From NCBI GenBank assembly GCA_050177605.1, contig JBFXGX010000003.1, positions 23,039 to 83,905 of the forward strand: a stretch of 60,867 nucleotides of DNA, in the 5' to 3' direction. The DNA comes from Candidatus Izemoplasmatales bacterium. GTDB lineage: Bacteria > Bacillota_I > Bacilli_A > Izemoplasmatales > Hujiaoplasmataceae. Every line of letters starts with the position of its first letter. The stretch's first letter is position 1. A program made the position numbers and the translations under genes. Under the pieces are notes generated by a model. The model saw only the letters and a list, made by a program, of their open reading frames with translations, was not told where the DNA came from and ran no database searches. Positions 1-60,867 of this stretch are shown piece after piece.

Positions 1-176
1 GGAAGTGGTTTATGAATTCTGGATAAAATCGACTTGAATGTTTCAAGTCCCATTAATACAGTTTTACCACTTGTTTTCTCACGAAAATATTTTAAATCTG
101 CTTTGTAATCCCATGGTAAGTCATTTCCTTTTCCAATGAGAAAATTAGGATCAACTGCAAAAATTAAACTTATCAT
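1..176 (-). CDS. folA: Dihydrofolate reductase, N-terminal part (truncated by window edge)
   Basis: Manual translation from ATG at 176: MISLIFAVDPNFLIGKGNDLPWDYKADLKYFREKTSGKTVLMGLETFKSI; IG.GN.LPW and DLKYF DHFR motifs; starts right after the thyA stop. Confidence 0.93.
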   Translation of the reverse strand, partial: MISLIFAVDPNFLIGKGNDLPWDYKADLKYFREKTSGKTVLMGLETFKSILSRIHKPL

Positions 177-177
177 T

Positions 178-1056
178 TTACACTGCCACCTTTCCTTTAA
201 TTGTTGGGTATGGGTTATAATCTACTAAGATAAAATCCTCAAATACAAAATCTTCGATGTTTGCCGTATCTCTAGTAATCATCAACTTTGGAAGAGGACG
301 TGGATTTCTTGATAATTGTAATTCCACTTGTTCAAGATGATTGGTATATATATGAGCATCTCCTACAGTTTGAATCAATTCATAAGGAACAAGCCCTGTT
401 ACTTTTGCCACAAGCATCAACAAAATTGCATAGCTTGCAATATTAAAAGGAACCCCTAGAAATGCATCCGCACTTCTTTGATAAAACTGAAGCGATAATT
501 TTCCTTCACTAACATAAAATTGATACATCATATGACAAGGTGGTAATGCCATTTTATCAATCAAAGCAGCATTCCATGAATTGACAATTAAACGACGACT
601 ATTTGGATTAACTTTAATTTGTTCAATGACTTCTTTCAATTGATCAACGGTATTATCTTTTCCTTCAAATCCACGCCATTGTCTTCCATATACAGGTCCT
701 AAATCGCCAAAAGTTTTCGCAAATTGTTCATCTTGATTTATTTTCTCGATAAATTCGTCCATTGTTTCGCCAAGATATGAAGGCGATTTTTGATAATTGG
801 CATAGGGCCATTCATTCCAAATACGAACGTTATTTTGAGTTAAATAACGAATATTTGTATCGCCTTTTATAAACCACAATAGTTCGTGAATTATACTTTT
901 GATGTGAACTTTTTTGGTTGTTAAAAGGGGGAATCCTTCTTCTAAGTTGAATCTCATTTGATAGCCAAAAGTAGAAATCGTCCCTGTTCCCGTTCGATCA
1001 CCCTTGGTAGTACCATTTGCAAGAATATGTTCTAAGAAATTTAAATATGTTCTCAT
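178..1056 (-). CDS. thyA: Thymidylate synthase
   Basis: DRTGTGT, MALPPCH (catalytic Cys), YQRSAD, GVPFN, DAHIY motifs. Confidence 0.98.
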
Positions 1057-1108
1057 GTCTCATCACCTTATGAAGATTATATCATTTATTTCTTTTTTAA
1101 AAAAGAAA

Positions 1109-1127
1109 AAGATACAAATTGTATCTT
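1109..1127 (-). terminator. Hairpin after ssb (AAGATAC-AAATT-GTATCTT) followed by a T-tract on the minus strand
   Basis: Perfect inverted repeat overlapping the ssb stop; A-run on the plus strand at 1099-1110. Confidence 0.6.
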
Positions 1128-1455
1128 AGTCTTTTGCGGAAGAAATAAAAGAAATTTTCTCGACAATTATTTCGGGATATGAGATTACTTTTTTCCCATC
1201 AACAATATAATCTTTTTGTTGAAGTCTTGCTTTTACACCTACAACTGATCCTTTTTTACAGTATTCAACGGTTGCTTCAGCGATTCCTTGCCAAAGTGTA
1301 CATGTTAAAAAATCTGTTTCATATTCATTGCTTTCTCCACTTTTAAAAGGACGTTGAATGGCTAGACGTATACTCGTCACCATTCGCCCTTCCTCCGTTT
1401 TTCTTAATTCTGGATCGCTAGTAAGTCGACCCACAAGTATTGTTTGGTTTAACAT
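1126..1455 (-). CDS. ssb: Single-stranded DNA-binding protein, short SsbB-like form with no acidic tail
   Basis: MLNQTILVGRLTSDPELR OB-fold start; ATG at 1455 with GGAGGG RBS; ends ISFISSAKD. Confidence 0.9.
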   Translation of the reverse strand: MLNQTILVGRLTSDPELRKTEEGRMVTSIRLAIQRPFKSGESNEYETDFLTCTLWQGIAEATVEYCKKGSVVGVKARLQQKDYIVDGKKVISYPEIIVEKISFISSAKD

Positions 1456-1635
1456 AAAATCCCTCCTTGAAATCATTTTACAAAAAATCATCACTGTTTC
1501 ACAAACTGCAATAAGGAGTCATTTTATTTGGTTCTTGACTGATTTATGAAAAAAACCGAAAAAAAAAGAAGACATCATCGTAATAAGTCTTCATTTTTTA
1601 TCGTTTTTTGAAAATTCGTCGATTATTGAATAAAA

Positions 1636-2208
1636 TTAAAATTTGAATTCAACGTCTTGACGTTTCTTTTCTTCTGCTTCAAAATAAGCTTTCTTTTCCA
1701 TCTTGATTGCATTTGCTACGATGCTTTGTGGGAAAGTAACAATAATCGTATTGATTTGTGTTACATTCGCATTATAAAGACGTCTCGCTGCTTGAAGATG
1801 TTCTTCAGTATTGGCAACTGCAGATTGCAAATCTTGGAAAACAGTATTGGCTTTTAAGTCAGGATACTTTTCGACAACAACATTAATTCCAGATGCAACT
1901 TGATTTAATTGTGACATGAATTCTTCTTTGTCTTTTACGGTTGCATTTTGAGGGATACCAGAACGCCATTTAACAACTTTTTCAAGTGTTTCAGATTCAT
2001 GTTTTGCATATCCTTTTGTTGTTTCAAGCATTTTCGTAAGCATATCAAATCTTTTTGTTAACGCTACGTCGATACCTGATTCAGCTTCGTTTACTTTTAG
2101 TTCAAGTTGACGAAGTTTGTTCATTGTGCCAATATACCAAAGGCCGATTAAAACAACTGCAAGTACTAATACAATGATAATTGTGCTAGTAGTAGATAAA
2201 AATACCAT
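1636..2208 (-). CDS. lemA: LemA family protein
   Basis: N-terminal TM helix, IDVALTKRFD, YAKHE, EKYPDLKAN, ARRLYN, TFP motifs. Confidence 0.93.
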   Translation of the reverse strand: MVFLSTTSTIIIVLVLAVVLIGLWYIGTMNKLRQLELKVNEAESGIDVALTKRFDMLTKMLETTKGYAKHESETLEKVVKWRSGIPQNATVKDKEEFMSQLNQVASGINVVVEKYPDLKANTVFQDLQSAVANTEEHLQAARRLYNANVTQINTIIVTFPQSIVANAIKMEKKAYFEAEEKKRQDVEFKF

Positions 2209-2228
2209 AAATAATCCTCCTATATATT

Positions 2229-3110
2229 TTATTTTTTAAATAAACGATTGTTCAGTTTCATCGCTGATATAACATCTTTGATGACAAGTAAATCTTGTTT
2301 AAATTCTTCAACAAGCGAATTATCAATCTCACGATACATCTTTAACTCAAAAGTATCTTTGTTATTGTTAATCGCTATATACAATACATCACCAGTGAAA
2401 GATAATCCGATACGTCCAGGGTTTCTTTCTTCTAGATGAATAATCGCCTCAATAATGTCAGGGGTTAATACATAAAAAGCACTAAGCTCATCTGTTGTGA
2501 AGGTTCTAAACTTTTTATTAAACTGAATCGATTCAAGTTGTACTTTTTTGAATCCCCGATTAGAAAGTGGTGAACCTGCTTCTAAAACTTGTAAATAGCC
2601 ATCAAATTCTTTGTTAAAAGAAAATTTAAATACACGGCCAACAAAGTAAGGGACATAATAGGTTCTTGTTCCGTTTTTCGTATGTTCAACATGTCTTTCT
2701 TCAAGTCTAACATCACTTGAAATGAATTTTACATCTTCGAGAACACCAGAAATATAGTCTTCAGAATAAAAGCGATCTGCTCTTTTTAGAAATTCAGTGC
2801 CATAAACCTCATATTCCGATAATCCTTGATATGGGTTATAGACTGTTCCAGGCATTAACTCTTTAAACATATTGACTAAGACTTCGTCTTTGAAGCGATT
2901 CGATAGTTTTTTAAAATCTGTCGTCGCTTTCATGGCAATAACGAATCCAACAAATAGTGCGACGAATCCTACGTACATCACTGCGGAATTTTGTAATGCG
3001 AATGCGATAATCCCACCGACACCTACAACAATCCATCCGATGATACTTAATTTCTCGATTTGTTTTTTCTTAATATTAAATTGATTAAAATCATTTTGCA
3101 AGAAAATCAC
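2229..3110 (-). CDS. DUF3137-like membrane-anchored protein
   Basis: Two N-terminal TM helices, EDYISG and LESIQFNKKF...A.YVLTP motifs; directly upstream of lemA. Confidence 0.7.
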   Translation of the reverse strand: MIFLQNDFNQFNIKKKQIEKLSIIGWIVVGVGGIIAFALQNSAVMYVGFVALFVGFVIAMKATTDFKKLSNRFKDEVLVNMFKELMPGTVYNPYQGLSEYEVYGTEFLKRADRFYSEDYISGVLEDVKFISSDVRLEERHVEHTKNGTRTYYVPYFVGRVFKFSFNKEFDGYLQVLEAGSPLSNRGFKKVQLESIQFNKKFRTFTTDELSAFYVLTPDIIEAIIHLEERNPGRIGLSFTGDVLYIAINNNKDTFELKMYREIDNSLVEEFKQDLLVIKDVISAMKLNNRLFKK

Positions 3111-3156
3111 CTCTACATTACATTATACACTATAATAACTAAAAATAATCACTTTT

Positions 3157-4659
<1,503 letters not shown>

Positions 4660-4663
4660 TCAT

Positions 4664-4710
4664 TATTATAACAAATAGTATTTTAAATTAAAATGGTTAG
4701 TGTTATAATA
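4664..4710. promoter_or_regulatory. Back-to-back extended -10 promoters for glpK and the hydrolase
   Basis: TGTTATAAT on both strands (minus 4665-4673, plus 4701-4709). Confidence 0.6.
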
Positions 4711-4737
4711 AATTTAAGTATTTAAGGATGTGAAAAA

Positions 4738-5658
4738 ATGAGAAAAGTTGTATTAAAAGATTCAAGAAGTAATCCTATACATATTTATGTTTATGAACCT
4801 ACAGAGAAGATAAAAGGAATCGTTCATATTATTCATGGCGCAAGTGAGCATTTCGCTCGTTATGGATTATTTGCAGAATATTTAAATCAATCTGGATACC
4901 TTGTCATCGGATGCGATATGCTTGGTCATGGATTATCTACTGAAACGACTGATTATGTCCATTTTGCTGATAAAGAAGGTAGTAAAATAGGGTTTGAGTC
5001 TATTTTACTTGTGAAAGATTATATTTTAGAACATTATAAAGATTTACCTGTTTATATTATGGGGCATTCCATGGGTTCATTTCTAGCAAGAAAAATGCTA
5101 ATCGAATACCCAGACATTTATAAAAAAGGCATTATATCTGGTACTGCTTATGTACCAGGTGTTGTGACTACTTTTGGTATCTTATTAACAGGAACAATTG
5201 GTCTTTTCAAAGGAAAAAAATATGTTTCTGAATTTGTTCAAAATATGGCAATTGATGCAAATCCAGCGAAAATGAAAAAAGATGGTATTATTGGTGATTT
5301 TAAAGAAGCTTGGTTAACCAAGGATGAGACGATTCAACAATATTATCACCACTCTGCAATGTGCGGACAACCTTTTACAGTTACGGCAAATATGAACCTC
5401 TTTGAATGGTTAGCATTTGTGAATTCCAAGTCCAATATAAGGAAAGCTAAAAAAGAGACTCCACTCTTCTTTGTTTCAGGAAAAAATGATCCACTTAGTA
5501 ATTACGGGGATACCGTTATTCAACTTGTCTCAATTTATAAAAAGCTAGGATTCAAATCTATTCAGTATAAACTTTATGAAAATGATCGACATGAAATCTT
5601 AAATGAAACTGATCATGATGTTGTGTTTAAAGATTTACTAGATTTCCTAAACAAATAA
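4738..5658 (+). CDS. Alpha/beta hydrolase, lysophospholipase/monoglyceride lipase-like
   Basis: IHGASEH..RY, D..GHG, GHSMG nucleophile elbow, G..DP, RHEILNE. Confidence 0.88.
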   Translation: MRKVVLKDSRSNPIHIYVYEPTEKIKGIVHIIHGASEHFARYGLFAEYLNQSGYLVIGCDMLGHGLSTETTDYVHFADKEGSKIGFESILLVKDYILEHYKDLPVYIMGHSMGSFLARKMLIEYPDIYKKGIISGTAYVPGVVTTFGILLTGTIGLFKGKKYVSEFVQNMAIDANPAKMKKDGIIGDFKEAWLTKDETIQQYYHHSAMCGQPFTVTANMNLFEWLAFVNSKSNIRKAKKETPLFFVSGKNDPLSNYGDTVIQLVSIYKKLGFKSIQYKLYENDRHEILNETDHDVVFKDLLDFLNK

Positions 5659-5665
5659 CAAAAAG

Positions 5666-5689
5666 AAAAAGCTCTCGCGAGCTTTTTTT
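5666..5689. terminator. Bidirectional intrinsic terminator
   Basis: AAAAAGCTC-TCGC-GAGCTTTTTTTT between convergent genes. Confidence 0.85.
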
Positions 5690-6693
5690 TATGGTTTCAT
5701 CCTTTTTAGTTCTTCAATTACTTTTGGAATTACTTTCGATGCATCTCCAACAATTCCTAAATCAGATACTTCGAATATTGGTGCATTTGGATTTTTATTG
5801 ATAGAAACAATATATCCAGAGTTTTCCATACCACTCACGTGTTGAATAGCTCCTGAGATTCCGCAAGCAAAATAAAGGTCTGGACGAACTGTTTTTCCAG
5901 TTTGTCCGACTTGTTGGTCTTTATCAAGCCAGCCTGTGTCAATCACTGCTCTTGTACCAGATACTTCTCCACCTAACAAAGATGCAAGTTCATAGATATA
6001 TTTCATATTGTCTTTATTTCCAATTCCACGTCCAGCTGACACTAATACATTTGCATCTTCAATCGGTTTCTTTTCTTTTTTTGAGTAGGATATCCCAATG
6101 ATTTGAGTTTGAATATCGTTTTCACTAAGTTCTGCATCAAATAGGATGACTTCACCCTTATAATTTAAGTCTTCTACAGGTGGAATCATTACTCCTGGAC
6201 GAACCGTAGACATTTGTGGACGATGATTAGGACAAACGATTGTTGCCATTAAATTTCCACCGAATGCTGGTCTGGTCATTAAAAGACCACCTGTTTCTGG
6301 ATCAATATCCAAAGAAGTGCAATCTGCCGTGAGTCCTGTATGAATTCTTGAAGATACTCTAGGCGCTAAATCTCTACCTAGCGCAGTAGCACCGACAAGA
6401 ACAATTTCAGGATCATCAAATTTAATCACTTTTGAAAGAGCTAAAGTATAGGTTTCATTTCGATAATAACGTAAGATCTCATGGTCAACAACATAGACTT
6501 TATCTACAGCTTGATGAACAAGATCTTCCGCAAACGCTGTAACACCTTCTCCAATCACTACACAAGCTAGATAGGTGTTTCTTTTATTCGCTAATTCTTT
6601 TCCAATACCAAGGAGTTCAATCGATACCTTGGCAATTTCTAAATCTTTTTGTTCGATGTACACTAATACACCTGATTGATTATGATTATCCAT
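5689..6693 (-). CDS. etfA: Electron transfer flavoprotein alpha subunit
   Basis: GLTADCT, TRPAFGGN, QVGQTGKTV.P, GISGAIQH. Confidence 0.96.
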   Translation of the reverse strand: MDNHNQSGVLVYIEQKDLEIAKVSIELLGIGKELANKRNTYLACVVIGEGVTAFAEDLVHQAVDKVYVVDHEILRYYRNETYTLALSKVIKFDDPEIVLVGATALGRDLAPRVSSRIHTGLTADCTSLDIDPETGGLLMTRPAFGGNLMATIVCPNHRPQMSTVRPGVMIPPVEDLNYKGEVILFDAELSENDIQTQIIGISYSKKEKKPIEDANVLVSAGRGIGNKDNMKYIYELASLLGGEVSGTRAVIDTGWLDKDQQVGQTGKTVRPDLYFACGISGAIQHVSGMENSGYIVSINKNPNAPIFEVSDLGIVGDASKVIPKVIEELKRMKP

Positions 6694-6701
6694 GGTTCCT
6701 C

Positions 6702-7484
6702 CTATAGTATATACAATTCTTTTAATTTATCAACGATTACTTTTGCAGCTTCATTTGCATCCACATCAAAGACTTTTCCAGCTGTTTTTGCACCTTTTGT
6801 AAAGGATTTTTTTACCTTTGTTGGGGATCCTTTTAAACCTAAATCTTCATCTTTAATATCTAAATCAGCCGCCGTCATTGTTTTAATTTTATCACTTGCA
6901 AACGCACTGTAGATATTGCCTACTCTCATATATCTTGGTTCATTGATTTCTTTGAGTACAGTAAATAAACAAGGTGTTTTCACTTCACAAATATAATAGC
7001 CATCTTCGAACATTCTTTTTACTTGAAAAACGTCATTACCATAGTTAATCTCACTAACATAAGCAACGCTTGGGATGCCTAGATGTTCAGCAATTTGAGG
7101 GCCAACTTGCGCAGTATCACCATCAATAGCTTGTCTACCGGCAATAATTAAATCTGGAGCAATCTTTTCAATAGCTTTAGCAAGAGCAAGAGAAGTCGCC
7201 CAAGTATCTGATCCTGCAAATAAACGATCCGTCAAAAGCACAGCTTCATCAACGCCCATCGCAATCGCTTCGCGAAGAGCACTTTCTGCTTGTAATGGCC
7301 CCATCGTTAAAGCGATAACTTCTGCGCCAATTTCATCTTTTAATTTGAGTGCTGCTTCTAATCCGCTTAAGTCATCTGGATTAATAATTGATTGTACACC
7401 TTCACGAATCATGACTCCTGTTTGAGGGTCAATACGAACCTCTTTAGTATTGGGTACTTGTTTCATACATACGACAATTTTCAT
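6702..7484 (-). CDS. etfB: Electron transfer flavoprotein beta subunit
   Basis: KQVP, INPDD, GSDTWATS, AGRQAIDGDTAQVGP, GL.GSPT.V. Confidence 0.96.
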   Translation of the reverse strand: MKIVVCMKQVPNTKEVRIDPQTGVMIREGVQSIINPDDLSGLEAALKLKDEIGAEVIALTMGPLQAESALREAIAMGVDEAVLLTDRLFAGSDTWATSLALAKAIEKIAPDLIIAGRQAIDGDTAQVGPQIAEHLGIPSVAYVSEINYGNDVFQVKRMFEDGYYICEVKTPCLFTVLKEINEPRYMRVGNIYSAFASDKIKTMTAADLDIKDEDLGLKGSPTKVKKSFTKGAKTAGKVFDVDANEAAKVIVDKLKELYIL

Positions 7485-7492
7485 AGTTACAC

Positions 7493-8632
7493 CTACTTTA
7501 ACACTGAAGCTGCAATGACCATACGTTGCACTTCAGATGTCCCTTCATAGATTTCAGTTATTTTTGCATCTCTCATCATACGTTCTACTGGATACTCTCT
7601 TGTATAACCATATCCTCCATGAAGTTGAACTGCTTTCGTTGTCACTTCCATAGCAACTTCAGATGCATAAAGTTTTGCCATTGCAGCTTCACTGCTATAA
7701 GAAAGATTGTGATCTTTATTATAAGCTGCACGGTAAGTTAATAACTTTGCAGCTTCAATCTTTGTTGCTAAATCCGCAATGACAAATTGCGTATTTTGAA
7801 ACTCTGCAATTGGACGAGAGAATTGTTTTCTTTCTTTGGTATATTTGATTGTTTCTTCTAAAGCACCTTCAGCAATTCCTAGAGCTTGTGCAGCAATACC
7901 AATTCGACCGCCATCGAGTGTTTTCATCGCAATTTTAAATCCATATCCTACTTTACCGAGGATATTTGCTTTTGGTACTCGAACGTTTTCAAAAATCAAT
8001 TCGCATGTTGAAGAACCTCGAATACCTAGCTTCTTTTCTTTCGGTCCCACACTAAATCCTGGCATATCTTTTTCCAGAATAAAAGCGGTGATCCCTCTTG
8101 TGCCTTGAAGTTTGTCAGTCATAGCCATGACGATATAGATATCTGCGTACCCAGCATTTGTAATAAAGATTTTCGACCCATTGATAATGTAGTCATCCCC
8201 ATCAGGCACTGCAATCGTTTCTTGTCTTGATGCATCGGTTCCTGCATTCGGTTCAGTTAAGGCAAACGCTCCTAGTTTTTCCCCTTTTGCAAGTGGAACA
8301 AGGTATTTCATTTTTTGATCTTCTGTACCAAATTCATAAATTGGTGAGGAAGCTAAACTAGTATGCGCAGATAAGATAACTCCGGTTGTTGCACATTTTT
8401 TTGATAATGTTTCAACAGCAATTATATAACCCAGCGTATCGCCACCTTCTCCACCGTATTTTTCTGGAAAAGGGATTCCAAGCATTCCTGCTGTTTTCAT
8501 TTTTTGAACTGTTTCAACAGGGAAACGTTCTTCCTCATCGATTTCTTTTGCTAAAGGACCGACTTCCTTGTTTGCAAACTCTTCTAACATTTGAGCAAGT
8601 AATTTATGCTCATTTTGTAAACAGAAATCCAT
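7493..8632 (-). CDS. bcd: Acyl-CoA dehydrogenase, butyryl-CoA dehydrogenase-like
   Basis: FALTEPNAGTDA, NGSKIFITN, QLHGGYGY, IYEGTSE (catalytic Glu); upstream of etfBA. Confidence 0.9.
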   Translation of the reverse strand: MDFCLQNEHKLLAQMLEEFANKEVGPLAKEIDEEERFPVETVQKMKTAGMLGIPFPEKYGGEGGDTLGYIIAVETLSKKCATTGVILSAHTSLASSPIYEFGTEDQKMKYLVPLAKGEKLGAFALTEPNAGTDASRQETIAVPDGDDYIINGSKIFITNAGYADIYIVMAMTDKLQGTRGITAFILEKDMPGFSVGPKEKKLGIRGSSTCELIFENVRVPKANILGKVGYGFKIAMKTLDGGRIGIAAQALGIAEGALEETIKYTKERKQFSRPIAEFQNTQFVIADLATKIEAAKLLTYRAAYNKDHNLSYSSEAAMAKLYASEVAMEVTTKAVQLHGGYGYTREYPVERMMRDAKITEIYEGTSEVQRMVIAASVLK

Positions 8633-9060
8633 TATTTCACCTCGTTTTTTGTTTTCGGTGGTTTGACGAGAGCAAATCCATCAAGCACCATTTCATTTCG
8701 TTGATTAAAGCAACGAGTACTAAGTTTTACTTTCTTGTTATCAATGATTTCGACTACTTCGACTTTAGCAGTAATCGTATCATTAAAATAAACAGGCGCT
8801 GTAAAACGACATTCTTGAGACAAGTAAATTGATCCCATACCAGGAAGTTCCATTCCAAGTAATCTGGAAATTAATCCAGCGGTTAACATTCCATGAACAA
8901 TACGACCGTTAAAAATAGTTGTTTTCGCATATTCTTGATCTAAATGTTGTGGATTAAAATCACCGGTAATTCCAGCGTACAAATAACAATCTGTCTCTGT
9001 AATTGTCTTTGATACTTGTGCAGAATCACCAATCTTAATTTCATCAATAGTTCTTTGCAT
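8632..9060 (-). CDS. MaoC/PhaJ-family (R)-specific enoyl-CoA hydratase
   Basis: ITGDFNPQHLD..YA...F..RIVHGML hydratase-2 motif; ATG at 9060 with GGAGG RBS. Confidence 0.88.
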   Translation of the reverse strand: MQRTIDEIKIGDSAQVSKTITETDCYLYAGITGDFNPQHLDQEYAKTTIFNGRIVHGMLTAGLISRLLGMELPGMGSIYLSQECRFTAPVYFNDTITAKVEVVEIIDNKKVKLSTRCFNQRNEMVLDGFALVKPPKTKNEVK

Positions 9061-9106
9061 ATTATCCTCCATTCTCTTCATGTAATATGAACTTTTATTC
9101 ACCTTT

Positions 9107-9135
9107 ATAATAGTCCTTTTTTGTGCATTTTTCAA
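9107..9135 (-). promoter_or_regulatory. Sigma-A promoter of the maoC-bcd-etfBA operon
   Basis: TTGAAA-N17-TATTAT on the minus strand. Confidence 0.65.
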
Positions 9136-9271
9136 GCATTTTTATAAACTATTTTTTTTCGTAAAATATTAGGTGAATATTTATTCATGTAAATCCCTTA
9201 TTATTTTGGATTAATTATCTCTGTTTCTGGCGATATTTTATGTTTCGCAATGTGGACATTCCTTTAAAATA

Positions 9272-9292
9272 AAAAGACGATTCAATCGTCTT
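9272..9292 (-). terminator. Terminator after radC
   Basis: AAGACGAT..ATCGTCTT hairpin with A-run on the plus strand. Confidence 0.65.
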
Positions 9293-9959
9293 AAATATAC
9301 TTCATGATCGATTCATATCTGTTCTCTCCAACAACAATATGATCAACAACTTTTATTTGTAAAAGATCACCGATTTCAATAAATCTTTTTGTGACTTCAA
9401 TGTCTGCTCTCGATGGCGTTGGGTCTCCAGATGGATGATTATGAATTAATATAATTGTATACGCTGAATATTTTACTGCGTATTTAAAGACTTCTCTTGG
9501 ATGAATCAGCGATTGATTTAATGAACCAACAAACACTTGTTTCTTCGTAATTACATTCGATTTGAGATCTAAGAAGATACAATATAAGGTTTCTTGTTTA
9601 TAGCCGATAAACTCTTGTTCGAATAGATGAAACACATCCTTTCCTGTCGTAATTTTCACTTTTTCATTTTCCATTCGATGAATTCTTTTTCCCAGTTCTA
9701 TCGCAGCTAAAATCGTTGTTGCTTTCGCTTTCCCAATACCTTTGATTTTTGACAGTTCCTGGATGGTGATATCTTTTAAATCTTGAAGGGAAGAAAGAGA
9801 AGAGATAAGAACATTCGAAAGTTCGATGACCGAATATTGTTTTGATCCTGTTCGAAATAAAATAGCGATAACTTCAGCAAGACTTAGTGAAGAAACTCCT
9901 TCGGAAACCAATCTCTCTCTTGGTCGTTCTTCAGCTTTTAGGTCTTTTAGTTTATTCAT
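9291..9959 (-). CDS. radC: RadC family (JAB domain) protein
   Basis: RPRERL, GIGKAKA HhH, HPREVF, HNHPSGDPTPS..D, DH. Confidence 0.95.
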   Translation of the reverse strand: MNKLKDLKAEERPRERLVSEGVSSLSLAEVIAILFRTGSKQYSVIELSNVLISSLSSLQDLKDITIQELSKIKGIGKAKATTILAAIELGKRIHRMENEKVKITTGKDVFHLFEQEFIGYKQETLYCIFLDLKSNVITKKQVFVGSLNQSLIHPREVFKYAVKYSAYTIILIHNHPSGDPTPSRADIEVTKRFIEIGDLLQIKVVDHIVVGENRYESIMKYI

Positions 9960-10007
9960 AAAAAAACACTCCTTTGCTTGATAATACGCAACAAGGAGTG
10001 TATTTCT

Positions 10008-11279
10008 TTATAAATGATAATGCTTTAGATAAGCTCTTGCCTCAGAGATGAAATAAAGTGATCCTGTAATGAGTAATATCTCATCATTCTTTAAGACGCG
10101 CAATGAATCAATTGCCTCTTTGAAATCGTGATGAAGATATTTATGCGGATGGTGACTTTCGTTCATTAAATCCTCTGCAGCTGCTCTTCGAGGATACTCA
10201 ATTTCAGTAAAGTGAAATTCACTTACAAAAGAATCAAACAAATTGATTACTTCCTGATGTTCCTTATCTTTCATCATACAGAACAAACATTTGATATGCT
10301 TATCAGGATAAATCATTTGAATCGACTTTTTTAAGGCAATCGCGCCACCTGTATTATGGGCACCGTCCAAAATAATTCCTGGCTCGACAATTTCAATTCT
10401 TCCTGGCCATTTGGTTTCTTTCAAGCCATTGTAGATTGCTTCATTTGACACATAAAACGATGATGTTTGATTCAAATACTCGATTACTTGGATTGCAAGA
10501 AGGGCATTTGTAATCTGGTGTTCACCAGGGAGTTGTAATTCAAAATGGTTACCTTGGTAATCAAATGAGGTTATTTCACCTACATGTTTATTAGATGCTT
10601 GTTCTAAAGAAAAAAAAATGCAAAGCGAGTTCTTTTTTTCGGTTTCACTTCTAAACAAAGGTTTTAAACTCTCTTGTTCTACGGTTGTAATGAGTGGAAT
10701 TCCTTGTTTTACAATACCGAGTTTATTCATCGCAATACTTTCTAAGGTATTGCCCAGTTGTTTCATATGATCAAACGAAATATTAGTAATAACCGATACC
10801 ATAGGTGTGATGACATTCGTCGCATCAAGTAATCCGCCAAGTCCAACTTCAACAATAGCTAAGTCCACTTGATGATCTCTAAAATATAGAAATGACATTA
10901 AAGTTAATATTTCAAAAAAAGTGATCGCGTCTTGGTATTCTTGATAGACTTGATTCCAAAGGACAAGCAACTCATTTGCATAATTCAGAACTTCTTCATC
11001 ACTGATAAACTCATCGCCAACGCCCATTCGTTCATTAAACTTTACGACGTAAGGAGAGGTATAAATTCCACAGCGATATCCAGCCTGTTTATAGGCATTT
11101 TTTAGGTAATTCGCTGTAGAACCTTTACCATTGGTTCCAGCCACATGAATCGACTTAAATTGTCGCTGTGGATGGCCAAGGATTTCACAAGCAATATTCA
11201 TACGATTTAAGTCGAGCTTATCTCCAAAACGATGAGAATTCTCGATCCATTCTTTCGCTTCATTAAAAGATGTAAACAT
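10008..11279 (-). CDS. folC: Folylpolyglutamate/dihydrofolate synthase
   Basis: HVAGTNGKGST, EVGLGG.LDATN, WPGR, LDGAHN, TGSLY. Confidence 0.95.
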   Translation of the reverse strand: MFTSFNEAKEWIENSHRFGDKLDLNRMNIACEILGHPQRQFKSIHVAGTNGKGSTANYLKNAYKQAGYRCGIYTSPYVVKFNERMGVGDEFISDEEVLNYANELLVLWNQVYQEYQDAITFFEILTLMSFLYFRDHQVDLAIVEVGLGGLLDATNVITPMVSVITNISFDHMKQLGNTLESIAMNKLGIVKQGIPLITTVEQESLKPLFRSETEKKNSLCIFFSLEQASNKHVGEITSFDYQGNHFELQLPGEHQITNALLAIQVIEYLNQTSSFYVSNEAIYNGLKETKWPGRIEIVEPGIILDGAHNTGGAIALKKSIQMIYPDKHIKCLFCMMKDKEHQEVINLFDSFVSEFHFTEIEYPRRAAAEDLMNESHHPHKYLHHDFKEAIDSLRVLKNDEILLITGSLYFISEARAYLKHYHL

Positions 11280-11280
11280 A

Positions 11281-13863
11281 TTATTTTTTCATTTCCTCTA
11301 AGCGTTCTTTCGTCTCATTAAACGCTTTCTGATAGTTTTCGTACTTCGTCTTTTCTTCTTCAATCTTGCTCTCTGGTGCTTTCGATAAGAAGTTTTGATT
11401 CGAGAGCATTCCTTTACTACGATTGATTTCCTTTTCTAAACTGAGTAATTCTTTTTCAAGCTTTTCTATTTCTTCTTCTTTATTGACTAGTTTTCCTAAA
11501 GGAATAAAGAGGGTAACCTCCCCAAGAATAACTGAAATAACTTGTTCCGTCAAAGAAAACTCTTCCTTGATTTCAAATACTTCTGGATTGATAAACTTAT
11601 CAATAAATTTCTTGTTTTCTAGTAAGAATTGCTTAACATCTTCACTAGATGTTTTAATATATAAATCGATTGGTTTTGTATAAGAAACATTATAGTCATT
11701 TCTTAACGTACGAAGTGATTTAATCATCTCGAAGAAAAAGTCTTTTTGAGTCGCTTCAGGATATACATTTTTGGCAATTTCTGGCCAACTTGATACCATA
11801 ATAGAGACTTCAGAGTGTGGCAACATTTGATAGATTTCTTCGGTAACAAATGGCATAAATGGATGTAATAATTTGATAATTCCCTTTAAAACGAATAAGA
11901 GTACGGCTTTTGTTTTCTTTTCTGTTTGAGATAATTTTGCCATTTCAATATACCATGAAGCAAAATCATTCCATGTAAAGTTATAGATGACTTTTGCGGC
12001 TTCAGTGAAATCAAAACTGTCAAAATAACGATCACTTTCTTGAATCATATCATTATAGCGATTAATAATCCATTTATCCGCAAAATCAAAGCCTTCATAG
12101 TCTAAATGGATTTCTTCTTCTAGCATGTCGCTTGTATTCATGAGGACATATCTCGAAATATTCCAAAGTTTGTTGATGAAGTTCCAACTAGATTCTACTT
12201 TTTCAACTTCGTAACGAAGATCAAGACCAGGACTTGAATTGGTTGAGATAAAGTAACGGAGTGAGTCTGCACCATATTGTTCGATTACTTCAATCGGATC
12301 CACACCATTTCCAAGTGATTTTGACATCTTTCTACCTTCTTTGTCACGAATCAATCCATGAATTAAACAATGTTCAAATGGACTTTTTTCTGTAAAATGG
12401 ATTCCTTGAAAAATCATTCTAGAAACCCAGAAGAAAATGATATCATACCCTGTTACGAGTACATTTGTTGGGTAAAAACGTTTGAAGTCAGGGGTAACTT
12501 CTGGCCATCCTAGCGTTGAAAAAGGCCATAAAGCACTCGAGAACCACGTATCTAAAACGTCCTCATCTTGAACCCATCCTTCTTCTGTTGGTGCAACTTT
12601 CCCACAGTAGATTTCATCACCTTTATACCATACAGGAATACGATGTCCCCACCATAATTGTCTTGAAATACACCAATCTTCGATACCTTCCATCCAGTGA
12701 CTAAATATTTTCTTAAACCTGTCAGGTACAAATTCAACAGTACTTTTTGCTAATGCATCATTTGCAAGAGAATCCATACGTACAAACCATTGTTTTGAAA
12801 GCCTTGGTTCAACAATCACGCCAGTTCTTTCGGAATGACCTACATTATGCTTCATCGGTTCTATTTTTACTAATAAACCAAGGGCTTCAATGTCTTTCAC
12901 AACTTGTTTACGACAAGCAAAACGATCCATCCCTTGATAAACATGGGCTAAATGATTCATCGTTCCATCTTCGTTCATACATAAAGGCATGTCCAAATGA
13001 TGTCTTTTACCAACTTGAAAGTCGTTTGGATCATGTGCAGGTGTTACTTTTACAACCCCTGATCCAAAAGTCATATCGACATATTCATCCGCAATCACTG
13101 GAATGACTGTTTTTGTTGTTGGAATATAGACTTTCTTCCCAATATACTGAAGATATCTTTCATCACTTGGATGTACCATCAATGCGGTATCTCCAAACAT
13201 CGTTTCAGGACGAGTGGTGGCAACAACTAACCCACCTTCACCTTCTACAAAAGGATAGGTATAATGATAGAACGCTCCATCAATTTCAAAATGTTCAATT
13301 TCAATATTTGAAAGTGCAGTTTTTGCTTCTGTATCCCAGTTAATAATTCGTTCGCCTTGATAGATAATCCCTTCATTAAATAACTTAACGAAGACAGTTT
13401 TAACCGCTTCACTTAGGCCTTCATCCATTGTAAATCTTTCTCTAGAATAGTCTAGAGAAAGACCTATAGAAGCCCATTGTTCACGAATAAATGCTGCATA
13501 TTCTTCTTTCCAACTCCATGCAACTTCAAGGTATTTTTCTCTTCCTAAATCATATCTACTGATTCCTGAAGCACGTAGTTTTTGATCAACTTTTGCTTGT
13601 GTCGCAATGCCAGCATGATCCATTCCTGGTAAATAAAGTGCATCATATCCTTGCATTCTTTTACGTCGTATAATAATGTCTTGTAACGTTGTATCCCAGG
13701 TATGTCCGAGATGTAGTTTACCGGTAACGTTTGGTGGAGGAATCACAATCGTAAATGGTTTTTTAGACATATCTCCACTTTCAAAAAGTTTGTTTTTCAA
13801 CCAAAAGTCATATTTATTCGATTCAACTTGTTTAAAGTCATATTTCGTGTTCATTTCTTTCAT
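11281..13863 (-). CDS. valS: Valine--tRNA ligase
   Basis: PPPNVTGKLHLGH, DWCISRQLWWGH, KMSKS, C-terminal coiled-coil arm; Val T-box upstream. Confidence 0.98.
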   Translation of the reverse strand: MKEMNTKYDFKQVESNKYDFWLKNKLFESGDMSKKPFTIVIPPPNVTGKLHLGHTWDTTLQDIIIRRKRMQGYDALYLPGMDHAGIATQAKVDQKLRASGISRYDLGREKYLEVAWSWKEEYAAFIREQWASIGLSLDYSRERFTMDEGLSEAVKTVFVKLFNEGIIYQGERIINWDTEAKTALSNIEIEHFEIDGAFYHYTYPFVEGEGGLVVATTRPETMFGDTALMVHPSDERYLQYIGKKVYIPTTKTVIPVIADEYVDMTFGSGVVKVTPAHDPNDFQVGKRHHLDMPLCMNEDGTMNHLAHVYQGMDRFACRKQVVKDIEALGLLVKIEPMKHNVGHSERTGVIVEPRLSKQWFVRMDSLANDALAKSTVEFVPDRFKKIFSHWMEGIEDWCISRQLWWGHRIPVWYKGDEIYCGKVAPTEEGWVQDEDVLDTWFSSALWPFSTLGWPEVTPDFKRFYPTNVLVTGYDIIFFWVSRMIFQGIHFTEKSPFEHCLIHGLIRDKEGRKMSKSLGNGVDPIEVIEQYGADSLRYFISTNSSPGLDLRYEVEKVESSWNFINKLWNISRYVLMNTSDMLEEEIHLDYEGFDFADKWIINRYNDMIQESDRYFDSFDFTEAAKVIYNFTWNDFASWYIEMAKLSQTEKKTKAVLLFVLKGIIKLLHPFMPFVTEEIYQMLPHSEVSIMVSSWPEIAKNVYPEATQKDFFFEMIKSLRTLRNDYNVSYTKPIDLYIKTSSEDVKQFLLENKKFIDKFINPEVFEIKEEFSLTEQVISVILGEVTLFIPLGKLVNKEEEIEKLEKELLSLEKEINRSKGMLSNQNFLSKAPESKIEEEKTKYENYQKAFNETKERLEEMKK

Positions 13864-13866
13864 ATA

Positions 13867-14340
13867 TTAATATTTCACTCCTTCTACTAATCCTTCTAAA
13901 TGATTATAATAAGCTTCAATCGCTTGAATGTTATCAATTGCGTGTATTTTTGGCAAATGGAATCGATCAAAATAAGCAAATTCACTCGACTCTTGATCAT
14001 TCACTCTTAGTGTGGAACCAATCACTTTTCCGACAAAAGAAAAAGCAAACACCTGTGCTTCATCGACTTCTCTCCATCGCATCATCGGATTTACAAATAC
14101 ACCAAGAAACTTTGTTAGTTCAATATCAAGATTCGTTTCTTCCTTGACTTCACGAATCGCACATTCTTCAATCGTTTCATCCAGTTCCATCAATCCCCCA
14201 GGTAGTCCCCATAAGCCATTATCTGTTCGGTGTTGTAATAAAACTTCATCAGCTTCATTTGTAATTACGACTGAACAAGCGTTAAGCATAATTTTTGAAT
14301 TTCCTACTTTAGAGCGAATAAATGCAATATAACTCTCCAT
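13867..14340 (-). CDS. NUDIX hydrolase
   Basis: Nudix box GGLMELDETIEECAIREVKEETNL; ATG at 14340 with GAAGGTGG RBS. Confidence 0.9.
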   Translation of the reverse strand: MESYIAFIRSKVGNSKIMLNACSVVITNEADEVLLQHRTDNGLWGLPGGLMELDETIEECAIREVKEETNLDIELTKFLGVFVNPMMRWREVDEAQVFAFSFVGKVIGSTLRVNDQESSEFAYFDRFHLPKIHAIDNIQAIEAYYNHLEGLVEGVKY

Positions 14341-14358
14341 ATTTCCACCTTCTTCCAT

Positions 14359-14575
14359 AAAAAAAAGCCCTCCTCATAAAGGACGACTTCGCGCGGTACC
14401 ACCTTTGTTTTAGCCATAGCTAACACTTAATTCCATTAACGTTGGACTGCGTCATAAGTTACTAATATTCACCTATGCTACTTCATGGCGACATTCCAAA
14501 ATCTTGTTGGTAGACTTGCACCTTCCGTCTACTCTCTTTTTTTCAGAGACTTTGTACTCTTCCACTTCATTGTAT
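14359..14575 (-). promoter_or_regulatory. T-box riboswitch leader, Val specifier GUC
   Basis: AG box AGAGA, apical GGUGCAA, specifier loop GAAU-GUC-G (14490-14492), T-box AAGGUGGUACCGCG (14392-14405), terminator with U-tract. Confidence 0.9.
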
Positions 14576-15257
14576 TTGATTTGTATTTTACCAAATTTTC
14601 TTCATATTGTAAAGACAATTCATGATAATTTTCTATGATAATAACTCCCGAACTTTCGGTTATCTTCATGAATGACAAGGCTAAATGTTCTTTGATTTTG
14701 GATACGATTTGATTGTACACATGAAAATGTAAATCATCTCGCCATGAATCAATACTTTTTTCATAGGTCATTAACTTATCGTGGTCATCAAGAAAAAGAA
14801 TATCGCCTAAAATAATTTTTCCAAATGGAGACAATTTATCGAGATAATAATGGATGAATTCAATCAACTCATCGAGTTCTAAATGCTGAATTCCAAACGT
14901 GCATACGATAAAATCATATTTTTGATGCGCTATTTCTTCAGGCATTCCAGATAGAAAATCATGTTCATAATAGGTTCCATTCGGAACTTTTAATTTTGCA
15001 ATTTCTAGCATATTTTTAGAAAAATCAATACCATCAAGGGTTAATCTAGCTGGCTCCATTTTGGTATATAATTCAGCTGTACCTATACCTAAATCGAGGA
15101 CTTTAATTTGATCAAGATGTTGATGAGAGGCCATATAATTTGCAATTGAATCTAGGAGATGATGATAATCTGCATAAGGAAAAAATCCTGATTTTTCATA
15201 ATCAAGTAAAAGAGAATCATAACTCGATGCGCTTTGATTGTAATATTCTTTTAACAA
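14529..15257 (-). CDS. Class I SAM-dependent methyltransferase
   Basis: VLDLGIGT motif I, GIDFS..ML, YDFIV. Confidence 0.85.
   Translation of the reverse strand: MLKEYYNQSASSYDSLLLDYEKSGFFPYADYHHLLDSIANYMASHQHLDQIKVLDLGIGTAELYTKMEPARLTLDGIDFSKNMLEIAKLKVPNGTYYEHDFLSGMPEEIAHQKYDFIVCTFGIQHLELDELIEFIHYYLDKLSPFGKIILGDILFLDDHDKLMTYEKSIDSWRDDLHFHVYNQIVSKIKEHLALSFMKITESSGVIIIENYHELSLQYEENLVKYKSNTMKWKSTKSLKKRE
14585..14613 (-). promoter_or_regulatory. Promoter of the Val T-box leader, inside the upstream CDS
   Basis: TTTACA-N17-TAAAAT with TG extension, just 5' of T-box stem I. Confidence 0.65.
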
Positions 15258-15275
15258 ATTAACACTGCCTTTTCG

Positions 15276-15857
15276 TTATAGAATGGTATCCAAATAGTTT
15301 AAAATTTCTTCACGATTTAACTTCGTAACCGAAGAGAAGATAAAATGAGTGTCTTCTTTGGTTAACTGTAACTTCTCAAAAATCCCTTTTAAAGACTTTT
15401 GACGTTGGTTGTTTGATAACTTATCCGATTTCGTGAAAACATAAAGAATCTTGATATTTTTGCTTTTTAAATATGAAATCATCAGTAAATCATCCGCTGT
15501 TGGAAGATGTCTGATATCAAGAAGTTGAATGACAAGCTTGATTTTAGAACTAGATTCAAAATAGGTTTCTATATACTTTTGAAACTTCACTTTCATCTCT
15601 TGACTAACATTCGCATAGCCATAACCAGGAATATCAACAAAATAGAATGAATGGTTAATTCTAAAAAAATTAATCAGCCTCGTTTTTCCCGGGGTTGCGG
15701 AAACTCTAGCAAGTTTTGAATGATTAAGAAGCGCATTAATAAAAGATGATTTGCCAACGTTACTTCTGCCAGTTAAGACAATTTCTGGATGGGTATCTGT
15801 AGGATATTGCGAAGGATTAACCGCACTTACAACGAATTCTACATTTTTAATAATCAT
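15276..15857 (-). CDS. engB: Ribosome biogenesis GTPase EngB/YsxC
   Basis: GRSNVGKSS, PGKT, DIPGYG, TKSDK. Confidence 0.95.
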   Translation of the reverse strand: MIIKNVEFVVSAVNPSQYPTDTHPEIVLTGRSNVGKSSFINALLNHSKLARVSATPGKTRLINFFRINHSFYFVDIPGYGYANVSQEMKVKFQKYIETYFESSSKIKLVIQLLDIRHLPTADDLLMISYLKSKNIKILYVFTKSDKLSNNQRQKSLKGIFEKLQLTKEDTHFIFSSVTKLNREEILNYLDTIL

Positions 15858-15867
15858 GAGGTTCCTC

Positions 15868-17043
15868 CTAAAATATTCTTAATACTGCGAGTTTTAGATA
15901 CAAACTTTCTTCACTACCGAGTAAAGTTGGGTGATCCGGTGATTGAATTCTGAAATCAATCATTTGGACAGTTTTATGTGCATCTTTTGCGCTCTCTTCT
16001 AGCATACTAAAAAAGAGTGCTGGTGTCAAATGTTGAGAACAGGAAGCGGTAATTAAGATGCCGCCCTTTTCAATCAATTTCATTGCTTGAATATTGATTT
16101 CTTTATATCCCCGATACGCATTTTCTAATTTATCTTTATTTTTTGTGAAGGCTGGTGGATCAAGAATCACAACATCATATTTTTTACCTTCAGCAAATTG
16201 ATTTCTTAAGTAATCAAAAACATTCGCGTTGATTACATCGATATCGAGATTATTTAACTTTGCATTGGCTTTTATTCTTTCACAAGCGGCACTGGATAAA
16301 TCGACCGCTTCAACATGAGATGCCCCAGCCATTTTGGCATGAAGAGCAAATTGACCAATATGAGAAAAAGAGTCAAGAACGACTTTCCCTTTAGCATATT
16401 TTTTTACAAGAAAGTGATTTTCACTTTGATCAAGAAAAGCACCCGTTTTTTGACCGTTTTTGATGTCTATTTGGATTTTTAATCCTTGTTCAACGACAGT
16501 TATTTCATCTGGAACAGTTCCATAAAGTACGCCCTTAAACTCAGATAACCCTTCCTTAACTCTAACAGAAACATCACTTCGTTCATAGATGCCAAGTGGA
16601 CAAAAGATTTGTGTTAGTAACCTGACAAACATTTCTTTTCTCTCTTCGACTCCGAGAGACAATACTTGGATGCTTAAATAGTCTCCATATTTATCGACAA
16701 TCAAGCCTGGAATAAAATCCGCTTCACCAAAAAAAGCACGATAATGACTAGAAAAACCTAATTCTAGTCGACGTTCATTCGCTTCATTTAAAAGTTTGAA
16801 AAAGAGAGCTTCATCGACTTCGATGTTTTCTCTCGTAATCAAACGCACGAAAATTTTTGAATAGGTGTTCAAAAACCCCTTTCCAAGAAATTCACCCTTG
16901 CTTGAAAAGACGCTTACAATATCTCCTGAGCGGATTTCGCCTTCAATTTTAAATACTTCATTGTTATACACCCAAGAATGACCCATTAATAATCGGTCTT
17001 CTTCATTTTTTTTGAGGATAATTTTCGTCACAGTTTTCACCAC
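15868..17043 (-). CDS. RlmI-like rRNA methyltransferase (PUA domain plus SAM MTase)
   Basis: GH.WVY PUA domain, GEAD..PGL.VD, GQKTG.FLDQ, ILDPPAF, SCS. Confidence 0.88.
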   Translation of the reverse strand: MVKTVTKIILKKNEEDRLLMGHSWVYNNEVFKIEGEIRSGDIVSVFSSKGEFLGKGFLNTYSKIFVRLITRENIEVDEALFFKLLNEANERRLELGFSSHYRAFFGEADFIPGLIVDKYGDYLSIQVLSLGVEERKEMFVRLLTQIFCPLGIYERSDVSVRVKEGLSEFKGVLYGTVPDEITVVEQGLKIQIDIKNGQKTGAFLDQSENHFLVKKYAKGKVVLDSFSHIGQFALHAKMAGASHVEAVDLSSAACERIKANAKLNNLDIDVINANVFDYLRNQFAEGKKYDVVILDPPAFTKNKDKLENAYRGYKEINIQAMKLIEKGGILITASCSQHLTPALFFSMLEESAKDAHKTVQMIDFRIQSPDHPTLLGSEESLYLKLAVLRIF

Positions 17044-18315
17044 CTATTTATGATAGATTGTTTTTGTAAATAATTCTTTTTTAAGACGAATCTTGAGTTC
17101 GTCTAAGTCAACAGTACTAAAATTCAATATCGTTTCCATTAATTCATCTAACAAAATCCCTTTTTGATCATAATCAGCAATTAGACCTGTACTATCTTGT
17201 GGGCTATTAAATAAATGGATAAATTGACCAATTAATTTTTTCTTTTGAACTTGGAATCTCGCATCATCAAGTGGCGTATCCTTCATCGCTTCAACCATTT
17301 CGAGCAATGCACGCGCAAGTTTATCTGGGTATTTTGTTTCAGCATAAAACATGAGGTGGGCATAACTAGTATCCATCGTCACAGAGAAATCAAAACTTTG
17401 ATTAATGAGTCTCATTTTCAAAAGTTTTTCGGTATATTCACTCGATTTAGAAAAATAATTATCGAGTAACAAAATGTACTTAAATTCTAATATCGCAATT
17501 TCTTTTTGGCTCATCCCCATCGTATCGAGTTTTGAAGATAACATTAGTAGACTTGTATGCATATCTTTCTTTTGACTGTGATAAGGAATCACTGGTGTTA
17601 AGTCTTCTTTATCAAAAAGCACGGTACACTTTTCGTTGATGTTTTCTTTTACAAGCACTTCAAAGGAATTCACTACTTCAATTGCCTCTTCTGGAAAAAA
17701 GTCACCTGAAAGCATTAAATAGGCATTAGATGGCAGATAAAAGAGAAGATATGCTTTCATTAGCTCTTCTTTAGAAATGAGATTAACATCTTCTTTTGTT
17801 CCTGCAATATCCGTACGAATCGGATGAGTAAGGTATAGTGACTTCATAGCGTCATAATAAAGGTTTTGTTCAAGTTCATCACTGTACATATCAATTTCGC
17901 TTTGAATAATTTTACGCTCTTTTTCGATTTGTTCATCATCAAAGGACGCACCGAAAACAAAAGATAAGAGTAAACGTAGTGGTTCATAGAACTCATCGAC
18001 TGTATTGAAATAATAGACTGTTTTATTCGTTGTAGTAAAGGCGTTGACAGAAGCCGATAACTCTGAAAACTTCTTCGGAATATCCATACTCGTATTTTCG
18101 AATAGCATATGTTCTAGGAAATGCGCTAAACCACTATGAAAAGACCCAAACTCTTCTTGATGCTGATAATGTTGATCAATGGATCCATAATTAATTTGGA
18201 GCATCGCTGTTTTTCTAGAAAAATCATTTTTCGGATAAAGATAAATCTTAAATCCTGAAGGAAGTGTATGAACATACATTTCTTCTCTTACATGATTCAT
18301 TGTAATCTTATTCAT
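17044..18315 (-). CDS. M16 family peptidase, YmfH-like, zinc motif intact
   Basis: GLAHFLEHMLF (HxxEH), NAFTT; probable start 18315. Confidence 0.88.
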   Translation of the reverse strand: MNKITMNHVREEMYVHTLPSGFKIYLYPKNDFSRKTAMLQINYGSIDQHYQHQEEFGSFHSGLAHFLEHMLFENTSMDIPKKFSELSASVNAFTTTNKTVYYFNTVDEFYEPLRLLLSFVFGASFDDEQIEKERKIIQSEIDMYSDELEQNLYYDAMKSLYLTHPIRTDIAGTKEDVNLISKEELMKAYLLFYLPSNAYLMLSGDFFPEEAIEVVNSFEVLVKENINEKCTVLFDKEDLTPVIPYHSQKKDMHTSLLMLSSKLDTMGMSQKEIAILEFKYILLLDNYFSKSSEYTEKLLKMRLINQSFDFSVTMDTSYAHLMFYAETKYPDKLARALLEMVEAMKDTPLDDARFQVQKKKLIGQFIHLFNSPQDSTGLIADYDQKGILLDELMETILNFSTVDLDELKIRLKKELFTKTIYHK

Positions 18316-19585
18316 CGAGAACGTCACCGCCTTCATAAATATGAATGGTGTCAAGTGTTACCGTCTTCGCGGCCATAATGATATCCTCGAGTTTCATATT
18401 TTCTATCTGATTTTTGATTTCGTCATTTCTGTCAGATACACCAAAAAGTTGATAGGAAACAAAATGTCGAGCAATCAGTTGACTTTCGGAGTCAAGAGAT
18501 TTTTTCATTCTCGATAGATATATCTTTTTTGCAAGGTCTAATTGTTCTTCGAGAATGTTTCCTTGTTTCACGTCTTCTAGAGCAGTTTTAACGAGTTCGA
18601 CTACTTCTGACTCCTCATGTTGTTTAATGCCTGCAAAAACAAAAAGAACGGATTTTGAGGAGACATACATGCTTGATACATAATAACTCAAGTGGTGTTT
18701 TTCTCGAATCGTTTGAAATAAGATTGATTGGTCGCTTTCTCCAAAAATAATATTGAATAAACTCATTGCATAATGGAGTGGATGTTTAGAATGAACGGTT
18801 GTACGAAAACCGATGGATAGTTTCGTTTGTGTGATATCGCCTTTTTCAACCACATATTTATTTTGTGGTTCAACCAGTTCATCATCAACAAACGAACCAC
18901 TGACTTGGTGGCTAGAAAGCGGTAAATACTTTTCAAGTGTAACCATCACAGAAGCGGGATCAATTTGCCCAATAATATAAAGTTCAATATGATCCTCATT
19001 CAGTACTTGATGATAATATTCACTAAGTTGAACTGACGTAACAGAATCTAAAGTTGAAAGGTCGCCCTTTGGATTAAATCGATATAATTCTTCAGGAAAC
19101 ATTTGATTTTTAAATAGTTCAAAACTATATTCTTGTTTATCATGATAGATGGCAATCAAATCATCGACAATCAGTCTTTTTTCTTCCTCGACAATACTTT
19201 TAAGAAACTTATTATTTCGTGTGAGTGGATGAAGCAAGACACTTGAAAGCAATTTGATTCCTTCATCAAAAAGGGATGTTTCTTCAGGAATGTATTCATC
19301 AGCACAAATACTCATATCAAATGAGATAATGCTTTGACTTCCGATTCGTCTCGTTGAACCATTGATTTCCATGCCATAAAGTTCTTCAAGTGCGACACTT
19401 AAACGTTTTTTATTCGGGTAATCCTTACTTCCTGCCAAAAGAACCCCTGGAAGCAACGATCTTTTATTAATCGTTTCTGCTTTAAAAGGGGCAATCATTT
19501 TGAGCGATATTTGGACAGTTTTAAATTTATTTAAAGGGATAAAAGTAACTTTCATCCCTTTTGATGTTATCAAAGTATGATTCAT
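18308..19585 (-). CDS. M16 family peptidase-like protein, YmfF-like, no zinc motif
   Basis: KFKT, LEELYG, S.LF..IREK..L.YY; lacks HxxEH; paired with the YmfH-like gene. Confidence 0.83.
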   Translation of the reverse strand: MNHTLITSKGMKVTFIPLNKFKTVQISLKMIAPFKAETINKRSLLPGVLLAGSKDYPNKKRLSVALEELYGMEINGSTRRIGSQSIISFDMSICADEYIPEETSLFDEGIKLLSSVLLHPLTRNNKFLKSIVEEEKRLIVDDLIAIYHDKQEYSFELFKNQMFPEELYRFNPKGDLSTLDSVTSVQLSEYYHQVLNEDHIELYIIGQIDPASVMVTLEKYLPLSSHQVSGSFVDDELVEPQNKYVVEKGDITQTKLSIGFRTTVHSKHPLHYAMSLFNIIFGESDQSILFQTIREKHHLSYYVSSMYVSSKSVLFVFAGIKQHEESEVVELVKTALEDVKQGNILEEQLDLAKKIYLSRMKKSLDSESQLIARHFVSYQLFGVSDRNDEIKNQIENMKLEDIIMAAKTVTLDTIHIYEGGDVLDE

Positions 19586-19634
19586 TTATTCTCCTAAAAA
19601 AGGGGGATGTTCACACATCCCATTCATTTCTTTA

Positions 19635-20342
19635 TTATTCAGCTAATTCCAATGCGATTTTCATCATATTGGTAAATGCAGATTGTCTTTCTTCGGCCGT
19701 TGTTACTTCATGTGTAACAAGTGAATCTGATACAGTAAGTAAACAAGCTGCCTGTTTACCGAGTACATTGGCATTGTGGAACAATGCGAATGATTCCATT
19801 TCTACAGCAATACAACCTTTTTTCTCAAAAATTGTTTGATGAGTGCTTTCACCTTCACGATAGAAAACATCGCTGGAATGAACTCTACCAACAATAAGCG
19901 GAATGTGTAGTTTCTTCGCAATCTTTTTAATTTTAGCATTGAGTAAAGGACTCGATTTAAGAACATGTTTTGATTCATTGTTTTGTGCTTTCGCAAAATT
20001 AGATTCTGACCAAGCATCTTTCACTAAAATCGTATCGTATAGTTTTAGGTCTGGTGAATAAGCGCCCGCAGAGCCAATACGAATGATTTTCTCGACATCG
20101 TAAAAGTTGAATAGTTCATATGAATAGATTCCAATCGATGGCATTCCCATTCCAGAACCCATGACACTGATTTTTCTTCCTTTATATGTTCCAGTATATC
20201 CAAACATATTACGAACATTGTTAAACTCAACAACATTTTCTAAAAATGTTTCAGCGATATACTTCGCTCTTAATGGATCTCCTGGCATTAATACAGTTGA
20301 AGCAATTTCATTCTTTTCTGCGTTATTATGTGGTGTCGACAT
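19635..20342 (-). CDS. deoD: Purine nucleoside phosphorylase, DeoD type
   Basis: TPH, PGDPLRA, GMGMPS, VEMES, TVSD. Confidence 0.96.
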   Translation of the reverse strand: MSTPHNNAEKNEIASTVLMPGDPLRAKYIAETFLENVVEFNNVRNMFGYTGTYKGRKISVMGSGMGMPSIGIYSYELFNFYDVEKIIRIGSAGAYSPDLKLYDTILVKDAWSESNFAKAQNNESKHVLKSSPLLNAKIKKIAKKLHIPLIVGRVHSSDVFYREGESTHQTIFEKKGCIAVEMESFALFHNANVLGKQAACLLTVSDSLVTHEVTTAEERQSAFTNMMKIALELAE

Positions 20343-20344
20343 GG

Positions 20345-20926
20345 TTAATTCCTTTCTTGTTTATAAAATTTTTCCAGTGTAGAAGAAACAAATTCATCCT
20401 TCACTGTTATAAAGCGATAATTTGTATTCGCTAAAGTAGCTTGATAAGTTGTATAAAGCGGCGAATCAGTATCGATGAAACCAGTAATGAAGAAATCGTC
20501 TCCATAGTCAACGCGGATACTTTCTTCAGGAACGCCTGCGTTAAAAGCTTGTTTATAGGCTTCCAAAAAAAGGACTCCCTTACTCAAAACAAGACTCGAT
20601 GGTTTCAGCACTAGTCGTCTTCCTCTTTTGTCTAGGACCGGAATACATAAATCAATTTCTTGATATTTCGATTGTAAATATTCATATTGATTATTGAGCA
20701 TCTTTTTTGTTCGTTTATGAAACAATCCTTCTTTCAAAAATCCATAGATGAATGAAAGGATGATCACAAAGGCGATATTGAACACAGTGTAACCAATATC
20801 TACCAGATAGAACAAAAATAATACAAGAGGAATATAGAACAGCGAGTTAATCAGTTCAACTTTTAGTTCACTTTGATGAATGGTATCCGTCGTTTGTTTA
20901 AAAAGACGCGTTCCTTCATCATTCAC
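20345..20926 (-). CDS. Hypothetical membrane protein (2 TM helices plus soluble domain)
   Basis: 193-aa ORF abutting deoC and deoD; two hydrophobic segments near the N-terminus. Confidence 0.75.
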   Translation of the reverse strand: MNDEGTRLFKQTTDTIHQSELKVELINSLFYIPLVLFLFYLVDIGYTVFNIAFVIILSFIYGFLKEGLFHKRTKKMLNNQYEYLQSKYQEIDLCIPVLDKRGRRLVLKPSSLVLSKGVLFLEAYKQAFNAGVPEESIRVDYGDDFFITGFIDTDSPLYTTYQATLANTNYRFITVKDEFVSSTLEKFYKQERN

Positions 20927-21582
20927 TAATAGCCACTTCCTACTTCATTTTTCATTAAAGTAACGCCATTTGAAGTACCAATTCGTGTCGCCCCTGCTTC
21001 AACCATTTGATTGAAATCTTCAACAGTGCGAACACCGCCTGCAGCTTTTACTTCTTTGTTAACAGTGTATTTTTTCATTAACTTAACATTTTCAACAGTA
21101 GCTCCTGCAGTGCCAAATCCAGTGGATGTTTTAATAAATGTTGCGTTTGATTTGGCCACGATTTTACTCGTTTCGATTATTTCTTCTTCAGTAAGATAAC
21201 ACGTTTCAATAATTACCTTCAGTGTTTTTCCCTTACATGCTTTCGCAACTTGATTGATTTCATCTAAAATATAGTCATAATGGTGGCTCTTCACTTCACT
21301 GATATTTAAAACCATATCAATCTCATCTGCACCATTATTGATGGCATCTAGTGTCTCAAATACTTTTGTTTGAACGGTATTAGCGCCTAAAGGGAAGCCA
21401 ATCACAGTACAAACTAAAACACCTGAATTTTCTAATTGTTCTTTTGCATATGGTACAAAATAGGGATTAATACAGACACTTTTGAATTGAAATTCTTTTG
21501 CTTCAGCTAGAAGTTGATCAATCTCTTTCTTTGTGCCAAAGGCTTTTAAATAGGTATGATCGATGTATTCGTTGATTTTCAT
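20926..21582 (-). CDS. deoC: Deoxyribose-phosphate aldolase
   Basis: IDHT.L, VIGFPLG, EIDMV, FIKTSTGF, VKAAGG, RIGTS. Confidence 0.97.
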   Translation of the reverse strand: MKINEYIDHTYLKAFGTKKEIDQLLAEAKEFQFKSVCINPYFVPYAKEQLENSGVLVCTVIGFPLGANTVQTKVFETLDAINNGADEIDMVLNISEVKSHHYDYILDEINQVAKACKGKTLKVIIETCYLTEEEIIETSKIVAKSNATFIKTSTGFGTAGATVENVKLMKKYTVNKEVKAAGGVRTVEDFNQMVEAGATRIGTSNGVTLMKNEVGSGY

Positions 21583-21683
21583 TTTTTCTCCTTTTGATAT
21601 TTAAAATATCATTTAAATCCAATCTTTCGTAAATGATTGAACCCTTATAAATTTATTAATAAGTAATATTAATAAGTGCTTCT

Positions 21684-21712
21684 ATTATACTTAAATGAGC
21701 CTCATTTGTCAA
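21684..21712 (-). promoter_or_regulatory. Consensus sigma-A promoter of the deoC operon, with a palindrome in the spacer
   Basis: TTGACA-N17-TATAAT; AAATGAG-C-CTCATTT at 21693-21707. Confidence 0.85.
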
Positions 21713-21726
21713 TTTTAAAGAGACGA

Positions 21727-21756
21727 AAAGCTGGTCGTTAACCAGCTTTGTTTTTT
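21727..21756 (-). terminator. ileS terminator
   Basis: AAAGCTGGT-CGTTA-ACCAGCTTT hairpin. Confidence 0.75.
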
Positions 21757-21762
21757 AATTGA

Positions 21763-24495
21763 TTATTGAAGGATATCGTGACATCTGTCACAAAGGTGAT
21801 CCTCATCTACATGTTTCACAACAGTCCAGCATCTTGCACACGTAACACCTTCGGCAGGAACGACATCAACACTGAGTTCATCGGTCTTGAAAGAACCAAA
21901 TCCTTCTGTTTTAATTTCGAATTCACTAACGATAAATACTTGAGCAAAATTTAAGTTGACACTTTGTAAAACTTTCAATACTTTATCTTTAGGATAAAGC
22001 GTAAGTTTAGCATTCAAACTCTTACCAATGACTTTATTTTCTCTCGCTGTTTCAAGCGCTTTAAGAACAACTTCACGGACTTCCATAAAAGCATCAAATT
22101 TCGCTTCGAGTTCAGTATCTTGATAACTTGCTTCAGGGAAATCAAAGAGATAAATATCCTCTTTTTCTTTCTTAGGCATCAGATTGTAAGCTTCACTAGT
22201 TGTATGAGGAATGAATGGTGTTAACAATAAGAGTAATGTCATCAAAATATCATAGAAAACTGTTTGAACTTGTCTTCTTGCGAGTGAATCTGCTTTTTCA
22301 ATATATAAAATGTCTTTTGTAAAATCCATATAGAATGAAGATACAAAATTCACATAGTTATTGACTTTGCGATAGACATCATCAAAACGGAAATCATCCA
22401 TTGCTTCTTTTGACTCTTTTATGAGATTAGAAGTTTTAACCATTAAGAATTGATTAACTTCCCCAAGATTCTTATATTCAACACGGTTCATTGATTGATC
22501 AAAATCAAATAGATTACCTAATAAGAATCTAAAGGTGTTACGAATTTTACGGTAAGATTCAGAAACTTGTTTTAAAAGATCATCCGATAAACGAACATCT
22601 GCTTGATAATCTACGCTGGCAACCCATAAACGGAAAATATCTGAGCCAATGGTATTCGCAATTTTATTAGGATCAACAGTGTTGCCTAGTGATTTAGACA
22701 TTTTTCTTCCTTCACCATCAAGCACAAAACCATGAGATACTAAATTCTTGTAAGGACTTTTCCCGAGCGTTGCGACACCGGTAATTAAACTAGAATTAAA
22801 CCATCCACGATATTGGTCACTACCTTCTAAGTAGAGATCAGCAGGATACGAATAACCTCTCTCAATTAATGCGCCATGATGACTACTTCCTGAATCAAAC
22901 CAAACATCCATAATGTCTGTTTCTTTTGTGAATAGTCCATTTGGAGAATCTGGATGCGTAAATCCTGGAGGTAATAATTCCTTCGCAGATAATTTAAACC
23001 ATGCATTGGTTCCTTCATTTAAGAAGATACTAGCGACATGATTAATTACATCTTTATCGAGGATTGCAGTATTTTTTTCTGTATAAAACGCAGGAATTGG
23101 AACACCCCAAGCTCTTTGTCTTGAAATACACCATGACCCACGATCTTTGATCATATTGGATAGTCGTAAATCACCCCAAGAAGGATACCATTTCACTTCT
23201 TCAATGGCTTTTAAAATATCATCCTTTAAGATCTCAATTGAAGCAAACCATTGTGGAGTAGCTCTAAAAATGACTGGTTTTTTCGTTCTCCAATCATGAG
23301 GATAACTATGATAAATTTCTAGTACTTTTAATAAAGCATTCTTTTCTGTGAGGGCTTTGATAACTTCACCATTACAATCATCGACGAAGAGACCTTCAAA
23401 ACGTTCTCCCGCTTCTTTCATCATGAACCCTTTTGAATCTACTGGGCAGAAGACATCGAGCCCATATTTTTGGCCAACGATGAAGTCATCTTCACCATGT
23501 CCTGGAGCAGTATGGACTAAACCAGTACCGTCTTCAGTTGTGACGTGCTCTCCTAAGATGATTGGCGATACACGATCATAGAGTGGATGAACATAAGTAG
23601 CGTTTTCTAACTCCCATCCAAAAACAGTTTGTAATATATCGAATTTTTCAAATCCAAGTAATTCTCTCAGTGCGTCAACTCTCGCTTTTGCGACAACAAA
23701 TAAACGATCAGTTTCTGTTTTCACTAAGCAATATTCGATTTCAGGACCAGCACAGATGGCAAGATTCGCAGGAATCGTCCAAGGTGTTGTAGTCCAAATT
23801 AAGAATTCTGTATTTTTAGGAAATAAGTTATTCGTTGATTTTGAAGGCATCGCAACATAGATGGATGGACTTGTGACATCTTTATACTCAATCTCTGCTT
23901 CTGCTAGCGCTGACTCACTAGATGGTGACCAATAAACTGGTTTCAAGCCTTTATAGATAAGCCCTTTTTCAACCATTTCACCAAAGAGTCTAATTTGTGC
24001 AGATTCAAATTCTTTTTGTAAGGTTAAATAAGGATGATCCCATTCTCCAAGGATACCTAAACGTTTAAATTGTGAACGTTGTTTATCAACTTGTTCTAAG
24101 GCATATTCTTTACATAACTCACGAAAAGCAGGAATGTCCATTTCTTTACGATTGACTTTTTTGTCTTTACTTAGGGCGTTTTCAATCGGTAAACCATGGG
24201 TATCCCATCCAGGAATATAAGGTGCTAAGAAGCCATTCATGTTTTTGTATCTTAACACAAAATCTTTTAAGACTTTGTTAAGTGCTGTCCCTGCATGAAT
24301 ACTTCCATTGGCATAAGGAGGACCATCATGCAAAATAAACGTAGGTTTCCCTTCGTTTTTCTTCATCACTTGATTGTATAAGTCTTTCTTCTCCCAAGTT
24401 TCTTGTACTCCAGGTTCGTTTTGGCCAAGATTTCCCCTCATTGGAAAATCCGTTTGCGGCATCAATAACGTGTCTTTAAAATTCTTTTCTTCCAT
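21763..24495 (-). CDS. ileS: Isoleucine--tRNA ligase (IleRS1 type)
   Basis: HDGPPYANG, WCISRQR.WG, EGSDQYRGWF, KMSKS, C-terminal C..C Zn finger; start 24495 with GGAGG RBS. Confidence 0.98.
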   Translation of the reverse strand: MEEKNFKDTLLMPQTDFPMRGNLGQNEPGVQETWEKKDLYNQVMKKNEGKPTFILHDGPPYANGSIHAGTALNKVLKDFVLRYKNMNGFLAPYIPGWDTHGLPIENALSKDKKVNRKEMDIPAFRELCKEYALEQVDKQRSQFKRLGILGEWDHPYLTLQKEFESAQIRLFGEMVEKGLIYKGLKPVYWSPSSESALAEAEIEYKDVTSPSIYVAMPSKSTNNLFPKNTEFLIWTTTPWTIPANLAICAGPEIEYCLVKTETDRLFVVAKARVDALRELLGFEKFDILQTVFGWELENATYVHPLYDRVSPIILGEHVTTEDGTGLVHTAPGHGEDDFIVGQKYGLDVFCPVDSKGFMMKEAGERFEGLFVDDCNGEVIKALTEKNALLKVLEIYHSYPHDWRTKKPVIFRATPQWFASIEILKDDILKAIEEVKWYPSWGDLRLSNMIKDRGSWCISRQRAWGVPIPAFYTEKNTAILDKDVINHVASIFLNEGTNAWFKLSAKELLPPGFTHPDSPNGLFTKETDIMDVWFDSGSSHHGALIERGYSYPADLYLEGSDQYRGWFNSSLITGVATLGKSPYKNLVSHGFVLDGEGRKMSKSLGNTVDPNKIANTIGSDIFRLWVASVDYQADVRLSDDLLKQVSESYRKIRNTFRFLLGNLFDFDQSMNRVEYKNLGEVNQFLMVKTSNLIKESKEAMDDFRFDDVYRKVNNYVNFVSSFYMDFTKDILYIEKADSLARRQVQTVFYDILMTLLLLLTPFIPHTTSEAYNLMPKKEKEDIYLFDFPEASYQDTELEAKFDAFMEVREVVLKALETARENKVIGKSLNAKLTLYPKDKVLKVLQSVNLNFAQVFIVSEFEIKTEGFGSFKTDELSVDVVPAEGVTCARCWTVVKHVDEDHLCDRCHDILQ

Positions 24496-24512
24496 CTTAA
24501 AACCTCCAAATA

Positions 24513-24735
24513 TAAATAAAAAAAAGTCAATCCAAAAGGACGACTTTGCGCGGTACCACCTTTGTTCTAGCAATGCTAGCACTCAAATATCTTTAACGCA
24601 GATATACGAAGTTACTACTGATGTTCATAACTTATCTCCTAGGGGATGTATCCAAAACATAAATCCAAGTTTGCACCTTCCACTTGGTCTCTAAAATTTA
24701 GCGGTCTCAATACGTGTCCTATTCAGCGATTTATT
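24513..24735 (-). promoter_or_regulatory. T-box riboswitch leader, Ile specifier AUC
   Basis: AGAGA, GGUGCAA apical loop, specifier AUC (24645-24647), T-box AAGGUGGUACCGCG near 24550-24563, terminator with U-tract. Confidence 0.92.
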
Positions 24736-24790
24736 GAGTTAATTATAACCTTTTCTTTCTGAATTATCAAGAAATATTTCTGGGTAAACG

Positions 24791-25051
24791 TTATCCAACC
24801 AAACCGATAAGAATTTGGGATACAAACGATAGAATTAAAATACCAATAATTGGTGAGAAATCAATGCTAGAGATTTTTAAAAAACCTCTGAAAATATTTA
24901 GATATGGGTCTGTAATGGCTTCTAGAATATGAAAAAATTTAGTATTGATAAGTGGTGTCCAAGAAAGAATAACATCGACTAAGATGATGAAAATATAGAT
25001 TTGTACAAGGTCAGATAGTGCGAGTATAAGCGCGACAATAATTGAATCCAT
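24791..25051 (-). CDS. YggT/YlmG family membrane protein
   Basis: ILSW, ITDPYL..FR, IDFSPII. Confidence 0.88.
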   Translation of the reverse strand: MDSIIVALILALSDLVQIYIFIILVDVILSWTPLINTKFFHILEAITDPYLNIFRGFLKISSIDFSPIIGILILSFVSQILIGLVG

Positions 25052-25368
25052 TATTTCTTTTGATACTCCGCAATAAATCGTTTAAGTGTTGGCCCTGCCA
25101 AATCAGATTTTTGTGCCATTAAATAGATTTTATCTTGAATTTTAACGACCTCACCATCGCACGCATATAAAACACCAGATAAAAATAAAAGTACTTCATT
25201 CGCTTCACTAATCAAACAATTATCAAAATTAAGCACGATAGGTACACGGTGCATGACTGTTTCAGCGTAGTCATAGATCCCTTTACTGTCAGGGACTCTG
25301 TAAAACTTTACGTCCTCAAGATCAATATCACTTGTTTGTACTACCGGTTCTTTTTTAAACAATGCCAT
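25051..25368 (-). CDS. sepF: Cell division protein SepF
   Basis: IVLN, FLSGVLYA.DG.V.KI motif; sits between yggS and yggT. Confidence 0.85.
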   Translation of the reverse strand: MALFKKEPVVQTSDIDLEDVKFYRVPDSKGIYDYAETVMHRVPIVLNFDNCLISEANEVLLFLSGVLYACDGEVVKIQDKIYLMAQKSDLAGPTLKRFIAEYQKK

Positions 25369-26021
25369 TATTCTCCCTCATTTCGAAACAGAATCGATCC
25401 AAGTCGAAGATGGGTCGCATGTTCAAGAATTGCGATCTTGTAATCATGAGACATTCCCATCGATAAATACTCACACGGAGCATAGCCGAGTTTTAGGTTG
25501 TGGATCGTGTTTTTTAGTTCATACAATCGATGAAACTGTTGATGAATGATGGTGGAGTCTTCAGTGTTCTCTGCCATACCCATCAAGCCTACTACACGTA
25601 TTTTATCATATTTTTCTAGATTTAAAATAAAATTTGTGACTTCTTCAATTTTTAAACCTGTTTTTGATGACTCACCCGAGATATTGACTTCAACAAAACA
25701 GTCCAAAACATCATGTCGTTCCTTTTGAATTGCTTCAGCTAAACTGATTCGGTCTAAACTATGAAGGTAATCAATCAAGTTGATCATTTTTTTAACCTTA
25801 TTCGTTTGTAAGTGTCCAATAAAATGCCAAGTGACTCGTTGATCATGGATAGCCTCATATTTTTCAAGGAAATCAACAACTTTGTTTTCACCAAAATCTG
25901 TAATCTGATGATTTAACAAATCTTTCATCACGCTACTATCCACATATTTCGTCGCAGCCACAATTTTGACTGGCGACACTTCTTTGACTAATTGGTCAAG
26001 ATCTTTATTGAGCATAAACAT
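25368..26021 (-). CDS. yggS: YggS/YlmE PLP homeostasis protein
   Basis: VAATK, FGEN, WHFIGHLQTNK, LSMGMS.D, RLGS. Confidence 0.94.
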   Translation of the reverse strand: MFMLNKDLDQLVKEVSPVKIVAATKYVDSSVMKDLLNHQITDFGENKVVDFLEKYEAIHDQRVTWHFIGHLQTNKVKKMINLIDYLHSLDRISLAEAIQKERHDVLDCFVEVNISGESSKTGLKIEEVTNFILNLEKYDKIRVVGLMGMAENTEDSTIIHQQFHRLYELKNTIHNLKLGYAPCEYLSMGMSHDYKIAILEHATHLRLGSILFRNEGE

Positions 26022-26024
26022 CCC

Positions 26025-26213
26025 TTACTTTCTTAGTTGATTTAAATAGTAAGATAAAAAGCTTGTCAGAACAATATCAACAATACTTAAGAGAATTTGT
26101 TCAAAAGTATTCATTGGTACAAAAAGAAAAACAGGTATACTAACGACTAACAAAAAAGCAAAAAATAGAATCAATGTGATTTGTGGTTTTCTTTGATTAT
26201 TCAAGAATACCAA
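26025..26213 (-). CDS. Small hypothetical membrane protein
   Basis: 62-aa ORF with two hydrophobic helices filling the surE-yggS gap. Confidence 0.55.
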   Translation of the reverse strand: MVFLNNQRKPQITLILFFAFLLVVSIPVFLFVPMNTFEQILLSIVDIVLTSFLSYYLNQLRK

Positions 26214-26925
26214 CCTTCCTTCTTAACTCAGCCAATCCCTTTTCCGTTTGATTCGCAAACTTTAACGGCGTAATCGAGATGTAGCCATATTTCATTGCAT
26301 AGAGATCCGTTCCTTCGACAAACTCAAAAGGTAGGAATTCTCGACGTGATTCGTATTTGGATTCTGATAGTTGATGATAATAATGTTTCGCAGAACGAAA
26401 TCCTAAATCGGTAATTTGAATTCCCTTCGAATGATGAAATTGTCGAGATACAAAATTGACATTGAGTAAATACTCTGTTGATAGTAAATCATGATCAAAG
26501 ATATATTCAAGCACTTTATCAAGTTCAGCTTCTGCTGGCTCAAAGTAGTGATAGTCAGCGCTAAAAGCAATCGCTTTTTTCTTTGCTTTCAATGCCTCCA
26601 TACACGCACCAACTGTTCCAGAATAAATCGTATCAGCGCCAACGTTAAAGCCATCATTGATTCCAGAAACAACTAAATCTGGATTAAAATCCAATGCATA
26701 TAAAGCGAAAGAAACTGCATCTGCAGGAGTTCCTTCGACGGAAATGATATCCTCCGCGTGTTTGTGAACATGAGCACCATCCCAAAAAACTCTAGAAACA
26801 GACGCACCACTTTTGTGATGATGTGGCGCAACTAGTAGGACTTCACCATATTTTTTTAGCTTTTCATATAAAATCTTTATGCCCTCAGCATTATATCCAT
26901 CATCATTCGTAACTAATATTTTCAT
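26197..26925 (-). CDS. surE: 5'/3'-nucleotidase SurE
   Basis: ILVTNDDG, GTPAD.V, VSGIN.G.N, YSGTVGA. Confidence 0.95.
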   Translation of the reverse strand: MKILVTNDDGYNAEGIKILYEKLKKYGEVLLVAPHHHKSGASVSRVFWDGAHVHKHAEDIISVEGTPADAVSFALYALDFNPDLVVSGINDGFNVGADTIYSGTVGACMEALKAKKKAIAFSADYHYFEPAEAELDKVLEYIFDHDLLSTEYLLNVNFVSRQFHHSKGIQITDLGFRSAKHYYHQLSESKYESRREFLPFEFVEGTDLYAMKYGYISITPLKFANQTEKGLAELRRKVGILE

Positions 26926-27215
26926 TCAGGAAGTACAATCCCATCTTCAAGATTTTCATTAGGTAAGAAGAGTAATAATGTTTTTCCGATTTTTTGAGCA
27001 ACATCAATTTTACGTCTTTCAAACTCATGCGCTACTTCTGCGATTGTTTGAGGGCAAGTATCTAGCACATTGATTTTACATAACTCATTTTTAAATAAAT
27101 AATCGTAGACACTTTGGAATACGGCTTGGGTAATCCCTTCTTTTCCAACTTGGAAGACAGGTTTCATTTTTTGTCCAAGACTTCTTAAATAACTTTTTTG
27201 TTTTCCTGTTAACAT
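26922..27215 (-). CDS. yhbY: YhbY/CRM domain RNA-binding protein
   Basis: MLTGKQKSYLRSLG, VGKEG, ELCKI, IGK. Confidence 0.9.
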   Translation of the reverse strand: MLTGKQKSYLRSLGQKMKPVFQVGKEGITQAVFQSVYDYLFKNELCKINVLDTCPQTIAEVAHEFERRKIDVAQKIGKTLLLFLPNENLEDGIVLPE

Positions 27216-27226
27216 GATTTTTCTCC

Positions 27227-28666
27227 TTAAAGGTATAGTGGTAATAAGATTGCTAAACTAATTGAATAGTATAACGATAATGTAATTATATCAGAAACCG
27301 TCGTAATGAATGGCCCTGATGCAACTGCTGGGTCAATATGTAATTTATCCATGAGTAATGGAATCACAGCACCAAGTAATGTAGAAACAATTAAAGCAAT
27401 ACAGATGGAAGTGGAAGTAACGAGCGCAGTCATTGTTGAAACATATGCAAATAATTCACCAGATCCAATGTAATTCACCCCAATCATCATCACAAAAATC
27501 ATGATTCCAAGTAATAAACCTTGGGCAATTCCTGTCCCTACTTCACGAAGCAGGTATCTTGTAATGACTTTTCGAGTAATCTCCTTTTTTTGAGTTGACA
27601 AGAATCGAATCATTACGGCAAGTGATTGCGTACCGGTATTTCCTGACATATCGAGAATTAAAGGTAAGTAAATCGCTAGTGAAGCTGCGAGAATCTTCGC
27701 ACCATCACTGCTTGTTAAATGGCCTTCAAAGAAACTAAGAATGATGGAAGTTACCATACTTAGTCCGAGTAAAATAGCGAGCCAAGGTAGTCTTTTCTTT
27801 ACACCATCGAGTAAGGTTTCTGTTTCGAGGTCAATATCGCTATCACTTAATGCGGCAAACTTTGTATAGTCTTCTGTTTTTGACTCGGAAATGATATCCA
27901 TCAAGTCATCATGGGTCACAATCCCAACAATATGCAAGTCCTCATCAACAATTGGCATGGCACTATCACCATAGTCTTGCATCATCATTGCGACTTCTTC
28001 TTTATCATCATGGGGATGAGCAAAGATGAGTCTCGTTTCCATAATATCTTCAATCAATTCATCAGCCCGTGCAACGATTAGTTGTTTTAACTTTAAATAA
28101 CCAACTAATTTCTGTTTCTCAACGACATAGATGATAGAAATAAATTCAGTGTCAGATGCTTTTTGAATCATCCGTTTCATCGCATCTTTGACAGTCATTT
28201 TCTTCGAAAACTCGATAAAACTATTTGACATTGCGGAACCAATTTCATCTTCTTTATAATCCCATAACCGCTTTAACTCAGCTCTTTTTTTAGGAGAAAG
28301 AAGACTGACAATGTCTAAATCCTCTTCTTCGTCATGGAGATATTGAAGTAAGTCTACAGCATCATCACTGTCCATATGGTCAATTATTTTTACAGCTAAC
28401 TGTAACGGTAAGTTCTTGATAACTTGAATTGAATCCTCATGTTCAAAATGCTCAAAAATACTCGCTGCAAGCGTGATATCAATCAAGGTAAAGATTTGAT
28501 TTATTTTCGATGGTTCTTCATCAAGAATCGCTCTGGAAATATCATATGGATGATATTCCTCGAGTGATTCCATTAAGTCCTCTTGGTCAAATGGTGTATT
28601 AAGGATATCTAATATCTCTTGTTTAAAGTCTCTGTCTTCATCAAAAAGACGATGTTCTTTTTCCAT
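27227..28666 (-). CDS. mgtE: Magnesium transporter MgtE, copy 2
   Basis: N-domain, CBS pair, RLPWL, GNTGTQS, DPAVASGPFITTVSD. Confidence 0.93.
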   Translation of the reverse strand: MEKEHRLFDEDRDFKQEILDILNTPFDQEDLMESLEEYHPYDISRAILDEEPSKINQIFTLIDITLAASIFEHFEHEDSIQVIKNLPLQLAVKIIDHMDSDDAVDLLQYLHDEEEDLDIVSLLSPKKRAELKRLWDYKEDEIGSAMSNSFIEFSKKMTVKDAMKRMIQKASDTEFISIIYVVEKQKLVGYLKLKQLIVARADELIEDIMETRLIFAHPHDDKEEVAMMMQDYGDSAMPIVDEDLHIVGIVTHDDLMDIISESKTEDYTKFAALSDSDIDLETETLLDGVKKRLPWLAILLGLSMVTSIILSFFEGHLTSSDGAKILAASLAIYLPLILDMSGNTGTQSLAVMIRFLSTQKKEITRKVITRYLLREVGTGIAQGLLLGIMIFVMMIGVNYIGSGELFAYVSTMTALVTSTSICIALIVSTLLGAVIPLLMDKLHIDPAVASGPFITTVSDIITLSLYYSISLAILLPLYL

Positions 28667-28678
28667 TAGGCACCCTCC

Positions 28679-30079
28679 TTATAACCATTGACTTAACAAA
28701 ATGGATGCTAAGCCAAAATAAATTAGTAGCGATATAATATCATTAATTGTTGTGATAAATGGACCCGAAGCTACTGCTGGGTCAACTTTAAATAAATTCA
28801 TTACTAAAGGAACAAGTGCTCCAGCAAGTGTTGCGACAACAAGCGCAATGGCGATTGAGAGTGCTATGACAGAAGCGAACGGTAAAATTTGTTCAAACGT
28901 TTGATGATCTAATAATTTTAAGACAATGACTAAGCCAAATAAGCCAATGGCAATCACAATACCATTGACAACACCAGTTAATAACTCTTTGATAAGATGT
29001 TTTGCGACACTTCTTTTCGTATCCAGTTGATTTGTCGCAAATAGACGAATAATCACACCTAAACTTTGTGTTCCTGTATTCCCTGCCATGTTTAAGATGA
29101 GTGGCATAAATAGCGCTAGTGTAGGAATTTGAGTTAAAACCCCTTCAAACCCCGATACGATAGAACTTGTAATTAAATTGACAAATAGAAGAATGACCAG
29201 CCATGGCATTCTTTTCTTAATTGTCGAAAGAATTGTTTCCTTCTCTTCATCAATATTGATATCGGTAACCCCAGCAAGTCTAGAATAATCGGTATCAGAT
29301 TCCTTGTTTAAGGCTTCAGTCATATCATCGAAAGATACAATTCCAAGCATCTTAAAATCGTTATCGACGATTGGAAGAAGTAAGAAGTCGTAGTTTTTCA
29401 TCATTTCAATCGCTTCTTCATTTTTTGCGGAAGGTGTTAAAGCGACGATGTTAGTCGCCATAATTTCTTCGATTGTCAATGTAGGTTGGTTCCCCGAACT
29501 GATTAACTCTTTTAAGGAAACTACACCTTCTAGATAGCCAAGCTCAGTCACGTATACATTCACAATATATTCGACATTTGGAGCTTGATCTACCACTTTT
29601 TTAATTGCTTGCTTCACAGTATCTGTTTTCTTAATTTCAACATAGGATGTATTCATAAACGAACCGACAACATCATCATCAAAACGAATCAATTCTTTAA
29701 TGTTAGGTCTTTTTCCTGGATGAATTAGAGAAAGATAGGTTGTTTGGTCTGTCGGGCTCATTTCTTTTAAAATATCCACAATATCATCTGGTTGCATTTC
29801 ATCAAAAACTTCGGCGATGACTCGTTTTGAAATCGTTAATAGAATCGGCACGATTTCTTCCGCATCTATAATCGAGATAATGTTCGCTAACTGCACTGCA
29901 GAAAACAATGAAATGAACTCTTGTTGGTCTGAAGCATCTAAATGAAGGAGCGTCTGAGACAAATCATAGTCATGAAAATCATCAAGTTTTTCTTTTTTTA
30001 ATTCTAAGGGCAAATCACTATGGAATAATAGCAATATTTCATTTTCGTAGTTCTCAACTTCCAAGTTTTCAAGTGACAT
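28679..30079 (-). CDS. mgtE: Magnesium transporter MgtE, copy 1
   Basis: CBS pair, RMPWL, AGNTGTQS, DPAVASGPFITTIND. Confidence 0.93.
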   Translation of the reverse strand: MSLENLEVENYENEILLLFHSDLPLELKKEKLDDFHDYDLSQTLLHLDASDQQEFISLFSAVQLANIISIIDAEEIVPILLTISKRVIAEVFDEMQPDDIVDILKEMSPTDQTTYLSLIHPGKRPNIKELIRFDDDVVGSFMNTSYVEIKKTDTVKQAIKKVVDQAPNVEYIVNVYVTELGYLEGVVSLKELISSGNQPTLTIEEIMATNIVALTPSAKNEEAIEMMKNYDFLLLPIVDNDFKMLGIVSFDDMTEALNKESDTDYSRLAGVTDINIDEEKETILSTIKKRMPWLVILLFVNLITSSIVSGFEGVLTQIPTLALFMPLILNMAGNTGTQSLGVIIRLFATNQLDTKRSVAKHLIKELLTGVVNGIVIAIGLFGLVIVLKLLDHQTFEQILPFASVIALSIAIALVVATLAGALVPLVMNLFKVDPAVASGPFITTINDIISLLIYFGLASILLSQWL

Positions 30080-30106
30080 GATAATCTCCTCCTTTGATAA
30101 AATTCA

Positions 30107-30146
30107 TAAAAAAAGCTTGACTCCCCTTCTCATGAGGAATCAAGCC
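30107..30146 (-). terminator. Strong terminator between ftsZ and mgtE
   Basis: GCTTGATTCCTC...GGGGAGTCAAGC-TTTTTTT on the minus strand. Confidence 0.8.
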
Positions 30147-30187
30147 AAATGACAATTTCGGAAGTGTAGTAGGGTAAGAGTATGGAG

Positions 30188-31363
30188 TTACTTTTTGAAA
30201 CGTTCTTTTAACCAAGAAGGGATTTGAATATCTTCTTGTTCTTGAGAACTTTCAGGCATTTCTTTCGTAAACTCTTCTTTTTGTTTCTTTCCTTTTTTAC
30301 GGTCTTCTTTTTTTGACGTTACTTTACGTTCTTCGAAAATATGATCAATCGATGGTTGTTCAACTTGAGCTGGTTTTGCCTTCTCAATTGTAACTTCTTT
30401 GAAAATAGGATCTTCACTGAATCCTGTCGCAATCACTGTTACAATGATTTCATCGTCTAAATCAGAGTTAATCGCCGAACCGTAAATGACACTAATATCG
30501 GTAGTCGATGATTTTTGAATTTCTTCAATAATCTCATTGATTTCATAAAGAGATGCATCATACCCCGAGGTAATATTTACAATCGCATCCGTTGCGCCAT
30601 TGATCGATGTTTCAAGTAATGGACTTCTAATTGCGGCTCTCGCAGCTTCAACAGCACGATTCTCTCCACCAGCAATACCAATTCCCATTAAAGCAGTACC
30701 TTTATCTTTCATCACTGTTTTAACATCGGCGAAGTCAACATTGACCACTCCTGGAACAGCAATGATTTCAGTGATACCTTGAACACCTTGGCGTAATACG
30801 TTATCTGCTTCTCTAAATGCATCAAGATAAGGTGTATTCTTATCTACGATATAGAGTAATTTATCATTTGGTATCACAATAAGTGTATCAACATATGGTT
30901 TTAATTCTTCTAAGCCTTGGAGTGCGACACTCGAACGCTTTCGCCCTTCAAATCCAAATGGTTTCGTGACAATACCAATGGTCAAACAACCCATTTCACG
31001 CGAGATTCTTGCGACAACTGGTGCTGCACCAGTCCCAGTGCCTCCGCCCATACCTGCAGTAATAAATACCATATCCGTATCGGCTAATAAATCTCGAATT
31101 TCATCTTCAGATTCTAAAGCTGCTTTTCTTCCTACTTCCGGATCAGCTCCAGCGCCAAGTCCTCTTGTAAGTAATTTTCCAAGTTGAAGTCTTATGTCCG
31201 CTTTGGACAACTTTAAAACTTGGGCATCTGTATTCATCGCAACGAATTCAACACCTTGAACATCGTTTTCGATCATTCGGTTAATAGCAGAACCTCCGCC
31301 TCCACCGATACCAATCACCTTAATATTTGGCTTTTGATTAAATTTATCATTAATGTCAAACAT
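30188..31363 (-). CDS. ftsZ: Cell division protein FtsZ
   Basis: GGGTGTG tubulin signature, NVDFAD, C-terminal IQIPSWL peptide. Confidence 0.98.
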
Positions 31364-31500
31364 GGTAATCCTCCCAAGTTCATAAATTTCGTTTTCTCTA
31401 TTATAACATTATACACAAAATCAGTTCATTATTTCAACTACATTTCAAGAAAAGAACATTATTTTGTAGATAATATTGATTTTATAGAATTTAATGTAAT

Positions 31501-33200
<1,700 letters not shown>

Positions 33201-33320
33201 AATTCCTCCTTGATACTCGTATTTAGTCGTGAATATTTTACTACTTTTTCACATTTTTTACAATTCAATTCTTCTTTTAATTGTATTTTTTAAATCATTT
33301 GATATAATAGGTACGCAACA

Positions 33321-33356
33321 CGCAGTTCGAAACCATCCTGCGAAATCAAAACTAGG
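33321..33356 (+). ncRNA. preQ1 class I riboswitch
   Basis: CGCAG-UUCGAAACCAUC-CUGCG stem-loop followed by AAAUCAAAACUAGG running into the AGGAGG RBS; extended -10 TGATATAAT at 33300-33308; precedes a queuosine precursor transporter. Confidence 0.9.
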
Positions 33357-33366
33357 AGGAAATATA

Positions 33367-34077
33367 ATGAATTTTTGGTATTTACTACTATTACTAGTAG
33401 TGAACTTTACTTTGCTAGGAGTTTCTTATAAACTTTTTGGCAAAAAAGGTGTTTACGGTTTTATTGTTTTAAGTGTTATTGCAGCGAATATTCAAGTCAA
33501 TAAAGGCGTCATGTTTACCTTTTTTGGAATCGATATTGAAGCAACGCTTGGTAATGTTATGTTTGGTGGTGTTTTCTTAGCTACAGACCTATTAAATGAG
33601 GTCTTTGGAAAGAAGACAGCACAAAGAGCAGTGATGATGTCTATTTACGCCAATGTTTCATTCATCATTGTTATGTTCGTTTCGACATTATTTATTGGTC
33701 TCAGTTATAGTAGCGATTATAACAACGCGCTCGAATTATTTTTCGGAATTAATGGAGGCGCTTTAAAAGCTGTGATTGTTGGAAATGTTGTCTATTTCAT
33801 TTCTCAATCACTTGATGTTCTTGTCTATGATAAAATACGTCAAAAGTTATCTAGTTATCCGCTTCTTTTTATTCGTAACAATGGTTCAACATTGATTTCA
33901 CAGTTTGTCGATACCGTTCTAGTGAGTTTTGGATTTGCTCTTGTTGGTATCTTTCCATTTGATATCATCGGAGGAATCATCATTTCAACCGTCGCAATCA
34001 AATACATTGTCGCTTTACTAGATACTCCATTCTTATACATTATGGCAAAATTAAAACCACTTGATAATGAAAAATAA
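33367..34077 (+). CDS. yhhQ: Queuosine precursor transporter, YhhQ/VUT family
   Basis: ANIQV.K, FLATDLLNE.FG, SQ..DV, RNNGSTLISQ..DT, LDTPF; true start 33367 after the riboswitch RBS. Confidence 0.9.
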   Translation: MNFWYLLLLLVVNFTLLGVSYKLFGKKGVYGFIVLSVIAANIQVNKGVMFTFFGIDIEATLGNVMFGGVFLATDLLNEVFGKKTAQRAVMMSIYANVSFIIVMFVSTLFIGLSYSSDYNNALELFFGINGGALKAVIVGNVVYFISQSLDVLVYDKIRQKLSSYPLLFIRNNGSTLISQFVDTVLVSFGFALVGIFPFDIIGGIIISTVAIKYIVALLDTPFLYIMAKLKPLDNEK

Positions 34078-34102
34078 AAGGCTAAAAGTTAGCCTTTTTT
34101 TT
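34077..34102. terminator. Bidirectional terminator
   Basis: AAAAGGCTAA-AAG-TTAGCCTTTTTTT between convergent yhhQ and queA. Confidence 0.85.
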
Positions 34103-34103
34103 C

Positions 34104-35129
34104 TTAAAATATGAACATTGAATCCCCAAATGAGAAGAATCGGTAGTGATTATCGATGGCTTCTTGATAAGCTTTCATCACAAATGCTTTGGATGAAAAC
34201 GCACTAACAAGCATCACAAGCGTCGACTTAGGAAGATGAAAATTCGTAATTAAAGCATCGATGGCTTTAAATTCAAATCCAGGATATATAAAAATCGTTG
34301 TAGAAGATGCTTCTGCGGTAAACTTCCCATACTTCGCCATATTTGCTTCAAGGGTTCTCGTCGAAGTTGTGCCAACAGAAATGATTCTTCTTTTTTCTTT
34401 TTTGGCAAGATTTAATTTTTCAGCAGTTTGTTCAGTAATCACATAATATTCTTCATGCATTTGATGTTTAGTAACATCCTCTACACTGACTGGTCGAAAT
34501 GTACCAAGTCCAACATGGAGTGTGATAGTTTCAACCTCTACACCTTTAGTTCTAATTTTATCAAGCAATTCTGTTGTAAAATGAAGCCCTGCAGTCGGTG
34601 CCGCAGCACTCCCTAAAACTTTGGAGTATACTGTCTGATAACGATCTTTTTCCTTAAGTTTTTCATGAATATAAGGGGGAAGTGGCATTTCACCGAGTTG
34701 ATCAAGAATCTCAATAAAAATACCATCAAAGATCATTTCAAAATGTTTGATGCCCTCTTCAAGCTCCTTGACACATCTAGCTTTAAGAAGATGATTTCCA
34801 AATGAAACGATGTCGCCAACTTTGATACGCCTCGAAGGTTTACAAAGTGTTTCCCAAATATGATTCCCTAAATCCCTTAAAAGCAATACTTCTATCTTAG
34901 CTTTTGTCGATATCTTTTCACCAATTAATCTAGCAGGATATACTTTGGTATCATTTAGTACTAATATATCGCCTGGAGCTAAATATTGAATGATGTCAGA
35001 AAAGTGATGATGTGAAATGGTTTCGTTGGTTTTATCGCAAACAAGCAATTTCGAATCAGATCTTTTTTCTAGTGGTGTCTGTGCTATTAATTCCTCAGGT
35101 AAATTGTAATCAAAATCATCTGTTTTCAT
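34104..35129 (-). CDS. queA: SAM:tRNA ribosyltransferase-isomerase
   Basis: [47 protein letters not shown]. Confidence 0.97.
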
Positions 35130-36135
35130 GATCAAATATCGTTCCTTGGTAACCTTTTTTTAGGTGCTTATAAGCTTTTTCAGTCACCACTCTACCTCGT
35201 GGTGTGCGGTTGATAAAACCTTTTTGAATTAAGAATGGTTCATAGACATCTTCTAAAGTTTGAGGATCCTCGCTAATTGAGGTTGCGATGGTCTCAAGTC
35301 CTACCGGTCCACCGTGATATTTTTCAATGATACCGAGTAAATATTCACGATCTTTTCGATCCAAACCTTCATCATCAATTTTAAGTTTATCTAATGCTGT
35401 TTTTGTTATATCAAGGGTAATCGTTCCATCACCTAAAATATCTGCAAAATCGCGAACACGACGAAATAAACGATTGACGATTCTCGGTGTTCCACGACTA
35501 CGCTTCGCAAGTTCAGTTAAAGCTTCCAACTCTGCAGGATATTCATAGATAGACGCGGTTCTTCTACAAATTGTTTCTAAATCTTGTAAATCATAAAACT
35601 CAAGTTTATGAACGATCCCAAATCGGTCTCTTAACGGGCCAGTTAAATCACCAAATCTGGTAGTGGCCCCAATCAAGGTAAATGGCGGTAAATCGACGCG
35701 AATTGACTTTGCACTAGCGTCTTTTCCAACAACGATATCAATGACAAAATCTTCCATCGATGAATACAGTATTTCTTCAACGATTTTTGGAAGCCGATGA
35801 ATTTCATCGATAAATAAAACATCCCCTGGTTCAAGCGATGTTAAAATCGCTGCAAGATCTCCTGTGCGCTCTACTGTTGGTCCTGAAACAATTTTAATGT
35901 TCACGCCAAGTTCATTTGCGATAACTTGAGCAAGGGTTGTCTTCCCTAAACCTGGTGGGCCATATAAAAGGACATGATCTAGCGATTCATTTCGTTTTTT
36001 TGCAGCTTCTACTGCAACTTGAATCATTTCCTTTACATTTTGTTGGCCAATGTATTCACGAAAAATGCGCGGACGTAGTGTCGCTTCAAGTTCATCATCG
36101 ATTAGTAAATTATTGGCAATAACTCGGTTGTCCAT
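35116..36135 (-). CDS. ruvB: Holliday junction branch migration helicase RuvB
   Basis: [35 protein letters not shown]. Confidence 0.97.
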
Positions 36136-36204
36136 ATCATAACACCTCACAACTATTATACCTTATTTTCAACTAATTTCATTCTACAAATTTATGTTCT
36201 TCAG

Positions 36205-36233
36205 TTGAATATTTATAATATCTATATTATAAT
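36205..36233 (+). promoter_or_regulatory. Sigma-A promoter of the giant helical-protein operon
   Basis: TTGAAT-N17-TATAAT, then AGGAGG RBS at 36252-36257. Confidence 0.7.
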
Positions 36234-36264
36234 GGACTTAAAGTAGATTATAGGAGGTGGAAAT

Positions 36265-39200
36265 ATGGCAAAACAAAGCGATATCATCAAAGTTACGATA
36301 GATTCCTATGAGTCAATTAAACGTGATTCTGATACAGCCATAGCCTCACTCAATGATCAACTTTCATCCTTACTTGAAGAAAAAAAACAACGATTAACTG
36401 AACTTGAAAAAGAATATGAACAAGTAGAACAAAATCATTTAGATCGATTTATACAAGTCGAAAATGATTATAATATCCTTGTCGAAGAGATCAAAAGAAA
36501 ATACATCGGAGACTTTGAAACACTCGATATAGAATATAAAGAATTAACAGATGTTATCGAATCAAAATCGTCCGATGAAATGGAAAAATATCAAAGCGTT
36601 TTATCTGAATATCAAGCTCAAAAAGATGAAGCTTACCAACGTTTTTTATCTTTAATCAATGAGTCCAATCAAATGATAGATGATGAGATGAAAGTTCATA
36701 CTGAATTCATCCAAAAAGAGGAACAAAAATATCTCTCTGAGGCTTTTAACTATCAATCAATGCAGTCAAAACAGTCTGATGATTTGTTATGGTCAATCGA
36801 GCAATCCAAAAATGCACTCTTAGAACTATCGAGTGACTTACGAGAAAAGACATCAAATCAAGTTTCCTTTATGAACGAGAATGTTTTTTCTACATTAACT
36901 AGTTTACGACAAACAAAACATAAAATATCTGCCCTATTTAAGAGTACGACCGATATCTATTCAAAACAAAAAGAGAAAATTGAGGCTTTATCACATCAAC
37001 GTCAAAAACCTCATTCTTTAATCAATCAAACGGTGATTCGTCAGTTTGTCAAACAAATTCGAGAAGTGAATCAAAAGAAAGAAGAATTCTCCAAGTTGAT
37101 TTCAAAAGAATTAATTGATTCAAAGAAGATTATTGGCGGAAGAATTCTCGAGGCAAATGAAAATAACGATAAAAATTTACTAGAAAAATACATTCTTCAA
37201 TATGAAATGATTGAAAGCAAAGCTGACTACCTTTTGAAACGTAATCAGTCGATGGCTGACCTCCTCATTTCGAAATATCAAGCTGAGATCAAGAAAATAA
37301 AAATTGATTCTTTTAAACGTGTTGAGGAAATTCGACTTGCTTATTATATGCCAACGATGTTTTTCCAAAACAGTATTATTCTTTATTCAAACTTCTCTTT
37401 CTACGTAAATGAATCCTTTGATGAACTCGATAACCTGTTATCCGACTTAATCTTGTTTAATCAGAAATATCTTGATGCAAAAATGGAATATGTTGTCGGC
37501 GATTCCAAACTACTTGAGGATTATAAAATTAATCTAATGGTCCAAATTAATAATGTCTGTAATTCACTCACTGACTATATCACTCAAATTGATAACTACA
37601 GCAAAGAAATTATTACACTTGAATCCAGAAATCAACTTGAAATTGCGGAAGTTAAAAAAAGGATTGAAAATGCAGATATTGAAGGTGACTATTTAAAATT
37701 TGAGTTATCTTTAGAAAAAGATCATTTCTTTGTCGATCATCAACACGAATCCAATCTTAAGATGATTTCCTTAGAGAAACAACGTGAAGCATCATTAATT
37801 AAAATTCAGCGAGAAATTGCTCTTGCAAGACAAAATGATGCCTTAAGTAAAGTCAAAACTGCTTATCTAAAAGAGATTGCAAAACTTGAAGAAGCCTCTC
37901 ATCAAGATGCCTACTTTAAGGATTTTGCATTTGCGAGAACAAGATACGAATATGCTAAGCAACAAAATGACCTTACCTTCGAAATAAGTAAGGAGACCGC
38001 TGAGGCAGTCCATCAACGAGAATTATATTTATTTGCCAAACGTTTTGAAACCGAAGAAAACGTCTTTTATGCCAGTCGTTCAAGAGGAAGTAGCGCAGTT
38101 ATTTCCTTTGTTCATCACGCTCAACGGATGATCGACATGAATCAAGCTGAGTCAAACTATATTATTTCACAGATTGATTCATTACAATCTCCTCGAACAT
38201 ACGTTTATTACTTAGAAAATACACGCACTCGATTAATCGAACATTTCAATCTTGAGTTTGAACAAAAAATCAAAATTAACCGTAAAGCACTAACGTTAAT
38301 TCATCATCAATTTTACCGTGTATCGAAAGCAATTCAAGAAGCTTTTTCACTTTCTAGAAATGACTTATCCAAGAAACTTCTTCTTCTGGTGGCTGAAAAT
38401 GCCGATGTGATTACAAGCCAGTTAGTATCCAAGGATTTGTATCTATACGATCGAATGAAGATGTCATCATTAATTTCTGAATTACTCGAAGATTTATTTA
38501 TCGATAACCATCAATTAGGTCAGATGAAACAAATTGAAAAGTGGATCAATGTTTATTTAGAAAAAGACATTATTAACTCCAAAGAAATGTTACAATCGAT
38601 GGTAAAAAAATCTCCAAAAAAACTTGTCCGTCCTGTGAAAGATTACTTAACCTTGTCGATACTACAACTCGATGAGTTAAATCTAAATATTAAGAACTTG
38701 CTCGATGAAATTGAGAAGTCCATGCTAGAAAAAGATGTGGCTATCATTGAAAATGCCGAAATGAAAGCAAACAAAACGAAAAATCTAGTGAATCAGGAAT
38801 ACGATCGATTGATCTATCTTGCAGATAAACAAGATGAGATGCGAAAACTTCAGTCGGCGCAACTAGTCCATGACACTTTGGAAATTGATTATGTCTTTAA
38901 AACAAAGGTCAAAGAAATCAATAGTATCTACGAAAAATCAGTGAAATCCGAAGAAGCAAAGCTCTTCTTTATCAAAGAGAATATAATTACCTTAATGAAG
39001 GAAGCAAAAAAGGCACATCAAAAAGCCTTGCGTAAGCTCGAGAAAGCATACATTGACGAACAAATGGATATTGATTTAAAACTGAGAGAGCATGAAAAGG
39101 CCCATGATGCGATTATTAAAGTACTTAACACGACCTATTTAAGTGATATCTCTTATATCGATAGTTTACAAAAGGAACAAGCGAAATTACTCGAGTCCAC

Positions 39201-39720
39201 AATGGCAAAACTTGATGAGTCCGCTATCCAAATTCCTTTACAATATGAAATGGAAATGAAAGCTCTAAAGCTAAAAAAAGATGAGTTAGTAGAAACAAAA
39301 CAACTTGCATTACTTGATGAATATACTCACATTGAAGAAAAGAAATTTGTTTCGCTTCCTAATTACAAATCTGAAATTGAACATATCAAGGAACGTTTAC
39401 CTGAAGACTATTTGTCATTATACAAAAAAATAACCGAAGCTGAAGATACTTTCTTAAATCAATACTTAACGATTAATCAAGATTATCAAGCCGATTTTGA
39501 TGCTTATATTCAGTCAAAGAAAGAAAAATCATTTTCACCAACTTATGAAAATGTGTTTTATCAGCCTTTTGAGTCTTTTGAAAAAATATCAACCAATATG
39601 TTAACGAAGAACAAGCAAGTTTATGATGATACACTATTTAAAGTAAAAGCAGCGAAAGAACAAATAACTACTGAAGAAAATAATTTTAAAGAGAAACAAA
39701 ATCGAATCATCAACGATTAG
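36265..39720 (+). CDS. Giant hypothetical alpha-helical/coiled-coil protein (1151 aa)
   Basis: Long ORF with strong RBS; rich in E/K/Q/L/Y and poor in Gly/Pro; no recognisable catalytic motif or TM segment. Confidence 0.88.
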   Translation: MAKQSDIIKVTIDSYESIKRDSDTAIASLNDQLSSLLEEKKQRLTELEKEYEQVEQNHLDRFIQVENDYNILVEEIKRKYIGDFETLDIEYKELTDVIESKSSDEMEKYQSVLSEYQAQKDEAYQRFLSLINESNQMIDDEMKVHTEFIQKEEQKYLSEAFNYQSMQSKQSDDLLWSIEQSKNALLELSSDLREKTSNQVSFMNENVFSTLTSLRQTKHKISALFKSTTDIYSKQKEKIEALSHQRQKPHSLINQTVIRQFVKQIREVNQKKEEFSKLISKELIDSKKIIGGRILEANENNDKNLLEKYILQYEMIESKADYLLKRNQSMADLLISKYQAEIKKIKIDSFKRVEEIRLAYYMPTMFFQNSIILYSNFSFYVNESFDELDNLLSDLILFNQKYLDAKMEYVVGDSKLLEDYKINLMVQINNVCNSLTDYITQIDNYSKEIITLESRNQLEIAEVKKRIENADIEGDYLKFELSLEKDHFFVDHQHESNLKMISLEKQREASLIKIQREIALARQNDALSKVKTAYLKEIAKLEEASHQDAYFKDFAFARTRYEYAKQQNDLTFEISKETAEAVHQRELYLFAKRFETEENVFYASRSRGSSAVISFVHHAQRMIDMNQAESNYIISQIDSLQSPRTYVYYLENTRTRLIEHFNLEFEQKIKINRKALTLIHHQFYRVSKAIQEAFSLSRNDLSKKLLLLVAENADVITSQLVSKDLYLYDRMKMSSLISELLEDLFIDNHQLGQMKQIEKWINVYLEKDIINSKEMLQSMVKKSPKKLVRPVKDYLTLSILQLDELNLNIKNLLDEIEKSMLEKDVAIIENAEMKANKTKNLVNQEYDRLIYLADKQDEMRKLQSAQLVHDTLEIDYVFKTKVKEINSIYEKSVKSEEAKLFFIKENIITLMKEAKKAHQKALRKLEKAYIDEQMDIDLKLREHEKAHDAIIKVLNTTYLSDISYIDSLQKEQAKLLESTMAKLDESAIQIPLQYEMEMKALKLKKDELVETKQLALLDEYTHIEEKKFVSLPNYKSEIEHIKERLPEDYLSLYKKITEAEDTFLNQYLTINQDYQADFDAYIQSKKEKSFSPTYENVFYQPFESFEKISTNMLTKNKQVYDDTLFKVKAAKEQITTEENNFKEKQNRIIND

Positions 39721-39729
39721 AAAGGAGTC

Positions 39730-42666
39730 ATGATGGCCAAAAAACAAGACAGTCTTCAAACTGATTTTGATAATATCACATCCTATAAAGACGAAAATCA
39801 AACAGCGCTAGATAAAGAGTTAAAATTGTATGAAGACTTCTTCCAAAAAGTCAACCATCATGCGCAAACTCATCGTCAAATTACGATGAATCAACTTTCT
39901 GAAATTGAAGAAAGACTTCATCATTTAAGAACAGAAGCGATTGAAATCAAAAATCAGTTGTTTTATCATGATGAATATACGATTGTAGATCGCCAACAAA
40001 TGATTTCCGATACTGAAAAACGTGTAGGTGATGAGAATCGGTCTTTTTATAATAGTCAATTTGAAGATAAGAAAGAAATGCTTGATACCATTGATTATTT
40101 GAACAAAGCTTTATTTCAAACAAAATCCAACTTTTTTGAAGAATATGAATTACATTATCTTCAAACGATTCTAGGACACGATGAATTTTATGAGTATTTT
40201 ATGCAAGCCGCTTCTTCTTTCCAACAAGTGCTTGAATCGCATCAAAAAGAGATTGTGACTCTTTTTTATAAATTAGATGATGAAATCAAAAAAATGGATG
40301 ATTCTATTTCAGAAATCATTAAAAGAAAAAATCGCACTGTGTCTCTAAACAATCATTTCTATGATGAACAAATGAAGTATTTTATCGATAACCAATTATT
40401 GTTTAGTGCGGAAAACGATCCAACAACCATTGATATTCAAGCATTAATATCCGATAAGATTGCTCAAGTTGAAACCTTTGAAGAATATTTAAAGGAAGAA
40501 GATCAAAAACTCGTTCAGGAGTTACAAAATGAGTATCAATCTTTATACGATAAAATATTGAAAAGACAACTTCAACGAAAATCAAATCTTTTAATTGATA
40601 ATACTGATTTATTTGATCAACCTCAAAATTACCTTGAGTCCTATCAAGCAAAAATACTTGCTGCTCATCAAACGAATAAGAAAACCGAATTAAAAAATTA
40701 TATTCGCACCTATTCTTCGATTAAACGATATAAAAAATATCAAAAATCGATTGAAAAGAAGACAATTAATTTATTAAAGCCTGTAGAAAAAGAAAAAAAG
40801 GAAAAACTATTGGCTTACAGACTTCATTCTTTAAGTACTATGTCCACATTGAATCAATACTTGGATGAATATACTGATTTTATGGATATTGATCCATTCT
40901 ATGCACAAATCATTGGAGATAAATCTTCAAAAATGATTAAGGATGAATTAAATCGACTTCAAATTCTAAAGGCAAACAAAGAGTTAAAGGTCAATATCGA
41001 TTATGATATCGAGTCATTGAAAATCAAGAATAAGATTAATCTAGTTGAGTTACAACTTCAACATGAAGTAAAAAAGCATCTTCTTCTTCAAGAACAAGAT
41101 TTATTGGTAACAATTGCTAGTTTGAACTTAAATCTTATTACCAACAAGAAATGTGTGATTAAGCAATATAATGAGGTAAAAAAAGAATCCTTGCAAATTG
41201 CAAAGATTCAGGAAGTCATCGAAACTCATCTACACTTTTTACATGCATTAAGCAATGTAACGAGAGAAATGGAATCAAAAGCAGTTATTCAAATGATTAA
41301 GGAAATTCGACAAGATGAGACTCATTTGATTCATGTTTCTGATGCAGCTTCAAAAATCAAACTAAAACTAAAAGAATATGATATTAAAGCTTTACATTTT
41401 AAAACGATGCTTGAGAATGAACTTAGTTATTTAGTTATTCAATCTTCTCGTGTTGACGAAGAAAACAAAGTTCATAATGAGTTTATTTTGACCACTTATC
41501 AAAATCAAATGAGATTTGCTGAAGAACAAATCACACTCGCCGAACGTGAGTATAGACTAAGAGGCGAAGCCATCAATAGCGCTACCGAAGGTGAAAAACA
41601 ATACTTTGAAGATTTAATTCATCGAAAGATGAAAAAATATGAATCAGATTTGAATCAGGAACAACATGAGTATGAAGCCCTACTTTATCATAATCGACAT
41701 ATCTTATCTGAAACAACAGATCCAAAGATTCATAAAATTCTAGAAAAAGAAGCGAAATCATTAAAAGCCAAACATGATCGATTTGTAGAAGATATGTGGA
41801 AAGAAATATCTAAAGACGAAATGATCGCCTCTGCGAAACGCCGGATGATGGATTTAGATGAAGAAGCTTTGGATGCTCTAGATGATGCAAAAACATTAAG
41901 AGACGAAACGCTGAATCAAATGGCTTCTATTTACGAAGATGCTAGACAGCATTATGAAGTCATCAAACCTTATCTTGATAACAAAATGAATATTTTGGAT
42001 CCTGATTTTTTCAATCATTTAGAAAGAATGAATCAACGTTATGATTTTAAAATGAAACTCAGCGAAGCATCCCTTGATGCGGAAACAGAACAATTGATTG
42101 ATGACTTCAAAAAAATCTATTTTGAAGAAGTTCCAGTTGTTGATAAAGAAGTTTACAATAATATGATTGCTACGCTAAGTGCAAAAAGAGAACAAATCCG
42201 TTTATCATATCAAGAAAAATTAACCATGATTGAAAATCGATATCAATCAGAAATAGCTAAAATCGATCAAACGCTACTGGATCAATATGGTAAACTTGAT
42301 ATATTAGCGAACGAAGAATTACTCATCGTCGAAAACTCAAAAAGGGAAATCAACCAAGAACTAGATGCTTTGCTTCTTGCCTATGACGAAGAAAAAGCAA
42401 ATCTTGGGGAGAAGTTATCGACATCAACCATTCAGTATATGCAGGAATACCAATTATCGATATCGAATAACAAAAAATATATCGATACCTTATCTTCAAA
42501 TTTTGATAAATTACTGAAGAGTTATCAACCTTATATGAATATCATTAAAAAAGATCGACGTGTTAAAATGATTTCAACTCACCATCACCACAAATACAAA
42601 CGTCTAGAACGAAAAGGTATGAATGATATTCACCGATTAATCAAAAACACAACACTAAAAAAATAG
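39730..42666 (+). CDS. Giant hypothetical alpha-helical/coiled-coil protein (978 aa)
   Basis: 9-nt gap after the previous ORF with AAGGAG RBS; similar composition; no recognisable motif. Confidence 0.88.
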   Translation: MMAKKQDSLQTDFDNITSYKDENQTALDKELKLYEDFFQKVNHHAQTHRQITMNQLSEIEERLHHLRTEAIEIKNQLFYHDEYTIVDRQQMISDTEKRVGDENRSFYNSQFEDKKEMLDTIDYLNKALFQTKSNFFEEYELHYLQTILGHDEFYEYFMQAASSFQQVLESHQKEIVTLFYKLDDEIKKMDDSISEIIKRKNRTVSLNNHFYDEQMKYFIDNQLLFSAENDPTTIDIQALISDKIAQVETFEEYLKEEDQKLVQELQNEYQSLYDKILKRQLQRKSNLLIDNTDLFDQPQNYLESYQAKILAAHQTNKKTELKNYIRTYSSIKRYKKYQKSIEKKTINLLKPVEKEKKEKLLAYRLHSLSTMSTLNQYLDEYTDFMDIDPFYAQIIGDKSSKMIKDELNRLQILKANKELKVNIDYDIESLKIKNKINLVELQLQHEVKKHLLLQEQDLLVTIASLNLNLITNKKCVIKQYNEVKKESLQIAKIQEVIETHLHFLHALSNVTREMESKAVIQMIKEIRQDETHLIHVSDAASKIKLKLKEYDIKALHFKTMLENELSYLVIQSSRVDEENKVHNEFILTTYQNQMRFAEEQITLAEREYRLRGEAINSATEGEKQYFEDLIHRKMKKYESDLNQEQHEYEALLYHNRHILSETTDPKIHKILEKEAKSLKAKHDRFVEDMWKEISKDEMIASAKRRMMDLDEEALDALDDAKTLRDETLNQMASIYEDARQHYEVIKPYLDNKMNILDPDFFNHLERMNQRYDFKMKLSEASLDAETEQLIDDFKKIYFEEVPVVDKEVYNNMIATLSAKREQIRLSYQEKLTMIENRYQSEIAKIDQTLLDQYGKLDILANEELLIVENSKREINQELDALLLAYDEEKANLGEKLSTSTIQYMQEYQLSISNNKKYIDTLSSNFDKLLKSYQPYMNIIKKDRRVKMISTHHHHKYKRLERKGMNDIHRLIKNTTLKK

Positions 42667-42695
42667 AACACAACATCGCGTTGTGTTCTTTTTTT
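42665..42695. terminator. Terminator between the helical-protein operon and deoB
   Basis: AGAACACAAC-ATCGC-GTTGTGTTCT-TTTTTT. Confidence 0.85.
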
Positions 42696-42697
42696 AT

Positions 42698-43876
42698 TTA
42701 TCTTAAATCTTTCAGTAATGATTTCCCTATTTCTGTTTGATCTACATTGAAATTATCCGCAATTGTCGCCGCGATATCCGCAAAGGTATCACCAGTTGGC
42801 AAGAACGAACCATTTAAGAGTTTATTATAAATAAATAATGGAATAAATTCTCTTGTATGATCTGTACCTTTAAAAGTTGGATCATTACCATGGTCAGCGG
42901 TAATCATTAACAAATCATCATCATGAAGGAGCGAAACAAGGTCGCCTAGATCATGATCAAATTCTTCCATCGCTAACTTATATCCGAGGGGATCACGACG
43001 ATGTCCGTACAAGGCATCGAAATCGACAAGGTTTGTAAATGCAAGCCCAGTAAAGTCTTTCTTCGCTAAATCCATCGTTTTGATCATTCCATCATGATTC
43101 GAGACAATTGAATAATGATCAGTAATACCAGAACCATTGAAGATATCTTTAATTTTTCCAACAGAAATGACATCAAATTTATTTTCTTTTAAAATATCTA
43201 GCACTGTAGTACTTGATGGAGAAAGTGCATAATCATGGCGGTTAGGAGTTCTTTTAAAACCAGTGGTAGGATCACCAATGTATGGTCTAGCAATAATTCT
43301 GCCTACTTTCCATTCATCTCTGAGACACAATTCTCTAGCTTTATGACAGATGTCATAGAGTTCCTCTAAAGGAATAATTTCCTCATGTGCTGCGATTTGT
43401 AATACAGAGTCAGCACTAGTATAAACAATTAAATCCCCAGTTTCCATTTGATGTGCCCCTAAGTCACGAATGATATCTGTTCCTGAAGCAGCGATATTCC
43501 CCACGATTTTTCTTCCTGTTTGTTTTTCTAGTTCATCGAGTAATTCTTTTGGAAACCCTGTATCTGTAAAAGTTTGGAATGGAATCTCAGTTTTAATTCC
43601 CATGATTTCCCAGTGTCCAGTCATCGTATCTTTTCCATTCGATACTTCTGCAAGTTTGAGTGTGTTTGCACGGGGATGTGCTACCGGAGCAACACCTTGG
43701 ATTGCGGTCAAATTTCCATACCCCCAAGATTCAAGTAAAGGAAGGTGGACGCCACCTGTAGCTTTCGCTAAATTCCCAATAGTATTGGCACCAACATCGC
43801 CAAATTTATCTGCGTCAGGTGCTTCTCCAACACCTACACTATCGATTACGATTAAAAATACTCTTTTAAATTTCAT
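42698..43876 (-). CDS. deoB: Phosphopentomutase
   Basis: DSVGVG, GKDTMTGHWE, VYTSADS, NLVDFD..YGHRRD, TADHGNDP, DHTRE. Confidence 0.96.
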   Translation of the reverse strand: MKFKRVFLIVIDSVGVGEAPDADKFGDVGANTIGNLAKATGGVHLPLLESWGYGNLTAIQGVAPVAHPRANTLKLAEVSNGKDTMTGHWEIMGIKTEIPFQTFTDTGFPKELLDELEKQTGRKIVGNIAASGTDIIRDLGAHQMETGDLIVYTSADSVLQIAAHEEIIPLEELYDICHKARELCLRDEWKVGRIIARPYIGDPTTGFKRTPNRHDYALSPSSTTVLDILKENKFDVISVGKIKDIFNGSGITDHYSIVSNHDGMIKTMDLAKKDFTGLAFTNLVDFDALYGHRRDPLGYKLAMEEFDHDLGDLVSLLHDDDLLMITADHGNDPTFKGTDHTREFIPLFIYNKLLNGSFLPTGDTFADIAATIADNFNVDQTEIGKSLLKDLR

Positions 43877-43877
43877 A

Positions 43878-44786
43878 TTATTCCTCTTTTCCAAAAGCTC
43901 TAGGATGAGCTTGATGATAACTTTCTTGTATATGTTTTTTTGATAAATGGGTGTAATTTTCAGTTGTCAAGATATCTTCATGTCCTAACAATTCTTGAAC
44001 AGCTCTTAAATCTGCCCCATGTTCTAATAGGTGAGTAGCGAAGGAATGCCTCAGTGTATGTGGCGAGATTTCTTTTTCAATTCCCGCTTTTTTTGCTAAA
44101 GCTTGAATCATCTTATAAAATCCGATTCGCGATATCCTTTCACCTGATTTATTCAGGAAGAGAACTTCTTTTTCTTTAGGAGACAGCTGTGGTCTTCCAC
44201 TGACGATATAATCACGTAAAGCGAAAATGGCTTCTTCTCCAAGTGGAACAATGCGCTCCTTGTTTCCTTTTCCTGTTATATTGATCAATGCCATATTTAA
44301 ATGGATATCACTAATATCGACATTAATTAATTCTGATACTCTAAGCCCTGCGCCGTATGCAAGTTCAATCATCGCACGGTTTCTTAATTCGAGAGGTGAA
44401 GTTCCTTTTTTCGTCTCTTCGATGAGTGATTCAATCTCGGCTTCATTCAGCACTGTTGGTAAAGTTTTCGCAACTTTTGGCTTCGGTATTTTTAAGACGA
44501 TATTTTCATCGACTAATTTTTCTGTCAAACAAAATTGATGAAAACTGCGTACAGAAGATAACTTTCTTGAAATACTTTTTGCCGATAGATTTTGGCGTTT
44601 TAAATGGAGTGTGTAATTTACTAAATGTTGTTTACTTACCTGGTCCATCCGTTTAAAACCATATTGTTCTGTTAAAAATGAGATATAGTCTTTGAGGTCA
44701 TTTTGATAAGAAGCAATGGTATTCTTCGACAAATTTTTGGTTACCTTTAAATAATATAAGTACTCTTTTAATAGGTTGTCAATCAC
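43878..44786 (-). CDS. xerD: Chromosomal tyrosine recombinase XerD
   Basis: GLRVSE, GKGNKER, HTLRHSFATH, LLGH, catalytic Tyr; xerD-deoB order as in Bacillus ripX-drm. Confidence 0.9.
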   Translation of the reverse strand: MIDNLLKEYLYYLKVTKNLSKNTIASYQNDLKDYISFLTEQYGFKRMDQVSKQHLVNYTLHLKRQNLSAKSISRKLSSVRSFHQFCLTEKLVDENIVLKIPKPKVAKTLPTVLNEAEIESLIEETKKGTSPLELRNRAMIELAYGAGLRVSELINVDISDIHLNMALINITGKGNKERIVPLGEEAIFALRDYIVSGRPQLSPKEKEVLFLNKSGERISRIGFYKMIQALAKKAGIEKEISPHTLRHSFATHLLEHGADLRAVQELLGHEDILTTENYTHLSKKHIQESYHQAHPRAFGKEE

Positions 44787-44793
44787 TTGATAA

Positions 44794-45906
44794 CTACCTC
44801 AATTCCATATAAAATTGATTGGATAAAAACTTTCCTTTTTTCGTAAAGCGAAGATAATCATTTTCTACTTCAAGAAAACCAAGTTGAACATATTTTTGAA
44901 TCGCTGGAAAAGCGTCTAAAATATTTTCGTTAAATAGACTATTGTATTTTGTCATCGAAATCCCTTGATTTTTTCTGAGTCCCATTAATAGATATTCATA
45001 TGGCAGGTCAGTATCTTCTTTGATTCTCCCACCATGACTCATTGACTTGATATTTTCTAGATAGTCTTTCAAATGGCGAACATTGGAGAATCTAGCGCCA
45101 TCAACAAGTGATGAAGCCCCGAGTCCCACCCCCAAGTAGTCATCTAAGTTCCAATACAGTAAATTATGATTGGATTCATACGATTCCTTTGCATAATTGG
45201 AAAACTCATATTGCTTATAACCTTTCTCAGTGAGTGTGTCTTCAATATACGTCGCCATATCCATTTCTAGATCTTCATCTACAAGTCGAAGATGATGATG
45301 AATCACATCATAATACAGTCTTGTTCTTTCTTCTAGTATTAAAGAATAGTACGAGATATGCGTTGGATTTAATTGCGCTATATTCAACACATCAACTTTC
45401 ACATCTTCAAGTGTTTGTGAAGGAATTGCATAGATTAAATCGAGATTGTAATTGTGAAAGTTCATTTGGTTTAAAAGTTTGACAGACCGAATGACATCAT
45501 CCTTTAAGTGCGTCCTTCCAATCAACTTTAATAAACGATTCGAAAAAGATTGAACACCTATGGATAGTCGAGATACATGATATTTTTGAAGAAGCCTAAT
45601 CAGTGATTCATCAATATCTGAAGGATTCGCTTCCATCGAATACTCAATTAATGAAGAGACATCAACCATGTTTTGAATTTGAATCAATAATTGTTCAAGG
45701 TTGTCGTGATGAATATGTGAAGGTGTTCCCCCACCAATGTAGACTGTCCTAACATTCGACAAGTCTTCTTTAATACTCGCTAGTTCTTTGATTAATGCTT
45801 CCATATAGGTTATCTGCAATGATTCAGAAGCTTTATACTTCACAAAATCACAATAATGACAGATGTTTTCACAAAATGGAATGTGAATATAAAGTCCTTT
45901 TATCAT
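44794..45906 (-). CDS. hemW: Radical SAM heme chaperone HemW (HemN-like)
   Basis: YIHIPFC...C.YCDF, GGGTPS, YE.SNY, HN..YW; follows lepA. Confidence 0.9.
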   Translation of the reverse strand: MIKGLYIHIPFCENICHYCDFVKYKASESLQITYMEALIKELASIKEDLSNVRTVYIGGGTPSHIHHDNLEQLLIQIQNMVDVSSLIEYSMEANPSDIDESLIRLLQKYHVSRLSIGVQSFSNRLLKLIGRTHLKDDVIRSVKLLNQMNFHNYNLDLIYAIPSQTLEDVKVDVLNIAQLNPTHISYYSLILEERTRLYYDVIHHHLRLVDEDLEMDMATYIEDTLTEKGYKQYEFSNYAKESYESNHNLLYWNLDDYLGVGLGASSLVDGARFSNVRHLKDYLENIKSMSHGGRIKEDTDLPYEYLLMGLRKNQGISMTKYNSLFNENILDAFPAIQKYVQLGFLEVENDYLRFTKKGKFLSNQFYMELR

Positions 45907-46007
45907 AGAATCACCATTATTATGTTAACATAATTCTTTAAAAATGTATAGAAATATACATTTCTTATCGCTTGTTAGGAAAAAAATAAAGCCAAATTAT
46001 CTTGGCT

Positions 46008-47837
46008 TTATTTATCATTTTCAAGTGATAAAACCGACATGAATGCAGCTTGAGGAATTTCTACAGATCCCACAGATTTCATTCTTTTCTTCCCTTGTTT
46101 TTGTTTTTCTAACAACTTTTTCTTTCTCGAAATGTCTCCACCATAACATTTGGCAAGGACATCTTTTCTCATCGCTTTGATATTGGTTCTTGCGATAACC
46201 TTCGTACCAATCGCTGCTTGTACTGGAATTTCAAATAATTGTCGTGGAATAAGATCTTTGAGTTTTGTACAAATCTTATTTCCTCTTTCATAAGCAAAAT
46301 CTTTATGAACAATTAAAGCGAGCGCATCGACAGCTTCACCATTGAGCAATATATCAATTTTTTGAAGGTTTGACTCACGATATCCAATGAGTTCGTAATC
46401 TAAAGAAGCATATCCTTTCGTTTGAGATTTCAAACGATTAAAGAAATCAAAGATGATTTCGGATAGAGGCATTTCATAAATTAATTCCACCCTGACATCA
46501 GATAAATACTTCATATCTTTGAACACACCACGTTTATATTGGCAAAGTTCCATCACATTCCCTACAAATTCACTTGGCGTGATAATCATCGCTTTAACAT
46601 AAGGCTCTTCAATCGACTTAATACGTTGAATTGGAGGCATCATGGCTGGATTATCGATTTGAACAACCGTTTGATCTGTCAAGTTGACGCGGTAGTTTAC
46701 TGAAGGGGCAGTAGCGATGACATTTTGTTGGAATTCTCGTTCAATTCTCTCTTGGAAAATTTCCATATGAAGCATTCCTAAGAAACCAATTCGGAAGCCA
46801 TGGCCTAATGCCTCACTACTTTCAGGTTCATATAGAATGGAAGCATCACTTAATCTCATTTTTTCAAGAGAATCTTTTAAATCAATATAATCATCAGCAT
46901 CCACAGGATAAATTCCTGAATAGACCATTGGTGTTAATTTACGATATCCTGGTAAAGGATCTTTCGCTGGAAGGGTATCACTCGTAACAGTATCTCCAAC
47001 GTGAACCTTTTCAATGTTTTTAATTGCGGCACTAAACCATCCAACATCTCCAGTGGATAAATATTCACGAGGTTGTTCTTTCGGTGTATAGACGCCTACT
47101 TCGTTGACCTCATACACTGCGCCTGTTGCCATAAAACGAATTTTATCTCCAACGTTTAATACACCATTCACAACACGTATTAATGGAATGACTCCACGAT
47201 AAGCATCGTAGTATGAGTCAAAGATCAATGCTTGTAAAGGTTCATCAATCTTTCCTTTCGGTGCAGGTACGTGAAGTACGACTTGTTCAAGGATTTCTCT
47301 AATACCTTTTCCTTCTTTTGCGGATGCATGAATAGCTTCACTACAGTCAAGACCAATCGTCTCCTCAATTTCATGTTTAACTTTATCTGGATCGGCAGAA
47401 GGTAAATCAATTTTATTGATTACAGGTAATATTTCCAAGTCATTATCAAGTGCTAAATAGACATTTGCGAGTGTCTGTGCTTCAATCCCCTGACTTGCAT
47501 CGACAACTAGAATTGCGCCTTCACAAGCTGCTAAACTACGACTTACCTCATAGGTAAAATCGACATGACCTGGCGTATCAATTAAATGGAAGATATAATC
47601 GCTTCCATCAAGAGAGTGATAGGTTAATTCAACGCTATTTAATTTAATCGTGATTCCACGTTCTCTTTCTAGGTCCATCGAATCAAGAATTTGATTTTTC
47701 ATTTCTCTGGAAGATACCGTATCGGTTAATTCCAAGATTCTGTCCGCTAAGGTTGATTTCCCATGATCAATATGGGCAATGATTGAGAAATTTCTAATTT
47801 TCTTTTGTCTTTCGATAAGTTCTTGTTTGCTTTTCAT
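46008..47837 (-). CDS. lepA: Elongation factor 4
   Basis: [28 protein letters not shown]; start 47837 with GGAGG RBS. Confidence 0.98.
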
Positions 47838-47910
47838 AAAAATTCCTCCTTTCATTACGAGAGATATTTTACTATAAATTGATGTATTTTTCAAATACAT
47901 TTTAAGTTAT

Positions 47911-47940
47911 AAAAAAGCATATAGCGCACTATATGCTTTT
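47911..47940 (-). terminator. Terminator after RNase P RNA
   Basis: AAAAGCATATAG-CGCA-CTATATGCTTTT. Confidence 0.8.
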
Positions 47941-47943
47941 ATA

Positions 47944-48286
47944 TTCACATCTTTCATAAGCCATGTTCTGTCCACTGTTTAAGTGTGGCAATCATCTATC
48001 TACGGAATAACCGTCAGTTATCTCATTCGGTTCTAAGATAACCACTCCCCTACCAATATTTGGGTTTCTAGCTTGTGGGGTTTACCAACGTTTCATTCAT
48101 ATATATTTTATATGACTCGTCTCTGTGGCACGTTAAGGATACTTTGACCTTTGACATTCATTTCTCCGCCGTCACCAAGGTGCCTAAACTTATTTTTTCG
48201 TTTAGCACAATCACTACAGGCATCACAGCCTGTGCTAGCATGGACTTTCCTAACACTTTTACGTGCTCGATTGCCGAAAGATGAAA
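47944..48286 (-). ncRNA. rnpB: RNase P RNA, bacterial type B
   Basis: Minus strand has AGGAAAGUCCAUGC, GUGCCACAGAGACG, GGUAAACCCC and ACAGAACAUGGCUUA; P1 ends CAUCUUUC/GAAAGAUG are complementary. Confidence 0.95.
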
Positions 48287-48294
48287 AATAATAT

Positions 48295-50436
48295 TTATTC
48301 TTCTTTAGTTGTTGGTTGTGCGATTTCTTCTAGAACAGCTTTTCTAGATAAATCAACTCTACCTTTATCGTCTACGCCGATTACTTTTACAGTAATTACG
48401 TCGCCAACTTTAACAACATCTTCTGTGTTTTGAACTCGTTCTTTCGCAAGTTTTGAAATATGAACTAAACCATCTTGTCCTGGCCATAATTCAACGAACG
48501 CACCAAATTTTTCAGTACGAACTACTTTACCAGTATAGTTTGCGCCAACTTCAACTTCTCTTACGATATCTTCAATCATCTTCATTGCTTTTTCGATGAA
48601 ATAAGAATCTTGATGCATGATGGTCACTCTACCATCTTGTTCAATATCAATCTTCACGTCGCTACATTGTTCGATGATCGAAGTAATTGTTTTTCCACCA
48701 CTACCGATAACATCTCTAATCTTATCTGGTGAGATTAACATTAATTTAACTTTTGGAGCGTATTTAGATAATTCTTTACGAGGTTCACGAATAGTTTGGT
48801 CCATTCTTGAAAGAATTTGTAAACGAGCAATTTTAGCTTGTGCTAAAGCTTCCATAAAGATTTCTCTTGTAATACCACTAATCTTAATGTCCATTTGAAG
48901 CGCAGTAATTCCTTCAGTCGTACCAGCAACTTTAAAGTCCATATCACCAAAATGATCTTCTAATCCTTGAATGTCTGTTAAAATCGTGTAATCTTCACCT
49001 TTTTTAACAAGACCCATAGCAATACCAGCAACTTGTGCTTTAATTGGAACTCCCGCAGCCATTAATGCCATTGATCCAGCACAAATAGTAGCTTGAGAAC
49101 TTGAACCATTACTTTCTAGAATTTCAGATACAACACGAATGGTATAAGGGAATTCTTCTTCTCCAGGTAGTACTTGGAATAAAGCTCTTTCTCCTAATGC
49201 ACCATGACCAATTTCTCTACGTCCTGGTGAACCATATCTTCCGGTTGAACCAACACTAAATTGAGGGAAATTGTAATGTAACATAAATCTTTTACCATCT
49301 TCAACAGAGACACCATCGATGATTTGAGCTTCGCCAAGCGCACCAAGCGTTACTGTCGCTAAAGCTTGAGTTTGTCCTCTGGTGAATAAACTGGATCCAT
49401 GTGTTCTTTCAAACAAATCTACTTCCATATCTAAAGCACGAATTTCATCTAGTTTTCTTCCATCAGGTCTAATTTTATCTTCTGTAATAAGACGACGTAC
49501 TTCGTCAACTTGGATTTGTTCTAACACTTTGTTGACAAACCCGATTTGAACTTTGATTTCATCTTTATCGAGTCCAGCTGCTTTGTATTCTTTTTCAAGG
49601 GTTTCTTTGATTTCGTCTTCTACAACTTCAATTTTGTGTTGACGTTCAAGTTTATCTTTTGTCGATACTGCTTTTACAATACGACCTTGTTCTAAAGCGT
49701 ATACTGCTTTTTTAATGTCTTCAGGAACAGAAATAAGTTCGATTTCCATTCTTGGTTTTCCAACTTCTTTGATAATTTCTTCTTGGAAAGCACACAATTC
49801 TTTGATTTTATCATGGGCTAACATTAATGCGTCTAACATCAGTTCTTCACTGACTTCTTTCGCGCCTGCTTCTACCATGTTGATTGCGTCTTTTGTTCCA
49901 GCAACTGTTAATTCTAACGTTGAAACAACGAGTTGTTCAGGGGTTGGATTGACAACGAATGCACCATCAATATATCCAATAACAACGCCAGCAACAGGAC
50001 CATTAAATGGAACGCCACCAAGACCTAAGCTTAAGGAAGCCCCAAATAAAGCAGCCATTTCTGGACTGTAATCAGGATTAACGCTCATCACTGTATTGAT
50101 GATTTGAACTTCTGTACGGAAGTCATCATCAAAAAGTGGACGGATTGGACGGTCAATTGCTCTTGAAATTAATGTTTCGTGTTCAGAAGGACGACCTTCA
50201 CGACGTAAGAACCCTCCTGGAATTTTACCAGCAGAATAAAGTTTTTCTTGGTAGATAACCATTAATGGGAAAAAGTCACCTGTACTTGGTTCTTTTCCAA
50301 CAACACTAACGCTTAATACTGCTGTATCTTCATAACGGATTAAAGCTGATCCATGGGCTTGTTTTGCAAGTTGACCTGTTTCAACAGTCAAATTGTGCCC
50401 TTCAAATTGTTTAGTAAAAACTCTCTTTTCACTCAT
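48295..50436 (-). CDS. pnp: Polyribonucleotide nucleotidyltransferase
   Basis: [25 protein letters not shown] and S1 domains. Confidence 0.98.
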
Positions 50437-50530
50437 ATATTTACCTTCTTTCGTGGGTTGATAGCATATCAAAATAATTATACCATATCTATGGTAAAAT
50501 CTCGCTACATTTCTTTTTCAAACAAGAAAT

Positions 50531-50555
50531 AAGCACCCAAGTACTTTGGGTGCTT
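50531..50555 (-). terminator. rpsO terminator
   Basis: AAGCACCCAA-GTACT-TTGGGTGCTT. Confidence 0.8.
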
Positions 50556-50562
50556 TTGTTTC

Positions 50563-50832
50563 TTATCGACGTAATCCTAGTTTTGTGATTAATGTTTGGT
50601 AACGTTCAGCAGAAGTTTTTTGTAAATATTTTAATAAACTTCTACGTTTTCCAACCTTCATTAATAAGCCTCTTCTAGAATGGAAATCGTGTTTGTGTAC
50701 CTTTAAATGTTCGTTTAAAGTTACGATTTCTTCGGTTAATAAAGCGATTTGGATTTCAGGTGAACCTGTATCCCCTTCTTTAAAACCAAATTCTTGAACG
50801 ATTTCTTTAGTTCTTTCTTTTGTAAGAGCCAT
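50563..50832 (-). CDS. rpsO: 30S ribosomal protein S15
   Basis: [28 protein letters not shown]. Confidence 0.98.
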
Positions 50833-50946
50833 TTTTGTTTCCTCCTCTATCTATAACTTACCTAATTCCGGAAGTAGCGTCGGAGAGTCGCTAGTTTCAG
50901 AGATAGGCGCGAGTAGTATTATAACATACAATTTCTTGCTTTGCAA
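50833..50946 (-). promoter_or_regulatory. rpsO promoter and probable S15 autoregulatory leader
   Basis: TTGCAA-N17-TATAAT promoter; structured leader with UAGCG-ACUCUCCGA-CGCUA hairpin resembling the Firmicutes S15 leader. Confidence 0.7.
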
Positions 50947-50955
50947 GGAAAAGAT

Positions 50956-52704
50956 TTATAGCATACTCTTTATTTTATCTAAGATAAACACCATCGAAAA
51001 GGTGTCTTGAGCGCAGTAGGCAAGCAAGTGTTGATATGCAATATCTCTCTCAATGTTATTCATCTTAGAAAATTGAATATATGTCTCGTACGCCATGGTT
51101 CCATTGCGTACGGCTAGGTCTTCATATGCATGATTTCCAAGCACGGACAGAATTTTCTTGATCGAATAACTTCCCGATTGCTCTGGATGATAGAAATTAT
51201 AGGTTTCAGCGGCTTCCTCTGTAAATCCTTGATTCAAGAAAAACTCTCTGTCATTTTTAAGTAGTAATAACAAATCAAATATCCGAGGTAATATCTTATC
51301 AATTTGCGATGCATATTCAACAAAGAATTCCTTCATTTCAATCAGTCTTGAAATTTCAAAAGTTTGGTTATAGACGATAATACTTCCTCCGTCATCTTCA
51401 ATCAATTGCAACAAGGATTCAAGTAATTCTTTACGATGATCATCGTTGTCTTTGGATAGATAATAGTAGTGCTTAATTGGATCGTTTTCACTGGTTTTTT
51501 TATGTAAGCTAAATTGAAATACACTCTGCGAATATGGCGACTCACCTTCAAAACGGGGAAGTGGCGAAGGATAGGCCTCAAAGTCTAGAAAATAATAAGG
51601 ATATTTCAAGTTTTTTAAATAGAGTTTTACCTTTTTTTTATTAATAAATACATAATCATTTTCAACACAATAGCGCTGCATTAAATTCTTCTCTCGATGC
51701 AACCAAGAAATCGGTACATCAAGCAGTCCAACCATCCCTTGATTCATCAGTTCGTATGTATCATGATGGATATCATTCTTGTGTGGTCCTTCTTTAAAAC
51801 CTAAATGAGCATAGAAGTAATTTGTTATCGCATTTTCCTTTGGTACATGCGCAAAACAAGTGTCGACAAAAGGACATTCAAAAGATTTTCCTTTTAGACA
51901 TTCATTATCTACCAAGTCACAAGGTGAGTTATCATTTAATTCTTTTAAATTAATCATACGATAGAGGTCAGAGATTATTTTATCTTGGAGCGAATCGACA
52001 AAATCAGTCATATCAAAGATAACAAAAAGGTCAATTAAATCATCCGCTTCTTCAAGCGTCTTGGCACGGAGCACATAATGCGGATTGAGTGCCACATAAT
52101 AAAACCTTGGTTTCAAAGCTTTGATATCATCTGGTAGTGTGAAATATGAGAAAGCAAGATCATAGACAATTCGACCAGTATCGTAGTGTCTCGATAAAAC
52201 GCGCCTTACTTTGTCATGATAGTTCGTATGATCCCCTTCTCGAACAAACACTTTTCTTGGAATATATACGCCATTCTTCATTTCAAATAGCGGATATTTC
52301 TTTTTATTATAGCTGTAGTTCAGATTTGTAAAATGTGTTTGTGTAGAGGAAGAGACTTTGAATACTGAGAGCTGATTGTCTACTTTTACAAAGAAAGGGA
52401 GTGTCGTTTGGAGCGTTTCCGATTCAAACACTCGTTCAAATACATAATTTTTTTGATAACTGCAATCATTCTTATTTAGAAATGTTTGTTCAAAAAGACG
52501 GGATATTGGGTCAAGAGTTTTTTCTTCTCCTGATTCGAAGATTATTTCTTCTCCTACAAAATCATCCGTTTGGTCTTCATCGCTACGATGCACTATTCGA
52601 TTGTTTATCTCATTTATGTTATGTGAAGAAGCTAGCGCACTAAATCTTCGACATCTTAAATGATTTAATAAATCTCTGGTACGAATCATAGATGTTTTCT
52701 CCAA
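50956..52704 (-). CDS. DUF2779-like protein with a C-terminal RNase H-like exonuclease fold
   Basis: YFLDFE, FQFSLH, IIVYN..FE, DLL, SYSIK, YC..DT; Cys cluster in the middle. Confidence 0.75.
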   Translation of the reverse strand: MEKTSMIRTRDLLNHLRCRRFSALASSHNINEINNRIVHRSDEDQTDDFVGEEIIFESGEEKTLDPISRLFEQTFLNKNDCSYQKNYVFERVFESETLQTTLPFFVKVDNQLSVFKVSSSTQTHFTNLNYSYNKKKYPLFEMKNGVYIPRKVFVREGDHTNYHDKVRRVLSRHYDTGRIVYDLAFSYFTLPDDIKALKPRFYYVALNPHYVLRAKTLEEADDLIDLFVIFDMTDFVDSLQDKIISDLYRMINLKELNDNSPCDLVDNECLKGKSFECPFVDTCFAHVPKENAITNYFYAHLGFKEGPHKNDIHHDTYELMNQGMVGLLDVPISWLHREKNLMQRYCVENDYVFINKKKVKLYLKNLKYPYYFLDFEAYPSPLPRFEGESPYSQSVFQFSLHKKTSENDPIKHYYYLSKDNDDHRKELLESLLQLIEDDGGSIIVYNQTFEISRLIEMKEFFVEYASQIDKILPRIFDLLLLLKNDREFFLNQGFTEEAAETYNFYHPEQSGSYSIKKILSVLGNHAYEDLAVRNGTMAYETYIQFSKMNNIERDIAYQHLLAYCAQDTFSMVFILDKIKSML

Positions 52705-52790
52705 TCATCATCGTTCAAGTTCATTATATCATAGGTTAGGAATACTTATCAATCAATACAAAATAAAAACGATAGACTTAAAGTCTATCG

Positions 52791-53273
52791 CTATTCGAGT
52801 GAATTAATAAATCCTAAAAACTCTCGCTGATGGATTTCGCTACCATAGATATTCGTTGACTCAACTTCATCAAAAAACGAAAGAATATCGTCCTCACTTA
52901 CATAATACTCTTCCATACCGGTAAGTTCTTCCTCCGCAGTTAATTTTCTAGGCTGAGGATGATCAAAATCAACTTCTACAAGAAAATAATGATTAATCCA
53001 AGTAGAATCGATAAAATATTCATGAATAGAACACTTATATTTATACTTAACAACTGGATACCCTGTTTCTTCAAGAATTTCTCGTTTTAAGGCTTCTTCT
53101 TTTGATTCTCCTTGTTCTATGCCTCCTCCAGGAAACACATAGGTATCAAGAGCAGGTGAATGCACAAGTAGATAATGATTACCTTTTTTTATAATTGCTC
53201 TTGAGCCTTCTCTGATAGGAGATATTGGCATATCTCGTTTTGTTAATCCATCTGCAAAAATTTCTATAATCAC
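52791..53273 (-). CDS. NUDIX hydrolase
   Basis: FPGGGIEQGESKEEALKREILEETGY Nudix box. Confidence 0.9.
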   Translation of the reverse strand: MIIEIFADGLTKRDMPISPIREGSRAIIKKGNHYLLVHSPALDTYVFPGGGIEQGESKEEALKREILEETGYPVVKYKYKCSIHEYFIDSTWINHYFLVEVDFDHPQPRKLTAEEELTGMEEYYVSEDDILSFFDEVESTNIYGSEIHQREFLGFINSLE

Positions 53274-53920
53274 TTATCTATCCTCACTAATAATGACTGT
53301 ACTGGTTTTTTGAAAAAATCAACGACAAATCCAATGAGCAAGCCAAATACAATTGTCGTTGGTCCAATGAAGAAGTATTCATCTTGAAATGAAAACAATA
53401 GTCCAACGATTACGGTTAAGACGATTGCGATAAGTTCACCTATTAATTTTCCTTTACCAAAAGTAATATGTAGTTTCTTTGCAATTCCATTACATAATTC
53501 ATCAAGTGCAGGTAATGGATATTCACAATAAAGGATTAGATTTAGTCCAATAGCACAAATGATAATCGCTGCAAAGAGATAAGCAAGATTCCAGCCGATT
53601 GATAATGTTACCACACTTGGGATTATAAGTAATAGTAAATCGATGACTAAGCCAACGTAGAAACTAATAACCAAAGGAAATAACATCCAAACTGAAGGCT
53701 TCTTTTTTTGTAATAGATAAGCAATGCTAATTAAAACAAGTGCAACGATTGGATTAAGATACTTATATTCAAGAGGTATACCTTCATATAAATTTCTATT
53801 AAAAGCATCCCAAGCGCTCATTCCTAAATTCGTTTGTTGTATAAGTGTAACACATACACCCAGTAAAGTAAGACCAAGAAAAAAAATCGCATTTTTCTTC
53901 GGGGTAAATTTATATCTCAT
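53270..53920 (-). CDS. YczE/YitT-like integral membrane protein
   Basis: Several TM helices, LG.SAWD and IGP.T motifs. Confidence 0.7.
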   Translation of the reverse strand: MRYKFTPKKNAIFFLGLTLLGVCVTLIQQTNLGMSAWDAFNRNLYEGIPLEYKYLNPIVALVLISIAYLLQKKKPSVWMLFPLVISFYVGLVIDLLLLIIPSVVTLSIGWNLAYLFAAIIICAIGLNLILYCEYPLPALDELCNGIAKKLHITFGKGKLIGELIAIVLTVIVGLLFSFQDEYFFIGPTTIVFGLLIGFVVDFFKKPVQSLLVRIDK

Positions 53921-55155
53921 CGCGTGTTATGAATCAGTGCAGCAACTGTTTGTCCAGAAACCATCGCATCCACGATTCTTTTCTCCTTATTCACAATATC
54001 GCCACCTACATAGACATGCTTGTAGTTGGTTAAGTAATCATGTTCGCCTTTTACGAGACGGATACTTGAATTTTTGAATGCTTCATAACTACTTTTTTGA
54101 CCCGTCGCAAATACTAAATCATCTAGTTCAAAAAATTCATATTCACCTTCAATGGCTTGAACTTTACTTCTAGATGAAAGCGGATCTGTAATTAAACATG
54201 TTTTTTCACATTCAAGGACTTTGACTTCATTATTTCTTTTAAATGACAATGGGCCTAATAGCTCATGAATAATCGCTCCATCGTCCACCGCTTCTTTAAT
54301 TTCTTTCCTTGTCGCAGGGGATTCTGCCAATGTTCTACGGTAGATGATATGGACTTCTTTACCCAGACGTCTTAACGTTCTTGAGATGTCAACACTCACA
54401 TTACCAAGTCCAATAATTCCAACTTTCTGGCCAATGAGACGATTTAATTCTTCTTTTGAATAACGATTTTTATTTAACAAATCAATCGCATAATAGACTG
54501 GAATATCTGCGTCCTTTGTAAACTCAACTTCACTAGGCTCATCAAGTCCAGAAGCAATAAATATAGTGTCATATTCTTTGATTAAGTCATCTAATAAAAC
54601 ATCTTTACCAACTAATGTATTATAGGATACTGTAATGCCTAGTTTGTCAAATCTTGATTGAAAATTGTCTAACCGAAAATGTTCATAACGGAATGTAGGA
54701 ACATGGGTGTTTATCGCTCCACCAAGAGTGGATTCTTTTTCAATACAATGAACTTGATAGCCATATTCGGCCATTTTTATTGCGTTCGCAATCCCTGCTG
54801 GACCGAGGCCAATTACAAGATGACGATGATTATATTTTTCTTTAGGATAGTATACATCTTCTTTGTATAGCATTGCTAGTTGTTCTTCAACCCATCCGAT
54901 TTTGATTGGTTTTTGAATTTTTGATAATGTACAGTGACCTTCACAAAGTGCTTCATGTGGACATAAAACTCCACATAATTCTCCAAGAGTTGAGGTTTGG
55001 TGCCAAAGTGCTCTTCCTTCTTTTAGCGCACCGACTTTTACCATCGAAAGGATTTCCGGTATATGATTATGTGCAGGACAGGCACTGACACAAGGTTGAT
55101 GTTTACAGTTGATACAACGAGCAGCTTCGTGCATTAAATCTTCTTGAATACTCAT
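53917..55155 (-). CDS. Fe-S flavoprotein oxidoreductase, GltD/PreT/NfnB-like
   Basis: EAARC..C....C...CP, CG.LCP....CE..C, GLGPAG FAD motif, GLGNV..D, YRR, GGD. Confidence 0.85.
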   Translation of the reverse strand: MSIQEDLMHEAARCINCKHQPCVSACPAHNHIPEILSMVKVGALKEGRALWHQTSTLGELCGVLCPHEALCEGHCTLSKIQKPIKIGWVEEQLAMLYKEDVYYPKEKYNHRHLVIGLGPAGIANAIKMAEYGYQVHCIEKESTLGGAINTHVPTFRYEHFRLDNFQSRFDKLGITVSYNTLVGKDVLLDDLIKEYDTIFIASGLDEPSEVEFTKDADIPVYYAIDLLNKNRYSKEELNRLIGQKVGIIGLGNVSVDISRTLRRLGKEVHIIYRRTLAESPATRKEIKEAVDDGAIIHELLGPLSFKRNNEVKVLECEKTCLITDPLSSRSKVQAIEGEYEFFELDDLVFATGQKSSYEAFKNSSIRLVKGEHDYLTNYKHVYVGGDIVNKEKRIVDAMVSGQTVAALIHNTR

Positions 55156-55249
55156 GGTGAACTCCTTAGATACAAAATTGTATCTATTATAACATTTAAC
55201 TAAATTATCTCAATTAGTTTCTACAAAAATACCACATTAAAAACGTTTT

Positions 55250-55969
55250 CTAACGTAAGGTGTCAAAAAAGTGAAACATTGCCTTAACCATTTCCTCAGG
55301 AACTGTATGTCCACATTCAAAGGATTCAAAGTGTACTTGTGGATGATTCATATCGATAAGTTGATCTATAAACGGTTGAACGTATTTAATTTCTACGACT
55401 GTATCCAGGGCGCCATTAAACACGCCGATATTCACATTCATATAAGGCGTTAAATCAATGATTTCAAGTTCTTCAATCTCTTTTGATACGAGTGCTATCT
55501 TTTCCTGAAGAAAAGCACCTTTCGTCTTTTCATAATGATTTTTCATATCCGGTGAACCAATAAATGGAAGAATCGTATTCACCTCTGGATTGTATTTCGG
55601 CATTTGAAATGCAATATGTCCACCCATTGATGTACCTGTGACAATAAGTTTTGGACTCACTTGTTTATAATAGTGATTGTATAAGTGAATAATATCCTTG
55701 ATTGTATGAATGACGACTTCCGGCATTGCTAAAGTATAGCGTAATCCATCATTACTAAAATAAGGTTCTTCTTTTCTTTCGCCGTGTTTATAGGCATCAA
55801 TCGAGATGACAAAATATCCTCGTTCGACAAATCCACGCGGTAAAGATTCCAGACCATAGAGTTCTTTGTTTCCAGTATGCCCATGTACTAAAAAAACAAC
55901 GCCTGCGTACGTAGTTTTAGTGACGTCAAAATATTCTATTAATGGAATACCATCGATTATTTTCTTCAT
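55250..55969 (-). CDS. Alpha/beta hydrolase (esterase-like)
   Basis: HG, DA..HGER, GTSMGG, G..D, GH. Confidence 0.82.
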   Translation of the reverse strand: MKKIIDGIPLIEYFDVTKTTYAGVVFLVHGHTGNKELYGLESLPRGFVERGYFVISIDAYKHGERKEEPYFSNDGLRYTLAMPEVVIHTIKDIIHLYNHYYKQVSPKLIVTGTSMGGHIAFQMPKYNPEVNTILPFIGSPDMKNHYEKTKGAFLQEKIALVSKEIEELEIIDLTPYMNVNIGVFNGALDTVVEIKYVQPFIDQLIDMNHPQVHFESFECGHTVPEEMVKAMFHFFDTLR

Positions 55970-56040
55970 TAGTTCATCCTCCTTTATAAGTATACCTTAA
56001 ACGAATAAAAAAAACATCATCTTTTGGATGATGTCTTTAT

Positions 56041-58368
56041 TTAGATTAAGGCTATTTTTAAAACTTCATCAATCGTTTCAGCAAAATGAATTGTAAGTTG
56101 ATCTCTCACTTCTTTTGGAATATCATCAACATCTTTTTCATTTCCTTTTGGAATCACAATTGTCCTCAGTCCACTTCGCTGAGCAGCAATTGACTTTTCT
56201 TTAAGTCCACCGATTGGCAGAACTCTTCCTTTTAAAGTGATTTCACCTGTCATGCCGACAAAGCGATTGACTTTTCTTCCTGATAAGACACTCACGAGTG
56301 CTGTGGTAATCGTAACCCCTGCAGAAGGACCATCTTTTGGTATCGCTCCTTCAGGAACGTGAATATGAATATCCGCTTTTTCAAAGACTTCATGATTAAT
56401 TCCAAGTTCTTCAGCGTTACTTCTAACATAGGATAAGGCAGCCATGGCACTTTCCTTCATCACATTACCTAAATTTCCTGTGAGGACGAGTTGATTTTTA
56501 CCTTCATAATATGTTGCTTCAACATCTAATGTGTCTCCACCAGCCATTGTAAAAGCAAGACCAGTAACAACCCCAACCATATCTTCTTTTTGAATTTGGT
56601 TATTGTGGAAAATTGGTTTTCCAAGATAATTCACTAAGTCTTGAGGTGTAACTTCTACTTTTTCAAGTTTATTTACAAGGATTTCTTTAATGGCTTTTCT
56701 TGTAATTGAACCGATAAGACGTTCTAACTGTCTAACCCCTGCTTCTCTTGTATAATCTTTAATCATCGCTTTTATTGCGTCATCAGTAATCACTAATTTA
56801 TCTTGATCTAGTCCATGAGAAGTCACTTGTTTTGTAATCAAGAATTTTTTAGCAATATAGAATTTTTCAATTTCAGTATAAGAAGATAATTCAATAATCT
56901 CCATACGATCACGAAGTGGCGCAGGAATGTTTTCTAGGTAGTTCGCTGTCGCAATAAACATTACTTTTGATAAATCATAGTCTTCTTCCACATAGTGGTC
57001 ACTAAAGAATTGATTTTGTTCAGGATCAAGAACTTCTAGAAGTGATGCGGATGGATCATTCCTTTCGTTCATGACAAGTTTATCGATTTCATCGATGAGG
57101 AAGACTGGATTGGATACTTTCGCTTTAATCATCCCATTGATGATTCGTCCTGGAAGAGCCCCAATATACGTACGACGATGTCCTCTAATTTCAGCTTCAT
57201 CATGAACCCCACCTAAACTTGTTTTCACAAATTCACGGTTAAGTGCATTCGCTATGGATTTGGCTAAAGACGTTTTACCAACTCCTGGAGGACCCGATAA
57301 ACATAGAATCGTTTGCGGATTCTTACCAGTAAGCATCTTCACTGACAAATACTCGATAATTCTTTCTTTAACCTTTTCTAGACCATAATGTGCTGATTCT
57401 AGTTTATCAATGGCTACATTGATATCTTTTTCGTCATCTGTTTGTTTTTGCCATGGAATCGAAATCAATGTTTCTAGGTAAGTGCGAACTACATTCGATT
57501 CAGCACTATTTGCAGATAGATATTCATATCTTTTTAATTCTTTTAAAGCTTTATTCTTGATATGTTCTGGCATATCAGAAGCTTCAATTTGTTCGAGTAG
57601 TTTTTGAGCATCATCTTGTTTACTATCTCCAAGTTCTTCTTGAATTGCGCGCATTTTTTCACGAAGATAATATTCCTTTTGATTTTGATCAGCCGATTTA
57701 CGAACTGATTCATTGATTTTTGTTTCAATTGTTTGAAGATTCTTTTCTTTTTCAATATCTTCGAGAATCATTTGTAGACGGGTATTAATTGAAATAGTTT
57801 TCAAATATTTGATTCGTTCAAGTTCATTCACTTTTAACTCTGATGCAATTAAATCACATAGTTTATCACTGGTGATTCCTTGTTGCATTGAATCTAGAAT
57901 CTTTTTAGAATCTTTAAATAAATAACTTGCATTTTCAATGGCTTCTTTAGAAACCATTTTTAAAAGAACTTGTTCTTCATCGAGATTTTCTGGTAATAAA
58001 ATCATCGATGTAAAGTTGACAAGATAGAACGGATCTTTAGTAATTAAATCATTTAAATGAACTCTCATAAGTGGCTCAAATTTGATTTTATAATTACCAT
58101 TTGGAAGTTTAATTTTTACACTAATTCTCGCTAGTAATCCAACTTCTACAAAATCATCAAATTCAGGTTCAATAATTTCAGGATTATGTTGAAAAACAAG
58201 CAAAACATGACCATCACGGTTATTCTCTGCTTCATAGATTGCATTTTTTGAAAAGTCTCTTCCTACTTCGACTCTTACATCAGCTCCAGGTAAGAAGATT
58301 ACGCCTCTTACAGGAACGACTGGTAAAGAATCAGAAAATACTTTATTTACATCATACATTTTCTTCAC
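56041..58368 (-). CDS. lon: Lon protease
   Basis: GPPGVGKTS, RGHRRTY, DEIDK, PKDGPSAG, GGLKEK. Confidence 0.97.
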   Translation of the reverse strand: MKKMYDVNKVFSDSLPVVPVRGVIFLPGADVRVEVGRDFSKNAIYEAENNRDGHVLLVFQHNPEIIEPEFDDFVEVGLLARISVKIKLPNGNYKIKFEPLMRVHLNDLITKDPFYLVNFTSMILLPENLDEEQVLLKMVSKEAIENASYLFKDSKKILDSMQQGITSDKLCDLIASELKVNELERIKYLKTISINTRLQMILEDIEKEKNLQTIETKINESVRKSADQNQKEYYLREKMRAIQEELGDSKQDDAQKLLEQIEASDMPEHIKNKALKELKRYEYLSANSAESNVVRTYLETLISIPWQKQTDDEKDINVAIDKLESAHYGLEKVKERIIEYLSVKMLTGKNPQTILCLSGPPGVGKTSLAKSIANALNREFVKTSLGGVHDEAEIRGHRRTYIGALPGRIINGMIKAKVSNPVFLIDEIDKLVMNERNDPSASLLEVLDPEQNQFFSDHYVEEDYDLSKVMFIATANYLENIPAPLRDRMEIIELSSYTEIEKFYIAKKFLITKQVTSHGLDQDKLVITDDAIKAMIKDYTREAGVRQLERLIGSITRKAIKEILVNKLEKVEVTPQDLVNYLGKPIFHNNQIQKEDMVGVVTGLAFTMAGGDTLDVEATYYEGKNQLVLTGNLGNVMKESAMAALSYVRSNAEELGINHEVFEKADIHIHVPEGAIPKDGPSAGVTITTALVSVLSGRKVNRFVGMTGEITLKGRVLPIGGLKEKSIAAQRSGLRTIVIPKGNEKDVDDIPKEVRDQLTIHFAETIDEVLKIALI

Positions 58369-58514
58369 CTCTATTTAAAACGCGATATGCGCTTTGTTAC
58401 TATTTTGATTTAACCATATTTTAACATAGTTAATCTGTTTTTCAAAAGTAAATGATTTTTTGTTTAATAAAAAGAAAAAATCCTCCTCAAAGAAGAAAAG
58501 GATTTTTGAATTAA

Positions 58515-59807
58515 TTAAAGAACTTTAGCGGATTCTACTAATAAGTCAATCGCTTTTTTATAAAGAATTTCATCTTTAACCGCTGGCACAGGAATCGCTG
58601 CTTTTGCTTGTTCAAGCGTTACATTTTGACTCTTGTATTGTTCAACGATTTCAGCATATTTCGCATCAATTTCAGCATCACTGATTTCGAAAGCTTCAAC
58701 TTCACCAATTTTTTGGATCACGAGTTGTTGACGAAGGTTCTTTGTTGCTTCAGCATTCAATTCTTCATCATAGCTTTCTCTTGTTTTACCTACATATTGT
58801 AAGTAAGTATCAAAATCTAAACCATATTGTTTAATTTGGTTTTCTGCATTTTCATGCATTCTTTTTGTTTCTTCTTCAACCATTTCAATTGGTAAGTCAA
58901 ATGTTGCATTTTCAGTAGCTTTTTCGACAACAGTTTGAAGTACATGATTTTTGTTTTGCGTTTCTTTTTGAGCTAATAAGTTATTCTTTACATGTGCTTT
59001 GTATTCTTCAACAGTCGCTACATTGTCAAGGTTTAAGTCTTTAACGAAATCTTCGCTTAAAACTGGAACTTGACGAACTTTAATTTCATGTAACTTCACT
59101 GCGAATACAGCTTCTTTTCCAGCTAATGTTTTTTCTTGGTAATCTTCTGGGAAAGTCACAACAACATCTTTTTCTTCTTCAGGGTTCATTCCAACCATTT
59201 GAGCTTCAAATCCTGGAATAAATTGTCCGGAACCGATGACTAATTCATAGTTTTCTGCAGTTCCACCTTCAAATTTAACGCCATCAACAGATCCACTGAA
59301 ATCGAATACTGCAGTGTTTCCATCTTCAAGAGCGCCTTCTTCTTTTAAAACCATTTCCGCGTTTTTATCTAATTCACGGTCAATTTCAAAATTGATTTCT
59401 TCATCACTAACAACACTGTCAAGAACAGTTACTTCTAATCCTTTGTAGTCTCCTAAAACAATTTCAGGGCGAACTGCAACAGTGACTTCGTAAGTGAATT
59501 CTTTTCCACGAACAATTTTTTGTACATCAAGATCTATTTTAGGTTGTGCAACAACTTGAATATTATTTTCAGTAACTACTTCATAGTAAGTATCTTGTAA
59601 TGCATGGTTAATTGCTTCGTCATAAAGAGATTCTACACCATAATGAGCTTCATACACATTACGAGGTGCTTTCCCTTTTCTAAATCCTTTAATTTCAACT
59701 TTAGCGTTGACTTCTTCAAAAGCGTGGTCTAATGCATGTTCAAATAATTCAGGAGATACCGTCACTTCAAAATGAACACGTGAACCACTAAGTTTGTCAA
59801 TAATCAT
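58515..59807 (-). CDS. tig: Trigger factor
   Basis: GFRKGKAP, FKBP domain FIPGFE, TFPEDY; start 59807 with GGAGG RBS. Confidence 0.96.
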   Translation of the reverse strand: MIIDKLSGSRVHFEVTVSPELFEHALDHAFEEVNAKVEIKGFRKGKAPRNVYEAHYGVESLYDEAINHALQDTYYEVVTENNIQVVAQPKIDLDVQKIVRGKEFTYEVTVAVRPEIVLGDYKGLEVTVLDSVVSDEEINFEIDRELDKNAEMVLKEEGALEDGNTAVFDFSGSVDGVKFEGGTAENYELVIGSGQFIPGFEAQMVGMNPEEEKDVVVTFPEDYQEKTLAGKEAVFAVKLHEIKVRQVPVLSEDFVKDLNLDNVATVEEYKAHVKNNLLAQKETQNKNHVLQTVVEKATENATFDLPIEMVEEETKRMHENAENQIKQYGLDFDTYLQYVGKTRESYDEELNAEATKNLRQQLVIQKIGEVEAFEISDAEIDAKYAEIVEQYKSQNVTLEQAKAAIPVPAVKDEILYKKAIDLLVESAKVL

Positions 59808-59881
59808 AATTTCCTCCATGTTTCTTAATCACTTTCACTATTATAGCAAAGCTAATGCTTAAATGCAATCTTTTTGAATGG

Positions 59882-60796
59882 TTAAAAGACTTTTTCAAAC
59901 AAAGTCTTAAAACGACTTGGTAGTTTCTTTACTGACTCCGCTAATACACTTGGTAAAAGCGTTAAAGCTTCGGCAAATGCCATTTTACGAATATCATTTT
60001 TTGTTAGTCCTTTGAGGTTCATAAATAAGTAGTTTCTGCAGATAATTCCAACACGAAGTGATAAAAGGGCGTTCCCAATACCTTGTGCAAAAGACCCGGT
60101 AATGGTTTTTAGAAACGGAATCTCCGATAATAGATTCACAGACTTTGTTGGAAATAAAGCATTTATATCAACATTTTCCATGCTTTCTGCGATGACTGCT
60201 GAAGTCATAACATTGAAAGACAGTCGACCTAATGCCGGATAACTTGGTCGAAAACCACATTTCACAACCAACTCTTTGATCAATTTTAGATTGATAGTTA
60301 CAACGGCTAAGGAATCAAGGCGTCCATTTTGTGATATGGCCGTAGAAAGAAAGACTGTTTCTGCGTGCTTAACGATGATTTTGTTGATTTCTTTTTTTAT
60401 CTTATGATCGAACACAAGCGATAAGGATTGTTTTAATTGTACTGCATCCGACATTGTCGTTTCGATCGAGTTTTTTTCTTCATCGGTAAGGTAAGGTTCA
60501 TTCACTATATTTTTCGCTACCTTGCGGTACATCAAATAATTTTTTCTTGCATTTTGTTCTTCATCAAATAAAGAATCCATCGAAAATGTTGGTGAAAAAA
60601 TGACTAAAAATAATGGTCTGACAAATAAGAGAATGAAAAGCAATGCTGCTATCACGTAAAAAGCATAGGCAATATAAGGAGAAATTAAGGTTAATCTTTC
60701 ACCTAGTTGAAGGACACTGCTTAAAACGATTAAAACAAAGAAAAATATGACACCAATCCCAACGGTTACCCAAAAAGCTTTTCCTAATTTTTTCAT
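59882..60796 (-). CDS. YcjF/DUF697-like membrane protein
   Basis: Two TM helices, TAISQ...LD, GFRP, QGIGN.LL..RVG motifs. Confidence 0.7.
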   Translation of the reverse strand: MKKLGKAFWVTVGIGVIFFFVLIVLSSVLQLGERLTLISPYIAYAFYVIAALLFILLFVRPLFLVIFSPTFSMDSLFDEEQNARKNYLMYRKVAKNIVNEPYLTDEEKNSIETTMSDAVQLKQSLSLVFDHKIKKEINKIIVKHAETVFLSTAISQNGRLDSLAVVTINLKLIKELVVKCGFRPSYPALGRLSFNVMTSAVIAESMENVDINALFPTKSVNLLSEIPFLKTITGSFAQGIGNALLSLRVGIICRNYLFMNLKGLTKNDIRKMAFAEALTLLPSVLAESVKKLPSRFKTLFEKVF

Positions 60797-60867
60797 AAAT
60801 ACCCTCCTTCTTTGATAAATGCTCTGCCAATTGTTTCATCTTCGTGCATTTTTTCAATCAGTGCATC
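60793..60867 (-). CDS. C-terminus of an unidentified CDS cut by the window edge
   Basis: Open frame DALIEKMHEDETIGRAFIKEGGYL* whose TGA overlaps the next ATG (ATGA). Confidence 0.6.
   Translation of the reverse strand, partial: DALIEKMHEDETIGRAFIKEGGYL

Follow-up and report, generated by a model that had tools for sequence, protein, structure and literature searches.

Two giant, length-conserved helical proteins from a single operon of wall-less Candidatus Izemoplasmatales: a possible rod scaffold

Introduction

What use might a wall-less bacterium have for two giant, charged, helical proteins that match no characterized family? In wall-less cells, shape, division and osmotic resistance are partly understood, mainly from parasitic mycoplasmas and spiroplasmas, and Candidatus Izemoplasmatales is a free-living group of such cells. 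The loss of peptidoglycan is placed at the ancestor of the order (PMC10868615). The locus considered here lies in a stretch of 60,867 nucleotides from this order (assembly GCA_050177605.1, contig JBFXGX010000003.1; hereafter the window), where a first-pass annotation made from the letters alone had seen an operon of two hendecad-patterned helical proteins and proposed that they form a heteromeric cytoskeletal or membrane-shaping pair. That reading is partly supported. A literature search of limited depth on Izemoplasma returned no description of either protein. We tentatively favour the view that the pair forms a scaffold of fixed-length rods in the cytoplasm, with an anchor on either membrane or DNA.

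Results

The genes and signals of the operon are as follows.

36205..36233, + strand: promoter-like site, TTGAAT (36205-36210), 17-nt spacer, TATAAT (36228-36233); by reading and scan, 10/12 matches
36252..36257, + strand: ribosome-binding site AGGAGG, 7 nt upstream of the ORF1 ATG
36265..39720, + strand: ORF1, open reading frame of 1151 aa, predicted all-helical, without family match
39724..39727, + strand: ORF2 ribosome-binding site GGAG, within the 9-12 nt gap past the ORF1 stop
39733..42666, + strand: ORF2, 977 aa when started at the second ATG and 978 aa when started at 39730, predicted all-helical, without family match
42665..42695, both strands: hairpin terminator, stem-loop 42665-42689, T runs on both strands; by scan

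The two reading frames, the promoter hexamers and the AGGAGG site are as the first-pass annotation had described them. In this AT-rich DNA, promoter-like sites between 35900 and 43000 are no more frequent than expected by chance (30 found, 33.6 expected from shuffles), so the backing for 36205..36233 comes solely from its position in the 114-nt ruvB-ORF1 intergenic region. ORF2 had been given as 978 aa after a 9-nt gap. Its N-terminus MAKKQD stands, but GGAG lies 2 nt from the first ATG (39730) and 5 nt from the second (39733), and the 977-aa form is the one in the public protein collection; the true start is therefore probably 39733, with a gap of 12 nt. The ORF1 stop and ORF2 start are at most 15 nt apart or overlapping in 19 of 20 loci by longest-ORF calls. 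A terminator of the operon's own had also been proposed. The hairpin is there, in a region with 7 terminator-like sites against 2.6 expected, but its T runs on both strands mean that it also serves the convergent deoB. The pair does run against nearly all its neighbours: 5 of the 48 ORFs of at least 150 aa in the window are on the + strand, and one of those five (43470-43943) overlaps deoB on the opposite strand.

Both proteins are poor in Gly (0.6% in ORF1, 0.8% in ORF2) and Pro (0.9% in each) and highly charged (K+E ~21%), as first described, with Cys at 0.1% in both. The GC content of the pair is slightly lower than its surroundings (0.30-0.32 versus ~0.35). Neither protein matched Pfam or NCBIfam at E up to 1, nor any PDB sequence, and no confident match to SMC/SbcC, EzrA or a phage tape measure emerged; the reported lack of a Walker A or other catalytic motif holds. 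Among the Pfam families without a match in either protein are PF01442 and PF05103 (DivIVA). A Pfam scan of 31 ORF2 homologues gave scattered sub-threshold matches only, such as DUF922 in 6/31 (best E 0.0038, cut-off not reached). Transmembrane segments were also absent, as claimed: the highest 19-residue Kyte-Doolittle window is 1.03 in ORF1 and 1.10 in ORF2, neither of them N-terminal, and neither N-terminus (MAKQSD, MAKKQD) opens with a hydrophobic stretch.

The first-pass annotation had left it to relatives to show whether the two genes travel together, and they do so in all relatives examined. In the family of the order that we call f1, ORF1 and ORF2 were each found in 24/24 genomes searched, always side by side and always between ruvB-queA and deoB-xerD. 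Of 121 genomes from the order, 99 were matched by a profile of ORF2 (f1 52/55, f2 45/55, f3 1/10), and the loci fetched from f2 (n=3) and f3 (n=3) carry pairs of 1113-1196 and 931-977 aa beside or near ruvB, one second ORF being clipped at the edge of the fetched DNA. The same layout recurs in seven further named records, three of them complete genomes.

Both proteins combine fast sequence change with nearly constant length. Of 65 ORF1 homologues found, 63 were aligned; they span 1145-1161 aa, and their alignment takes up 1163 columns, the median homologue having 3 gap runs. The ORF2 profile drew 92 clusters from 1.84 billion proteins, most of the full-length ones 945-982 aa long. Identity is 22-53% for ORF1 and 16-55% for ORF2, compared with 81-83% for RuvB and 61-83% for JetC in the same genomes. 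Weaker matches of the ORF2 profile (E 1e-10 to 1e-3) fell on surface proteins carrying Flg_new, Big_2 or LRR domains. Several stretches of their coiled-coil stalks look like ORF2 805-930, which we take for repeat likeness, not homology. A pairwise alignment had been proposed as a check; paralogy of the two proteins is not demonstrable (BLASTP E 0.33, hhalign probability 4.5%), and arguments from symmetry are therefore weak. What they have in common is one 12-residue loop motif.

The hendecad pattern survives in part. The residues cited for it in ORF1 (Y51/F62/V73/F84, V54/V65/I76/L87 and H58/Y69/Y80/Y91) are correct, as is SYQEKLTMIEN-RYQSEIAKIDQ in ORF2 (residues 826-847 of the 978-aa form), and spacing by 11 residues is present locally. 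The overall hydrophobic period is 3.62-3.63, however, not 11/3. Family-averaged hydrophobicity peaks at 3.59-3.65 in nine of the ten helix segments of at least 100 residues, the exception being ORF1 470-639; in those nine, peaks exceed the 95th percentile of shuffles and power at 3.5 is at most 7 in six. For the long ORF1 segments that pass the shuffle control (n=7), power at 3.5 is 0.8-7 in 6/7, versus 55-118 at the peak, so the pattern is not heptad-only. The period is nearer 18/5 than 11/3, with no strict hendecad and almost no heptad signal, although helices of 130-170 residues give a resolution too low to separate 18/5, 51/14 and 11/3. Hydrophobic residues are concentrated in a narrow arc of ~120 degrees, ~60 degrees to each side of the stripe centre. 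Measured from that centre, Lys/Arg lie at mean angles of 94-117 degrees and Asp/Glu at 98-120 degrees, without the separation of a class-A helix, in which Lys/Arg sit at the interface and Asp/Glu in the middle of the polar face.

AlphaFold2 (AF2) models of both proteins are entirely helical (pLDDT 79.6 for each), and together with the profile searches and the lack of transmembrane segments they predict all-helical, cytoplasmic proteins of no known family, in support of the first-pass annotation. ORF1 is drawn as helices at 7-135, 149-299, 303-639, 645-855 (four shorter ones), 860-1088 and 1092-1150, and single helices in the two models span 126-337 residues; AF2 tends to draw long isolated helices for any coiled-coil-like sequence. 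Low pTM (0.34 for ORF1, 0.39 for ORF2) makes the relative arrangement of the helices uncertain. Fold searches with both models returned only four-helix bundles and long antiparallel coiled coils of a generic kind, with no specific match. The best Foldseek rows were SMC and MukB arms (MukB at E 1.8e-4 and 4.3e-5), at TM-scores of 0.05-0.16 and rmsd above 50 Å. In VIA, the ORF1 hairpin 175-424 scored Z ~11 against SMC arm fragments, under the noise level for helical proteins, and wide searches peaked at Z 12.8 for ORF1 (a four-helix bundle, 685-819) and 9.4 for ORF2, values typical of any helical model. ESM Atlas gave an unnamed cluster for ORF1 (0.81) and, as best named match for ORF2, a ninein-like coiled coil (0.76), both below the levels the tool deems meaningful, as are its structural rows (TM at most 0.26). 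Prediction of a complex between ORF1 100-500 and ORF2 380-977, run without controls, scored 0.15 against a mark of 0.32 and speaks neither for nor against binding.

Conservation is concentrated at a few places:

36676..36711, + strand: ORF1 residues 138-149, motif I-D-x-E-M-[KR]-[VI]-H-x-[DE]-F-[IV], loop between helices 1 and 2
37162..37764, + strand: ORF1 residues 300-500, its most conserved stretch, around a predicted hairpin turn at 300-302
39694..39717, + strand: ORF1 C-terminal motif K-Q-x-R-I-I-N-x (R1147 in 63/63, Q1145 in 58/63, N1150 in 58/63)
41452..41487, + strand: ORF2 residues 574-585 (977-aa numbering), motif V-x-E-E-x-K-[IV]-H-x-E-F-[IV]
42544..42663, + strand: last 40 residues of ORF2, basic amphipathic tail, predicted helix 942-972

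One of these, the loop motif, is common to the two proteins. In ORF1, I138, H145 and F148 are invariant in 63/63 homologues; in ORF2 the motif sits within a predicted loop (562-586) and the most conserved 50-residue block (0.72). Model confidence is low at both places (pLDDT 60-70 in ORF1, 34-54 in ORF2), and we regard such motifs in low-confidence stretches of the models as likely contact sites. Across ORF1 300-500 the commonest residue accounts on average for 0.60-0.76 of a column, versus 0.33-0.57 elsewhere, and 22 of the 33 invariant columns of ORF1 lie within residues 225-478.

The basic tail noted at the end of ORF2 is real. Its net charge is +5 to +14 in 31/31 family members, in a protein of about -17 overall, and it contains 23% K and 9% R, the charge being conserved while the sequence varies. 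Its highest 18-residue hydrophobic moment, 0.57 at the median, lies above the 90th percentile of the remainder of ORF2 (0.43). Such a tail would fit DNA as well as lipid.

Regarding the cellular setting, the first-pass annotation had set the pair about 5 kb from an ftsZ cluster without ftsA or divIVA. The distance is 4.9 kb (ftsZ at 30188-31363), and searches of the genome found neither gene. The window does contain SepF (~25114-25278), and the link between pair and cluster is one of proximity only. FtsA, DivIVA and EzrA were not found in 5/5 genomes searched (for DivIVA, no match over cut-off), and MreB was not found in the three f1 and one f3 genomes among them. At least one f2 genome has three MreB genes, and f2 genomes still keep the pair, which is therefore not simply a replacement of MreB. 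Canonical SMC was not found in 41/41 genomes of the order; a well-conserved JetA-JetB-JetC (MksBEF-like) operon is present in f1 (24/24) and f3 (8/8). With JetABC alongside, we reject the pair as a replacement of SMC.

Discussion

The observations are best brought together, we tentatively suggest, by two cytoplasmic, rod-shaped, all-alpha-helical proteins encoded by one operon. Their long helices would carry a narrow hydrophobic stripe recurring every ~3.6 residues and may form nearly straight bundles of two to four helices with lengths of tens of nanometres, in a manner that would differ from classical left-handed heptad coiled coils. Selection would act mainly on physical length and on where a few turns and loops fall. 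Length kept while sequence drifts is a pattern typical of molecular struts and rulers, and because length and turn positions are preserved we read the pair as a fixed-length strut or spacer, a structural scaffold with a possible role in shape, division or membrane support. ORF1 and ORF2 probably form a hetero-oligomer, since their genes are translationally coupled and always together. The Lys/Arg-rich amphipathic C-terminal helix of ORF2 may tether the scaffold to an anionic surface, which we would sooner take to be the membrane's inner face than DNA. As part of this scaffold reading, and with the same reserve, the locus would be a vertically inherited housekeeping operon of the order.

Several known systems share features with such a scaffold. 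Scy and FilP of Streptomyces and other bacterial coiled-coil-rich, intermediate-filament-like proteins such as crescentin are likewise very long, Gly/Pro-poor, charged and cytoplasmic, with no enzymatic motif. The 51-residue repeat of Scy corresponds to a non-heptad period of 51/14, or 3.64 residues per turn, with which the 3.59-3.65 measured for the pair is compatible at a resolution that does not separate 18/5, 51/14 and 11/3. The pair differs from these filament proteins in lacking sequence or profile similarity (no PF00038 match for either protein, E up to 1), in consisting of two distinct proteins of strictly invariant length in one operon, and in a putative rod that is interrupted at set positions by conserved loops and prolines. 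EzrA, an FtsZ regulator of Firmicutes built of spectrin-like repeats, offers all-helical antiparallel bundles in a Bacilli lineage that here has FtsZ and SepF without FtsA; the pair is, however, twice the size of EzrA, lacks an N-terminal membrane anchor, and PF06160 was matched neither in it nor in 5 genomes. Giant coiled-coil proteins such as HMW2 form an internal skeleton in the attachment organelle of Mycoplasma pneumoniae, a wall-less bacterium. No similarity of HMW2 to the pair was detected, the hosts here are free-living, the families are restricted to different lineages, and we know of no attachment organelle of this type in Izemoplasmatales.

It is possible, though in our view rather unlikely, that the rods instead serve the nucleoid, bridging or organizing DNA through the basic tail of ORF2 together with neighbouring recombination and segregation genes. 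In every locus seen, ruvB is transcribed divergently from the pair and xerD lies two genes away. Outside the order, six of seven genomes of family f15 have a giant Gly/Pro-poor protein divergent from ruvA-ruvB (1194-1215 aa in 58 aligned homologues), and one f20 genome has an unrelated-looking 1205-aa protein at the same place. The Lys/Arg-rich tail with its conserved charge, the failure to find canonical SMC and the SMC/MukB arms at the head of the Foldseek rows also fit this idea. Synteny inside an order is expected by descent alone, however. The constant place next to ruvB may reflect nothing more than vertical inheritance and is uninformative on function. The outside-order proteins lack significant similarity to the pair (hhalign E 0.0023, 1.1e-4 and 0.0029, probabilities 11-57%; nothing by BLASTP). 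Neither ORF1 nor ORF2 has a DNA-binding domain, ATPase or nuclease, the Foldseek TM-scores are at most 0.16, and JetABC leaves no vacancy for a condensin.

A looser arrangement, in which two independent amphipathic-helix proteins of apolipoprotein or LEA type coat and stabilize naked membrane with no rod or complex, appears improbable. The organism is wall-less, spacing is locally of 11 residues, and marginal profile matches to PDB chains link ORF2 750-914 to apolipoprotein A-I (E 0.0046) and ORF1 862-1005 to apolipophorin-III (E 0.081); ORF2 805-930 weakly matches repeat proteins carrying sub-threshold PF01442. All of these matches are below threshold, as is usual for periodic charged helices, and the period is nearer 3.6 than 3.67. 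The ~120-degree arc is no wide lipid-surface face and lacks the class-A charge pattern, making the apolipoprotein-type helix raised in the first-pass annotation unlikely. The pair is intracellular and without proline-punctuated 22-mers, and a single defined architecture is indicated by its invariant prolines and conserved loops and by how few indels it has.

That the pair are degenerate SMC, MukB or Rad50 family members with lost ATPase heads seems very improbable. The models may resemble their arms as long antiparallel helical hairpins, the sizes are similar, the Foldseek E-values put MukB first with SMC arms following, and SMC arms, like synaptonemal-complex proteins, preserve length while sequence drifts. 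The superpositions are nonetheless poor and the conserved parts are internal rather than terminal. The pair has no Walker A, Walker B or signature motif in Pfam or NCBIfam and no SMC_N or SMC_hinge match, whereas JetC, from the JetABC/MksBEF-like complex that the lineage itself has, matches AAA_29 and SbcC_Walker_B; with so little Cys there is also no room for a CxxC zinc hook. Close to refuted is a mobile or phage-derived pair (tape measure, scaffold) or an anti-phage system: the proteins are large and helical, of slightly lower GC and on the strand opposite to their neighbours, yet PHROGs and PADLOC gave no match, no integrase, repeats, phage genes or morphogenesis module adjoin, the A-rich coding strand is accounted for by Lys/Glu/Asn codons, and the flanks (ruvB, queA, deoB, xerD, hemW, lepA) are housekeeping genes, and the pair keeps its position in all three families of the order.

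Returning to the scaffold reading, it is tempting to extend it, with considerable doubt, to free-living wall-less Bacilli at large. These may share an unrecognized internal skeleton of fixed-length helical rods of ~20-50 nm, formed by ORF1-ORF2 in Izemoplasmatales and, in Acholeplasmataceae-like genomes, by the ~1200-aa positional counterpart next to ruvAB. A basic amphipathic tail would hold the rods to the membrane. When the wall, MreB, FtsA and DivIVA were lost, such a skeleton could have assumed their functions in mechanical support, shape or the division site. If the pair is a scaffold, it would be a new cytoskeletal element, and a tractable one, since it occurs in cultured strains whose genomes are complete. 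If it is DNA-associated, it would bear on chromosome organization in a lineage where canonical SMC was not found. Either way, ~6.4 kb of conserved coding sequence labelled 'hypothetical' gains a testable hypothesis.

Results

An operon of two giant proteins

ORF1 and ORF2 are adjacent genes on the + strand, which carries 5 of the 48 window ORFs of at least 150 aa. The first-pass annotation had described a two-ORF operon here, and both ORFs are as it gave them; the promoter-like site, AGGAGG and a terminator hairpin are present as well.

Features of the ORF1-ORF2 operon (window positions, strand, feature)
36205-36233, +, promoter-like site TTGAAT, 17-nt spacer, TATAAT, upstream of ORF1
36252-36257, +, ribosome-binding site AGGAGG, 5' of ORF1
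36265-39720, +, ORF1, open reading frame of 1151 aa
39730-42666 (39733 from second ATG), +, ORF2, 978 aa (977 aa from second ATG)
42665-42689, both strands, hairpin with T runs, bidirectional terminator for ORF2 and convergent deoB

Position is the sole argument for a promoter at 36205-36233; promoter-like hexamer pairs number 30 in the ORF1/ORF2 region against 33.6 in shuffled sequence. An intergenic GGAG sits 5 nt 5' of the second ORF2 ATG, and the public protein collection carries ORF2 in the 977-aa form, with the N-terminus MAKKQD. We therefore take 39733 as the start and use 977-aa numbering.

In both proteins Gly and Pro stand at 0.6-0.9%, Lys plus Glu at 21-22% and Cys at 0.1%, and neither has a membrane-spanning hydrophobic window (hydropathy maxima 1.03 and 1.10). 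Pfam and NCBIfam scans at E up to 1 gave no match except a sub-threshold DUF922, PADLOC and a PDB sequence search gave none for either protein, and the literature searched on Izemoplasma held no description of them. The pair is a new, lineage-specific set of coiled-coil-rich, putative structural proteins.

Distribution and synteny

Named homologues, all annotated as 'hypothetical protein', come from metagenome-assembled genomes of Candidatus Izemoplasmatales, Mycoplasmatota, Tenericutes, Bacilli or Firmicutes; three complete genomes (Candidatus Izemoplasma sp. B36, Mycoplasmatota bacterium WC30 and strain zrk2) also have homologues. In f1, the family to which the window belongs, both ORFs were found in 24/24 genomes, side by side and in unchanged order. 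A profile built from 31 ORF2 homologues matched 99 of 121 genomes of the order (52/55 in f1, 45/55 in family f2 and 1/10 in family f3), and among 1.84 billion representative proteins it matches 92 clusters only, most full-length ones being 945-982 aa.

Sequence search for ORF1 succeeded in 0/16 genomes outside f1, although counterparts there can be recovered by position. In two of three f2 loci a 1196-aa ORF lies 5' of the ORF2 homologue; in the third, that preceding ORF is cut by the contig end. Three f3 loci hold pairs near or beside ruvB, measuring 1151+974 aa, 1113+931 aa and 1114+(at least 639) aa, the last of these truncated by the end of the fetched sequence. Beyond ORF1, ruvB- and queA-sized ORFs lie in 18 of 20 loci, a RuvB match itself being recorded for 4 of those 18 and the others judged by ORF size; contig ends cut the other two. 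Seven further named loci read queA, ruvB / ORF1, ORF2 / deoB-, xerD- and hemW-sized ORFs, and the window's own flanks were confirmed as queA, ruvB, deoB, xerD, hemW and lepA. The pair consists of vertically inherited, lineage-restricted core genes and is not a mobile element.

Sequence drift at fixed length

Homologues are 22-53% (ORF1) and 16-55% (ORF2) identical to the window protein, whereas RuvB from the same genomes is 81-83% identical within f1 and JetC 61-83%. Length, in contrast, hardly changes: the 63 ORF1 homologues all fall within 1145-1161 aa, their alignment takes up 1163 columns, and the median homologue has three gap runs; ORF2 homologues span 918-989 aa. ORF1 prolines are few but fixed: P249 and P363 never vary, and P991, P1032 and P1046 are almost invariant. 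Conservation peaks at residues 300-500 of ORF1 (blocks of 50 residues score 0.60-0.76 there and 0.33-0.57 in the rest of the protein) and in block 551-600 of ORF2 (0.72).

Helical periodicity and predicted structure

A hendecad pattern had been proposed for both proteins. The 11-residue ladders are real but local only, and the overall period is non-heptad, near 18/5, so that the helices would be nearly straight. Taken singly, the ORF1 and ORF2 sequences show their strongest hydrophobic periods at 3.63 and 3.61 respectively, exceeding the shuffle maximum, with little power at 3.50 or 3.667; windowed spectra peak at 3.62. Family-averaged hydrophobicity peaks at 3.59-3.65, above the shuffle 95th percentile, in 9 of 10 helix segments of at least 100 residues (the exception is ORF1 470-639), though periods of 3.60, 3.64 and 3.67 are inseparable on helices this long. 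Autocorrelation is maximal at lags 18 and 11 in ORF1 and 7 and 11 in ORF2, and hydrophobic residues cover about one third of the helix circumference.

AlphaFold2 with family alignments returned all-helix models, with pLDDT 79.6 for each protein and pTM 0.34 (ORF1) and 0.39 (ORF2). ORF1 helices span 7-135, 149-299, 303-639, four shorter ones within 645-855, 860-1088 and 1092-1150; with a rise of 0.15 nm per residue, the 337-residue continuous helix would be about 50 nm long. In ORF2 the long helices are 79-214, 388-561, 587-660 and 805-930, while residues 215-232, 562-586 and 743-777 form loops. An exhaustive structure aligner found, in ORF1, a hairpin about turn 300-302 (alignments spanning 175-424) and a four-helix bundle at 675-822, and placed the ORF2 helices from about 150 and about 887 in one bundle; its best Z-scores, 12.8 and 9.4, are rated by the tool as ordinary for helical models. 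From these helices and alignments, both proteins are predicted to be elongated antiparallel bundles, the details of which are uncertain.

One loop in each protein carries a common 12-residue motif, [IV]-D-x-E-x-[KR]-[VI]-H-x-[DE]-F-[IV].

Conserved motifs (residues, feature)
ORF1 138-149, shared loop motif between helices 1 and 2; I138, H145 and F148 in 63/63
ORF2 574-585, shared loop motif in a loop; F in 28/31, H in 18/31
ORF1 protein end, C-terminal motif K-Q-x-R-I-I-N; R1147 in 63/63

Model and alignment together mark stretches that are conserved yet of low confidence (ORF1 130-200, 400-480 and 1020-1100; ORF2 1-52, 562-586 and 743-777), a combination expected of surfaces that would fold against a partner. 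The last 40 residues of ORF2 are basic in 31/31 homologues (net charge +5 to +14), although the protein is acidic overall; this tail is variable in sequence, amphipathic and predicted to be helical. The two motifs, the low-confidence stretches and the tail look like candidate contact sites.

Division and chromosome genes

The ftsZ cluster had been described as lacking ftsA and divIVA. A search of three f1 genomes, one f2 genome and one f3 genome indeed found no FtsA, DivIVA or EzrA; SepF, however, is present in all five. Its position downstream of yggS gives the division cluster a candidate FtsZ membrane tether despite the three proteins not found.

Division cluster genes (window positions, strand, gene)
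25114-25278, -, sepF, downstream of yggS
25368-26021, -, yggS
30188-31363, -, ftsZ

Two tandem mgtE magnesium transporter paralogues (27227-30079, -) lie with ftsZ on one side and surE on the other. Elsewhere in the window, 32628-33200 (-), flanked by tgt and the gene for a queuosine-precursor transporter, encodes a phosphate propanoyltransferase of the PduL type (E 4e-79); no microcompartment genes were found among the window ORFs scanned. A 582-aa protein (50956-52704, -) matches the UU173 family, which takes its name from a Ureaplasma protein, but below threshold (E 1.1e-17; 64 bits against a cut-off of 225).

Among the same five genomes MreB occurs in the f2 genome only, as three tandem paralogues (G035:C1:439752-442789; E 6e-88 to 5e-92, below the equivalog cut-off). 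An MreB triplet in a wall-less order is reminiscent of Spiroplasma. No canonical SMC (TIGR02168) passed the cut-off in any of 41 genomes of the order. In its place stands an operon encoding JetA, JetB (DUF4194/MksE) and JetC but no neighbouring JetD (2008-5247 and 1620-4853 in two fetched loci, L031 and L032), and JetC-like proteins occur in f1 (24/24) and f3 (8/8) and in 0/8 f2 genomes. Given this distribution, the operon may be a housekeeping MksBEF-type condensin, not a Wadjet defence system.

Giant proteins beside ruvAB outside the order

In f15, a family outside the order but in its class, a Gly/Pro-poor giant hypothetical protein is divergent from ruvA-ruvB in 6/7 genomes. It too is length-invariant (1189-1215 aa; 58 sequences in 1215 columns of alignment A3), with named homologues in Acholeplasmataceae, Mariniplasma anaerobium and Peloplasma aerotolerans.

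Giant proteins outside the order (fetched locus, positions, strand)
L084, 1723-5319, +
L098, 4687-8304, -

Neither locus has a second giant ORF after the first. One genome of f20, another such family, has a 1205-aa protein in the same place, likewise with a basic C-terminus. Similarity of these proteins to ORF1 and ORF2 is not significant, so common descent with the pair is only a possibility.

Discussion

The first-pass annotation's observation is confirmed, and its interpretation is supported in part. We tentatively favour ORF1 and ORF2 as a fixed-length structural rod pair, the best fit to the data, because sequence drifts fast with almost no indels, prolines and turns are fixed, the hydrophobic stripe is narrow and straight, catalytic or nucleotide-binding motifs are absent, the genes are coupled and never apart, and a basic anchor is conserved. 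The ORF2 tail would be that anchor, attaching the rods to membrane or DNA.

A DNA-associated role is suggested by ruvB and xerD in the neighbourhood and by the giants divergent from ruvA-ruvB in f15 and f20; we consider it unlikely. An apolipoprotein-like reading is disfavoured. Family profiles matched the PDB only marginally, to apolipoproteins alone (E 0.0046 and 0.081); class-A lipid-binding sorting of Lys/Arg from Asp/Glu was not found in the helices, and a narrow stripe with unsorted charges is easier to reconcile with packing between proteins than with a lipid belt. An SMC-like reading is also disfavoured: MukB and SMC arms head the Foldseek list, but TM is at most 0.16. So is a phage-derived pair, PHROGs scans of both proteins giving no match.

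A passage in PMC10868615 places the loss of peptidoglycan at the ancestor of the order Izemoplasmatales. The putative rod pair is important because it is conserved across the order, keeps an invariant length and bears on how cells without a wall work.
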